DNA from: a virus | Lineage: Duplodnaviria; Caudoviricetes | Reading direction: 5' to 3' (one strand) | IMG/VR virus record: IMGVR_UViG_3300035700_000486 | Location: 1 to 52,708 of that record | DNA: 52,708 nt | Shown: positions 1 through 52,708 of the stretch, piece by piece | Layout: the number at the start of each line of letters is the position of its first letter | How positions within the stretch are numbered: position 1 is the stretch's first letter | The notes under the pieces: generated by a model | The model's database searches: none | What the model saw: the letters and a program-made list of their open reading frames with translations, nothing else | What the model was told of the DNA's origin: nothing | Program-made: the position numbers and the translations under genes

Positions 1-391
1 GAGTGTTTGGATTGCTTATATCGGTAGCTGAATTTGTATTAACTGCAATAGTTTCAAGTTTAGAAAGAAATTCCTCTTCCGGGTCTAACATTTCATCTAA
101 TTTTAATTCTAAATTATTCAATCTTGCCAGAAGAGTATTAGCAGTAGGGCTGTCCTGAACTTCTCCTAATCTTTCTTCAAGATCAGGAGTCCTCATTCTT
201 GGTTGGTTAACATCATCATCTGTAGCTTCTCCAGGAGGTAAATATAATCCCGAACTTGGTTGTTTTTCATACATTGTTATCGGCATAATTGCTTCATCCT
301 TACCATCCCGGGTTTGTCCTATAGCAGGAACTTTAAGACCACTACCTCCATCAAAAACAGGTATTTTTTGACTAAACGTTTGTCTTGACAT
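1..391 (-). CDS. Tail-region protein downstream of tape measure (5' part, runs off window)
   Basis: Not in ORF track; AAAGGAG RBS then ATG at 391, MSRQTFSQKIPVFDGGSGLKVPAIGQ..., open to window edge. Confidence 0.65.
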   Translation of the reverse strand, partial: MSRQTFSQKIPVFDGGSGLKVPAIGQTRDGKDEAIMPITMYEKQPSSGLYLPPGEATDDDVNQPRMRTPDLEERLGEVQDSPTANTLLARLNNLELKLDEMLDPEEEFLSKLETIAVNTNSATDISNPNT

Positions 392-451
392 AATCCACTC
401 TCCTTTCTTAATAAAAAAAAACAAAAAACCGTCAAACTGAAATTGATATGT

Positions 452-3400
452 TTAATCCGTTTGACGGTCATCTTCATCATCTTTCCATTTAAGAAATTCT
501 CTATATAACTCTTCCTTCTCTGAGCCAAAGAAATTGTTGTCATGTGGCGAATAATAATAGTTTTTATTTACTACAGTTGACCCCTCGCCAGAAGTACTTC
601 CTCCTGCATAATAATCATCAGACCCACTGTCAGAGTCTGATCCGGTAGGTACTTCATTATAGCCAAAGTCTAATCCAGCTTCTCTTAATTTCTGTTTGAC
701 ATTGTCAAGCAGTCCTTGCATATTCCGGAAATCTTCTTCTAAATTACCTGTAAAGGATATATCTGATTCTTCGAACCAGGTCTCAAACATTTCTTGATAG
801 ACTTTGGATTCCATGAAAGCATCTATTAATCCCTGTTTAGTATTTTCATAGATAGATTTACCCATTGATTTTGAAAAATCTCTAAAGGATCCCGAATCCA
901 GAGCAGAACTTAGAGCATTACTTAAGGCATTTTTTATTGAATCCAGTCTTTCTTTTAATTTTCGAGATTCATCGGAAACTAAACCCATTGTCTCCAATAA
1001 TTTGTTGATTTTCTCTTCACTTAATCCCGCAGCTTTAGCCTGTTCTCTAAATTGTTCAGCAATAAGATCATTAATGCTGGATATATTTTCCATGTTTTTA
1101 ACCATATTAATCATGTTACTAAATACTTTTTGTATATTACCGCCCTGAATAATCTCTTTAACAAACTGTAAGGGGTTATTCCCTTTATAATTAGCTAATT
1201 TATCAATTATAGTGCCAAATAATTCTTTAAACTGAGCATCAATTTTATCTATATTAATATCATAAAAAAGACTAGCTATATTTTCTTTCATGGTAGAAAA
1301 ATAAGAATTTAAACCGGATGCAAAACTCTGTAAAGCTGAATCACCAGAAGAAAATGCCTGAATAAATGAACTTCTAACATCCTGCATAACAGTAATTATT
1401 CTTTCTCCACCATCTACTATATTTTCTTTATATTTTTGAACCTGTTTATCTATTTCATTACTGTGTTCATTAATATTTTTACCTGCTGCTTTATACATCT
1501 CTTCGATTTTTTTGCGGTACTGGTCAACTTTTTCCTGAGCATCTAACCATTGAACTCCTGCCATATTTTCATATCGAGCTGCTTTGGCTAATTCTTTATA
1601 CGCCACTCTTAATTCTTCAACTGATTCTAAGTAATTTTCTAGCTTATTCCTGAAACTGTCAAAATTAGTTGACCATTTGCCAAGATCTCCGCTGCTGAAT
1701 AGATCACCACCTTCAACTGTAATCTCGGCTAATCTTTTTAAATCATTGCGGCTAATGCTCTGAGTATCATTATATACTTCCTGTAATTCATCTATTCCCA
1801 TATTCCCAATATTACCCGGATAATCATATCCCATTTTTCGCATAGCTGATAACGGGTTGAACCTTTGGGTATAAGTATCATCAAAAACTAGATCTTTTTC
1901 AATTGCCTTTACAGCAATTTTACCAAAATTGGGTTTAATAGTCCCAGTTAAAGAATTATACATTCCTTCAAGAACTTCCGAAGCATCTTTTATATTAGAT
2001 AGAGTAGGATTCTGAGCTACCATTTGAATGATATTCTTAGCTGTTTCAGCAGTGTTTTGTTTTATCTGTTTTATATTCTCGAGTTGCTGTCTATCCAAAT
2101 CTCTTTGCCGTTCCCATTCCTGCTCTTCTTTTTTATTTTTAGCTTCATTATAAGATTGAATAGCACTAACAGCACCCATGGCTGCATTAGCCATGCCAAA
2201 ACCAGCTGTAACTTTAGACATTAAGCCTGTAGCGTTCTGAAAGTTTTTATATTGATTATATCCCTGCTGGCCAGCTCCGATTAATCCACCAACTAGAGCA
2301 CCTTCTTCTGAATTTCCAGTTATATTTCCAAGATTAGTGAAAAAACTTGACATTTGATTAGTTAGATCTGAGATACTTGCTGTAAATTCGGTGGTTTGTT
2401 CCTCTTGACCATTTTCCAGACTTTCGAGATCTTTTTGTAATTGTTCTTGTAATTTTTCTTGTTGTATCCTAAGACTTTTTACTTGTTCTTTGTATTCTTT
2501 TTTCATGCTTTCTATTCCAGAAATTAAGCCCATTATATGATTAAAGTTTTCGGTATCATGAGCAACTTTAGATAAATAAGTTAGCACCTGATTATTTCCT
2601 AAGCCGGCTGCTTTTAAAGACCATCGATTCACCACACTGGGATCAACAGATTCTCCTACTCTTCCTCCCATTTTAAAACCAGGAACATCACCAGAATTAA
2701 TAGCTTCAAGTAATGGCAGGAATTTTTGTGTAGCTTTAGCATTGACTACAAATTCTCCGTTTGAAAGCATTGCTGGAATCGAATCAGAAGTTTCAGAACC
2801 AGGACCATTAATCATCCCACCCAGAGCTTTTTCAGTCCATCTACCTGTATACTTACCTTCTTCATTAACGTCTTTATATTTAGAGTAGTTATTTGGATTG
2901 ATATTATTTTGGTTACCGGAAGGATTGAATAGATCATAAAGCCATGAATCGGACCAGATTTCATTCCAGGCGTCTTTCATATCCTGCCAGAAGTCAGTCC
3001 AAAATTCTTTGGTAAATAATTCATTTACACTCTGTTTCATAGACTCCCATTTTTGATTCCATTCTTTCTCCATGTTCTCAAATCGTTGTTTCCAGTATTT
3101 CAGAGTGAAAGTCTGATTAATGTCCTTTTTTATCTCTGGCCATTTATTATCCCATTCTTTCTTCATATTTTGTATTTTTTTCTGCCAGTATTCTTTAGTA
3201 AATAATTTATCGGATTCTTCTATCCAATTTTTGAAATCCGGATTCAGTATACCTTCTTTCTTAATACTGTTAACCCATTCTTTCCAGTTATTCATAAATT
3301 CTATAAATTTCGGATTCCATATTCCTTCTTCTTTAATTTGTTTTAATCCAACTATAACTTTCTTTTTCCAGTCTTCATAATTTTTAATGTCATCATCTAA

Positions 3401-6031
3401 AGCTATCTGAATCATGGCTTCCAATGCTACGGCTCCAGCTACACCTGCGCCAACTTTTCCAGCTCCAGCAGCTAATAATTTGATTCCGCCTGCAGTTGCA
3501 CCAGCTAAACCAGCTATCTTTCCTGCTAATAATGTGGCTAACCTTGCTCCTGTAAAGGCTAGAGTCAATGTTCCTAAGCTAACAGTAAAATCTAGAGCGA
3601 ATTCTAAATTACTATCAGGCATTACCTGACTTAATTCTTTATTCTGTTTGTAGAGTTCTTTAACATTTGGAATCCAATTTTTATTCAGAGTATGACTTTG
3701 ACCTGGGGCATAATTACCTCCCAGGTATTCAATAAATTTTTTCTGCATAGAGTCAGATAAGGCTGATAGAGTCTGATCTGCTTCCAACTCATATTTTTGT
3801 TTAAATTGCTCCCAATAATGATTAACAGTAGTGGCGGAAGCACCAGCAAACCATTCTCTAGAATGTGGCTCTAGGCCTAACCCCTTCTCTAGTCCTTCAA
3901 AAAATTCTTGATTAGACTCTTTCGCAAATTTATAACCCTGATCTCTGAATCCTGTCATTCCATAAGGTACGGAGGCATTAGGTCCTCCTTCAGCTGTATA
4001 GATTGACCTTAATAATTCACCTATACCATTATTACCGGTGGCTTTTTCTATTTGTTCTTCAATAGAATTACTGCTGAGCAATCCATTAAGCCAGGACTTT
4101 AATGACCCTAATATTTTCATTCCACCTTTAAAAGAGTCAACTCCTACCTCAATTACTATATCAATCACTTCATCATAGGTTAAAGGTTTATCCTTACTTT
4201 TAAGGCCTAATTCATTACGTATCCAGGAGCTGAATTCATTATATAAATTACTTATGTTATCCCATAAGAATTCAATGAAATTAAGTAATATTTGAACTCC
4301 TTCATTGAGATGGATTTGATTATCTTTATTAAGATCGAGTTGAGGCTTAACCCAATTAATGAATTCATTGTATAGATCTTTGATTTTCTCCCATCCGAAA
4401 CTGCCATATTTCAATAACGGATTAACAGCTTCTTTTAATGAAATGTTACCATCTTGATTCATGTCCAGTTCTGTTATTATCCATTTTTCAAATTCGGAAT
4501 ATAAACTTTTAATATTACTCCAAGTAAATCCGGTAAATTTTAATAAAAGCTTTCCTATATCCTGAGCCTTTTCCATCCAGGTAGTTTCTTCCCACCAGGA
4601 CCGGAATTCACCCCATTCTTTTTGAATTCTGGTAACTACTCTCTCTGTTATGCTTCTTATATCCCAGAGATTAAGATACCAGGCAGCGCCTAATACTGAA
4701 ATACCAGCTGTAACAGCTCCGATAGGAGTAGCAAGAGACATAAGTGCTAATCCTACAGCGGAAATAGCAGCTACAACGCCTGTGAATCTTAACGCAAATG
4801 AAACTAATGATTTAATTGCCTCTTTATTATTTTTGACAAAGTCTTGAATAGCAATTGCCCAGGCCGCAATATCATCAAGCATACTATTAACTTCTACCTT
4901 GAAAGTTGATCCGATTTCTCTAACAGCATTTATTACGGTTTCTTTAGCTCTATTGAATCTGTAAGCAATGGTATTTGTGGCTTTTTCAAAAGCTTCCTGC
5001 ATAGACCCTGCGGAATTGCCCATATTTTCTACAGTTTCTTTTAATCCTTCAATATTAGTTGTCATAGAAATTATGGCTCTCATAGACCTCTGTTCAAAAC
5101 CAATACTTTCTAAAAAACCCTGAATTTCTTCATCAGTTAATCCCTGTATTGAGTTAGCCAAATCTTCCATGACTGGCACTAATCCACGGAATTTACCTAA
5201 TTCATCATAAACTTCAATACCAGCGGCAGCTAGTTTGTCTGATCTTTGAGCTAACTGCTCATAAGTTCTGGATAATGCTGTGGTGGCTTCTTCCGCATTC
5301 AATCCTGACTTTGTTACCAGAGCAAGTGCACCATACATACTTTCTAGAGAATCATTTAACCTTTTGGCTCCTGGGAGTAATTGGCCCTGACTTTTTGCTA
5401 ACTCTTCATAAGTAATTACACCCTGCTTAACAGTCTGAAATTGAAGGTTAAATACTTTAGTTAATTCAGTCATACTGAGATTAAAAGCATTTATAGTACT
5501 TAATCCAGCTCGAACAGCATTTTTAGTGGTGGTCATTCCAGCTTGGGCTGCTTTAGAAGCTTTCTGCAATACGGCTATAGAATTAGCTGACTCAACACCT
5601 GCCGAAACTACATCATATAATGCTCCGGAAAGCTGGGTTGCGCTTTCTCCAATTTGGTTTGATACCTGGATAACTTCATCACTTAACTCTTCAAATCTTT
5701 GTCTAGAAGTTTCAAGTAATGTATTAACATTGGCCATTGCTTTTTCAAACTTAGCAAATTTGTATATTGGAATGGCCGTAAAAGCGACAAGAGCTGCAAA
5801 TGCTCTTTTTGCTACATTCCAGAGAGTACGCATAGCCTGCCGCAATTTTACAAATGCGGCTTTCATTTTTTGAACTGCTGCTATAACTTTACGAGCAGCT
5901 GTGCTCACAGATCTCTGGAAACGGGCAAATTGTCTTTTCATTCTCTTAGTATTCCTGATCATATCGTTAATCTGATTTGAATACATATCTCTGGCTCTTA
6001 TTGCCCATTCTAACGCAACTTGTCGGTCCAT
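452..6031 (-). CDS. Tail tape measure protein (TP901-like core)
   Basis: 1859 aa; FEKAMANVNTL/ALYDVVSAG core, Trp-periodic repeats, GGMINGPGSETSDSIPAMLSNGEFVV motif; follows tail chaperones. Confidence 0.95.
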   Translation of the reverse strand: MDRQVALEWAIRARDMYSNQINDMIRNTKRMKRQFARFQRSVSTAARKVIAAVQKMKAAFVKLRQAMRTLWNVAKRAFAALVAFTAIPIYKFAKFEKAMANVNTLLETSRQRFEELSDEVIQVSNQIGESATQLSGALYDVVSAGVESANSIAVLQKASKAAQAGMTTTKNAVRAGLSTINAFNLSMTELTKVFNLQFQTVKQGVITYEELAKSQGQLLPGAKRLNDSLESMYGALALVTKSGLNAEEATTALSRTYEQLAQRSDKLAAAGIEVYDELGKFRGLVPVMEDLANSIQGLTDEEIQGFLESIGFEQRSMRAIISMTTNIEGLKETVENMGNSAGSMQEAFEKATNTIAYRFNRAKETVINAVREIGSTFKVEVNSMLDDIAAWAIAIQDFVKNNKEAIKSLVSFALRFTGVVAAISAVGLALMSLATPIGAVTAGISVLGAAWYLNLWDIRSITERVVTRIQKEWGEFRSWWEETTWMEKAQDIGKLLLKFTGFTWSNIKSLYSEFEKWIITELDMNQDGNISLKEAVNPLLKYGSFGWEKIKDLYNEFINWVKPQLDLNKDNQIHLNEGVQILLNFIEFLWDNISNLYNEFSSWIRNELGLKSKDKPLTYDEVIDIVIEVGVDSFKGGMKILGSLKSWLNGLLSSNSIEEQIEKATGNNGIGELLRSIYTAEGGPNASVPYGMTGFRDQGYKFAKESNQEFFEGLEKGLGLEPHSREWFAGASATTVNHYWEQFKQKYELEADQTLSALSDSMQKKFIEYLGGNYAPGQSHTLNKNWIPNVKELYKQNKELSQVMPDSNLEFALDFTVSLGTLTLAFTGARLATLLAGKIAGLAGATAGGIKLLAAGAGKVGAGVAGAVALEAMIQIALDDDIKNYEDWKKKVIVGLKQIKEEGIWNPKFIEFMNNWKEWVNSIKKEGILNPDFKNWIEESDKLFTKEYWQKKIQNMKKEWDNKWPEIKKDINQTFTLKYWKQRFENMEKEWNQKWESMKQSVNELFTKEFWTDFWQDMKDAWNEIWSDSWLYDLFNPSGNQNNINPNNYSKYKDVNEEGKYTGRWTEKALGGMINGPGSETSDSIPAMLSNGEFVVNAKATQKFLPLLEAINSGDVPGFKMGGRVGESVDPSVVNRWSLKAAGLGNNQVLTYLSKVAHDTENFNHIMGLISGIESMKKEYKEQVKSLRIQQEKLQEQLQKDLESLENGQEEQTTEFTASISDLTNQMSSFFTNLGNITGNSEEGALVGGLIGAGQQGYNQYKNFQNATGLMSKVTAGFGMANAAMGAVSAIQSYNEAKNKKEEQEWERQRDLDRQQLENIKQIKQNTAETAKNIIQMVAQNPTLSNIKDASEVLEGMYNSLTGTIKPNFGKIAVKAIEKDLVFDDTYTQRFNPLSAMRKMGYDYPGNIGNMGIDELQEVYNDTQSISRNDLKRLAEITVEGGDLFSSGDLGKWSTNFDSFRNKLENYLESVEELRVAYKELAKAARYENMAGVQWLDAQEKVDQYRKKIEEMYKAAGKNINEHSNEIDKQVQKYKENIVDGGERIITVMQDVRSSFIQAFSSGDSALQSFASGLNSYFSTMKENIASLFYDINIDKIDAQFKELFGTIIDKLANYKGNNPLQFVKEIIQGGNIQKVFSNMINMVKNMENISSINDLIAEQFREQAKAAGLSEEKINKLLETMGLVSDESRKLKERLDSIKNALSNALSSALDSGSFRDFSKSMGKSIYENTKQGLIDAFMESKVYQEMFETWFEESDISFTGNLEEDFRNMQGLLDNVKQKLREAGLDFGYNEVPTGSDSDSGSDDYYAGGSTSGEGSTVVNKNYYYSPHDNNFFGSEKEELYREFLKWKDDEDDRQTD

Positions 6032-6078
6032 TATTTATACTCACCTGCCTCTCCATTAATGAGAATAATTATTCGTTG

Positions 6079-6339
6079 TTAGGTTTTTTTATTATCTTCT
6101 TCTTTCTGTTTTCTCTTGATTGCCTTATTCACATAATTAATTATATCCATAATACTTTCTATAATGTGAGCAGGTTGTTCATAGAATCCTCCTGAGTATG
6201 GCAAAAATTCTAGTTCCCAGTATCCTCCCATATTAGTTCTACACATCATCTGAACATCTTTAACCTCTTCAAAATATTTTTGAATTCTATCACTGGGTTT
6301 CTGTCCTTTAATATAAGCTTTACATGCTAATTCCAGCAA
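6079..6339 (-). CDS. Tail assembly chaperone T part (C-terminal portion of G-T frameshift fusion)
   Basis: In the -1 frame of the upstream chaperone gene and open from its slippery site; LPYSGGFYEQP motif. Confidence 0.8.
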   Translation of the reverse strand: MLELACKAYIKGQKPSDRIQKYFEEVKDVQMMCRTNMGGYWELEFLPYSGGFYEQPAHIIESIMDIINYVNKAIKRKQKEEDNKKT

Positions 6340-6359
6340 TTGTTCTTCGGTTCTTTCAT

Positions 6360-6746
6360 TTAGTTTTTTTCTTCCTCATCCTCTTCATCATTTTGAGCTA
6401 TATCATTGATTTCCTTGAACTCTTCTACAAATTTTTCCACGTACAACATTAAGTCTTCTTCATTTATTATATTAGAACCACTAATTTCTTTATCGTGACT
6501 CCAATCAGTAAGCATCTTCCTGAGAATAAATAGATCTTGATCTTCTTTTATATCATATTTCCCCAGTTTCATGATTACATCATTTTTTCCTTTATATCTG
6601 ATCGAGTCAGGTCGCTGTTTGTTCTGTATTTGTTTTTTTAATCCGAAACTTGGTCGTTTTTTTCCTTTTACAAATCGACCTTCTTCATCTTCAACGACTA
6701 TGAACATATCATCTATATCAACTTTAAGCTTGTCTTTGTCACTCAT
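6360..6746 (-). CDS. Tail assembly chaperone G
   Basis: Between tail tube and tape measure genes; ends in slippery heptamer. Confidence 0.8.
   Translation of the reverse strand: MSDKDKLKVDIDDMFIVVEDEEGRFVKGKKRPSFGLKKQIQNKQRPDSIRYKGKNDVIMKLGKYDIKEDQDLFILRKMLTDWSHDKEISGSNIINEEDLMLYVEKFVEEFKEINDIAQNDEEDEEEKN
6363..6369 (-). other. -1 programmed ribosomal frameshift site A AAA AAC
   Basis: GAA AAA AAC TAA; -1 frame reads KKLNERTEEQLLELACKAY into 6079..6339. Confidence 0.85.
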
Positions 6747-6771
6747 TAATTATCACTCCTTATACAAAAAT

Positions 6772-6793
6772 AAGGCCTCAATTAAGAGGCCTT
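6772..6793 (-). terminator. Intrinsic terminator/attenuator after tail tube gene
   Basis: AAGGCCTC-N6-GAGGCCTT stem followed by ATTTTT on minus strand. Confidence 0.7.
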
Positions 6794-6833
6794 TATTTAT
6801 ATTATTACTTATTTTAGTTTGTTATTTTATATT

Positions 6834-7817
6834 TTAATATTGAGTATCCTGATCATCTATAATTTCTACAGCAACATTATATCCAGCAGTACTATCCCAA
6901 AAAGCCCCACCTTCAATATCTACAGTAACCTTACCAGGACCACCAACATTAGCTTGTACAGAGTTTAATTTAATTTTTGGATAACTGAATTTTATATATG
7001 GATCTGAATCTGAATTAGCAGAACCAATACCGATATCAATAGGAATTTCAGCCCCTTCTTCCAGGTCATCTTTCATAATATCGTATTCGCTTGCACTAAA
7101 TTGTGCTGTTATAGAAATAGTATGTTCGCTATCTTGAGCATCAAGAGTTCTCAATACTTTGCTTAGGCCATAATCTTCAGAATCCAGATTATTATTATGT
7201 GTGAAAGAAAATTCATCAAGTATACCTTTGATATCCAGATCTTCTGTGCCAACATCATAAGTAATAACATCAGAATCCCATGCAAACAACCTTTCTCCAG
7301 TGTTATCATTAATAGTTTCGGTGGGACTGGTAGTTCCTTTTGAATAATTAATGGCAACTATGTCCAGGGTGTAAGTTAATATCGCTTGACTAGTTACACT
7401 AAGATCTAATTGATTTATTTTCGCGTCAGTATACAGTTCCCAAAAAGTCTCACTATCAAAATATTTAAGCAATGTTAACCAGGTAGTTAATTTAGAATCT
7501 GGAGTAAATATATGTTTATATGGTCCACCTGTCCCCAGATCTTCTGGAGATGAATCTTCAGCACCTATCGAATTTTTGATTATTGTTGGTATCATATCCT
7601 TTTCAACTTCACCATCAATACCACCAGCTCCATAATCCCCAGAAACGTATTGATTATCAGAAAATCTATTCCCGGTGAGGGCTTCACTTTGAACATTATT
7701 TATTTGCTTTTCTAAAGAATTTGAAGTGGCAAGTATTTTTGTTAATGTATCCGAAGGGCTATCTTTAGCTGACTGTTCAGCCAAAGCTGTAACAAGATTC
7801 CTTCCTTCAAAACCCAT
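6834..7817 (-). CDS. Major tail tube protein
   Basis: Position after tail completion genes; acidic beta-rich sequence; GGAGGA RBS favours ATG at 7817 (MGFEGRN). Confidence 0.85.
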   Translation of the reverse strand: MGFEGRNLVTALAEQSAKDSPSDTLTKILATSNSLEKQINNVQSEALTGNRFSDNQYVSGDYGAGGIDGEVEKDMIPTIIKNSIGAEDSSPEDLGTGGPYKHIFTPDSKLTTWLTLLKYFDSETFWELYTDAKINQLDLSVTSQAILTYTLDIVAINYSKGTTSPTETINDNTGERLFAWDSDVITYDVGTEDLDIKGILDEFSFTHNNNLDSEDYGLSKVLRTLDAQDSEHTISITAQFSASEYDIMKDDLEEGAEIPIDIGIGSANSDSDPYIKFSYPKIKLNSVQANVGGPGKVTVDIEGGAFWDSTAGYNVAVEIIDDQDTQY

Positions 7818-7859
7818 TTCAATTCCTCCTTCCAAATATGTCAATCATTTTCATTCTAA

Positions 7860-8279
7860 TTACATATTTCTTCCTTCGATTTTAATTTGAGCAATAAATT
7901 CAATATTATCGTCAACTCCACGCCTCATAAACTTAGACGTTATATTAATCCCTTGGTTCAAAGTCTGGTTTAATCGCGGATGTTCTTTCAATATATCTAC
8001 AATGCTGTCTATCTTTTGAATAAATGCTGACATATCTCTGTCCTCGGGAGCTTCTTCAATATAATAGACAACCAGAGCTCCAGCATCATCATAATTCCAA
8101 CTCAATCCATTATCTAAATTACTTTGAATCGTATCCGGATCAAGACATATTGCAGGATAGTCCTCAGCAATAAAATCCTGATAATTCTTAACTGCATCAT
8201 GATTTATAGTTAAATTATTAGTTAATATCGTTTTTGTAGCATCTATACAATCCCACATTATACTCATACTTCTTCCCAC
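7860..8279 (-). CDS. Tail terminator/completion protein (putative)
   Basis: 139 aa immediately upstream of tail tube; YPAICL motif. Confidence 0.6.
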   Translation of the reverse strand: MGRSMSIMWDCIDATKTILTNNLTINHDAVKNYQDFIAEDYPAICLDPDTIQSNLDNGLSWNYDDAGALVVYYIEEAPEDRDMSAFIQKIDSIVDILKEHPRLNQTLNQGINITSKFMRRGVDDNIEFIAQIKIEGRNM

Positions 8280-8674
8280 CTTATATTCACTTTCACAACT
8301 GATTGCCAGGCCTGTAATACACTATTCATTTCAGGTTGAGGACTACTTTCTTCTATCTTAACCATATAAGTTTTGATGTCTAAGGAGGCATCCGATAAGT
8401 AAGCTTCGTCCAATAACGATTTAACATCTTCAACAAGTGACAATACCGCCATATCTCCATTGTCAACATTTGAGTAACAATTAATGAAGAGTGGAGTCTC
8501 ATTTTTACCTTTCCTTTGTTTATACGGTTTATTATTGATGATCTCGTAGGAAATAGCATATTTAGAAAAATACTTCAACTCCTTTATTTTTGATATTGAA
8601 CGAACTTTATCGACCTGACTCAATGTTTTTAATTCAGCTTCTAAAACTTGCAGCAATTTGAGCATTGGCACCAA
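8264..8674 (-). CDS. Neck/tail completion protein (putative)
   Basis: Position in the head-tail joining block and size. Confidence 0.55.
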   Translation of the reverse strand: MVPMLKLLQVLEAELKTLSQVDKVRSISKIKELKYFSKYAISYEIINNKPYKQRKGKNETPLFINCYSNVDNGDMAVLSLVEDVKSLLDEAYLSDASLDIKTYMVKIEESSPQPEMNSVLQAWQSVVKVNIRWEEV

Positions 8675-9116
8675 CTACCCTTATAAATTCTTTTTCTAAA
8701 AAGGCTACTATCTGGTCTTTCTTATTTTCCCAGGCGGTCCACATATATTTATAGGCTCTTATTCCAGCACTTTCACCATAATTATAATCCTGAGGTACAT
8801 CCTGATAATTAGATTCAGCACCACGTTGACCTGTCCCGTATTCAAGAAAAGAAGCATATTCAATATTAGTTGCAGCTACACCGTCAACCACTCCAAATTG
8901 ATTCCTTACAAAAGAAAAAACACTGGCTCTAAGAGTGCCGGTGTCAACTAATTCCATATTTGTTATTTGTCTTTTGATTTCAGCTTCTAGAATCATGGCC
9001 GCCTGAAGCATGATTCTTTCAGTTTCAGCTTTGAGACCTGTTTTCATCTGTTCCAATTTCTGTATAATGTTATCTGCTCCATTTAATTCGATATCAATCC
9101 AATTGTTTTGATCCAT
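8634..9116 (-). CDS. HK97 gp10-family neck protein
   Basis: VDTGTLRAS and YASFLEYGT motifs. Confidence 0.85.
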   Translation of the reverse strand: MDQNNWIDIELNGADNIIQKLEQMKTGLKAETERIMLQAAMILEAEIKRQITNMELVDTGTLRASVFSFVRNQFGVVDGVAATNIEYASFLEYGTGQRGAESNYQDVPQDYNYGESAGIRAYKYMWTAWENKKDQIVAFLEKEFIRVVGANAQIAASFRS

Positions 9117-9122
9117 TTATTA

Positions 9123-9470
9123 TCACAACCTAACCAGGTTGCATTTTACATACCGGCCGTGAACAGTTCTAGGTCTACTAACTATTTTATATTCACCGTC
9201 GATAATATCTCCTTTTTGCAATTTGTCAGTGAGCATCCCTTTCATAATGGCACTGCCTTCAAATTCTTCTCCTTTTTTAGAGGTGTCATAATTGACGTTT
9301 TCATTAATTTTGCAGGGGTATTCATTGATTATAGGTTCAATCCCTGAATCATCACCAGAACCATCATCAAAAGAAAAATTTGAGCCCGTAGAATCGTTAT
9401 CACTGGTATCAGAATTTCTAGTGATAATAGACTGTCTATCAAATTGTGCTCCTGCTCCCATAATTACCAC
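9123..9470 (-). CDS. Head closure protein (putative)
   Basis: Position after head-tail connector; KGDIIDGEYKI beta motif. Confidence 0.6.
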   Translation of the reverse strand: MVIMGAGAQFDRQSIITRNSDTSDNDSTGSNFSFDDGSGDDSGIEPIINEYPCKINENVNYDTSKKGEEFEGSAIMKGMLTDKLQKGDIIDGEYKIVSRPRTVHGRYVKCNLVRL

Positions 9471-9473
9471 TTC

Positions 9474-9818
9474 CTATAGAGTTTCAATTGTGATCCCTCC
9501 ACCACCTTCGTCATCTTCATCAACATAACGATCAAGAATTCTTTTTACGTCGAGTGGAATATCTTCATCTGAAAACTTAACACTGTAATCACTATCAGAC
9601 TCTGATTGAGCTCCGGTGGTTTTCTTCCAGTCATATTCAGCCCATTTACAGGCAGCTCTTTTTAATCTGCTATTAGTCTGTTCCTCTCCGGTATATTCTT
9701 CAATATCTCCATTAATACCATCAAGGATAATTTGTAATTTAGTATCATATTGACTCATGTCCTGAGGGATTTCCAAATAACTTTTAACTTCAGAAAGACT
9801 GGCATATTCAACTGACAT
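9474..9818 (-). CDS. Head-tail connector (gp6/gp15-like adaptor)
   Basis: ASLSEVKSYL N-terminus, IPLDVKRILDRY C-terminus. Confidence 0.85.
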   Translation of the reverse strand: MSVEYASLSEVKSYLEIPQDMSQYDTKLQIILDGINGDIEEYTGEEQTNSRLKRAACKWAEYDWKKTTGAQSESDSDYSVKFSDEDIPLDVKRILDRYVDEDDEGGGGITIETL

Positions 9819-9820
9819 AA

Positions 9821-10279
9821 TTATTCACCTTCATTCTTGCTTAACCATTCATTGAATTTGTTTCTTAGATATTCTTTAATAGCTTGAATCATAGCTTCTT
9901 TGTCATTTCTTAACTTAGTCCTACCCTCAATCTCTAATTCCTGAGTTAATTCATATAATTCAGTAGCAGTTTTGGATTCAAGATCAATAATGTAATCCGG
10001 AGGCTCTTTTTCCTTTAATTCAGTAACTTCATTTTTTAATTCTTTCTCTTCTGCATTTATTTTTTTTAACTTAGTCTTTAATTCTTTTATCTTTTGACTG
10101 GCCGCATTATCATCTAAAAGTAAGTCCTCATCCACATCACCTTTTACACGGTTTATCATTCCAGATTCTTTGAACTCTGGTAAATCTTTCTTTTTAACCG
10201 GAACTGTTTTCCCTTTGGGATAAGTTTCATTATTATACTTAACTTGTCTATCTAAAATTACTTCAATAATCTCAGACAT
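9821..10279 (-). CDS. Capsid-adjacent protein with Rho-N/HeH-like C-terminal domain
   Basis: LESKTATELYELTQELEIEGRTKL...KEAMIQAI resembles Rho N-terminal helix pair. Confidence 0.6.
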   Translation of the reverse strand: MSEIIEVILDRQVKYNNETYPKGKTVPVKKKDLPEFKESGMINRVKGDVDEDLLLDDNAASQKIKELKTKLKKINAEEKELKNEVTELKEKEPPDYIIDLESKTATELYELTQELEIEGRTKLRNDKEAMIQAIKEYLRNKFNEWLSKNEGE

Positions 10280-10305
10280 TTAATTTCTAGCACCTCCTAT
10301 ATAAG

Positions 10306-10343
10306 AAATGGCCAGAGGATTAAATTATAACCTCTGGCCATTT
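10306..10343 (-). terminator. Hairpin/terminator after major capsid gene
   Basis: Perfect 13-bp stem AAATGGCCAGAGG/CCTCTGGCCATTT. Confidence 0.65.
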
Positions 10344-10416
10344 CACTTTTTACTTTTCACTTGACATTGGTTGATGTCAAGTGAATTACCTATTTAAGTT
10401 ATTATTGTCAATAATA

Positions 10417-11493
10417 TTACCCATTTACGTTAAGGATGTAAACTTCGTCTATTCTCTCGAAAGATGGAAGAGTGATCCCAGAAACGATAGTTTCCACATT
10501 AACTGGAGTGGAAATAGTCTTAGTGGTAACAGCAATTCCTCTATCTACTATCTGTACATCTGCATCACTTTGACCAGTCATAAGATCGGACTCTTCAGGA
10601 GTTGTACCATAATAAGTATTACCTAAAGTTCCTTGACCAGGAATTAGGGAAAATACATCATCTGGGAAGAACTTATTTGCGGACTGATTTTTAACTGTCA
10701 AACTATAATTTTTGTTATATACAGCTACATTAAGATCCAGTTCTTCAAGTAAGTATTCTCTCAACATTCTATCGTTTACATTGGCGTTAGTGTTTCCTAC
10801 ATAACCCTTGGCATCCATGTCATTGAGAATTGAATCATTGTTAAGTAGATATTTCCAAGTTGCACGGGTAGAAACTGCTCTTTGTGGCCTGGTACCCGTA
10901 TCTTCCTCAACAGTATCCTGAGCATCACTTATATCACTCACTGGATCAGCGGTAGAAGTCTGGCTCCATCTATTATCAAATGTTAAAGTAGTCTGATGAT
11001 CGCTGAGATTACTATTAGGATCATAATCATATTGATAAGCTACACCATTAGCTACAATTGCAATCTGAAAAGAACTTAATAACTGCATTCTCATTCTTTC
11101 AGCCTGTACCTCAGCACCTTCAACCAGACCGGTTACATCATCAAATATGTTTTCAAGTATGGTCATGATCATATCATTGTTATCTGCAGCCATTAATTTA
11201 TTAATTTCCTGCCTGTCTTTCTCATTGATTTTCATTGATTCACGGAAGAAAGGCATCTCGGTTTCTATCTTTTCAAAACCGACTCGATCTCTTACAGTAA
11301 CGTCTGCATCAAAGTTACTGGGAGTCAGAGCGACCGGTAATCCTTGAGCTCCTTTAATCCAACTTAAATCTAAACCTAATTGCTTCTGCCTGGGGAAAAG
11401 AGTCCTCCCTAAATAAGGCTCAGCATTAGAAGGTTTGTTTTTATAATAAGTTGCTATTTCTTGCGCATTAGCATAATCATATATAGTAGGCAT
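10417..11493 (-). CDS. Major capsid protein (phage capsid E-like family)
   Basis: YLGRTLFP, MPFFRESMKINEKDRQ, YGTTPEE, LPSFE motifs. Confidence 0.92.
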   Translation of the reverse strand: MPTIYDYANAQEIATYYKNKPSNAEPYLGRTLFPRQKQLGLDLSWIKGAQGLPVALTPSNFDADVTVRDRVGFEKIETEMPFFRESMKINEKDRQEINKLMAADNNDMIMTILENIFDDVTGLVEGAEVQAERMRMQLLSSFQIAIVANGVAYQYDYDPNSNLSDHQTTLTFDNRWSQTSTADPVSDISDAQDTVEEDTGTRPQRAVSTRATWKYLLNNDSILNDMDAKGYVGNTNANVNDRMLREYLLEELDLNVAVYNKNYSLTVKNQSANKFFPDDVFSLIPGQGTLGNTYYGTTPEESDLMTGQSDADVQIVDRGIAVTTKTISTPVNVETIVSGITLPSFERIDEVYILNVNG

Positions 11494-11558
11494 TCATATT
11501 CACCCTTTCAATTTAGTCATTTTCTTCTAGTTGTTTATATAATTTTTTTATTTATTTT

Positions 11559-12305
11559 TTATCCTTCAGAGATAAATGTGATTCCCTCTAAGGCTTCTCT
11601 GGCATCTTCGCTGGGAACAGAATCCAGTTTATCTTCATCAATATATGCAAATACATACATTGAACCAGGTGCATCTCCATTTGTTACATCAACATCATTA
11701 ACAAGAACTCCTTCAGCAAGATACCCGGTCCCATCATTTCCACCTGATAAAGCTGCAGCACTTTGTGCTTCAACAACTCCTGATCCATCTTCTTCTGCGG
11801 CAGTTTCAGCAGTTACCATATATCCGGCCATGAGATGAGCATTAATTGCAGCAATAACTTCATTAGCAGTACTGGTTATAGATCCAGATCCGCCTGTGGC
11901 TAAACTGACATCGATAGTATCTCCGTCAACAGAAACAGATAAATCCTGATCATTTCCACTCGGATCAGTTAACTTAACTTCTATTTCATCTCCATCTTCT
12001 CCAGGATAAGGTCCGTCCTGATTTGCAGTAACTACTATATCTGCATCTGCATTTGTATTATCTATTTCAAGACTTGCGGCAGTTTTCTGAGTGTTCTTTT
12101 CTTCAACAGTTTCATTTCCATCAAGGTTTGCCAGTACTGGATTACTTACTCCCCCAACAATAGTACCTCTATCAACAATTTTATTCCCGTCAGCATCTGC
12201 TGAAATTCCATCAGCTTCAACCATTATTGGTACCGCGACCTTCGGAGCGGTAGTCAATTTAATAATATCTTCATGATTTGAATAACTGGTTTCAGTATAT
12301 TTCAT
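11559..12305 (-). CDS. Head decoration/minor capsid protein with inserted beta domain
   Basis: Between scaffold and MCP; GNKIVDRGT and GVLVNDVDVTNGD motifs flank a ~120-aa insertion. Confidence 0.7.
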   Translation of the reverse strand: MKYTETSYSNHEDIIKLTTAPKVAVPIMVEADGISADADGNKIVDRGTIVGGVSNPVLANLDGNETVEEKNTQKTAASLEIDNTNADADIVVTANQDGPYPGEDGDEIEVKLTDPSGNDQDLSVSVDGDTIDVSLATGGSGSITSTANEVIAAINAHLMAGYMVTAETAAEEDGSGVVEAQSAAALSGGNDGTGYLAEGVLVNDVDVTNGDAPGSMYVFAYIDEDKLDSVPSEDAREALEGITFISEG

Positions 12306-12346
12306 TTAAGATCAATCCTCCTTATTCTTTAACTCAATTTCAAAAT

Positions 12347-13045
12347 TTAATTCTCAAAGTAATTAGACTGTGCTTCTACAGCATTTTTCTCTTCTTCACT
12401 TCCTCTATTAGCTAACTCTTCGCCGATAGATCCGCCTTCGTTGTTACTTCCTCCGGGAGAATTACTGTTATTAAGTACAGTACCATTTTCCTGGAGCTCT
12501 TTAATAACATCATCTCTTATGGCATCCTGGACTGACTTCATGTCTTCAACTAATCCTTCAACATCTGATTCATCCATATCTGCATTGACATTAATCCAGT
12601 CAGCTAACCTTTTATCTAATTCCTGGTCAGCAATCTGTTCGGCTTTATGTGCTTTCAATTCTTTTCTTCGGAGCTCTTTTTCTTTATCTTGAAGTTCTTT
12701 TTCTTTAGCTTCTAATTTTTCATCTTCAGACATTGATTCCTGCTTTAATTCGTTTAGTTCCTTTTTTAGTTGACCAACATCATTTCTATAAGAATCAAGT
12801 TCTCTTTTGTGCTTATCTTCCATCTGGTCAATCATTTTTTGAGCTTGCTCACTTAATTCATCTTCTAAATCATCACCATCATCACCGTCATCATCATCGG
12901 ATCCACTGTTTCCATCATTTCCTAAATCATCCCCGTCACCGGTGCCGCCGTCATCTCCTTCAGCAGCAAATGAACTCATAGAATTAAAAACTGAAAACCC
13001 TCCAACAATCACTAATGTCATTAATACAATTAAAAGTAAATTCAT
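12347..13045 (-). CDS. Capsid scaffolding protein (DUF4355-like)
   Basis: Acidic N-terminal region, coiled coil, MSEDEK motif, position upstream of capsid genes. Confidence 0.8.
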   Translation of the reverse strand: MNLLLIVLMTLVIVGGFSVFNSMSSFAAEGDDGGTGDGDDLGNDGNSGSDDDDGDDGDDLEDELSEQAQKMIDQMEDKHKRELDSYRNDVGQLKKELNELKQESMSEDEKLEAKEKELQDKEKELRRKELKAHKAEQIADQELDKRLADWINVNADMDESDVEGLVEDMKSVQDAIRDDVIKELQENGTVLNNSNSPGGSNNEGGSIGEELANRGSEEEKNAVEAQSNYFEN

Positions 13046-13235
13046 TTATTTGATTCCTCCGTTTTCCGTATTGTTATTCAGTCCGCCTGTGGAAGCCGTA
13101 CTGCAATAACAAGCCGGTAATATTTTTATATAGACATAACAAAATTCCGTCTTCACCTTCAGGACCGTTCAAATAAAAATTTAGCCCGTTCCCTCCGGAT
13201 CGCCGGAATTACTAAAAACTTTTATATTTAAATTA

Positions 13236-13364
13236 TTATTTTTTAGTCAATTTATCAGGTAAAACTTCTTCAACATTACATAATTCTCTATCAAGTCCAC
13301 ATATCTCACATTTCTGGCCAGTGTTAAAAGAATAATTACAATAAACACATTCCCATTCTAGCAT
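13236..13364 (-). CDS. 42-aa zinc-finger microprotein (RanBP2-like)
   Basis: Not in ORF track; GAAGGTG RBS; MLEWECVYCNYSFNTGQKCEICGLDRELCNVEEVLPDKLTKK. Confidence 0.6.
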   Translation of the reverse strand: MLEWECVYCNYSFNTGQKCEICGLDRELCNVEEVLPDKLTKK

Positions 13365-13366
13365 TC

Positions 13367-14314
13367 TTAATTCACCTTCTTCATAGCAGCACCAATTACT
13401 CCTATTAAGTGCCTGCCTTCTTTTTTGCGAATGATTCCGCGATTAGTATAACTTTTCACCTGACTTAGAACCTTATTAAGCTGTTCAGGTGACCTTCTAC
13501 CATCCAACAACCAGCCTTCATAAGTTCTGGCTGGGTTAGTAACCTCAGATTCAATGAATGGTGAATAAGCACACCTGCAATCCGGATGTCTTGGTAAAAA
13601 TGGTTGTTCTCCAATCACATAAACATTGTTATGATCTACAGAACATTCGGGGCAAGTCCTAACATCCAGAGTGGCTAAATATCTGACTTTTTCTAAATTT
13701 GCTTGCTCATATACATCCAGATTTGACTGATTCAAAATAGCATTGTTCCAGGACCTGGTTGTCATTTCTACCCGGTTATAACCTAATTTCTTCGTTGCTT
13801 CATTTAATCTACGGGCTGTTTTCTCTGGATTTTCTCCCAGAGCCACAGATTCAAATAATTCCTGCTCAATTCTGAAAGCTAAATCATTACCATATCTACT
13901 CACATATTCAGTCATGGTTTTACCTTTTATGGTTACTGAATCCACTACTTCAGATTTGATTGCCCTGGTTGGTAGTCTGTTAAATTCTTGATTAATCCCC
14001 AGCTCCGAAGTATTTTTCAATAAGTTCTGAGTAAATAAGGATTCATTTTTATATAAACCGGCCAGATCATCTCTGTAATTAGATATAAAATTACTTTTAT
14101 ATTTTTTTATCTCAGACCTGATCTGCTCTTTAAGTTTCATCTTTCTGTTATATTTAGCTAATTCAGCCTGAGACCAGTTCCCTTTATTATTAGATTTCTT
14201 AAACATTTGCATCATATCATTATCAATTCTATTAATTGTTTTATCTAATTGGTTAGTATACTTGTTTACGTATTTTTCTTCCTCAAGACGGTTTTTTATT
14301 TTTTGTACTAGCAT
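13367..14314 (-). CDS. Minor head protein (SPP1 gp7/Mu F-like)
   Basis: YLATLDVRTCPEC and PRHPDCRC motifs. Confidence 0.9.
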   Translation of the reverse strand: MLVQKIKNRLEEEKYVNKYTNQLDKTINRIDNDMMQMFKKSNNKGNWSQAELAKYNRKMKLKEQIRSEIKKYKSNFISNYRDDLAGLYKNESLFTQNLLKNTSELGINQEFNRLPTRAIKSEVVDSVTIKGKTMTEYVSRYGNDLAFRIEQELFESVALGENPEKTARRLNEATKKLGYNRVEMTTRSWNNAILNQSNLDVYEQANLEKVRYLATLDVRTCPECSVDHNNVYVIGEQPFLPRHPDCRCAYSPFIESEVTNPARTYEGWLLDGRRSPEQLNKVLSQVKSYTNRGIIRKKEGRHLIGVIGAAMKKVN

Positions 14315-14331
14315 AAGTTATCAACCGCCTC

Positions 14332-15684
14332 CTATTCAGTGTTATTATTATCGGAACCAGAATCTAAATTAGTATTACTGTTATTAGTACTATGTTCACT
14401 CAATTCGCTGGCAATATCATTTCTGACTTGCTGGTCTTCTTCTTCCAGCCTGTCTAATTCTTCATCTGGATCAGAAATTAATTCAGGAACTTTACTCATT
14501 CCTGTTTTACGGGATATCATTCTGATTCCCCTGAGGCTCTCAATCATGCCTACTAATTCCTTAAGATTGCTGGGCAATATTCCACCAAAACTTAATTTGT
14601 GATCCAACTCTGACTGGCCTAACATCTTCAGGGCCATGTTATCCATTTCTACAACTTTATTATTTATATCTCCGCGAAGGCTCTCAACTTTAGCTTCTAT
14701 CTCAATAGCTTTTACTTTGAGAGCTTCACCAGAGGGATCTCCTGAACTCAATAAGGTAGCCAGTACATATTCAGGATAATCATTAGCAAGGATCTCTTTG
14801 ATATCTTCCTGCTTTTCCAGCATTAATTGAGCTACATTTCCTTGCATTTCTAAATATTGCATCTGTCCTTCATCACCTAGGTGAAAGAAAGTCTGGTCCT
14901 GGTATCTTGATTCATCAACCTTATCTTTACTTTCTTTATTAAACTGTTTACCGTCTTTGTTATCCCAAATAGCAGGTTCGCCGTGAAGCCAGAATATATT
15001 ATTAAGGTAGGCCTCTATTTGATTATACTGGTCAATCTTATTAAACATGGGTTCTAAATTGTAGTTAGTCTCAAATTCAATCACTGGTATGAAATCAAAA
15101 GCTAAAGGACCTGATGTTTCTTGATTTAATTCACCGTCATGATATTCTCTTCTTACACGATAGCCATCAACATTGTAATATTCTTTGACCACCGGAATTG
15201 TTTCCCAGTCTTTAGTGTCAAGGTTGAATTTCTCTGTTTTTCCTTCAATTTTTGCATATATAGTTTTATTTCCCTGTTTTTTTGTTTCGGTATTTGAAGG
15301 ATCGTGAAGAGTGAAAATTATATCATCATCTTTTTTATTAAGTTCTATTACAGATTTTTGAGTGAGAATAAGCCAGAGCACTAAAATATATTTCATCGAT
15401 TGGAAATTGTTTTGGTCCCATATATCTTCAATTTTCTTTTTAGATGGATTCTCTGCGTTGTTGCTGGAATTACTTTCTTCATCTTCTCCCTGGACTTCTA
15501 TATCAAGATTTTTTTTCATAGTTAACGCGTTCATTATGAAAGCTGTTTTTGGCACTGGATTGTATATTTCTTTGGTATCAACAAATAATTTGTGGTTAGA
15601 AATATAATCATCATCGTATACATCATTGTTATAAAAAGACCAAGCTCTCTGAATTTCTTCTAGATCCGGATCTATGTTCTGCAT
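14332..15684 (-). CDS. Portal protein (SPP1 gp6-like)
   Basis: 450 aa after terminase; IPVIEF and SGEALK motifs. Confidence 0.85.
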   Translation of the reverse strand: MQNIDPDLEEIQRAWSFYNNDVYDDDYISNHKLFVDTKEIYNPVPKTAFIMNALTMKKNLDIEVQGEDEESNSSNNAENPSKKKIEDIWDQNNFQSMKYILVLWLILTQKSVIELNKKDDDIIFTLHDPSNTETKKQGNKTIYAKIEGKTEKFNLDTKDWETIPVVKEYYNVDGYRVRREYHDGELNQETSGPLAFDFIPVIEFETNYNLEPMFNKIDQYNQIEAYLNNIFWLHGEPAIWDNKDGKQFNKESKDKVDESRYQDQTFFHLGDEGQMQYLEMQGNVAQLMLEKQEDIKEILANDYPEYVLATLLSSGDPSGEALKVKAIEIEAKVESLRGDINNKVVEMDNMALKMLGQSELDHKLSFGGILPSNLKELVGMIESLRGIRMISRKTGMSKVPELISDPDEELDRLEEEDQQVRNDIASELSEHSTNNSNTNLDSGSDNNNTE

Positions 15685-15722
15685 TTAACGAGGATCACCT
15701 CCTCTGGGAGATAGTTAACTTT

Positions 15723-16148
15723 TTATTCACAAAATTCCTTGATTCGCTTATATTTTTTTTCAGTAGAATGGCCATCCCATTCTTTTTCATGCTGTGACAA
15801 ATGCCAGCTTACCTGTCCGGTAGGCAATTCCATAAATACAACCGGCCATTCTGGCTCCTTAGGGTCAACTCTTATACCACATTCATAACCTAAAGCTATA
15901 CAAAAATTTAATGCAGCTAAAATGAAATTATTTCTATTATCATAATCATTATTTTTATCAAAAGTTTCTATTGATTCCAGATACATTTTTAAACTTTTAT
16001 TTTCTTCCTCAATAAACTCTTCATGTTCTTTCTTAAAAATGTTTTCCAACTCACCGCCACACTCTGGGCATTCATCATATTCATCGTTATAAACTGGAAA
16101 ATAACACTCTATACATTTATGAGTTTGACAAAAAGCCAAATTACTCAT
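15723..16148 (-). CDS. Zn-ribbon plus WDGH-motif protein
   Basis: CIEC/CPEC, LPTGQVSWH, WDGHST motifs. Confidence 0.6.
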   Translation of the reverse strand: MSNLAFCQTHKCIECYFPVYNDEYDECPECGGELENIFKKEHEEFIEEENKSLKMYLESIETFDKNNDYDNRNNFILAALNFCIALGYECGIRVDPKEPEWPVVFMELPTGQVSWHLSQHEKEWDGHSTEKKYKRIKEFCE

Positions 16149-16191
16149 CCTTTCTATATGAATTTTTAAGTTCTTCTATATTCAAATATTT

Positions 16192-17535
16192 TTACCTCCC
16201 CCGGCCACGCCTGGACCGCCAATCGTAAGATTCAGAAGTTATAATCTGTGGTTCGGTGTTAATCTCATACCTTATTCCATCCAAAGCATGATCATTCTTT
16301 TTAACAGGTTTATCTTCTCCTTTTTCCTGAGCTTTTTCATCCCAAACGTAAGAAGCAAATTCTTTTATAGTATTAGGACAATTTTTCTTGACTACATACA
16401 GCTTACCAGTATTTAAATATGTGGCCACTTTTCTAATTCCATCTACCACATCATTATTAGCTTTAGTAATAGTTATATCCAAATCACTTTTTAATTGAGT
16501 AATGAAACTTGCGGCTGAAGGGTCAACAACTATGTCCTGAATTCCATAGCCGTATTCATTAATGAAATCCAGCATATCATTGCTGTATTGAGCATCAGTT
16601 TTTTGCCTTCCTTCTTCATCGCTATCCCAGTAGTATTCATCAATTATATAACGAACACCGTTTTTGATACCAACTAACAAGAACACTGTAGGGTTACTGG
16701 TACCATAATCGGCCGTAATTCTGAAAGTGTCGAATTGATCAGGGAGTTGATTATATTTAATGGTGTGTTTATCTTCACGCCACATATCATAAATAATACC
16801 TTCTGCCAGCACCCAAAGTCCTAATATGTATCTTTTGTAAAAGACTCCGGAGAACATTCGCTTATATCTTTCTTTGATTTTCTCAGATAAAGTCAGATTA
16901 TCCTTTAATAAGAAATGTAAGTGTAGTATTTGTTTTTCTGCGGCCTTATTAATGTATTCATCTTTCATGAAATGATATGGGCCCTGGGGATTACAGTTCA
17001 TGAAAATTTTACTGTCTTCAATTGAACACCGGCCAATCATCTGGCTAACAAAATTTTCTGGAAACAATGCGGATTCATCTGCAAGTGCTCCGGCTGCAGT
17101 TAATCCCTGGAGTGTGTCCTGACTTGATTTGTTATTAGCACCAAATAAATAGTATATATTAGTTCCTATTTCCATTCTCGGATCATCTGAACGTACATGA
17201 TTGTATTTAATACCTTTAGCTATAAGCATCTGTTTCCAGGGATTGATCACATTTCTGTCAAGAGCTCCCATTGACTTACCAGAAATTATAAAATTTTCAT
17301 TACTGTAAGTATCGAGTGACCAATTAGTGAAACTATCTATCATGGCCACAGTTTTACCTGATCTAATTGAACCGTCTGCTATAATCATATCTTTATCTTT
17401 ATGAGGACTATTATCTGACCACCAGGTTAATAACTTCTTCTGCTTTTTTGAAAAAGGTTTGAATTTGAATGCTGCATTTTTATTCCTCTTCCTGCTCATC
17501 TTCATCATTCCAAACTTGACCGGATGCCACTCCAA
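16192..17535 (-). CDS. terL: Terminase large subunit (PBSX family)
   Basis: Walker A GSIRSGKT, Walker B ALADES, NCNP, DYGTSNP, DPSAASF, DHALD; true start probably a few codons downstream. Confidence 0.95.
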   Translation of the reverse strand: MEWHPVKFGMMKMSRKRNKNAAFKFKPFSKKQKKLLTWWSDNSPHKDKDMIIADGSIRSGKTVAMIDSFTNWSLDTYSNENFIISGKSMGALDRNVINPWKQMLIAKGIKYNHVRSDDPRMEIGTNIYYLFGANNKSSQDTLQGLTAAGALADESALFPENFVSQMIGRCSIEDSKIFMNCNPQGPYHFMKDEYINKAAEKQILHLHFLLKDNLTLSEKIKERYKRMFSGVFYKRYILGLWVLAEGIIYDMWREDKHTIKYNQLPDQFDTFRITADYGTSNPTVFLLVGIKNGVRYIIDEYYWDSDEEGRQKTDAQYSNDMLDFINEYGYGIQDIVVDPSAASFITQLKSDLDITITKANNDVVDGIRKVATYLNTGKLYVVKKNCPNTIKEFASYVWDEKAQEKGEDKPVKKNDHALDGIRYEINTEPQIITSESYDWRSRRGRGR

Positions 17536-18121
17536 TAGCTTTTAAATATTGAGATATGTCCGGATCAATAGGTCCTTCTCTCTGCTCCACTTTATGTTTT
17601 ACGTCGATTAATTTAGCTTTTCTAGTTTGAACCCTGGTGATTGCTTCTTCAATATCCTGTATCTGACCTAAGGTGGCTCTGTTCTTCTCTTCAGTCATAT
17701 CAACTGGACCTTCCGGCCCAGTTCCAACTTTATCATTTATTTCAACAGTGGTGAATTTATTTTTTCTTAGTTCCTGAATTCTTAACATCATTCTGCGGAT
17801 ACGAATATCAGTTAGTCTTATTTCATTGTCAAGTTGGGAAGCTACATCGGTTCTGATCTCATGGTACAATTCTTTTTCCTCTTCATCTAAAGTGTCCAGC
17901 CAAATAGCTTCATGTTCATGAGTTTTTACTGCATTTTTATTCTTTTTCATTTTTTCGGACGGTGCACCTGTGGATTTTCCTCCATGAAATTTACATCTTC
18001 CAGTTCCTGGGTGATCGGTGCCCCAACCTGCTTTTAATTTACAAGGTTCTCCAGTACTCTTGGCTTTCGCTCCACATATATTGCTATGAGGTTCGTTTTT
18101 AGATTCAGACACGACCACCAC
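17480..18121 (-). CDS. terS: Terminase small subunit with HGGxSTG domain
   Basis: CGAK...PC...GRCKFHGGKSTG, NKNAVKTH; directly upstream of terL. Confidence 0.85.
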   Translation of the reverse strand: MVVVSESKNEPHSNICGAKAKSTGEPCKLKAGWGTDHPGTGRCKFHGGKSTGAPSEKMKKNKNAVKTHEHEAIWLDTLDEEEKELYHEIRTDVASQLDNEIRLTDIRIRRMMLRIQELRKNKFTTVEINDKVGTGPEGPVDMTEEKNRATLGQIQDIEEAITRVQTRKAKLIDVKHKVEQREGPIDPDISQYLKAIGVASGQVWNDEDEQEEE

Positions 18122-18157
18122 CTTCTTTCACTTAATTATTTAATACATTTTTATAAC

Positions 18158-18496
18158 TTAATCATCCCTATCCAATATTTCTCGCGCTTTCCTCCAATGG
18201 ATACTTTTCTTACCAAATTTCTCCCACATTGCCTCAGGAACCACAACTCCAAACCTAAATACATAGCTGCAGGTACAGCATTTAAAATAAACATCACATC
18301 TATAAGGATGACTGCTGCCTGTATTTTTACGAATATGAAACAGCCATTTTCTGGCCTGAATTTCAGAACCTCCACATTCTGGACATGTAATCTGTTTTCT
18401 TGGTACTGGAAGCGGTTTTGATAGGTCCCAATACTCATGAACTCGGTTGAAAATTTCATTGCTTGATAATGAAGGAAATAAATTCATTGATATCAT
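18158..18496 (-). CDS. Hypothetical Zn-finger protein
   Basis: CPECG and CCTC motifs; coupled to neighbours. Confidence 0.6.
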   Translation of the reverse strand: MISMNLFPSLSSNEIFNRVHEYWDLSKPLPVPRKQITCPECGGSEIQARKWLFHIRKNTGSSHPYRCDVYFKCCTCSYVFRFGVVVPEAMWEKFGKKSIHWRKAREILDRDD

Positions 18497-18497
18497 A

Positions 18498-18734
18498 TCA
18501 TTCCTTCATGTCATCTAAAACAGTTTGTTTGGCAGCTTCCAATAATCCAATTAATTTAGTAGCTTCCATGTTTGTGTTCGATCTGGTAATGATTCCTTCA
18601 TCATGTTCATAGATAACAATCATTTCTTCAAGATCATCGTAATCGTCTATCCAGTCATCCATAGATTCTCTTAAAACTCTGGGGGTTACATTCCCATCTT
18701 TTCTATCCTTAGCAGCTTTAAAATCTAAAGTCAT
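18498..18734 (-). CDS. Hypothetical protein
   Basis: AAGGAG RBS; IGLLEAAK C-terminal motif common in small phage proteins. Confidence 0.65.
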   Translation of the reverse strand: MTLDFKAAKDRKDGNVTPRVLRESMDDWIDDYDDLEEMIVIYEHDEGIITRSNTNMEATKLIGLLEAAKQTVLDDMKE

Positions 18735-18781
18735 AAATTACTCTCCTTCAAAAAAATAAATTATTTCTGAAACATGCGAAA

Positions 18782-18806
18782 ACCCCGCTCTGGCTAGGAG
18801 CGGGGT
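18782..18806 (-). terminator. GC-rich hairpin in late leader
   Basis: ACCCCGCTC-N7-GAGCGGGGT followed by TTT on minus strand. Confidence 0.6.
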
Positions 18807-18931
18807 AACAACAATATAAAGGAGGTTTTAATATATATGAAAAAAATATTAAATTTTTGTTGATTTTTATTGAAAAATATTATATTATATATTAGAATTA
18901 GGGTTGTTTTTATTTTTATATCACTATATAC

Positions 18932-19006
18932 ATTATATCATACTATTAAGTAAAATAAAGCGAGAATGCTGATATCCAACGACATTCTAAAGACACACAA
19001 AAGACA
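18932..19006 (-). promoter_or_regulatory. Putative late promoter with activator-binding direct repeats
   Basis: Extended -10 TGATATAAT (18932-18940), no good -35, TGTC repeats at 11-bp spacing (plus-strand GACA at 18981, 18992, 19003) downstream of the activator gene. Confidence 0.6.
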
Positions 19007-19019
19007 TCCTGCTAAAAAA

Positions 19020-19517
19020 TTAAGAGATCAACCAATTTTTGAAGAAATCTGCAACATCAGAAATTGGATTATCTAAATAATATTCCAAATCCAATAAACC
19101 ATTAATCCTTTTTAAAGCTTTATCTTTCTTACGTTCCACAGTTTTTTTAGTGTAATTAATTTTATCAGCTATTTCCTCATTAGTATAGTTAACTTTCTTA
19201 CTATATGTCCATTTCAATACGTTATAATCATCATTGTTATTACCATCTTTAATAGTCTCCAGAGAATCGTTTACATCATCTATCATCATTTTCAAAAAAC
19301 TGGCCATTTGCCCCGCCTGATCTTTATTTTCTACAAACCTTCCAATTTCCTGGGAGATCTTATTAGTCTTTCCACTACTTACTCCCGAATAATCCATAGC
19401 TGACGGATGATGATTCTGCTCACTCCTTCTTTTTTCAATTTTATATTTAGCTTCCAGTTCGCCTTGAAAATATAATTTTAAGATATTTTCAATAATTTCT
19501 TTCTCTTGTTTATCCAT
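19020..19517 (-). CDS. Late transcriptional activator (RinA/ArpU-like)
   Basis: C-terminal sigma-region-4-like HTH YTNEEIADKINYTKKTVERKKDKAL; last early gene before packaging module. Confidence 0.75.
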   Translation of the reverse strand: MDKQEKEIIENILKLYFQGELEAKYKIEKRRSEQNHHPSAMDYSGVSSGKTNKISQEIGRFVENKDQAGQMASFLKMMIDDVNDSLETIKDGNNNDDYNVLKWTYSKKVNYTNEEIADKINYTKKTVERKKDKALKRINGLLDLEYYLDNPISDVADFFKNWLIS

Positions 19518-19768
19518 TAAAAACCACCTCTATTACTTCTCATTTCTATGTCAGTTCTTTTATGAGATTCAATATAATCCGCTTCAACTATTTTTAATAC
19601 TTCCTCCACTGATCCATATTCTTTTTTACAGCGAATACATTTAGCACTATTAGTTGTTATGTCCAGCTTCATGGTTTTTCTCTCGCAATGGGGATAAAAT
19701 ACCATAACTTCCTTATGTAATTTTATCCCCTGAAGCTCACAAATTTCAGCTGCTATTTTCATTGTCAT
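19517..19768 (-). CDS. Hypothetical protein (Cys motifs)
   Basis: ORF coupled to neighbours; PHC...CIRC. Confidence 0.6.
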   Translation of the reverse strand: MTMKIAAEICELQGIKLHKEVMVFYPHCERKTMKLDITTNSAKCIRCKKEYGSVEEVLKIVEADYIESHKRTDIEMRSNRGGF

Positions 19769-19814
19769 TTCTACATCCCACCTTAAGATTAATTTTTTGG
19801 AATAAATGTTTCAA

Positions 19815-20177
19815 TTACTTATATCTGTTATCTCTGGCTCTAATTTTACCAGGACCTTCAACGTTACGATCCCATTCCGGATCATACATTTTCACACTGT
19901 CTCCACGTGGTGTTTCTATGCCAAATTTTGCTAAGATACTTCTAATTGGTTTACTGATTTCGGGCTTCTTTTTTTCTTCATTACAATATTCCTTCAACAA
20001 ATTTCTTTGGAAATCTGATATTTCTTTTTCGGAAGCCTGTCCATCATCAATGTAACCAAATTTTTGGCCGCAAAACTCACATAAGTAATACTGGATATTA
20101 CCAAATCTCATATCAGGAGTAGCTTCTTTATGACACCTGGGACAGTTCATCTTTTTTATAGATCCCAATTTACTCAA
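19815..20177 (-). CDS. Hypothetical Zn-ribbon protein
   Basis: CPRC...CEFC. Confidence 0.65.
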   Translation of the reverse strand: MSKLGSIKKMNCPRCHKEATPDMRFGNIQYYLCEFCGQKFGYIDDGQASEKEISDFQRNLLKEYCNEEKKKPEISKPIRSILAKFGIETPRGDSVKMYDPEWDRNVEGPGKIRARDNRYK

Positions 20178-20182
20178 CCCCT

Positions 20183-20368
20183 TCAGCTGATATTTCTTTG
20201 CTCTTTTTCTTCTTCAAAATTTGAATGGCATGAAGTTAACAGCAGTGAATCTACCCTTAATTTGCAATATATACTATCCTCATTCATGCAGTACAAAGCA
20301 CTTCCTACATTTTTAACACGATCACAACTTTTACAAAATAATTTAGTACCCAAATAATCTTTTTCCAT
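20183..20368 (-). CDS. Small Cys-rich hypothetical protein
   Basis: GGAG RBS; five Cys. Confidence 0.55.
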   Translation of the reverse strand: MEKDYLGTKLFCKSCDRVKNVGSALYCMNEDSIYCKLRVDSLLLTSCHSNFEEEKEQRNIS

Positions 20369-20372
20369 ACTT

Positions 20373-20642
20373 TCACTCCTCCAACCTCTTTTTTAACTCT
20401 GCTAATCCATACTCCTTAACAATCTCAACAGCCGTTTTCTCCGATAGTTCCTGTCCCTTGTACACATATATTTGTTTTTCCTTGTCAAAGCTAAAGTCAA
20501 AATCACGTTTGAGCCGTTTCTTTGCTTCTTCCTCCGGATCTTTTCTGATTTTATGTTTTCTAATATCTGGGAACCAATAAGGCATAGGTAATAACATTCT
20601 TATCTCCCCTTTTATTGCTATAGTTCGCTGATATTGTTTCAA
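20373..20642 (-). CDS. Hypothetical protein
   Basis: ORF in operon context. Confidence 0.55.
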   Translation of the reverse strand: MKQYQRTIAIKGEIRMLLPMPYWFPDIRKHKIRKDPEEEAKKRLKRDFDFSFDKEKQIYVYKGQELSEKTAVEIVKEYGLAELKKRLEE

Positions 20643-20647
20643 ATTAC

Positions 20648-21205
20648 TTATTTGAATTTTTCACAAAATTGGCATGATGTACCAGCCTTTTCCCACTTCT
20701 CTCTTCCTTCTTCATATCCCCAATCAAGTCCATATTTATAGGCAAGGGCATTCATACACCGTTCACATGATATTGCTGAAATAATGATAGCTTCTGAAAG
20801 AGTATAATCTCCGCTATTAGCAATAGCTAATGCTAGACCTTCTGAATAACCAGAATGAAAAGACACAACTTTTTTACTTCCATAACCTTCCCATTTTTTG
20901 GGCCATAAATGCCACTTCTTTCTAGTTTGACTTCCCCCACACAAAGTGCATTCTCTACCATATATACCATCTGCCCACCCACCAGTTTTTTTGATATATC
21001 TTCTTGGATGATTACATTTATTAACTTCTTTTTGATGAATAAGTTTAAGATGTTTCGTTGTCAATTCTAATGGAAATCTCGAAACTTGATATTCCGCATT
21101 AGAAGGCATATCTAAGTCATTATTTTTATAGTCTGGTTCACTTATATAATTACCGTCTTTATCCTCAAACCATACAGTTCTTAAATGTTCTTTTTTAATT
21201 TTCAT
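20648..21205 (-). CDS. Hypothetical Cys-rich protein
   Basis: CNH, CTLC, CERC, CQFC motifs; AAGGGG RBS. Confidence 0.65.
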   Translation of the reverse strand: MKIKKEHLRTVWFEDKDGNYISEPDYKNNDLDMPSNAEYQVSRFPLELTTKHLKLIHQKEVNKCNHPRRYIKKTGGWADGIYGRECTLCGGSQTRKKWHLWPKKWEGYGSKKVVSFHSGYSEGLALAIANSGDYTLSEAIIISAISCERCMNALAYKYGLDWGYEEGREKWEKAGTSCQFCEKFK

Positions 21206-21272
21206 TGTTTAACCCCTTTCTTAATTTGCCAATTCTAGCCGATTTATATAATAAATTTTAATTCCCTAAACT

Positions 21273-21803
21273 TTATTCATAATCCTCATGAATTTTACTT
21301 CCAGTAGTCCCTTTTTGTTTTTGATATTTGCCATTATAAGGAGTCTCAGCCAAACCCTGCATTCTGGCAACTACTAACTGACAAATCCTTTGACCCGGTT
21401 TTAAAACAATGGGCCTGGGTGCCGCATTGAAAAGTTCAAGAGTTATTTGACCTTCAAACCCTGGGTCAATGTGACCGGCGTTTTGAATAAAGAGTCCGGT
21501 CCTTCCCACTGAGCTCCTACCTTCAATTTTAGCTTTTAAATAATCAGGGATATTTACAGTTTCTAGGGTGGTGGCCAGAACAAAATCACCTGGATAAATT
21601 CTGTATTTTTTATCAGTTCTGTATTTTACGTATTCTATTTCTTTATTAAGTTCAATATCACTACCTCCATTTTTCTTAATCATCATAAACTCATTTCCCA
21701 ATCTTAAATCAATCGAAGCCGGCTGCACGTTTTCCGGTTGATAAGGCCTGACTAACCGATTAAGATTACATAGCTTTTTTAAATTAGAATCATTGACTAT
21801 CAT
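21273..21803 (-). CDS. dcd: dCTP deaminase (possibly bifunctional with dUTPase)
   Basis: QPASIDLRLG, EGRSSVGR, IDPGFEGQITLEL, YNGKYQ motifs. Confidence 0.93.
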   Translation of the reverse strand: MIVNDSNLKKLCNLNRLVRPYQPENVQPASIDLRLGNEFMMIKKNGGSDIELNKEIEYVKYRTDKKYRIYPGDFVLATTLETVNIPDYLKAKIEGRSSVGRTGLFIQNAGHIDPGFEGQITLELFNAAPRPIVLKPGQRICQLVVARMQGLAETPYNGKYQKQKGTTGSKIHEDYE

Positions 21804-22219
21804 TATTCAGCTTCCTCCTGTTCCCCGATTTCTTCCATTGTACTTATGAATTCATTTTTAATTCTGATCTCTAATAAATTCATTAACATTTCTGGGTTTC
21901 TCTTAAAAATTTCATGTAGTTTCACTGGAGCTTCAACATTAAAAGTATAATATTCTAAATCAGGACCATCTCTTTTGTCTCTTTCTAAATTAACCAGCTT
22001 ACCAATAACTTCATTAACCTGTTGGGTAATCTGTTGAATCTCTTCTGCATGCTTTTCTTCTATTTTTTTTATTTTAGATTTATGTTGATTTTTTAGAAAC
22101 TTTAATTTCGATTTGTAGTTTTCTATATCTATTTTTAAATCCTTGATTATCTCAGCCTGATGTTGATTATATTCTTTTTCTGTTTTATAAGTACTTCTTA
22201 ATACAAAAGGTAATTTCAT
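21803..22219 (-). CDS. Hypothetical coiled-coil protein
   Basis: AAGGAGG RBS; heptad-like sequence. Confidence 0.65.
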   Translation of the reverse strand: MKLPFVLRSTYKTEKEYNQHQAEIIKDLKIDIENYKSKLKFLKNQHKSKIKKIEEKHAEEIQQITQQVNEVIGKLVNLERDKRDGPDLEYYTFNVEAPVKLHEIFKRNPEMLMNLLEIRIKNEFISTMEEIGEQEEAE

Positions 22220-22249
22220 AAATTTACTCCTCCTTATTTTTTTTGAAAT

Positions 22250-22456
22250 TTAACGCCGGCCAGTTGATCCGCAATATACATATTCAAATCCTCTGTCAGG
22301 ATTTTTGCGTCCAGTAGTCTTATAGATATGTTCACTATAGCCTACACCATTATTTTCAGCCTTAATTCTTAATTCATCTTTTTTCTCCCAACGATAAATA
22401 AAATGTTTTACTTTCACAAAATCATTCCTTTTGGGTTTCCTCATATTATTAATCAA
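22250..22456 (-). CDS. Hypothetical protein
   Basis: AGGAGG RBS; overlaps upstream stop. Confidence 0.55.
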   Translation of the reverse strand: MINNMRKPKRNDFVKVKHFIYRWEKKDELRIKAENNGVGYSEHIYKTTGRKNPDRGFEYVYCGSTGRR

Positions 22457-22860
22457 CCTCCTATTTTAAATATTTTTTTTATTTTATCTAAAAAAGAAAG
22501 ATCATCCTTCTTCTCCTGATTATTTAAATCTTTTTCATCTTCAAAAGTTTCGGGGTGAAAAGTTGCATTATTAGAAGACTGGGGTTTTTTAACATGAGTT
22601 TCATATTCAACTGTATGGACTTTAAAAGCACCACGACCAATACTTCCCAAAACATACCCTGGTTGTCCAACACCGTTCATTCTAAAAGCACAGGTGTCTT
22701 TTTGATATGTATCTTCTTTAATTACAGACTTGATTAAAAAATTTTCTTCCTCATATTCTCTAATACACCTGGCAATAAATTGTTCCTTGGAATAAAACTC
22801 GGCATCAGCAACAATCTTATTTTCATTATCAAATTTCATAAAATCGAAGTTTTTACTCAT
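22453..22860 (-). CDS. Hypothetical protein
   Basis: ORF with RBS, coupled to rusA-like gene. Confidence 0.65.
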   Translation of the reverse strand: MSKNFDFMKFDNENKIVADAEFYSKEQFIARCIREYEEENFLIKSVIKEDTYQKDTCAFRMNGVGQPGYVLGSIGRGAFKVHTVEYETHVKKPQSSNNATFHPETFEDEKDLNNQEKKDDLSFLDKIKKIFKIGG

Positions 22861-23320
22861 TTGATTCTCCCTCCTTTAATATAACTTCAGTCCTGGGTTT
22901 ATTTTTATCCTTTTCCCAGGACTCTTCAAAACCTTTAACATATTTCCAGCCATCGTCTTTAATTACACCTTCATCAACAAGGGCATCCATAATAACTTTT
23001 TTAGCTCCACCAGTGATGTTTCCTGGGTCCTCTCTTTTACTTTCACGGTAATAAATAATTTTCACTTTAACTGTCTTAAAGAAAGGGATTTTTTGTTGCC
23101 TAATATACCAACGAATAGTATCTTCAGTTTCACTTTTTAATGAATTATACTTATATCTGTTAATTAATGCAGCTCCAATTAAATCATTAAGATTCGGTAA
23201 TTTACCTGGTATTATTAATTTAGCTTCCTTTTCTCCAGACTCTGGTTTATATACTTTTTTTGAGTATTCTTTTTTTTGATATTTTTTAGGTAAACTTTTC
23301 CAATTCATTCTTCTACTCAT
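22853..23320 (-). CDS. rusA: RusA-like Holliday junction resolvase
   Basis: PNLN, DPGNI, KVIMDALVDEGVIKDD, PRTEV pattern. Confidence 0.75.
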   Translation of the reverse strand: MSRRMNWKSLPKKYQKKEYSKKVYKPESGEKEAKLIIPGKLPNLNDLIGAALINRYKYNSLKSETEDTIRWYIRQQKIPFFKTVKVKIIYYRESKREDPGNITGGAKKVIMDALVDEGVIKDDGWKYVKGFEESWEKDKNKPRTEVILKEGESNE

Positions 23321-23333
23321 TTTATTTCACCTC

Positions 23334-24251
23334 TCAAACAAACATTTTGCACCCTCTAGACTTGTAACTCTCAACTGTTTTCAAGAAATATTCTTCATCA
23401 AAATCTAAACAGTCTAAGCATAACCAATTGCCTTCACTCTTCCTACCTATTTTCTTATTAAAACCGATAATATTGTAATCTAACTCTTTGTTGCAATTTA
23501 AACATTTATTTATATCTGGAGGATCCTTTCTAAAGTTACAATTATTAATAGCTGATTTGAAATCACCACTAATAACTTCAATTCTTTTATTTTTTCTAGC
23601 AATTTTAAATTCTTTTTTATCCATAAATTGAGACAGAAAAACTAAACTACCGCTTGCTTCACCATTAAATCTGGTTGCAGGCAAACCTCTAAAATCAATC
23701 ACAACTGTAGCATCTTTTCCAGCTTTTAATTCAGCCTGCTTTTTCTTTTTAGTTAATTCCCATTTAATTTCTGTAATTCGGTGTAATTTTTCATAAATTT
23801 TAGCATTATATTTTTTAATTTCCCGGTCTTTTTCTTTTAGTTTTTTTATTTCTTTTTCGTAACCCTGCAATTCTCTTTTTGCTTTCCAGATATTATGCCT
23901 AGTTAATTTTCTATTGTGTTTTTTAATTAATCTTTTAATATCTTTTTCATTAAATTCCTCGAATTCTTCAGCAGTATGCCTTCTGGCTGTAGTTTTGTAA
24001 CTATATTTATTTCGATATTTCCCGTAAACATCAAAAACTTTCACTTCAATTGGATAATTTCCGAACAAATTCTTTTGTATGCCTTCATAATATTCTGCTT
24101 TCCCTACCATAATATTTCTGATATCATCTGTGCTATACCCTTTAAATATAGGTGTTTCTTTTAATTTATTTTTTAGTTTTTTGTGGTGTTTATCTAATTT
24201 TTCAATCCGGTTTTGAGCAGTTTTGGCAGAAATCATTAGACCACCTCTCAA
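23334..24251 (-). CDS. Hypothetical protein with C-terminal five-Cys domain
   Basis: CLNC...NKKIGR...CLDCL...GCKMF at C-terminus. Confidence 0.65.
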   Translation of the reverse strand: MRGGLMISAKTAQNRIEKLDKHHKKLKNKLKETPIFKGYSTDDIRNIMVGKAEYYEGIQKNLFGNYPIEVKVFDVYGKYRNKYSYKTTARRHTAEEFEEFNEKDIKRLIKKHNRKLTRHNIWKAKRELQGYEKEIKKLKEKDREIKKYNAKIYEKLHRITEIKWELTKKKKQAELKAGKDATVVIDFRGLPATRFNGEASGSLVFLSQFMDKKEFKIARKNKRIEVISGDFKSAINNCNFRKDPPDINKCLNCNKELDYNIIGFNKKIGRKSEGNWLCLDCLDFDEEYFLKTVESYKSRGCKMFV

Positions 24252-24278
24252 ACAAACTTTTCCATCCAGTCAACTCAA

Positions 24279-24464
24279 TCACTCTCCTAGTCTTTTATCA
24301 CTGCAAAAAACTTTCGTTTTTTCACCACATATAAATGGTAAAAATCCTTCTTTATCCTTTTTAGTAGCTTCAAATCTACACATAAAATTCTCATCATGCA
24401 TTGTTTTTTCATATACTGGACAAAATTTATATTTTGGTGCTTTAGGAAAACCTCTGTCCTTCAT
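24279..24464 (-). CDS. Small Cys-rich hypothetical protein
   Basis: AAGGTG RBS; FCP...C...C...VFC. Confidence 0.55.
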   Translation of the reverse strand: MKDRGFPKAPKYKFCPVYEKTMHDENFMCRFEATKKDKEGFLPFICGEKTKVFCSDKRLGE

Positions 24465-24471
24465 TTTATCT

Positions 24472-25215
24472 TCACCTTGATCCTTTCTTCTTTTCTTCCA
24501 TTCTTTTAAAAGTTTCGTTCAGGTTAGTCATATTAAAATATCCAACACCAATTTTCTTTTCAGCTTTAGCTACCTGTTTTTTATTAAATTCATGAAACAA
24601 TTTTCCTATAATTTTAATGTTTGGCTTTAAAAACTCCTTCTTAATATATTTAATAGTTTCATTTAAGACTTTTTTTCTTTTCTTAACAGATTCTTTATTC
24701 TTTTTTCTATAATTAGAATCATTAACAGCATAATCCCCAAACATTGAATCCTGGGTATAATTAACCTCATTTTTACTAAAATCAAATTCATCTGTTATTC
24801 CATCTTCTTCAGCTACAACCAATAAAAAATCTTTGCTGTTCTCTAAATCTATTTTAATTTTTGAGTTCTCTAGCTTAACCAGACATCCACAGGATCGAAA
24901 TTGATGTAATAGTTCATAAGTTTCTCTCTCAAAACTATATGCAATTCTCAATAACCGGACCCAAATGTAATGATCTTCTTTAATGTCAGGTCTGGGCCCA
25001 AAATTCAAGCCAGATTTTACTTTGTACATATTAATAAATTTATCGAAGCCTTCATCTGTGATTAGTTCTTCTTCATTAAAATTAAATTCAGTATCATTTT
25101 TTATCTTATCCTCAGAATTTTTCTTAGGTTTTGGTTTAACACTTTTCTTTTTCTCATTTTCCCTTTCATTTTTCTGTTTTTTGTTTTTTTTGTTAAGAAA
25201 ATCGAATTCTCCCAT
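24472..25215 (-). CDS. Hypothetical protein downstream of origin
   Basis: AAGGAGG RBS; 247 aa. Confidence 0.7.
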   Translation of the reverse strand: MGEFDFLNKKNKKQKNERENEKKKSVKPKPKKNSEDKIKNDTEFNFNEEELITDEGFDKFINMYKVKSGLNFGPRPDIKEDHYIWVRLLRIAYSFERETYELLHQFRSCGCLVKLENSKIKIDLENSKDFLLVVAEEDGITDEFDFSKNEVNYTQDSMFGDYAVNDSNYRKKNKESVKKRKKVLNETIKYIKKEFLKPNIKIIGKLFHEFNKKQVAKAEKKIGVGYFNMTNLNETFKRMEEKKKGSR

Positions 25216-25256
25216 TTTCAGGACCTCCTTTCCATATTTTGGATTTATTCTCGAAA

Positions 25257-25561
25257 TGTAATAATGTAATATTACAATTTACGAAATATTACACTTCATA
25301 TTACGCCTCTTATCTTTGTTATATCAACTTTCTCAGCGGGGGTGTAATATTGTAATACGATATAGTAATTTTGTAATAAATCTTTGTAATGACTGATATT
25401 ACAGCATTAAACCTCTATTATTAATAATAAAAAGTTCAAAAGATAATAACCCTCAAATGATATTACAATATTACACCCCCTCTATACTTGTTGATATAAC
25501 AGTGACCATAGACGTAATATGAGGTGTAATATTGTAATAAATGAAATATTACAATATTACA
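25257..25561. repeat. Putative replication origin: ~101-bp imperfect inverted arms of TGTAATA/TATTACA iterons around an AT-rich spacer
   Basis: 25257-25357 aligns with reverse complement of 25461-25561; directly downstream of primase-helicase. Confidence 0.8.
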
Positions 25562-25578
25562 AAGTATCTTCAGCGACT

Positions 25579-28113
25579 TTATTCACTCTGAATGGAAGTT
25601 TTTAATTCTTTTATAACAGCTGGAGCGTTTTCTGGATCAATGATATAGCACATTTTGGGTTTTCCATCTAACCTAATAGTTTTTCTTTCAACATAATAAG
25701 GTTCATCTTTGATGTATCCCAAAACACTTGCTTTATCGAATGGTTGATTTCCAGTTCTTCTACGATAATAAGCTTCCCAGGAATTAAATACAGCAGGGAA
25801 CCACATTCCAATATAACTTTTATCACCTTCATAAGTTGTCTTAATGTGCCTATCTCCAATATCATTATTACTGTACATAATGACAACATCATTCCAAAAG
25901 ATATTAAGCATGTGTTCATCTTCGGCTGTCTCTCTAACTTCTTCACATGACTCCAGGACCCACTCAATAAAATCTTTATCTTTTTTTACCACGGCATAAA
26001 AAGAACCGGCCATAATTGCCCAGTTTTCTGCAGTTCTATCAGTTATATCCTGCTGTACTAAATTAAGTTTTAAATCTTTAATAGTTTCAATAATTTCATC
26101 TTTATAAGTGGTGTAATTTTTTAATAAATGAAATGTAAATCCAGAAAATTTCTCACTCATACGATTAAGCCACTTATAAGGATCACGATTTCTCTTATTA
26201 GCTGAAAGTTGTAAAGGAACACACCTGGTAAAAAGTCCGCTGTCTCTTGGAAGTTCTTCTCCTGAAATAGCTAGCGTCCCCTTTACTTTATATGCTCTGG
26301 CACCAAAAGCGCTTTTTACACCCTTCCCAGATAACTGCCTATTATATGCTGACCTCAAATAACCATCTTTTTTAGTAATGTTTTTTTCATTTCTATATTC
26401 ATCAAACCAAACTCCCAGACTGGAAAAATAGCTTAAGGTTCTCATGATATAATTCTGACTGGATTCATCAATACTAACTCCATCTGATTCAATACCAAAA
26501 AAATTCATTAACCACCTGAGTAAAGTAGTTTTTCCTGACTCACGTTTCCCATGTAGGAATAGAAAAGGAAAATTTCCAATCTCTTCAAAAATCACTCTAC
26601 TAAAAATAGTAGCTACAACCCATCCAATGCCAATGTAAGCTTGATAACTACCTAAATTATATTTTAATTTTTCTGCTATTTTTTCAACATCGAAATCATC
26701 TTCAAGGTATAAAGCCGGAATAGCATCTTCCATATCTTCTCCCCTGGGACCAACTGATAAGCTCTGTGGCTTATATCCTTTACCATTAATCCAGAATATA
26801 CCATCACTATCAGGTTGATATACTTCATTGTCCTTAATAGCAATATTACCAAAGATCCAGAAATTAGGTTCAATCTCTCCTATCTCTTCAGGCATGTAAA
26901 TCATATCACCAGTATCACGTCTAAGTTCAAATTTCCATACTTCAAGTAACTCCTGGGTAGTTCCTTCCCATATATAATTTCCTTTTCCAAAACAATATTT
27001 TTTGAATTCATTTAGCCCCGCCATATCCTTCGGTTCTAAAATGAAAGTGCGGCTGGTTTCTCCAAACTCATTAACGAATTCCACATATCTTTGAACTCCA
27101 TCGGGAGTAATAAATGAAGACTTGATGTTAATCACAAAATTACTGATTTGTTTTTCCCAGGTGTTATCCCCCTTCCTTTTAGTGATTTCATAGCCATAAA
27201 ACCTGCGGGTTACGGGACTTCTGGAAAAATATTTAGCTAACTTCCTTCTAACTATCTTTTCAGCTTCATTTGGTAAAATATCAAAAAACTCGTATTTGTT
27301 TTTTCTATCATTAATAATGGGTAATATGTCATTTTTGTTCTTTCCCTGAGCCAGAGCTCCATCAAAATCTATTTTACCTTTATCCCTCCATTCATCAGGT
27401 AGCCTTGAAATCTTTGTATCAAAACCTTCTTTTTTTAGTTTTGTCTGCATAACGCAAGCCCAGTAAGGAGTATCCCACCTGTTCTCTGGTTTTTCTTTGT
27501 ATTTTTCTTTAAATTGAGAATCATTTTTAACTTCATTATCAAAAATAATTGTTATCTTTTTTACTTTAAAATTATTTAAATACTCAATCAATCTCTTGAA
27601 ATGTTTTCCAGAAAAACTTTGAATTCCAGGAACAGCCATTGCTGGTATACCCCATTGTGCCAAAGCAGTAGCTTTAAATTCTCCTTCAGTCAGCACTATA
27701 TGTTCTGGATTGTCTTTAAGTAGAAATTGACAATAGGGCTGAATATTAACTCCCTTCAGCCCTAGTTTGTGTGGACGAAGTAGAGTACATTTATCTCCGG
27801 ATTCGTCCAAATATGGGATTATAACTCTCTCGTTAAGCAGCATATTGCAAGGCCTGAAGTTGTCATTTACTTCTTCCAGCAATCCATATTTATAGAGTAC
27901 CTGTTCCTCATATTTATCTCGCAATTCATTTATAATTTTCCTGTTCTCTTCCCTACCTGAGACAAATTTAAATTTATCTATGATTTTATCTGTAAAGCCG
28001 CGTTTCTTTTTTAACTTTTCTCGGTCCAGGTCAGTGAGTACAGCTTCATCTAAAAATTTAGTGTAGATCTCTATCTGTAAATTGTCTGCCACAAATTCTT
28101 TCACCACCTTCAA
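25579..28113 (-). CDS. Primase-helicase (Toprim plus P-loop helicase)
   Basis: Toprim LTEGEFKA...IIFDN...DFD; Walker A GKRESGKTT; Walker B VWFDEY; likely GTG start at 28092. Confidence 0.85.
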   Translation of the reverse strand: MKVVKEFVADNLQIEIYTKFLDEAVLTDLDREKLKKKRGFTDKIIDKFKFVSGREENRKIINELRDKYEEQVLYKYGLLEEVNDNFRPCNMLLNERVIIPYLDESGDKCTLLRPHKLGLKGVNIQPYCQFLLKDNPEHIVLTEGEFKATALAQWGIPAMAVPGIQSFSGKHFKRLIEYLNNFKVKKITIIFDNEVKNDSQFKEKYKEKPENRWDTPYWACVMQTKLKKEGFDTKISRLPDEWRDKGKIDFDGALAQGKNKNDILPIINDRKNKYEFFDILPNEAEKIVRRKLAKYFSRSPVTRRFYGYEITKRKGDNTWEKQISNFVINIKSSFITPDGVQRYVEFVNEFGETSRTFILEPKDMAGLNEFKKYCFGKGNYIWEGTTQELLEVWKFELRRDTGDMIYMPEEIGEIEPNFWIFGNIAIKDNEVYQPDSDGIFWINGKGYKPQSLSVGPRGEDMEDAIPALYLEDDFDVEKIAEKLKYNLGSYQAYIGIGWVVATIFSRVIFEEIGNFPFLFLHGKRESGKTTLLRWLMNFFGIESDGVSIDESSQNYIMRTLSYFSSLGVWFDEYRNEKNITKKDGYLRSAYNRQLSGKGVKSAFGARAYKVKGTLAISGEELPRDSGLFTRCVPLQLSANKRNRDPYKWLNRMSEKFSGFTFHLLKNYTTYKDEIIETIKDLKLNLVQQDITDRTAENWAIMAGSFYAVVKKDKDFIEWVLESCEEVRETAEDEHMLNIFWNDVVIMYSNNDIGDRHIKTTYEGDKSYIGMWFPAVFNSWEAYYRRRTGNQPFDKASVLGYIKDEPYYVERKTIRLDGKPKMCYIIDPENAPAVIKELKTSIQSE

Positions 28114-28384
28114 AAAAACTTTTCATCTTTTTTAATTCTGTCATATATAATTATCAATTGCATATAATATAATGGGACAACCTATGCTTCGAAATTCTGC
28201 GAAAAATTTTTTAGTCTTTTCTTTTGTTACTGGCCCATTGGATTGAGTCAAAATATCTAACTCTGGTGTCGTTTATATTATCTGTAAAGTTATCTCTATT
28301 CCAACATATTAAAATCAATAATAGAATACATGATAAAATTATAAACATTTCAAAACCTCCTTAAAAACAATCTTTTTATAGTAT

Positions 28385-28726
28385 TTATTTCATTTTCCAT
28401 TCATTAACATTTTCCCCTTTATCATCTATATAACAGTCTGCATAGATTTTTCTCGAGGTGATAAAATCCAATCCGGGATAATTTTCATTAATATAATCAT
28501 AAGGGATATCATTCTCATCAAGGAATTTTTTCATCCTGGATTCAAAGATACCTTTACGGCATGTCCAGATTATAATAATTGTTCCATTTTCTTTTTCCTG
28601 TTTCATCATTTCAACTATTTCTGATCTTAATTTTCCTATCTTCGGGAATCTATGTTCAACTATGGTGCCGTCAAAATCTACAGCTATGATTCTGGGCTTA
28701 TAATCTTTGAGAGACATATTATTCAT
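28385..28726 (-). CDS. HAD-superfamily phosphatase
   Basis: IAVDFDGTI, IWTCR, YIDDK motifs. Confidence 0.85.
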   Translation of the reverse strand: MNNMSLKDYKPRIIAVDFDGTIVEHRFPKIGKLRSEIVEMMKQEKENGTIIIIWTCRKGIFESRMKKFLDENDIPYDYINENYPGLDFITSRKIYADCYIDDKGENVNEWKMK

Positions 28727-28918
28727 CCTTTCTTAGTCCTGGCTTCTTCTTTCTCTTTTAATATATTTTTGCATATATCAATAAAACTAACATCAGTATC
28801 ATTATTCTTGTCATTATTAAACTTTCTTAAATCGGATAATATGTTTTTAATTTCTAGTATACTTCTTTTTTTTAATCATTCTTATAAATTTAATTTTATA
28901 TTCAAGTTGATTTGTCAT
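28723..28918 (-). pseudogene. Small gene broken by one extra base in an A8 run (error or decay)
   Basis: GAGGTG RBS and ATG at 28918; A7 at 28866-28873 would give a 64-aa ORF whose stop overlaps the next start. Confidence 0.5.
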
Positions 28919-28929
28919 TTTCTTCCACC

Positions 28930-29166
28930 TCAAAATAAACTTTTCATTAATTTTTTTTTAGGGATATCACAAACCCATACAAAGTCAGTATCACTTCCAC
29001 TGATTTTCTTATGCTTTTTATCAATACCTTTATGGTACTGGCAAGTACTATCCATTCTAGCATCTCCTGAAGGAATACAAACTTTTGAATTTATTATTTC
29101 ACCATTCAAAGGACATTCAAATAATTTTTTAAATCCAACTTCCTTAATTGGCAAATATTTTTTCAT
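28930..29166 (-). CDS. Small Cys-rich hypothetical protein
   Basis: GAGGTG RBS; FECP...C...CQYHKG...VWVC. Confidence 0.6.
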   Translation of the reverse strand: MKKYLPIKEVGFKKLFECPLNGEIINSKVCIPSGDARMDSTCQYHKGIDKKHKKISGSDTDFVWVCDIPKKKLMKSLF

Positions 29167-29175
29167 AATTCCACC

Positions 29176-29547
29176 TCAATTTAATCTTTGATGAATTGCT
29201 TGCGGACTCAATCCATAAAAATCAGCAATCTCACGAAAATATAAACCTTTTTCTCTCAACTTCTTCATATCATCACTTTTTCTCCTTTTCTTTAATCTTT
29301 CTAATTTCCTAAAAACATTATCAGCAGAAAGATTAAATAAATTCCCGATACTTTTATACGTCTTTTTCTCTCTAATTCTTAAAAAAGCCATATCAATTTT
29401 ACTGTCGGAGTCATTAAATCTAATATTTGGTTTTTCAAGTGTATTAATATAATCTAGAGCTCCTTCTACAGTATATCCTTTCAAAATTGCCAGAGCACAA
29501 GCACAAACCCCCACTTCTTCAGCTTCAGCAGCAATTTTCATTATCAT
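29176..29547 (-). CDS. Double HTH DNA-binding protein
   Basis: TYKSIGNLFNLSADNV and YFREIADFYGLSPQAI HTH-like segments. Confidence 0.7.
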   Translation of the reverse strand: MIMKIAAEAEEVGVCACALAILKGYTVEGALDYINTLEKPNIRFNDSDSKIDMAFLRIREKKTYKSIGNLFNLSADNVFRKLERLKKRRKSDDMKKLREKGLYFREIADFYGLSPQAIHQRLN

Positions 29548-29733
29548 TCACCTCTTATCATATGAGCAATCTACGTTTTCATTTATATCATCATAATCAT
29601 TAAAATAACTACAAGCTTCACATTTTGTAGTTTCTCCAGGGAAATCAGTAAGAGGTATATATTCACCTAACATAGGACAATTAACAAATATAACAGTAGG
29701 AACTTGCATAAGATCCCCTCCATGTATTATTTT

Positions 29734-30108
29734 TTAAAACAATTTCAACTGACCGTCGTTTTCAACCCGATACTTTCCTTTTTCATGAATACTAGAAGCT
29801 CCACCGTTTTCTTTAAGATATTCCCATAATGATTCTATAACCTTAGACCTACAATCCTTTTCCACCCATCCTATAAGATTTCCATCCAGATAAAGAGTGA
29901 TGTGTTTATCATTAATTTTTGGTCTTTCTCGGACTGGAAAAAAATTTTTATTCATATTTAAATCTCTAAGGTGGTTCAACCATAATCCAATCCGTTTTTT
30001 TGATATCCATCCAATTATTGGAGTACCTTTATCTTTTTTTAATTCAAAATCAACCTTTGTAAATTTAATCTGGCCATTCTCTTCAGTGAGCTTGAATTGA
30101 CGAGCCAC
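29734..30108 (-). CDS. Hypothetical protein
   Basis: ORF in operon context; internal IIGWI/LIGWV repeat. Confidence 0.6.
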   Translation of the reverse strand: MARQFKLTEENGQIKFTKVDFELKKDKGTPIIGWISKKRIGLWLNHLRDLNMNKNFFPVRERPKINDKHITLYLDGNLIGWVEKDCRSKVIESLWEYLKENGGASSIHEKGKYRVENDGQLKLF

Positions 30109-30110
30109 GG

Positions 30111-30464
30111 TTAATCATCCTTATTCCAATAATCATCTAATGATCCCCCAATAACTGTAGATGTTATTTCTTCTTCTATGTCATTTCTCCAATTATCGTT
30201 TTCTTCATATCTGTTGATAACTTTCTCTAAAATTTCTAGCCACTCATCATAAGCGTCTATTTTCACCCCTGTAAATTCAATTTTGTCCCCATATAGTTCT
30301 TCGGCTACTTCCTTTGAATATTCATTGATTCCTTTATAAATGTCTTCAATACTTTTAAAGTTTACTTTAGCTAGTTCTAATAAAATGTTTTTTAAATCTT
30401 CCATTTCTTCTAGTTCATTTTCTTTAACCAAGGTATATATTTTTTTAGTATTCATTAAAATCAT
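30111..30464 (-). CDS. Acidic hypothetical protein
   Basis: AAGGAG RBS; very acidic. Confidence 0.6.
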   Translation of the reverse strand: MILMNTKKIYTLVKENELEEMEDLKNILLELAKVNFKSIEDIYKGINEYSKEVAEELYGDKIEFTGVKIDAYDEWLEILEKVINRYEENDNWRNDIEEEITSTVIGGSLDDYWNKDD

Positions 30465-30500
30465 CCACTCCTTTCAGTACAAAGAACCGCCGATATTGTT

Positions 30501-30692
30501 TTATTTGCAATATGGACAACCGTTTAACTTTTTAGCGTTTTCATTTTTATAAACAGTCTCTGTTTCTTTTAAATGTTCAGGTAATTCTTCAAGATAAGTA
30601 GCATCAACAACTTCGTCATCTTCATTTTCTTTTTCCTTTACATCCACTTTCATCCAAGCACCACATTTACATTGTTTTAAATAATACCTCAC
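30501..30692 (-). CDS. Small Zn-ribbon protein
   Basis: GGAGGTG RBS; CKCG...CPYC. Confidence 0.6.
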   Translation of the reverse strand: MRYYLKQCKCGAWMKVDVKEKENEDDEVVDATYLEELPEHLKETETVYKNENAKKLNGCPYCK

Positions 30693-30734
30693 TAAATCAC
30701 CTCCTCAGTGCAACTATCCCGCCGATCTATACCA

Positions 30735-31328
30735 CTAATGAAACACCTTCCTGTACGAGTGTTCAATATTAATCTGTGAATTTTGAGCATAGATTTGAGT
30801 TGTTGCCGGATCACTATGCCCCATCAACACTTGCACCTTATCCTGCTCGACTCCTGAATTAATTAAGTGAGAAGCAAATGAATGTCTAAAACGGTGCGGC
30901 TTGACCGGATGTCCTTCGGAACCTATATCAGCTTTCTTACCCATTTTTTTGATGTGTCTATAAAGACTGGACCTACTCATTCTGTTTTTATATCTGCTCT
31001 GAAATATCCAGTTGTTGTTATCCTCTCTAGTTTCTTTATATCTTTTCAGAAGCATAACTGCTTTAGTTGATAATAATGTAACCCGGTCCTTACCACCTTT
31101 CCCGTCAATTACTTCCACACGCTTATTTTGAAAATCAATATTATCCCAATCTAGGTCCCTGGCTTCTGAAATCCTAACTCCTGAACTGTAGAAAACTTCA
31201 ATTATCATTCTGTCAAATAATGAATTAGCTGCCTCTCTCATTCCTTCAATTTCTTCCTGGCTGAATGGATCAGGCTTCCGGTCCTGCTCTTTTGGCCGTT
31301 CAATCTTATTCATAATATTTTTTTTCAA
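30735..31328 (-). CDS. Tyrosine recombinase catalytic domain (C-terminal half of frameshifted gene)
   Basis: SGVRISE (R), GKGGK (K), HRFRH (HxxR), GHS (H), TQIY (Y) all intact. Confidence 0.9.
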   Translation of the reverse strand: MKKNIMNKIERPKEQDRKPDPFSQEEIEGMREAANSLFDRMIIEVFYSSGVRISEARDLDWDNIDFQNKRVEVIDGKGGKDRVTLLSTKAVMLLKRYKETREDNNNWIFQSRYKNRMSRSSLYRHIKKMGKKADIGSEGHPVKPHRFRHSFASHLINSGVEQDKVQVLMGHSDPATTQIYAQNSQINIEHSYRKVFH

Positions 31329-31881
31329 CTAAATCTTCTTTCTCCAGCCATTGAAAGTAACTGCTAAGAGTAACACACTTGTTCCTGATGGTAGAATTTT
31401 CATTTCCTGCTTTACGCTGTTTCATAAGATAATGTCTAACATCCCGAACTGTAACTTCTTCAATAGGTTTTTGAATTTCCTTAATAAAATTTTCTAATTT
31501 GCCTCTATAACCATCTATAGTATTTGAGCTGCATCCTTCAGATTCTTTCGTATACAAAAATTCATCAATAAGTTGAAACTCTCTGTCTTTATCAGCCCCT
31601 TCCAATTCACCGATAAAATTTTGATATTCAGCTTTGATCACTAACTCCACTTTTCCATCAGTCTTAACTAACATAAGTCCTCTGGATTTGTTTTCAAGCT
31701 GTTTTTCAAGCTGTGATAGAGACTTTTCTATCAGCTCCCGAGAATAACCAGTTAATTCTATTATTTTTTCAACTCTTACCGGTTTTTCTTTCCGGTAGAA
31801 AAATGCTTCCAGGAATGGTACCAATTTATCCTCAGCTGAAAATTTCTTTTTTTTAAATTGAACTACATTTGTTTCAGCCAT
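31306..31881 (-). CDS. ScpB-like winged helix fused to integrase core-binding (SAM-like) domain; N-terminal half of frameshifted recombinase
   Basis: LEAFFY..EKPV...RGLMLV...VELVIKAEY resembles ScpB N-terminus; FL..K..EG.S.NTI.GY...LSSYFQWL is the integrase N-domain; A8 run at 31318-31325. Confidence 0.7.
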   Translation of the reverse strand: MAETNVVQFKKKKFSAEDKLVPFLEAFFYRKEKPVRVEKIIELTGYSRELIEKSLSQLEKQLENKSRGLMLVKTDGKVELVIKAEYQNFIGELEGADKDREFQLIDEFLYTKESEGCSSNTIDGYRGKLENFIKEIQKPIEEVTVRDVRHYLMKQRKAGNENSTIRNKCVTLSSYFQWLEKEDLVEKKYYE

Positions 31882-31919
31882 GTTTACCTCCTATCTTTTA
31901 CAACAAAACATCCACATTT

Positions 31920-32114
31920 TTATTTAGTTAAATTTAAATTGATATCTTTTTTTATTGGTTTTCCAGCTAAAATATTTATATCGGGGCCACTTTCTTTTAA
32001 AGCACAAATCATAACTCCGTCATTAAAAACAATTGCTTCTTCATCACCAATTTCCCATTTTCCATCTTTAAATCTTTCTTCTGCAACAGTAAAGGCTTTT
32101 TCTAAACCATTCAT
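31920..32114 (-). CDS. Hypothetical protein
   Basis: GGGAGG RBS. Confidence 0.55.
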   Translation of the reverse strand: MNGLEKAFTVAEERFKDGKWEIGDEEAIVFNDGVMICALKESGPDINILAGKPIKKDINLNLTK

Positions 32115-32144
32115 AATAAAATGATCCTCCCATTAATTTTGATT

Positions 32145-34436
32145 TTATTTCCTTATCCTTTCGCCCAGCTTACTATACCTTTTTTCAACTTTATTATTTT
32201 TTATAGCCTTCCGTACCGCCCAGGTGTTACCTACCAGGATCAATCTATCCTTAGCCCTGGTCATTCCCGTATATAATAGATTTCTTTTAAGCATGATATA
32301 ATGACTTTTGGTCAGACTCATAATGACTATAGGAAATTCACTGCCCTGGCTCTTATGAATGGTAGTAGCATAGGCTAGTTTTAACAAATTAAATTCATCG
32401 ACAGTGAAGATCACCGGTTCTGGATCTTCATTATCAGTAATAACCACAAACATTTTATTACCATCTATTTTAACTACTTTCCCCAGGTTACCGTTGAAAA
32501 CCATCTTGTCATAATCATTTTTCACTACCATAACTTTATCTCCCAGTCTATACTTACCTAATTCAAATTTACCTGAGTAATCTTTATATTTACTGACAGG
32601 ATTAACTATTTCTCTTATAGTCTCATTCATGTTATCTACTCCAGAATCAGATTTATACATTGGAGAAAGAACCTGATAATCCATAGGAGTTTTACCATTT
32701 TCGTTTAAATCTTTTACTATATCAATGATTCTTTCAGCAGCCTGATCATCATCTATAATCTTTTCAAAATCAAAATCACCTTCACTTTTTAATTTGGGTA
32801 TTTCCCCGCTGGCAATTTCGTTGGCTTTCTTAGCTATAATAGAACCATTGGCCTGACGGAAATTATATTTGAGCCTGGTAGTAGGTATTTCTCCACTCCC
32901 TATCATATCTCTTAATACAGATCCAGCTCCAACAGAAGGTAACTGATCAATGTCACCTACAAGAACCACTCTCATATTTGTTTCTATAGCTGCGAACAGA
33001 TCTCTTGCCAGCTCTAGATCACACATTGAGAATTCATCAAGAATAATCAACCCGGGGCCTGGAAGTGGTTGCTCATATCCAAAAACAAATCCACCTTCCC
33101 AGGGGTTATACCTTAGTAATCGGTGGATTGTTTGAGCTTCTCTATTCGTCTGTTCTTCCATTCTTTTAGCTGCTTTCCCGGTAGGAGAAGCAAGATATAT
33201 GGTTCCGTCCGTAGTAGGCAAATCATAAGGACCTGAATTACTATTATTCATCCCTTCATAGATATTACATATAGAATTAATAACTGTAGTTTTTCCAGTG
33301 CCGGGTCCTCCAGTAATGATTGAAATGTTATTTTTAAATGCTCTTTTAATTGCTTCTCTCTGCTCTGGAGCATAATCGAATAACAAATTTTCTTCTTCCC
33401 ATTTAATGATCTGAGTAAATGCTGTATTTTTCAATTCATTTTCAGCATTGAGTAATATTTTGATTCGGTTAGCCAGTTCCTTTTCAGCATGAATATATCT
33501 GGGAATATAAACATCATTTCTTTCTCTTTTCAATTCATCCTGGTCATCAGCCATTTTCTTGACCATTCTACCTATTTCTTTAGTTTCCAGTTCTATATCC
33601 AATAACTTCTTAACTTTTTTTGATATCTTTTTAAATGGCAAATATACATGGCCATCATTTAAAGCTTCATTCAATACATGTTTTATAGCTGCTTTAAGTC
33701 GGAAGGGTGAATCCTTTTCAATTCCCAAACCCCTGGCTATTTTGTCAGCTGTAATAAATCCTATCCGGTCCACATCATCAATTAATATATATGGATTCTC
33801 TTCAATATCACTTAATATATTCCCCGCTTCTTTAGATCGAGTCATATAAGTAGACCAGATCCGGGAAGCCATTCCGGCTGAAATCCCTTTCTGACAAATT
33901 GAAGATTTAAATTCAGCTTGAAGAGAATTTTCGTTCAGATCCTTAGAGATCTGTTGGATCTGTTCATTTTCTATAAAATCGAATTGATTTAACACCTGAG
34001 GGTTCTTCTTTACTTTTTGTAATGTTTTTTCTCCTAACCGGTCAACTATTTTTTGAGCTCTTACTGGCCCAATACCATACATAATTGAAGATAAATAACG
34101 GCAAATTCCAGTCTCATTCTCAGGTAATAAAACTTCAAAGTTATCAAATTTAAATTGTAATCCATACTTACTATGTTTTTTGAATTTACCTTTTAACTGA
34201 TACTTACTCCCTTCCTGCGGTGAGCTCATATGACCCACCGCAGTAGTATTAGGAGCATTATCTCTGTCTATATCCAGTACACAGTAACCATTCTCTGGGT
34301 TGGAAAAGACTATACGGTCAATTATACCCTGAATTTCCTTAACCTCTTTATCAATCTTTTTTTGTTCCTTTTCTATATCCTCAACAGTTTCCACTTTTCC
34401 AGTACCATCTTCAAAATCTTTAAAAACAAATCCCAT
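32145..34436 (-). CDS. recD2: RecD2-family ATP-dependent helicase
   Basis: GIGPVRAQKIV, NPY, IGFITADKIA, GGPGTGKTT, DEFSM, GDIDQLPSVG, YATTIHKSQGSE, YTGMTRAK; RBS favours start at 34436. Confidence 0.93.
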   Translation of the reverse strand: MGFVFKDFEDGTGKVETVEDIEKEQKKIDKEVKEIQGIIDRIVFSNPENGYCVLDIDRDNAPNTTAVGHMSSPQEGSKYQLKGKFKKHSKYGLQFKFDNFEVLLPENETGICRYLSSIMYGIGPVRAQKIVDRLGEKTLQKVKKNPQVLNQFDFIENEQIQQISKDLNENSLQAEFKSSICQKGISAGMASRIWSTYMTRSKEAGNILSDIEENPYILIDDVDRIGFITADKIARGLGIEKDSPFRLKAAIKHVLNEALNDGHVYLPFKKISKKVKKLLDIELETKEIGRMVKKMADDQDELKRERNDVYIPRYIHAEKELANRIKILLNAENELKNTAFTQIIKWEEENLLFDYAPEQREAIKRAFKNNISIITGGPGTGKTTVINSICNIYEGMNNSNSGPYDLPTTDGTIYLASPTGKAAKRMEEQTNREAQTIHRLLRYNPWEGGFVFGYEQPLPGPGLIILDEFSMCDLELARDLFAAIETNMRVVLVGDIDQLPSVGAGSVLRDMIGSGEIPTTRLKYNFRQANGSIIAKKANEIASGEIPKLKSEGDFDFEKIIDDDQAAERIIDIVKDLNENGKTPMDYQVLSPMYKSDSGVDNMNETIREIVNPVSKYKDYSGKFELGKYRLGDKVMVVKNDYDKMVFNGNLGKVVKIDGNKMFVVITDNEDPEPVIFTVDEFNLLKLAYATTIHKSQGSEFPIVIMSLTKSHYIMLKRNLLYTGMTRAKDRLILVGNTWAVRKAIKNNKVEKRYSKLGERIRK

Positions 34437-34476
34437 ATAAAAATTTAACCTCCTTTGAAAAAACAACCATACGTTT

Positions 34477-34761
34477 TTATATTATTTTTTCTAAAATATT
34501 GTTACCTGCTACACATTTCCATCTTCCTTCTTTTGGGAAACCTGAATAAGGTATAAATGTATAGAAATAACCGTTTTTTGCTTCAATTGTTATAGAAAAA
34601 TGTGTACCTTTCCTATAAGAAGGATGTCTTCCTCCTGCTTTTTTAATATAAATGTTTTGAGCATATTCATTTATATCGTTTCTTTGATATACTTTACCTA
34701 CTTTCATTTTTTTATCCTGCTGTCCTTTTTCCATGATCCATAACCTCCCTGGCATTCTCAA
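34477..34761 (-). CDS. Hypothetical protein
   Basis: ORF between sbcD and recD2. Confidence 0.5.
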   Translation of the reverse strand: MRMPGRLWIMEKGQQDKKMKVGKVYQRNDINEYAQNIYIKKAGGRHPSYRKGTHFSITIEAKNGYFYTFIPYSGFPKEGRWKCVAGNNILEKII

Positions 34762-35722
34762 CTCTTACCATGGCTTCCTCTACCACTCTACCCGATATCT
34801 CTTCTTTCTTAGCTATATTTTCCATAATACTTTCCAGCTCCAAATAATTATTATCTCCTTCCTCAGCCAACAGACCTAAAAACTCTTTAGTCATTTCCTT
34901 CCTTCTCTTTTCCTTTTCTATGTGTTCCCGACTCAGGACTTCATGGCCCGGTTTAGCTGATTCTAATTCAATCAATTCAGCTTCCGGTTCACCTTCTTCA
35001 GGAATAGTTAATAATGCTACTTTGGGTTTCCTCTGGATATTAGCTTCAGAAGCTTTTATACGACCAATAGAACCGGGATTAATTAAGAGAGTACTATTCA
35101 TCTTCTTAATGCCAAATCCTTCGTGTTCATGTCCGTTTATCAGAATATCCGGTGCTTCTGGATGTTCTGCTACCTCACTGATTAATGTATGTCTCAATTC
35201 ATATCCTGGAGATTTATCTAATAGCATGCCGTGGGTAATTAATATCTTAGTTTGAGGTTCCTGGTCGTAAAAATCAGATTCATGAGGTAAATAGTATTTA
35301 ATATTCTTATCAGTAATATCCGAATTGAATCCATGTCCCTGTAAAACCAATCCACCTAATCCCGGGAATACTCTTTCCTGTAAATTGTTTATTAAATTAA
35401 AAGACAAAAATAAACCATAAGGAGTTCTGCTCATAGAGTTTAGATTGCCATTATATAGATCATGATTACCCGGAATACAAAATATTGCTGTTTTACATTT
35501 CTTTAATAAGGTTCCAAGTTGACTTATTAAAGATAAAGAAATTCCTGGACTATCAAATATATCTCCAGGAATAATAATACCCTTACATTTATTTTTTTTA
35601 GCTAATTCAAAAATTTCTATTATCTTTTCAACAATAGCATTAGTGTAATGATCTTTTCTGGCTTTAGGATTTCTACCGGTCCAGTGTAGATCGCCAGTAA
35701 CAATGAATTTAGTATCAGTCAT
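34712..35722 (-). CDS. sbcD: SbcD/Mre11-like metallophosphoesterase nuclease
   Basis: DLH, GDIFD, GNHD, THG, GHEH, NPGS motifs; likely start MTDTKF at 35722. Confidence 0.9.
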   Translation of the reverse strand: MTDTKFIVTGDLHWTGRNPKARKDHYTNAIVEKIIEIFELAKKNKCKGIIIPGDIFDSPGISLSLISQLGTLLKKCKTAIFCIPGNHDLYNGNLNSMSRTPYGLFLSFNLINNLQERVFPGLGGLVLQGHGFNSDITDKNIKYYLPHESDFYDQEPQTKILITHGMLLDKSPGYELRHTLISEVAEHPEAPDILINGHEHEGFGIKKMNSTLLINPGSIGRIKASEANIQRKPKVALLTIPEEGEPEAELIELESAKPGHEVLSREHIEKEKRRKEMTKEFLGLLAEEGDNNYLELESIMENIAKKEEISGRVVEEAMVRVENAREVMDHGKRTAG

Positions 35723-35873
35723 CTTTATCACCTTCAGGATTAGTATTATTAACAACTCTTTTAAATTCACTTAATGCAGTATTTTGTATATTTAAATCGC
35801 ATAATAGATCATCATTCAAATATAGATAATAATTTTCGGTTTTAGTATTATAAACTAATTTATACTTACTCAT
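35715..35873 (-). CDS. Small hypothetical protein (52 aa)
   Basis: Not in ORF track; MSKYKLVYNTKTENYY...; overlaps both neighbours as in translational coupling. Confidence 0.5.
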   Translation of the reverse strand: MSKYKLVYNTKTENYYLYLNDDLLCDLNIQNTALSEFKRVVNNTNPEGDKDD

Positions 35874-36142
35874 AACTGAATCACTCCATCTTCTTTTTCA
35901 AGCCCATTAAATTCAGTCCAACATCCATAAGAACAACAGCATTCAAAATCGTTCTCCGGAACCCCTTTACCTTTTTCGTAGAAGTCACCACAATTAACAC
36001 AGGATTCTAATTCTATAGTAAACTTTTTCTTTAAGTCAGGTATTCTTTCAATACAATTAATACATATAATTTCTCCAACTACATCTTTCCCATATATTTC
36101 TGAATCTTGACGAATTTCTTTACAAAAATCACATTCAAACAA
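35870..36142 (-). CDS. Cys-rich hypothetical protein
   Basis: CDFC, CINC, CVNC, CCCSYGC. Confidence 0.6.
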   Translation of the reverse strand: MFECDFCKEIRQDSEIYGKDVVGEIICINCIERIPDLKKKFTIELESCVNCGDFYEKGKGVPENDFECCCSYGCWTEFNGLEKEDGVIQL

Positions 36143-36324
36143 TCTCGTTCACCCCGTTTTCTTTATTTATTTTATTTTTCCTTCCGTTACTAATTGTATA
36201 ATGACAAATTACAGCTCTCATTGATGGATGGTATCCTTGAAAATGCTTACATCTTTCACATTTCAAAGTGTCAACATGTTTCATATTTCTATCACAAAAA
36301 AACTAATAATATGTCATGATTCAA
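36135..36324 (-). pseudogene. Small Cys-rich gene broken by one extra base in a T7 run
   Basis: GAGGTG RBS and TTG at 36324; T6 at 36296-36302 gives MNHDILLVFCDRNMKHVDTLKCERCKHFQG...VICHY... Confidence 0.5.
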
Positions 36325-36992
36325 ACTTCATTCACCTCACTATTACCGTTTTCATCACGGCTGACTCCATAACGCTTACTGGCCACCTCAGCCAAATCTC
36401 TATTATGAGTAGTCATAAGAATAGATCTTCCTGTTTTCTCAGAATATTCTTCTAAAAATTTAGCCAGATTGGGAGCATAATCAGAACTAACATGTTTCCC
36501 GGGTTCATCCGCATTTAATATACCTTCATTTTTAGGACTTGCCAGCTCAATTAAGGCTAACCTTAAAGCTATACTTACAATATCACTTACTCCACCACCA
36601 CGGGCACTTTCTGGGGGCTCAGCTACCCATTCGCCGTTATATTTGCTGACTACTTTCCACTCAGCTACCGGATTACCCCCTTTTTTATCAACTTCAACCT
36701 TAAACCTCAGATCACTATCATCAATAATAGATTGAAGAGCAGCTGTAACCGTTCTCTCAATCTTAGTTTTAAGCTGCTCTCTGGCAAATTCAGAAGTCTC
36801 AGCAAAAAGTAATTTAACCTTTTCCCAGGTTTCAAGATTTTCTTTAACCTGAGCCAGTTCCTCTTTAGTCTCCTTCAACTGCTCTTTGAGCAGGGATAAT
36901 TGACCTTTACCCTGCTCATATTTAGATTGGTACTGTTTGATTTGTAATTCGAGTTGAGATAGATCAATTTTATTTTGTAGTTGGTCTGTCAT
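36321..36992 (-). CDS. SbcC/Rad50 C-terminal half (ABC ATPase signature, Walker B)
   Basis: Coiled coil then SARGGG, ALRLAL, LNADEP, MTTH. Confidence 0.85.
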   Translation of the reverse strand: MTDQLQNKIDLSQLELQIKQYQSKYEQGKGQLSLLKEQLKETKEELAQVKENLETWEKVKLLFAETSEFAREQLKTKIERTVTAALQSIIDDSDLRFKVEVDKKGGNPVAEWKVVSKYNGEWVAEPPESARGGGVSDIVSIALRLALIELASPKNEGILNADEPGKHVSSDYAPNLAKFLEEYSEKTGRSILMTTHNRDLAEVASKRYGVSRDENGNSEVNEV

Positions 36993-37291
36993 TGGTTATC
37001 ACCTTCGTTACAGAAACGTTCTAAGAACATTGCTAAATTTGCAATGTCCACGAGATCGTCTTCTGTTAAATTATCAAATTGGCCCAACCCTCTAATTTTA
37101 TGAATGGCTTGCACACAATTTACCTCTAATTTATATCCTATAGTCCCTATAGCTTCGTATTCCTTCCACCCAGTCCAACCTTTTTCATCATATACCCTAT
37201 ATAATTTACTTTTTATTTTGTCAGCAAATCTATCAACAGCTTTACTTAGTTCTAATTTTTCTGGATCGACAGCATTTTGATTGTCAGCCAT
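36989..37291 (-). CDS. Hypothetical protein
   Basis: KGWTGW and DLVDIANLAMFL motif typical of small phage MazG-like helical proteins. Confidence 0.55.
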   Translation of the reverse strand: MADNQNAVDPEKLELSKAVDRFADKIKSKLYRVYDEKGWTGWKEYEAIGTIGYKLEVNCVQAIHKIRGLGQFDNLTEDDLVDIANLAMFLERFCNEGDNQ

Positions 37292-37293
37292 AA

Positions 37294-37593
37294 CTACATC
37301 TTCTCCAATTCATCCATACTGGGCAACATTTCATCAACTTCTTGTATATCATTCTTGATCTTTTCATCAAGCCTACTAATTTCATCTTCCAGATCCTCTC
37401 GGTCGACATCCATTTCCTCCAGTTGTTCCAGGAGTTTTTTTTCATTTTCCTTTACATTTTCTAATTTAGTTTCCAATTTAGTTTTCTTTGATTCAGCCTT
37501 TTTAGCCCGTTTCTTTAAGTCTTCTAAACTAATATCAGTATCAAATTCATCTGTTGGTTGACCACTCTTTAATTTTTCTCCGAAATCAATCAT
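37294..37593 (-). CDS. Acidic coiled-coil protein between the SbcC halves
   Basis: AAGGAGG RBS; heptad pattern. Confidence 0.65.
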   Translation of the reverse strand: MIDFGEKLKSGQPTDEFDTDISLEDLKKRAKKAESKKTKLETKLENVKENEKKLLEQLEEMDVDREDLEDEISRLDEKIKNDIQEVDEMLPSMDELEKM

Positions 37594-37832
37594 TATTCAG
37601 CCTCCTTTAAAATTTTAATATATGCATCCTTAACCTTTTCTTTTATATCACTAATAGTCATGTCTTCTACTTTTCCGGGATTCAAATTAATTGTTACATC
37701 ACCTTTAAAATTTTTATGACAGATTAAGCTTTCCACTTTTACCTTAATCATTAGTTTTTTTTCATAATTAAAAGTTCCAAATGTCGAAAGATCCGAGTAA
37801 TCAAATTCTATATTTTTTATATAAATTTGAAT

Positions 37833-39263
37833 TTAAATCACCTTCTTAATATTTTCTTCCTCAATCTCAGACCCGCACCGCTGGCAAATACCTTCTTCTT
37901 TTAATTTATCGGTATACATTTCTCTATATATTTCTGCTTTTTTTATAGATTCATCAATCATATGATTTTTTTTAGTAATTACTTTTTCAAATTCATTTAA
38001 TTTGTTTAATTTATCCTTTAAGTCTTGCAACTCAGATTTATTATTCGCAATTTTAATAACTTTTTCATTAGCTATATCTGCAGAAGCTACTTTATTATAA
38101 TTACCATAGATAACTGCTTTTTTACCGGAAAGATCATATAAGTTATAATGGATCTCTTCAAGTGATTGAATTTTATTTCTTTTATCTAAAATAGACTGAA
38201 TTAATTGGCTGGATTCCTTTACCTGAATTAATTCCCTTAATTTAAATTCATGATTTTTTTTGAGTTCATTCAAAAGTTTAGATTCATGCCTTCGGTTAAA
38301 TAATTTAGAATGTTTTCCTTTATCTTCAAAGATAGATTTTAATCTATCCTGAGCTTCCGCGGTATGTTCTAAATCTTCTATTGAATAATTTAGTTTTGAT
38401 TTTTTTTCATTCAATTCATCTAACCGCTCTTTTATACTTCGATAATCTAATAAATACTGTATATCAGTTTCAGTTTTATCCAACATTTTCACTGCCGGTT
38501 TTAATTGGATAAGCTTATCCAATGCTAATTCCAGTAAACCTTTTTTATGGTCATTGACTTCTAAAGCAGCCTTAATTTCCTTAAGCTTTTCTAATTTTTC
38601 TTTATTTGATTTAATTTCCTGCATTTTATTCTTAACATTTTTAAGTGTTTCTCCCAGTGGTTTAACCCAGCTATATTTCTCAATTTTTAAATTATATTTT
38701 TCAATATCTTCTTCAAGTGATTTTTGTTTCTGGCCAGATCTGTAAATATCAGTTCCTAATTCTTTATTGGCCTTATCTATAACCTCAGTACCAGCCAATT
38801 TCCCTAAAATTTTAGCCCTGGTTGGTGCTGTAATTGAGGATCCTAAGAAAGGACCGGATAATTGTCTGGCAATATTCAAATTCAAAGTTTCTCCGGCTAC
38901 ATCATAAGAATACACGCCTAAAACCTGTTGGACTTGCAGGGGAACGTTGTTTCCAAAGCCTTCATAAACTTCTTCGTAATCCCCCTCGCATATCCAGTAT
39001 TGGTTTAGGGAACTGGTCCTTCTTCTCATGACAGCAAGATCATTCTCCAATACAACAGTAACTATGCATTCAGTTTGACCATGCCTGATAAAATCATCAC
39101 CCTGAGGACGGTTATAAAATAACCACCGGAGAGCCCTGACTACAGCACTTTTCCCGTAGTCAGTAGGTCCGGTGATAACAGTTAAACCATTTCCAGCTGG
39201 CTTTATAACAGTATAATCATGACACTGGAAATTATCTATAATAATCTTTTTAATTTGTTTCAC
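37833..39263 (-). CDS. SbcC/Rad50 N-terminal half (Walker A to zinc hook)
   Basis: IDNFQCH, GPTDYGKS, ARQ Q-loop, long coiled coil ending in CQRCG; likely GTG start at 39263. Confidence 0.85.
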   Translation of the reverse strand: MKQIKKIIIDNFQCHDYTVIKPAGNGLTVITGPTDYGKSAVVRALRWLFYNRPQGDDFIRHGQTECIVTVVLENDLAVMRRRTSSLNQYWICEGDYEEVYEGFGNNVPLQVQQVLGVYSYDVAGETLNLNIARQLSGPFLGSSITAPTRAKILGKLAGTEVIDKANKELGTDIYRSGQKQKSLEEDIEKYNLKIEKYSWVKPLGETLKNVKNKMQEIKSNKEKLEKLKEIKAALEVNDHKKGLLELALDKLIQLKPAVKMLDKTETDIQYLLDYRSIKERLDELNEKKSKLNYSIEDLEHTAEAQDRLKSIFEDKGKHSKLFNRRHESKLLNELKKNHEFKLRELIQVKESSQLIQSILDKRNKIQSLEEIHYNLYDLSGKKAVIYGNYNKVASADIANEKVIKIANNKSELQDLKDKLNKLNEFEKVITKKNHMIDESIKKAEIYREMYTDKLKEEGICQRCGSEIEEENIKKVI

Positions 39264-39267
39264 CCTA

Positions 39268-39429
39268 TCACCCCAGCTCTTCTTCATATTTATTCAAAAG
39301 AGAATCAAGCTGGCCAACGGTTCTTTCCAGCTCTTCTTTGGCCAGCCTTTCTGATGTTCTGTTTGCTACTTTTTTGGCTTCATCAGTAAAACCTCTTAAC
39401 CTATGGTAGAATTCTTTTGATTTTTTCAT
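39268..39429 (-). CDS. Small hypothetical protein (53 aa)
   Basis: Not in ORF track; MKKSKEFYHRLRGFTDEAKK...; fills the intergenic gap. Confidence 0.5.
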   Translation of the reverse strand: MKKSKEFYHRLRGFTDEAKKVANRTSERLAKEELERTVGQLDSLLNKYEEELG

Positions 39430-39440
39430 AGCAAGCACCC

Positions 39441-40226
39441 TTAAGTTATATTATCCATATTGTCAAGATCAACATCATCTTCATTGTCGACATCAACTGT
39501 ATCGTCATTCATATAATCTTCCTGGGTAATATCCTGTTCCTGAGCAGACTTCTTAATCATTTTTCTCTGATCTCTTAACTCAAAAACTCTCTTTGGCGAA
39601 ACCTTATCTCCAATGCCAAATTTAGCAACCGCATAAGTGTAACCGTTACTTTCTTCTTCATTAAGAGTAATAATTGTTTTCTTCATTAGATCCGGAATGT
39701 TTTTGGTTACCCTGGCACTGATATAATTATCAAAATTTCTGATACTGGTAGGAGGAAGCGTTAACATTAGAGGTAATTGATACTCTTCCAGATCAAAATA
39801 CAATCTTCTCATTTCCTTACAGGCTTTACCAGCACTTTGTTCTCCAGAATCAGTTTCAGCACTTCCCCACTGATTATAAGGACATCCTGCGCACTGTCTT
39901 TCTTCTCCCGTATCAGTAACAATTCCAGTCCTGCCATCCATTGAACTACATTCAGGAACTTTTCCTCCACCAGGAGGCCAATAACCTCTGGCTTTATGTT
40001 TATAGGCAATAACTCCTTCAATTTCTTCCATTACATTATCGAAAGGATCAACAAATTTCTGTATGTCTTTATTAATTTTCAATTTAACCGGCTGTAGATC
40101 CACACCCTGAGTAGAGTTCTGTATTTCTTCCTGGTACATTTCAACTAATTGCTTTTTCTGCTCCTCATTTAATTCTTTCAGTTCTTCTTCGGAATATCCT
40201 AGTTCAGCTAAATCATTAGCCATCAT
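39441..40226 (-). CDS. Putative ssDNA-binding protein (Zn-binding, acidic tail)
   Basis: PECSS.DG, CAGCPYNQWGS, GKACKE, LPPTS; acidic C-terminal tail; recombination module context. Confidence 0.6.
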   Translation of the reverse strand: MMANDLAELGYSEEELKELNEEQKKQLVEMYQEEIQNSTQGVDLQPVKLKINKDIQKFVDPFDNVMEEIEGVIAYKHKARGYWPPGGGKVPECSSMDGRTGIVTDTGEERQCAGCPYNQWGSAETDSGEQSAGKACKEMRRLYFDLEEYQLPLMLTLPPTSIRNFDNYISARVTKNIPDLMKKTIITLNEEESNGYTYAVAKFGIGDKVSPKRVFELRDQRKMIKKSAQEQDITQEDYMNDDTVDVDNEDDVDLDNMDNIT

Positions 40227-40261
40227 CTATCATCCTTTCAAATTTATATTTTTGCTTCTTA

Positions 40262-40858
40262 TTACTCAATGCCAGCCAAAAGATTCATTCTAGCTTCCAG
40301 CATTCCGGCTACTCTCCTATAGCTTTTAAATTCATTATAAATTTTATCCAGCTCAAATTCATACTGTTCCAGTTTCTTTTCAGATTTCTTTAATGTTTTC
40401 GTGGCCTGCTGGAATTCATTATTTTCACTTTTCCATTTCTTTAATGCAGACTGCCTGGCATTTTTATTTGAATATAGTTTCTTTCCACCTTCCGTTTTTG
40501 CCTCATTAATTTCCATCATCAACATAGATTCAATTAATTCTACTTCCTGTTTGGCTTCTTCAACTTCATCTTTATAACCAGAGATAGTTTCTTTCATAGA
40601 TTCTATTTCTTCAGGAAACTCCATTAACTTACCTTTAACTTTTGAATATTCATCAGCCAAGTCAGTATATTCTTTCATTAACTTCTTCATATGTTCAGAT
40701 TTTTTTTGATTAATTTGAGATTTTTTTTGAGTAATAATATTTAATATTTTTTCAAAATCATTTTTTGTTGAAGTAATCTTTTGTTCTAATTCACCATTAA
40801 CTAAAGGCATATTATCCAAATCAGCTTTTGTATCCAAATTATCTAAATCTATAGCCAT
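40262..40858 (-). CDS. Coiled-coil hypothetical protein
   Basis: Long heptad helix; YSNKNAR motif. Confidence 0.65.
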   Translation of the reverse strand: MAIDLDNLDTKADLDNMPLVNGELEQKITSTKNDFEKILNIITQKKSQINQKKSEHMKKLMKEYTDLADEYSKVKGKLMEFPEEIESMKETISGYKDEVEEAKQEVELIESMLMMEINEAKTEGGKKLYSNKNARQSALKKWKSENNEFQQATKTLKKSEKKLEQYEFELDKIYNEFKSYRRVAGMLEARMNLLAGIE

Positions 40859-40931
40859 TTCTTTAATCCCCCTTAAATTTATGTTAAACTTAATAAAAGA
40901 ACAAACATTTTAATAAAAAAAGAAATTCAAT

Positions 40932-41117
40932 TTACTTCTGTTCAGTTGTTGCCGCAGCTGGACTTTTTTTGTGGACAGTATTCTTGATTAAAGTTTCTTC
41001 CCCATTGATCCTCTTCCAGAGATAAATTAATCTTTTCTTTTTCATCACTTTCACCTCCTGATATAATGATTGAATAAGCCGGATTTTATCCGACAATTTC
41101 ATTTTGTACACCTCCAA
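40932..41117 (-). CDS. Small hypothetical protein
   Basis: GGAGGTG RBS (probable start ~41102). Confidence 0.5.
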   Translation of the reverse strand: MEVYKMKLSDKIRLIQSLYQEVKVMKKKRLIYLWKRINGEETLIKNTVHKKSPAAATTEQK

Positions 41118-41126
41118 TTTCTTTTA

Positions 41127-41265
41127 TGAGGCAGGGGCAGGATTCGAACCTGCAGCTTCATTTAGGTGTGCTCCCAATCTAGAATATTACACTACAAAGC
41201 TGGAATTGAACCAGACTACCTTTTCAGGTGTGTTCCCTGATCTAGAATTTTTACACTACCCTGCC
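41127..41265 (-). ncRNA. tRNA-like RNA without anticodon, with duplicated D-arm/T-loop modules
   Basis: Acceptor GGCAGGG/CCCTGCC, U8A9, D stem GTGT/ACAC, canonical T arm GCAGG-TTCGAAT-CCTGC, second T-loop CTGG-TTCAATT-CCAG. Confidence 0.7.
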
Positions 41266-41301
41266 ACGTCATTAGTGGAAATGTATCAAAATATAAATAT
41301 C

Positions 41302-41451
41302 ATTCATCCCACCCCTATGCACAACACGCTCGCTTTTGACTTCTCTTGTAATCGAGAGCCATTTGAAAGGTCTAAGGTGGCGTCGAAGCTCGGGAATTTC
41401 ACCGTCTTTGCCGCTGCAGGAAGGGAGGCTTTCAACCGAAGTAGGATGAAT
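41302..41451 (-). ncRNA. ~150-nt GC-rich structured RNA candidate
   Basis: 14-bp closing stem ATTCATCCTACTTC/GGGGTGGGATGAAT (G-U pairs on minus strand), inner TTGAAAG/CTTTCAA stem; GC island in AT-rich DNA. Confidence 0.55.
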
Positions 41452-41470
41452 TATTTAGCTGTCAAAGATC
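41452..41470 (-). promoter_or_regulatory. boxA-like antitermination/processing sequence
   Basis: GATCTTTGACAGCTAAATA resembles the Firmicute rRNA-leader TTCTTTGAAAACT(G/A)AA motif. Confidence 0.5.
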
Positions 41471-41573
41471 TACGTTATATTTAATAAATGTTATTAATTT
41501 CTGTTAAAAAAATATAATAAAATTGTTATAAAAGGTGTGAAAATTATCTATGTATAACCACACCTTGAGCGGA

Positions 41574-41783
41574 TCAGGCCGTTTCTTCGACCTGGTCCGG
41601 GGTTTCACCGGTGCACTCCCTTGCGGTGTTCTCCGATTCCTGTAGTTCCTTTATTTTTGCTTTTTGCGCTCTCCTGTAACCTACAGCTATAATTCCAATG
41701 AAATCATCCCAGCGTTTTTTCAGATCAGAACTCATTTCATCAAAGTTAAGTTTTGGCGTTTTTTCGGTTGCTTTACTCAACAT
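41574..41783 (-). CDS. Small hypothetical protein
   Basis: AGGGAG RBS. Confidence 0.55.
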   Translation of the reverse strand: MLSKATEKTPKLNFDEMSSDLKKRWDDFIGIIAVGYRRAQKAKIKELQESENTARECTGETPDQVEETA

Positions 41784-41802
41784 TAATCATCTCCCTGATG
41801 TT

Positions 41803-42606
41803 TTAATCAATATTGTCGCTTTCAATAAATAGATCTTCTCCATATTTGGGAAAAGCTTTTAATAATTTCTTTCTGGATGTTTTACCAGTTGCAGAATGCC
41901 AATCAAGTAATCTCCAAAGATGATTGCGGGAAATCCCTATATAATCTGCCATTTCTGACTTAGACCATCTTCTATTCTTAGTAATTTTCTCTAATAATCT
42001 TGAATTAACATAAATTTGTTTTGAGTTATTAGATATAATTTCATCTTCAGTCATATTAATTTCATCAAGATCCACAGGGATATTAACACCAGCTTTTTCA
42101 AATATTGATTTTGCTGTATTAAGTTTTGCCTCTTTGGTAGCTGCAATTTCATCTAAAGTTTTCTTAATTTCTTTAAAAGTTTTAAGAGCTAGTTTAGGAG
42201 TAAATTCAGACTTGTTTTTCTCCATATTCAAAAGATAAGTTCTAACTTTCTTTGCTATTGGACTATCTCTCAAAAGCATTCCTATTCTTAGGAGTGCTTT
42301 TCTGGGAATGATTGTTAATTTAGATGCATATTTAAGGGTAGTTGGGTTTTCCAACTTGCCTTTAAATTTTTCTAATTCTTTATTCTTTAAAATCTTTAAA
42401 CCATCAGATTTTAATTCATTTTTGTGTTCACTAATTGTAGATTTGATAGTTCCTTCAGGCACTTCATAAAAATTTGCTGATTGATTTACTGTAACAATAA
42501 AATTATCAGTCAAATATTGAATAGATTTCACCTTATCTAAAACCTCAATATTTTTTATTTTTTCTTCTCTGAGTGTACGACTTTCAACTAAAGCTAGATC
42601 ATTCAT
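41803..42606 (-). CDS. Antirepressor-like DNA-binding protein with C-terminal HTH
   Basis: ANFYEV...LLRIGMLLRDSPIAKKVRTYLL N-domain; WSKSEMADYIGISRNHLWRL HTH; downstream of cro. Confidence 0.65.
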   Translation of the reverse strand: MNDLALVESRTLREEKIKNIEVLDKVKSIQYLTDNFIVTVNQSANFYEVPEGTIKSTISEHKNELKSDGLKILKNKELEKFKGKLENPTTLKYASKLTIIPRKALLRIGMLLRDSPIAKKVRTYLLNMEKNKSEFTPKLALKTFKEIKKTLDEIAATKEAKLNTAKSIFEKAGVNIPVDLDEINMTEDEIISNNSKQIYVNSRLLEKITKNRRWSKSEMADYIGISRNHLWRLLDWHSATGKTSRKKLLKAFPKYGEDLFIESDNID

Positions 42607-42757
42607 TTTGATTTTCCTTCTGAAATTTAAGAGATCCTATTATTTTGGCATTTTTTATTTTGTTTAATTCTTTAAAAACTAACTTTAAATTGTTCTCAAG
42701 TTCTTCAATTCTTTCAGAATTATCTTCAACAATATCTTTTAATTTTTTTTGAGACAT
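42599..42757 (-). CDS. Small hypothetical protein (52 aa)
   Basis: Not in ORF track; AAGGAG RBS; MSQKKLKDIVEDNSERIEELE...; stop overlaps next start. Confidence 0.5.
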   Translation of the reverse strand: MSQKKLKDIVEDNSERIEELENNLKLVFKELNKIKNAKIIGSLKFQKENQNE

Positions 42758-42807
42758 ATTTTTTCTCCTTTTTTTTGTAGTCTGACAGTATACATTTAAA
42801 TAAAAAA

Positions 42808-43014
42808 TTATATAAAAGATGTAATTGCTTCAGCTCCCAATATATCCTTAATTTTTCTCAGATATTTTGGACTCGGATTCTTTCTTTTTCCAGTTTCTAA
42901 TTTAGCAATATATATTCTGCTACACCCTATCTTCTCTGCTAATTCACTTTGCGTAATATCCTTTTCAATACGAGCTCTTTTTAAAGAGTTTGATGTTTTT
43001 GAGATACTTTCCAT
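42808..43014 (-). CDS. Cro-like XRE HTH regulator
   Basis: LKRARIEKDITQSELAEKIGCSRIYIAKLETG; divergent from repressor; GGAGGTG RBS favours ATG at 43014. Confidence 0.85.
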   Translation of the reverse strand: MESISKTSNSLKRARIEKDITQSELAEKIGCSRIYIAKLETGKRKNPSPKYLRKIKDILGAEAITSFI

Positions 43015-43052
43015 TCTGAAAATCACCTCCACTTTTTCATCTTGCATTTATA

Positions 43053-43081
43053 ATTATAGTTTACTGTGAGTATAAATGCAA
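43053..43081 (-). promoter_or_regulatory. Lytic (Cro) sigmaA promoter
   Basis: TTGCAT-17 bp-TATAAT; the spacer is an operator repeat. Confidence 0.75.
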
Positions 43082-43283
43082 ACATATTGTATACCTATAG
43101 TCACCTTTTGTATTGGTTTAGCTCTAAATTTCTCCAGTTTACTATAAATTTCTTATAAATAATACTGTCAGTAAACAGGAACATGTATACTAATAGTGAA
43201 TAACTATAATATAAACTTTGAAAATTTTACCTGTAGTATATTCGACATCTTAATGATAAAATAAGAATAAAAGGAGGAACTTT

Positions 43284-43676
43284 ATGGTCAGATTAGGAGA
43301 CAGGCTAGCTAAAGCAAGGGGAAAAACTGGTTTATCTTTAAGGAAGGTGAGCGATAAGTTAAAAAAAAGAGATATAGATGTTTCTCATTCTTATTTATCT
43401 CATTTGGAAAATAATAGAAGGAAAAATCCGAACCTGGATTTATTAAGAGAGTTAGCTGACATTTATAATGTAAGTGTCTCGTATTTTGTGGCTCCTGAAA
43501 AGACATTGGAATCACTTTCCTCTGAGGAAAAAGCATACCTGGAAGATATATTGAAAAATGATAAAATGAAAGCGTTATTAAGAGAAGCTCGAGGATTAAC
43601 TCCCAATGATTTAGTAAGGGTTATTCAAATAGCGAAATCATGGAATGAAGATTCGAATAATAACAACGTGGAATAA
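43284..43676 (+). CDS. CI/ImmR-like XRE repressor
   Basis: GLSLRKVS...VSHSYLSHLENN...P...LADIYNVS HTH; followed by ImmA. Confidence 0.9.
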   Translation: MVRLGDRLAKARGKTGLSLRKVSDKLKKRDIDVSHSYLSHLENNRRKNPNLDLLRELADIYNVSVSYFVAPEKTLESLSSEEKAYLEDILKNDKMKALLREARGLTPNDLVRVIQIAKSWNEDSNNNNVE

Positions 43677-43701
43677 CATAGGGGAGGTTTAGTTTTATTA
43701 T

Positions 43702-44217
43702 ATGAAAAAAATAAAAAAAGCTGAGATGGAAGCTAGAAAATTTTTAAGAAAGAATAAACTTTCTATTCCGTTCAAAATAAAAAAGGCTATTAAAATTTTG
43801 AGCATAACTTTATATTCGGACAAAAAATTTGAAAAATTACCGGCCATGACTACTACTAATGATCAGGGACAGAAATTAATCGTTGTAAATAATAATATTT
43901 CTAAAACACAACAAAGGTTTAGCATCTGTCATGAAATAGCTCATATAATACTTGGCCATCAAGGTTCTTTTCATTTTTTAACTTCTTCTAAAAAAAATAA
44001 ATCATTAAATGAAAAATGTGCGGATGCTTTTGCCAGTGAATTATTAGTCCCTAGCCATAAATTAACTAAGATTGCATATCAACATAATTTTGATATAAAA
44101 AAATTGAAAAAGATTTTTAAAGTTTCAGAATATGCCATGGTTGTAAAAATGAAAATAGTCGGTCTGCCTATTAAGAATACTTTCTATAAAAATAGGCAAA
44201 AAAATTTGTCCGTGTAG
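43702..44217 (+). CDS. ImmA/IrrE-family metallopeptidase (anti-repressor protease)
   Basis: QRFSICHEIAH (HExxH), EKCADAFASELLVP. Confidence 0.9.
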   Translation: MKKIKKAEMEARKFLRKNKLSIPFKIKKAIKILSITLYSDKKFEKLPAMTTTNDQGQKLIVVNNNISKTQQRFSICHEIAHIILGHQGSFHFLTSSKKNKSLNEKCADAFASELLVPSHKLTKIAYQHNFDIKKLKKIFKVSEYAMVVKMKIVGLPIKNTFYKNRQKNLSV

Positions 44218-44283
44218 CAAACAAGCGTACGAAGTTTGTCGATATATGGTGGTTCTGTTTAATGTTTTTTCACTTATGTATAC

Positions 44284-44312
44284 TTTACATATCAATTGGT
44301 TATTTATATAAT
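44284..44312 (+). promoter_or_regulatory. sigmaA promoter for lipoprotein/integrase
   Basis: TTTACA-17 bp-TATAAT. Confidence 0.65.
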
Positions 44313-44343
44313 TGAATTAAATTAAATTTTAGGAGGCAATAAA

Positions 44344-45141
44344 ATGAAAAAATATTTTGTTACGTTTCTAACTGTTTTTGTTTTAATTGGTTTATTGTCG
44401 GGATGTAAAAGTGTTGCAAACTTAAATGTAGGTGTTCAAGATAGAGATTCAGCTGAATTTATATTATCTAAAGATGGTAAAAAGATTACTAAACAGGGTA
44501 AAATAGTTACTTTTTCAAGTTTACCTCTGAATACTAAATACCATTTAAAAATTATTTCTGGCAATAAAACGAAGGAATTTGACATACCTTTAACAGGTGA
44601 TTATAGTATCCTCGTCAACATTTCAAATCAAGTAAAAAAGATAAAAGCATATAGTGATATTAATTTTGGGGATACAAGAAAAGAAGTTAATGAAAAATTG
44701 AAGAATATTAAAAATATATCATATAATTCTTTGAATATTTCAGGTAAAACTTTTGATGTTTCTTTTTATTATTATAAAGGATTCCTTTATAAAATAAGAT
44801 TTCAAGGTAAATCAAAAAATGCTAACTATATTGATACTAAAATAAAAGAAGAAGTTAATTTGCTTGCGGATATGATAAGAAGACAGTATGGTTCTCCTTC
44901 AATAACTAATTACCTAAATATTTTAGATTTGCATTCAGAATATGTTACATTCAGTCATACTTGGAAACCCGAAAATTTGCCCTCCAATAAAAAAACAATT
45001 AATATAGGCATTGGAGAAAATGAAGAAAGTACATTTTATTCTGCAATGTTTATTCGGTATTTGCCATTTGTAAATGCAAAAAAACAAGAAACTCAGAAAA
45101 AGGAATCTCAAACTATAAAAAAAGAATCAATTAAATTTTAG
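44344..45141 (+). CDS. Lipoprotein in lysogeny module (superinfection-exclusion candidate)
   Basis: Signal peptide with lipobox LLSG-C; position between ImmA and integrase. Confidence 0.7.
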   Translation: MKKYFVTFLTVFVLIGLLSGCKSVANLNVGVQDRDSAEFILSKDGKKITKQGKIVTFSSLPLNTKYHLKIISGNKTKEFDIPLTGDYSILVNISNQVKKIKAYSDINFGDTRKEVNEKLKNIKNISYNSLNISGKTFDVSFYYYKGFLYKIRFQGKSKNANYIDTKIKEEVNLLADMIRRQYGSPSITNYLNILDLHSEYVTFSHTWKPENLPSNKKTINIGIGENEESTFYSAMFIRYLPFVNAKKQETQKKESQTIKKESIKF

Positions 45142-45174
45142 TTTTTAAAATAAAATAAATAAGGAGGTTACTTC

Positions 45175-46677
45175 ATGCCAGCAAATCCTAAAAAAGGCGT
45201 TTCATACATCAGAGTATCAAAAAAACGTGATAATATGCTAACAGTAGATACCCAGAAAGATAAAATGGGAAAATTCTGCGAACTGCATGATATTAAACTA
45301 ATAGATACTTACCAGGATATTGATTTTTCCGGACGTACCGGCAACAGACCAGCCTTTCAAAAATTGCTTTCTGACATAGAAAATGAAATCATCAATCCAA
45401 ATTATTTTTTAGTATATAAAGTGGACAGGTTTTCAAGAACTGCTAAAGAATTCTATAAATTCATGACTAAGCTGGAAGATAATAATGTGGATTTAATCTC
45501 TATTACCCAGCATTTTGACACTTCTACTCCTATTGGAAGAGCTATGATGGGTATATTAATCCAGTTTGCTCAATTTGAATCAGATATGACCGGCCAGAGG
45601 ATTAAGGATAATCTACAAAACAATGCTGAAAAAGGAAGATGGAATGGTGGGAATGTGCCTTACGGATATATTTGGGATGAGGAAGAAAAATTATTAAAAC
45701 CGGATCCAGAAGAATCAGAAATAGTAAAAAGAATATTTAAAATGTATACCAGGGGGCACGGAAGCAGTACTATAATTCAATATTTAGAAGAAAAGAGTAT
45801 AGTTTCCCCTTCCGGGAATAACAAATGGGACCGTACTACTATATCCTATCTAATAAGAAATCCATTGTATCTAGGTAAAATTAAGTATGATAATGAAGTA
45901 TATAACGGACAGCATGAAGCTATTATTGGGGAGGACGCCTTTAAACAAGCTAATAAAATACTTGATAATTATGCAGAATCAAACACTACTGAATCAACTT
46001 ATTTACTTAGTGGATTAACTGAATGTGGAGCATGTGGTCAATATGGATTTAATACTTTTTTTGGCTCAGGAAAATATCGTAGTAGAAGATATGTCTGCAG
46101 CCGTAGAGGAAGAAACTCCAAAAAAGAATGTTCAATGGCTGCTTATGATGCAGAATCCCTGGAAGAAAAAGTTTGTGATGAAATATTTTCTCTATCAAAT
46201 AATGAAAGTTTTTTTGAAAAACTAAAAAATAAATTAAACTCAACAGATAGAAAGAAAATAAATAATCTTGAACAGAAGGAAAAATATTTGAAAAAGAAAA
46301 TAAATAAATTGGATAAAACTTTATCTAAAATGTTTGCAGATCATTATGAAAAAGAAATCATTCCTGAAAATCAATTTATTAAGTTCTCTAAAAAATATGA
46401 AGATCAAAAAGAAAAAATAGTGGCCAGTTTAGAAAATATCAGAACAGCAATAGAAGATCAAAATTTAAGAGAAGAAAACATTAATATAATAAAAGAATCG
46501 ATTTCAACTCTTAAAGAAAGCTGGGATTATTTAAGCTGTCAGGAAAAAAATCAAGCATTGAAGAGAGTAGTTGATAAAGTTATCCTATATAAAGATAAAA
46601 TTGAAATTGATCTTTTTTATACAAAAATAAAAATCAACGATATCAGTAAAAAAAGAAAAGTACGCTACCTTGCTTGA
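45175..46677 (+). CDS. Large serine integrase
   Basis: YIRVS catalytic Ser, DRFSR, PYGY recombinase domain, LSGLTECGACG...YVC...C zinc ribbon, coiled coil. Confidence 0.95.
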   Translation: MPANPKKGVSYIRVSKKRDNMLTVDTQKDKMGKFCELHDIKLIDTYQDIDFSGRTGNRPAFQKLLSDIENEIINPNYFLVYKVDRFSRTAKEFYKFMTKLEDNNVDLISITQHFDTSTPIGRAMMGILIQFAQFESDMTGQRIKDNLQNNAEKGRWNGGNVPYGYIWDEEEKLLKPDPEESEIVKRIFKMYTRGHGSSTIIQYLEEKSIVSPSGNNKWDRTTISYLIRNPLYLGKIKYDNEVYNGQHEAIIGEDAFKQANKILDNYAESNTTESTYLLSGLTECGACGQYGFNTFFGSGKYRSRRYVCSRRGRNSKKECSMAAYDAESLEEKVCDEIFSLSNNESFFEKLKNKLNSTDRKKINNLEQKEKYLKKKINKLDKTLSKMFADHYEKEIIPENQFIKFSKKYEDQKEKIVASLENIRTAIEDQNLREENINIIKESISTLKESWDYLSCQEKNQALKRVVDKVILYKDKIEIDLFYTKIKINDISKKRKVRYLA

Positions 46678-46709
46678 TATATAAGTGTTTTCAGCAATAG
46701 AATATTTCC

Positions 46710-46753
46710 GGACATAGTGAGGAAGTCGCTGGTGCGACTTCCTCACTATGTCC
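46710..46753. repeat. Perfect 20-bp inverted repeat, candidate attP
   Basis: GGACATAGTGAGGAAGTCGC-TGGT-GCGACTTCCTCACTATGTCC, 32 bp after integrase stop, no U-tract on either side. Confidence 0.6.
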
Positions 46754-46795
46754 ATACAAATACTGGTATTTTTATTGAGCTTTCATTAATTATTT

Positions 46796-46872
46796 CTGGC
46801 TATAGCGCAGCTTGGTAGCGCGCTTGCTTCGGGAGCAAGAGGTCCTCGGTTCAAATCCGAGTAGCCAGACCA
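46796..46872 (+). tRNA. tRNA-Pro(CGG)
   Basis: Acceptor CTGGCTA/TAGCCAG, anticodon arm CTTGC-TTCGGGA-GCAAG, T arm CTCGG-TTCAAAT-CCGAG, encoded CCA. Confidence 0.93.
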
Positions 46873-47084
46873 TTTTTTTATCCCTATAATTTTATTTTTA
46901 TATTTTATCAATTACTTTTGTGAGTTCTGCTAAAATAATAACAATATATTCAATATATAATATAATAAACAATAATATAATACATACGATAGTATTTTAG
47001 CATTTAATGATTTGAGAAATGGTTGACATGACAGTCAGAACTCGACCACATATAATCAACTCCATTTGATGTTCATTTGATGGT

Positions 47085-47771
47085 CTATTCGACTACCTGT
47101 TTAACGGGTTTACTTAAAAAATCTATAACTTTTAATATTTTTTCTGGGCTCTGTTCAATATAAATCGGCTGTAAATTTGTTCTCTGAACTTCATCTATCC
47201 ATTCATATAATATATCTGTTCTTTTGGAATGCCAGACTACATAATTACATTTTAGATTGTTCTGCCTATACTCCCTCTCATAATCTTTCCATTTGTTTTG
47301 AATAAATTCTTTGTTTTCCCCTCCTGATAAATCTATCTCTAGACAAAAAGAGACATCATAATTTATATAAGCATCTGGCCTAATATTTCCTAACTCTTTT
47401 TCTAACTCAAACCCGTTTATCTCAATAATATCACGGCATTTTAGTTCAATTATTAATTGATTGACTTTGAGTCTGTGTGGCGCTTTAAGCTGTGAAAATC
47501 GAGGTCTGAGAGCTTCCTGACCTGTATCTTGCTTAAATAATTTCTTACCTTTGGCTGACACTCTAAATATTGGAGTTTGTTTACGGCTGTTTCTATGCGA
47601 TAGATAATCACGATCTATATAATTTTTATCCAGCAAAGACTCCCTAATCCTTCTTTGAGCCATATCATAAGATGGAAATTCCAACTGCTGTATCTGAGAG
47701 TGAGAAAGCCAACCATGATAACCTAAATGGTATACGACCCTTCTATCTCTAGGCCTGAACTCAGAAGGCAT
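47085..47771 (-). CDS. Replication-relaxation family protein
   Basis: N-terminal wHTH, H..KVN, RPDAY...CLEIDL...K..DY PD-(D/E)xK-like pattern; follows FtsK gene. Confidence 0.75.
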   Translation of the reverse strand: MPSEFRPRDRRVVYHLGYHGWLSHSQIQQLEFPSYDMAQRRIRESLLDKNYIDRDYLSHRNSRKQTPIFRVSAKGKKLFKQDTGQEALRPRFSQLKAPHRLKVNQLIIELKCRDIIEINGFELEKELGNIRPDAYINYDVSFCLEIDLSGGENKEFIQNKWKDYEREYRQNNLKCNYVVWHSKRTDILYEWIDEVQRTNLQPIYIEQSPEKILKVIDFLSKPVKQVVE

Positions 47772-47774
47772 TTA

Positions 47775-49070
47775 TTATAACTTCACTCCTTTCCTTTTAT
47801 TTTTAGCTTTCACTTTTGATTCAGACTTCTTTCTTGCTTCCTCCAGATCCACTACATTACTTTCTTTTTCTTCCTCAGACTTAAACTGCTTATATCTTTC
47901 CTGTAATAACTTTTTAGCTCTACCCGGTGATAAATACGGTGCCTGAAATTTTATGTTTTTATTTAGTTTAAATATTCCGCGTCCAGGTATATCTTCCAGA
48001 TCCGCTGCCAGATTATTACCTAATACTATACGAGAATTAACTCCATCGGTAACCCTATGACAAATTTTAACCTGAGTATTTGCTTTGATCTGGCCGTCAA
48101 TCACCTGAGCATCCGGTCTCTGGGTACAAACTATAAAAAATATCCCTGCAGCTCTTCCCATCCGGAATAATTTCCCCAGCTTTGACTGTATAGCTTTACC
48201 CGTCTTTTTTTCATCTCCCACTAACATATTAGGAGACAATTCAGCATATTCATCAAAAACTACTACAATATAAGGAAAACTATTATCTGGCAACTGGTTA
48301 ACATTTGTCACTCGTTCTTCTTCCATAATTTCATACCTGTATTCCATTTGTTCTTCCACTTCAATTAAGTTATCCAGGACCTGATCATGATCTGTAGCAT
48401 AACCATTTTCATTTACATAAGGTGAATCTTTAAATATTGCCAGCTCCACTTTTTTAAGGTCATTGAGATAAAATTTTACATAATCCGGAGAATAATTCAT
48501 AATTAAAGAAGTTATCATACTTCTAATAGTGACAGATTTACCTGATCCGGAATAACCTGCTATAAGAAAATGGAGTTGCTTTTCTGCTATATCAAAAGTG
48601 ATTAATTCTTCTTTGGTGTAACCTATAGGGATCCCTAACTTCATTTTTTTAAGTTTTTTTAATATTTTCCTTGAATACGGATACTTGTTTTCAAATTTTT
48701 CTGTAATAATTTTCATGGTTAATTTTCTACCTTCAGAATTAAACTGGACTTCCGATTCCAGAGCTGTTTCTATTTCTTCTTTTCTTTTAATAAAATTTTT
48801 GGGTTTTTTGCCGTAAGGGATAGTATATTCAGCCTGGTACCCATAATCAGTTTTTTGATGATTTCTTAACCTGGGATATTCTTTAATATCTTTATTAATC
48901 TTATTATAGAGTTTAGTGTGTTCAAATACCTTGTTGAGCTTTTTCTCTGTTTCTGAACGATCATCTTCTTTTTTGAAGGCCTTGGGCAATAAACAAATAG
49001 CACTACCCAACGATCCAAAGCCTAAAATTTGCCACCATTGAGGCAACCACTGTAAAACTTCTAGATTCAT
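47775..49070 (-). CDS. FtsK/SpoIIIE-domain ATPase
   Basis: N-terminal TM; HFLIAGYSGSGKS, DLKKVEL, VFDEYAEL, GRAAGI, TQRP. Confidence 0.92.
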   Translation of the reverse strand: MNLEVLQWLPQWWQILGFGSLGSAICLLPKAFKKEDDRSETEKKLNKVFEHTKLYNKINKDIKEYPRLRNHQKTDYGYQAEYTIPYGKKPKNFIKRKEEIETALESEVQFNSEGRKLTMKIITEKFENKYPYSRKILKKLKKMKLGIPIGYTKEELITFDIAEKQLHFLIAGYSGSGKSVTIRSMITSLIMNYSPDYVKFYLNDLKKVELAIFKDSPYVNENGYATDHDQVLDNLIEVEEQMEYRYEIMEEERVTNVNQLPDNSFPYIVVVFDEYAELSPNMLVGDEKKTGKAIQSKLGKLFRMGRAAGIFFIVCTQRPDAQVIDGQIKANTQVKICHRVTDGVNSRIVLGNNLAADLEDIPGRGIFKLNKNIKFQAPYLSPGRAKKLLQERYKQFKSEEEKESNVVDLEEARKKSESKVKAKNKRKGVKL

Positions 49071-49270
49071 ATATTAAACACCATCCTCACTTGATTCAAC
49101 ATTCTGACTATCATTATTACTACTCTACTAAAAACAATTAAATAAGCAATAAAATCAACATTTTGAGTCATGTTTTCGTCATATCCCATTTTTATTAACA
49201 TTTTATTTAATAAAAAAGCTAGCATGGATACTCCGAAAGCAAACCAAATAGCAGAAATGTCAAAAGTCAT
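49067..49270 (-). CDS. Two-TM small membrane protein, SpoIIIAC/AD-like
   Basis: 67 aa: D+..I....GV....LNK.L...G.+E.......+....V+..+..+.N.V..VF pattern resembling SpoIIIAC. Confidence 0.55.
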   Translation of the reverse strand: MTFDISAIWFAFGVSMLAFLLNKMLIKMGYDENMTQNVDFIAYLIVFSRVVIMIVRMLNQVRMVFNI

Positions 49271-49377
49271 TTTCAGTTCCCCCCTTCGATATTTAATTTA
49301 ATAAAATAGATATAATTAGCATATCTATTAAATATATATTACTATGATAATAAGATTATTCACGTAATTAACAGATT

Positions 49378-49599
49378 ATGGGGGTTATGATACATATGAA
49401 AGTGAAATGCAGAATGAGTGTAATATTAGCTGAGAAGGAAATGCAGCTGAAAGATTTAAAGGAAAAGATAAATCTAGATTATAAACATCTAAGCTCTATT
49501 AAAACTGGAAATACCATGCCTACCATTCCGACAGCGTTAAAAATAGCTAAGGGACTGGAAGTAGGGTTAGATGATTTATGGGTGGAAGTGGAAAAATAA
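49378..49599 (+). CDS. XRE HTH regulator divergent from FtsK module
   Basis: ILAEKEMQLKDL...LSSIKTG..PTIPTALKIAKGL...DDLW. Confidence 0.85.
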   Translation: MGVMIHMKVKCRMSVILAEKEMQLKDLKEKINLDYKHLSSIKTGNTMPTIPTALKIAKGLEVGLDDLWVEVEK

Positions 49600-49659
49600 A
49601 ATTATTGTATAGATAACGTTATATATTGATTTATATTAATTGTATATGCAAAAATAAAT

Positions 49660-49676
49660 CCCGGCTTCTGGCCGGG
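49660..49676 (-). terminator. Terminator at the end of the accessory operon
   Basis: CCCGGC/GCCGGG stem followed by ATTTATTTTT on minus strand. Confidence 0.6.
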
Positions 49677-49684
49677 TTAATCAT

Positions 49685-50041
49685 TTAACCAGTCATAAAT
49701 TTTTTATTTTTCTTAAGTATTTCATAATTATTATTATCTAATTTTATAGTCAATTCATAATTCGGTAACTCATTTCCTTCCTGAATGTCGATATTAAATT
49801 GAATTAATCCCTTTTCTTCATCATAACTCCCCTTCAGTTTATAGTCATTATTAACCTCAAATTCTTTACAATTATTTGCTTCAAATCTTAAAAATTCATC
49901 ATCATGTTCCGTTGTAATTTTAAAATTATCAACTTCAAATCCTCTGGTTCTTGTTCTTCTTTTCCTCAATTTATATATTCCTTCTTCTTCAATAACCTTG
50001 CTGATAATACTTTTAATTTTTGCTATTTTAGTTTTAATCAT
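49685..50041 (-). CDS. Accessory hypothetical protein
   Basis: AAGGAGG RBS in conserved junction. Confidence 0.7.
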   Translation of the reverse strand: MIKTKIAKIKSIISKVIEEEGIYKLRKRRTRTRGFEVDNFKITTEHDDEFLRFEANNCKEFEVNNDYKLKGSYDEEKGLIQFNIDIQEGNELPNYELTIKLDNNNYEILKKNKKFMTG

Positions 50042-50317
50042 TTATTTTTCCTCCTTTATCAATTTCATTTTCTCATTTTTCCCTAGTTTTCTTATGCCTT
50101 CTCCGATACAATCATAATCATGTGCTTTTATTATAACTTCGTCTGTAATAGGAGTAACCTTATAGGTTGTAGCTTGCATAAACCCATTATCTTCAAAATC
50201 AACCTTTTCTTTATTTATTTTTCCTTCCAAAACTTCAAACCCTGCCGAAAAACCTCCACTGCCAAAATAAGAACCACCACTTCTTAATTTGATACTTCCT
50301 TTTTTAATTGCAATCAT
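50042..50317 (-). CDS. Accessory hypothetical protein
   Basis: AAGGAGG RBS in conserved junction. Confidence 0.7.
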   Translation of the reverse strand: MIAIKKGSIKLRSGGSYFGSGGFSAGFEVLEGKINKEKVDFEDNGFMQATTYKVTPITDEVIIKAHDYDCIGEGIRKLGKNEKMKLIKEEK

Positions 50318-50503
50318 TTATTTTTCCTCCTTTGATTTTAATTCTTTTAATTGTTCTTCATTAATCATAACTTCTGTAACTCTACCATCCGATTTATGAA
50401 ATCCTGCCCACAATTCTCCATCTTCCCTATCTACTGTAATATAATTATAATTTTCATTTAGTTGTAATTTTGTGGCTAATTTTTTATCAAATTTAAATTT
50501 CAT
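50318..50503 (-). CDS. Accessory hypothetical protein
   Basis: AAGGAGG RBS. Confidence 0.65.
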   Translation of the reverse strand: MKFKFDKKLATKLQLNENYNYITVDREDGELWAGFHKSDGRVTEVMINEEQLKELKSKEEK

Positions 50504-50597
50504 TTATTTTACCTCCTTTAATTTTTATTTTTTTAATCTTTTTTTATCCCCCTTATTATTTTCGCCGGGAGCCTATCCCGGCAGGCCGTAATGGTTT

Positions 50598-51272
50598 TTA
50601 GTTTTCTATTGTCCAGCGAAGATAGTCTAAGAGGCAGGTATCCAAATCATAATCGATAGATTCCAGTTGTTCCCGATCTAGAAAGTTTGCTTCATCACCA
50701 TATTTTTCTTCTAACATTTCATACCCTTCTTCTGGGATAATATCCTCGACCTGGAAAGGATTGTTGTTAACCCAATTACTATCCAGCGAATATAATTCAA
50801 TCCAGTTAAGCTCTGGATTAATCCGAGTATTCCCGGTCCAGGTCGTATCATGCAATTCGCCAGTTTCAGGGTCAATGAATACGTGTCCAGAGAAAGTGCC
50901 ACCGGTATTTTCATAAGCCAACCAGACTATTTCAGCTGCTCTCCATGCTTTGATGTTTTCAATTAATTTACGTTGCCTGTCAACTAGATTATCCGGATCT
51001 GGGCCGTTCAAATTTTCGTTAACTTCCTTCAACTCCTGCAATTTTTCCTTATACCATTTATAACTGCCCGGCTCTTCTTCCTTCAATTCTTTCAGAGTTC
51101 TCCAATCATACATGGTTTGTTCTTTTTTGATATTTTCAAACATTTTGTTTTCCTCCTTATTATTTTTGAAATATAAATCTAATGCTTGTCTTACAACTTC
51201 AGACTTGTTTTTCTCTTCTTCTAATTTTTGAGCTTGATCAATGCGAATATAAACTGAAATTTGAGTTTGCAT
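50598..51272 (-). CDS. RHH-like N-terminal unit in frame with an acidic protein that has its own RBS/ATG at 51143
   Basis: MQTQISVYIRIDQAQKL...KSEVVRQALDLYF is ribbon-helix-helix-like; both 51272 and 51143 have AAGGAGG RBS. Confidence 0.65.
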   Translation of the reverse strand: MQTQISVYIRIDQAQKLEEEKNKSEVVRQALDLYFKNNKEENKMFENIKKEQTMYDWRTLKELKEEEPGSYKWYKEKLQELKEVNENLNGPDPDNLVDRQRKLIENIKAWRAAEIVWLAYENTGGTFSGHVFIDPETGELHDTTWTGNTRINPELNWIELYSLDSNWVNNNPFQVEDIIPEEGYEMLEEKYGDEANFLDREQLESIDYDLDTCLLDYLRWTIEN

Positions 51273-51292
51273 TTTATTTTCCTCCTTTTTTA

Positions 51293-51673
51293 TTAACATG
51301 TATGTATTCTTTCTTCTTCCACATAACCATTAGGTTTTACAAATAAATTAACTTGATCTATATCACATTGTTCTCTTCTACTATTACAATCTGTTGTATA
51401 ACTGTAATAATTGACTCTTGAATTATTATTTTTAGCTTTGTTATATGCTTCTTGATACATTTCTATTTGTTCATTATATTTTTCTGTTATTTCATCAAAT
51501 CTTTCTTGACTCACTTCATAAATTGCTAGCCACGCTTCAGGCCGGGCAACTATTTCTTTTGCTTCTAAACCATTTCTAGCACCAATATTTTCTGCAATTA
51601 AATCATCAACCACTTTTATTTTTCCATCTACCTTAATACTAGCTTTTTTTCTATTTACTTCTACTTTTAACAT
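51293..51673 (-). CDS. Accessory hypothetical protein, first gene of operon
   Basis: AAGGGGG RBS downstream of a consensus promoter. Confidence 0.7.
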   Translation of the reverse strand: MLKVEVNRKKASIKVDGKIKVVDDLIAENIGARNGLEAKEIVARPEAWLAIYEVSQERFDEITEKYNEQIEMYQEAYNKAKNNNSRVNYYSYTTDCNSRREQCDIDQVNLFVKPNGYVEEERIHTC

Positions 51674-51725
51674 TTTTAATATCCCCCTTAATATTTTTTA
51701 ACCCCTTTTTCTATCTTGTAAATAC

Positions 51726-51754
51726 ATTATAACATGCATGCATGTACATGTCAA
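51726..51754 (-). promoter_or_regulatory. Consensus sigmaA promoter with CATG-repeat spacer
   Basis: TTGACA-TGTACATGCATGCATGT-TATAAT (17 bp, extended TG). Confidence 0.85.
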
Positions 51755-52182
51755 ATATATATTAATATTCTTTTAAAAATAACCCCGGGCAATCCCCAAC
51801 ATATCAGCAACCTTAAAATTAGGCAAATTTTTTATAAAAAAGTTAATGTTTAAATTTTCAGACTTTTAAAGACAAAAAAATACTAAGGTGGAAATCTTTT
51901 GTGCAATTTTGATAGTATCCAAAGAAAAAATAATAACTTATAACTCACGCTCAAATACTTTTTCCATTTCATTTGATATACTATCATAACCACCCCAATT
52001 TCTTATATTTTCTAAATCTTTTTCAACTTCTTCAAAACTTTCCTGGTCCTGGCCAGTTATTTCTATTTCAATCAACTTGATCATACCTTCTACAGAAATA
52101 TACTGGCCATTAATTTTATACCTACCTATATTAAATTCTATATTTTTACTTTTAAGTTTATCAATTAATTTTTTAAATAATT

Positions 52183-52455
52183 CTATTTTAACTTTTTTAC
52201 TTTTTTATCTTCCAATATATTTTCAACTTCTTTGGTATCATCTGATACAGAGTGTATTTTCATAATTAATTTTTCAATGTACTCTGGTACTTCCAATTCT
52301 GTTTCTTCCAAAATTTCTACAAAAGCATCAATTAAGATGTTAACGATCTTAAAATAAACAGTTTTTTTGTAAAAATTAGTCAATATAAAAACAATAACAG
52401 CTCCAATTACACTTGTTACCGCAGGATTTGAAAGCAAATTAATTATTTCTTCCAT
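52183..52455 (-). CDS. Holin-like single-TM lysis protein
   Basis: Directly downstream of endolysin; N-terminal TM; basic C-terminus. Confidence 0.6.
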   Translation of the reverse strand: MEEIINLLSNPAVTSVIGAVIVFILTNFYKKTVYFKIVNILIDAFVEILEETELEVPEYIEKLIMKIHSVSDDTKEVENILEDKKVKKLK

Positions 52456-52475
52456 GAAAGATCATCTCCTTTAAA

Positions 52476-52708
52476 TTATTTTCTTCCACCCCAGGTGGCA
52501 AAATTACCATCCCTAACATCCAGATGAATAAAAGTGTTATATAATCCAATCCCATTAAATCCTATCTTTCTGGCCAGATTCCCAATAGTTTCAATATCCA
52601 ATTTTTGATTATGCAAACTAATATCAGCTGCTTTTCCTAATTTGTGTTGACTATGTTTAGCACCACCGACTTGCTTATTCCTTTCAGGACACCTATAACC
52701 AGAATTAA
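52476..52708 (-). CDS. Endolysin, peptidase M15A family (3' part)
   Basis: NSGYRCPERNKQVGGAKHSQHKLGKAADI...FIHLDVR. Confidence 0.88.
   Translation of the reverse strand, partial: NSGYRCPERNKQVGGAKHSQHKLGKAADISLHNQKLDIETIGNLARKIGFNGIGLYNTFIHLDVRDGNFATWGGRK

Follow-up and report, generated by a model that had tools for sequence, protein, structure and literature searches.

Phage T4 produces the species 1 and 2 RNAs (rnaC/rnaD), small stable RNAs that are co-transcribed with tRNAs and released by RNase P, an enzyme whose minimal substrate is an acceptor stem stacked on a T arm. Antitermination elements are also carried by phage transcripts. In lambda, nutR is positioned after the cro-side genes, and the boxA of nut, like that of rRNA leaders, is a loading site for NusB/NusE. 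The put RNA of HK022 is an RNA-only antiterminator, formed by two adjacent stem-loops of about 70 nt just after the promoter.

In the 52.7-kb viral record analysed here (the window, that is, the whole stretch of 52,708 nucleotides), a GC-rich non-coding block lies on the minus strand between a self-cleaving ribozyme and a tRNA-like element. A first-pass annotation had described it as a multibranch RNA preceded by a boxA-like site, and had proposed either a nut/put-like antitermination element or a small RNA released by RNase P at the tRNA mimic; of these mechanisms, the putative small RNA is the most plausible. By mechanism, the block would most resemble the rnaC/rnaD type of RNAs freed by tRNA-processing enzymes. 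Both are structured non-coding stretches of about 120-150 nt, directly beside tRNA-shaped elements in a phage transcript, and in both cases tRNA-processing enzymes can define the ends, for the block by prediction. However, the neighbour of the block is a non-decoding tRNA look-alike, whereas that of the T4 RNAs is a true tRNA. Moreover, the block has a self-cleaving ribozyme upstream and sits in a protein-coding early operon, and there is no sequence relationship between the two. As for put, both it and the block would be folded RNAs of a phage early transcript, but the block has 150 nt, one long closing stem and an ill-defined interior, with neither a similarity to put nor an Rfam match.

Genome setting and neighbours of the block

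Judging by its genes, the record is a temperate Firmicute phage, with an overall GC content of 0.329 and almost all phage genes on the minus strand. The lysogeny genes recognized with Pfam and PHROGs are those of a cI-like repressor, an ImmA-like protease and a serine integrase beside a tRNA-Pro. A cro-like gene (43047-42808, minus strand) with a promoter-like site close by diverges from the cI-like side; an anti-repressor-like gene comes next, then SbcC-like and ATPase genes, while the replication genes are 7-15 kb away from the block. Since the cro-like gene and its promoter-like site sit 1.6 kb upstream, the block is not at the head of a ~22-kb early operon, where it had been placed before.

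The block is located in a 450-nt untranslated gap of the minus strand, between a 69-aa ORF (41783-41574) and the next small ORF, with its ATG at 41102. Read along this strand, the gap contains a twister-sister ribozyme, an AT-rich spacer, the boxA-like motif GATCTTTGACAGCTAAATA, the GC-rich block, a linker, the tRNA-like element, a GGAGG and the ATG, with ribozyme, block, double tRNA mimic and ribosome binding site packed into 520 nt. A limited literature search on this arrangement of ribozyme, block and tRNA-like element returned nothing specific, and is too thin to claim that it is unpublished.

The twister-sister self-cleaving ribozyme (41631-41556, minus strand) scores 38.5 bits with Rfam family RF02681, whose gathering score is 34, at an E-value of 5e-5 for the window, and it is a possible 5' boundary of a released RNA. 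The ribozyme takes in the final ~19 codons of the 69-aa ORF; thus, if this ORF is genuine, cleavage would truncate its mRNA. The 5' strand of the ribozyme P1, CACACC, recurs downstream of the ribozyme (41537-41532), and this copy could compete for GGUGUG, forming a hairpin followed by a U-rich tract. Between the ribozyme and the motif there is a spacer of ~85 nt with 17% GC, which carries one promoter-like site, TTCACA-16-TATTAT (41541-41514, minus strand), with 10 of the 12 consensus positions. This site may be an alternative 5' boundary, and the number of promoter-like sites in the region is at shuffle level.

On the 3' side, an AU-rich linker leads to the tRNA-like element (41265-41130, minus strand). 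As first annotated, it begins 36 nt after the block, the acceptor strand GGCAGGG starting at 41265, exactly that distance past the stem. The element consists of two tandem modules (repeats D6 and D10) within one 7-bp acceptor stem, GGCAGGG/CCCUGCC; its T arm is canonical (GCAGG-UUCGAAU-CCUGC) and its 3' tail is UCA, not CCA. ARAGORN gives nothing at default settings and finds the element only when introns are allowed and the threshold is lowered, and Rfam returns a weak match to the 3' end of tmRNA. The features of an RNase P substrate are present, namely a 7-bp acceptor stem stacked on a 5-bp T stem with its T loop, and the element is a candidate RNase P site that would set the 3' boundary of the block RNA. 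The GGAGG Shine-Dalgarno sequence and the ATG (41115-41100, minus strand) of the next small ORF, of 61 aa, lie 15 nt past it.

Some other observations were made at this junction. The tRNA-like element is a tandem duplication with a period of ~63 nt, in which the module reads GTAGTGTAA..TTCTAGAT..GGGA.CACACCT, and its two palindromic TCTAGA copies can pair together. A partial third copy of the module, with 70% identity over 27 nt, is found at 41104-41078, at the start of the 61-aa ORF. On the plus strand, a promoter-like TTTTCA-17-TG-TATAAT is present within 41039-41163, and the terminator-like hairpin that comes after it is the T arm read in antisense. Strong opposite-strand promoter-like sites occur at the same junction in four related loci (L016 3066-3094, minus; L005 3084-3112, minus; L080 11358-11442, plus; L025 2944-3009, minus), two of these sites having an extended -10 and 9 and 11 of 12 consensus positions, and in L080 and L025 a canonical terminator is found 30-50 nt after the site. 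Such an opposite-strand promoter with its terminator may specify a small antisense RNA, which would cover the beginning of the following gene.

Fold, strand and composition of the block

What the sequence establishes is a domain that is rich in GC, does not code for protein and has a long closing stem, a helix of 14-20 bp. The 14-bp closing stem of the first-pass annotation is present on the minus strand (P1; 5' strand AUUCAUCCUACUUC at 41451-41438, 3' strand GGGGUGGGAUGAAU at 41315-41302), and is seen in the inverted-repeat scan, in the pair probabilities and in the helix count. This helix, ATTCATCCTACTTC / GGGGTGGGATGAAT, has 14 contiguous base pairs, of which five are G-C and three are G-U, with zero mismatches; the pair probability is 0.85-1.0 for 11 of the 14 pairs and ~0.55 for the innermost three. 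Beyond a 2-nt bulge, the stem can be extended by six A-U pairs (41457-41452 / 41299-41294, probability 0.8-0.9), which are formed with the last six bases of the boxA-like motif. The strand had been regarded as uncertain at first, but all three G-U pairs would become A-C mismatches on the plus strand and are compatible with the minus strand alone, which favours the gene strand.

Helices of at least 14 bp with at least five G-C pairs are found in just two places outside one repeat cluster, counting both strands (105 kb), and a helix of equal quality to the closing stem is present in a coding region at 17099. When G-U pairs are allowed, helices of at least 13 bp are common in the record, with 29 on the plus strand and 51 on the minus strand, 80 in all.

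Regarding the interior (41437-41316, minus strand), the inner stems that had been annotated all exist in the sequence. TTGAAAG (41434-41428) and CTTTCAA (41369-41363) are both present and can pair with each other, but TTGAAAG can also pair, in competition, with GCTTCGAC. The CUC/GAG-centred hairpin is present at 41361-41337 (probability 0.6-0.99) and is the single ensemble-stable hairpin of the interior; in a diffuse ensemble, it and the closing stem alone exceed a probability of about 0.7. Since the MFE structure represents 0.04% of the ensemble and TTGAAAG has a rival partner, the description as a multibranch RNA is not established. The fold energy is no better than that of shuffled sequences, with an MFE z-score of +0.51 for the minus strand and -0.39 for the plus strand. 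The block also contains a pyrimidine-rich stretch resembling an anti-Shine-Dalgarno sequence, CCUCCCUUCC, whose accessibility is intermediate only.

The 140-nt segment 41449-41310 is the GC maximum of the 52.7-kb record (0.514 vs 0.329), a value reached by 0.03% of the segments of this size, and the sole other non-coding GC island of the record is the adjoining twister-sister ribozyme. The single long open frame of the block on the minus strand, of 60 codons, lacks a start codon, and a comparison with 1.84 billion protein representatives returned 0 matches at E<=0.001. A tblastx comparison with 43 related loci, which are the surroundings of the relatives of a 261-aa protein in genomes and viral contigs, had its best E (0.28) over the tRNA-like element and the ORF start, outside the block. 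With an open frame that lacks both start codon and relatives, and tblastx empty for the block, a decayed gene was rejected. A 12/15 match between the block and the conserved hairpin of the ribozyme led us to test for a decayed second copy of the ribozyme. This candidate was rejected as well: the alignment score was 21 against a shuffle mean of 19.9 (sd 3.7), 365 of 1000 dinucleotide shuffles equalled it, and Rfam found no copy of twister-sister other than 41631-41556.

An Rfam search had been proposed when the block was first annotated, and no family matches the block, either at the gathering scores or at E up to 10. In the latter search (Rfam 15, 1.2 kb, with riboswitches, EAR, ribozymes, Y RNA-like and tmRNA families included) the interior was unmatched, and the sole overlap with the block was a 15-bit snoRNA match (E 6.3) at 41275-41312. 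The non-coding GC island, the stem that depends on G-U pairs and the location between a ribozyme and a tRNA-like element make it probable, on indirect grounds, that the block is a feature of the RNA of the minus strand.

Relatives of the block and RNA elements of related phages

The block was unmatched in blastn searches of the phage collection, and an exact 24-mer taken from it was present in 0 stretches of the viral contigs. In the same contigs, the tRNA-module motif gave nothing for the block, the neighbour proteins used as single queries gave no relatives, and the closing-stem pattern had one match, apparently in coding DNA and unmatched by R1, a covariance model built from the single sequence of the block. 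With the ATPase as query, the metagenome contigs yielded one distant locus, and no homologue of the block came from it. Among the 43 related loci, the block was unmatched by blastn and nhmmer (best E 0.18), and R1 had no match in the 42 loci on which it was run, L012 being omitted as a duplicate of L003. In 72 Halanaerobiales genomes, the blastn matches were limited to the AT-rich spacer and the T arm, and R1 gave one match of 25.6 bits (G040), inside a 394-aa ORF, plus one of 17.4 bits. Covariation evidence for the block is absent because no homologue was found in the loci and genomes searched. According to these comparisons, the block belongs to none of the families tested.

The closest relative reached was L002, a prophage in a Halanaerobiales MAG whose matched flanking proteins are 38-71% identical to those of the window. 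Its syntenic spot, between the anti-repressor-like and 198-aa genes, is without the block and has instead an 86-aa ORF and 200 nt of unrelated DNA with 36% GC. Closer relatives are known as proteins (P0002-P0007), which have 57-67% identity to the 261-aa protein.

In related phages, the same operon is repeatedly punctuated by RNA devices, such as ribozymes, tRNA-like elements and stem-closed leaders. L002 has a tRNA-like element right before a ribosome binding site, with a weak Rfam match to tRNA-Sec (25.2 bits), and look-alikes of an acceptor stem and T arm, as judged by eye, are present in L003/L012, L013 and L025. ARAGORN calls no look-alike in the 43 loci, and Rfam calls none at E up to 0.5 in the seven loci scanned. 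In L014, a hammerhead II ribozyme (4282-4361, plus strand; 40.7 bits vs a gathering score of 37) fills the gap between the homologue of the 261-aa protein and the next small ORF.

Five loci contain members of a leader family, here called R2 (L020 3193-3290; L023 3391-3486; L025 3005-3116; L080 11262-11362, minus strand; L086 4281-4386). These leaders have ~95-110 nt, are GC-rich and are closed by the sequence-conserved stem GGCURCCCCGU.CGC / GCG.GCGGGGYGGC, with a variable interior, one covarying pair (A-U/G-C) and conserved G-U pairs; a nearby GGGG offers the CCCC of the 5' side a second partner and thus allows alternative folds. The family has no Rfam match at E up to 1, and its covariance model gives 76-93 bits to the members and 22.6 bits to the next best locus match. 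R2 leaders share with the block a high GC content, the absence of coding capacity, a long terminal stem and the location in the same early operon. They also occupy the same slot, before the 198-aa coiled-coil gene (L020 and L023) or the next genes, and in L025 a tRNA-like element follows 7 nt after the leader. Moreover, CUAC and GGGGUGG are common to R2 and to the stem in the window. However, the interiors are unrelated, and the block is unmatched by the R2 model: with filters off over 40800-42000, no hit covers it, and the top score, of 4.2 bits, falls at another position, as opposed to the 76-93 bits of the members, and membership was rejected. The other GC-rich element considered is that of L002 (2479-2658, plus strand), a stem-closed non-coding block of ~165 nt past the 198-aa gene, with a GC content of 0.53 vs 0.37 and an MFE z-score of -1.9. 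Rfam does not match this element, the 72 Halanaerobiales genomes contain no relative of it, and its kinship to the block of the window was rejected for lack of a convincing alignment.

Possible roles of the block

We tentatively propose that the block (about 41457-41294, minus strand) may be a lineage-specific structured non-coding RNA module that is excised from the early transcript. The transcript would come from the cro-side promoter and be cut by the twister-sister ribozyme, or alternatively it could start within the AT-rich spacer, at the promoter-like site located there. RNase P would then cut 5' of G41265, which would also free the downstream mRNA, and the product would be a stable RNA of roughly 240-360 nt, with its ends protected by the long closing stem. 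That such an RNA may act in trans or bind a protein is a guess. The structured-RNA reading is favoured by the non-coding GC maximum, the strand-specific closing stem, the true ribozyme upstream and the canonical minihelix of acceptor stem and T arm downstream, and also by the RNA elements that related phages have in this operon. Against it are the lack of a homologue and of covariation, the lack of the block in L002, a fold energy and a promoter-like site at shuffle level and the ill-defined interior. Alone, with no relatives found, the block is a weak candidate. A more detailed version, which we regard as speculative and quite unlikely as a whole, would have the block as the body of an undescribed phage small RNA, cut at the 5' side by the twister-sister ribozyme and at the 3' side by RNase P at the non-decoding double tRNA mimic, and acting in trans, for instance by means of CCUCCCUUCC, whose targets would be Shine-Dalgarno sequences. 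In this version, sister phages would have functional counterparts, diverged past recognition, in their stem-closed leaders that lie next to tRNA-like elements.

It is also conceivable, although we consider it somewhat less likely, that the block is an inert relic or spacer, either a decayed RNA module or a foreign GC-rich fragment in a fast-changing intergenic region, with a stem that arose by chance. The want of homologues and covariation, the MFE z-score of the minus strand and the lack of the block in the closest relative all speak for it, long helices are frequent in the window, with one of equal quality inside a coding region, and the region is in flux, as indicated by the duplicated tRNA-like module and its partial third copy. 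However, an unselected 150-nt stretch with 51% GC in a genome of 33% GC should erode, and yet it is the most extreme of the record; no trace of a former gene or sign of a decayed twister-sister copy is left in it, and the stem departs from Watson-Crick pairing by G-U pairs only, with zero mismatches. A role in cis is less probable and we see it as unlikely: the block would be a leader (an attenuator, a ligand- or protein-binding domain or a stabilizer) governing the recombination and replication genes downstream. It does lie just downstream of the promoter-like site of the AT-rich spacer, and a different stem-closed GC-rich leader occupies the 5' untranslated region in L080 and precedes genes in L020, L023, L025 and L086. 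Nevertheless, neither a terminator nor a partner that would sequester a ribosome binding site was seen, there is no terminator-like site on the minus strand in 41118-41573, and no riboswitch family matches at E up to 10. Moreover, the tRNA-like cutting signal between block and gene would detach the block from the very mRNA it should control. That the block acts as DNA is very improbable. Its imperfect inverted repeat, with an 8-bp perfect core (ATTCATCC/GGATGAAT), and a composition different from that of the flanks could suit an origin, a site bound by a protein or a small mobile insert whose ends are marked by the repeat, but as DNA the arms are complementary at only 11 of 14 positions, and all three departures are G-T on one strand. 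Furthermore, no second copy exists in the record or in the 72 Halanaerobiales genomes, there are no iterons, and the replication genes are 7-15 kb off.

The antitermination reading, in which a boxA-like site recruits NusB/NusE or the RNA modifies the polymerase for a long operon to be read through, is not supported and we take it to be very improbable. The motif itself, GATCTTTGACAGCTAAATA, is present at 41470-41452 on the minus strand, but its likeness to boxA, on which the first-pass annotation relied, is at chance level. We built a small matrix from six boxA sites of three complete Halanaerobiales genomes (three leaders and three 16S-23S spacers, located via the 16S genes), all six having the invariant core TTGAAAA within roughly GNNC-(C/T/A)-TTGAAAA. 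The motif of the phage reads GATCTTTGACAG, with C and G at two invariant A positions (TTGACAG vs TTGAAAA), and its score of 7.97 ranks 34-35 among 105,392, with 33 positions of the window scoring higher, the host order being taken only from the closest relative. As in lambda nut, the motif has a U-rich core, UCUUUGA, lies in an untranslated stretch after the cro-side genes and is followed by a small hairpin. In lambda this is boxB, with a GNRA-like pentaloop and a few bases from boxA, and the system includes the arginine-rich protein N; here there is only a 3-bp GGU/GCC stem with the loop UGAAA, 15 nt after the 19-nt motif (probability ~0.55). Moreover, TCTTTGA is found both in GATCTTTGACAGC and in the boxA that one Halanaerobiales genome has in its 16S-23S spacer (GTTCTTTGAAAAC). 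However, in the predicted fold the stem extension takes up half of the motif, and none of the 17 neighbouring ORFs has an antiterminator annotation in Pfam or PHROGs, N-like proteins being too small and variable to be excluded in this way. There is also no downstream excess of terminators to overcome: shuffles predict 8.3 terminator-like sites for 21400-41300 and 8 are seen, of which a single weak one is on the gene strand, so nothing in the downstream 20 kb calls for processive antitermination, in a scan blind to Rho-dependent sites. The lack of an Rfam match is a further point against the nut/put-like mechanism first proposed. The TTGACA within the motif was also considered as a -35 box and rejected, with no -10 at 16-18 nt.

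If the block is real, it would add a case of phage early operons with folded RNA modules that can be swapped and whose limits are set by ribozymes and tRNA-like cutting signals, and the compact cassette would be convenient for asking why phages excise such RNAs.

Elsewhere in the record, the segment 25260-25561, upstream of an 844-aa gene (25579-28113), is a dense cluster of inverted and direct repeats of 13-21 bp built on GGGGGTGTAATATTGTAATA, which could be an origin or an operator array. The serine integrase gene (45175-46677) abuts tRNA-Pro(CGG) (46796-46872). Since Replic_Relax and FtsK/SpoIIIE genes are found beyond them (45175-49070 for the whole region), the prophage is probably not all that the record contains, and it would continue into host DNA or another mobile element.
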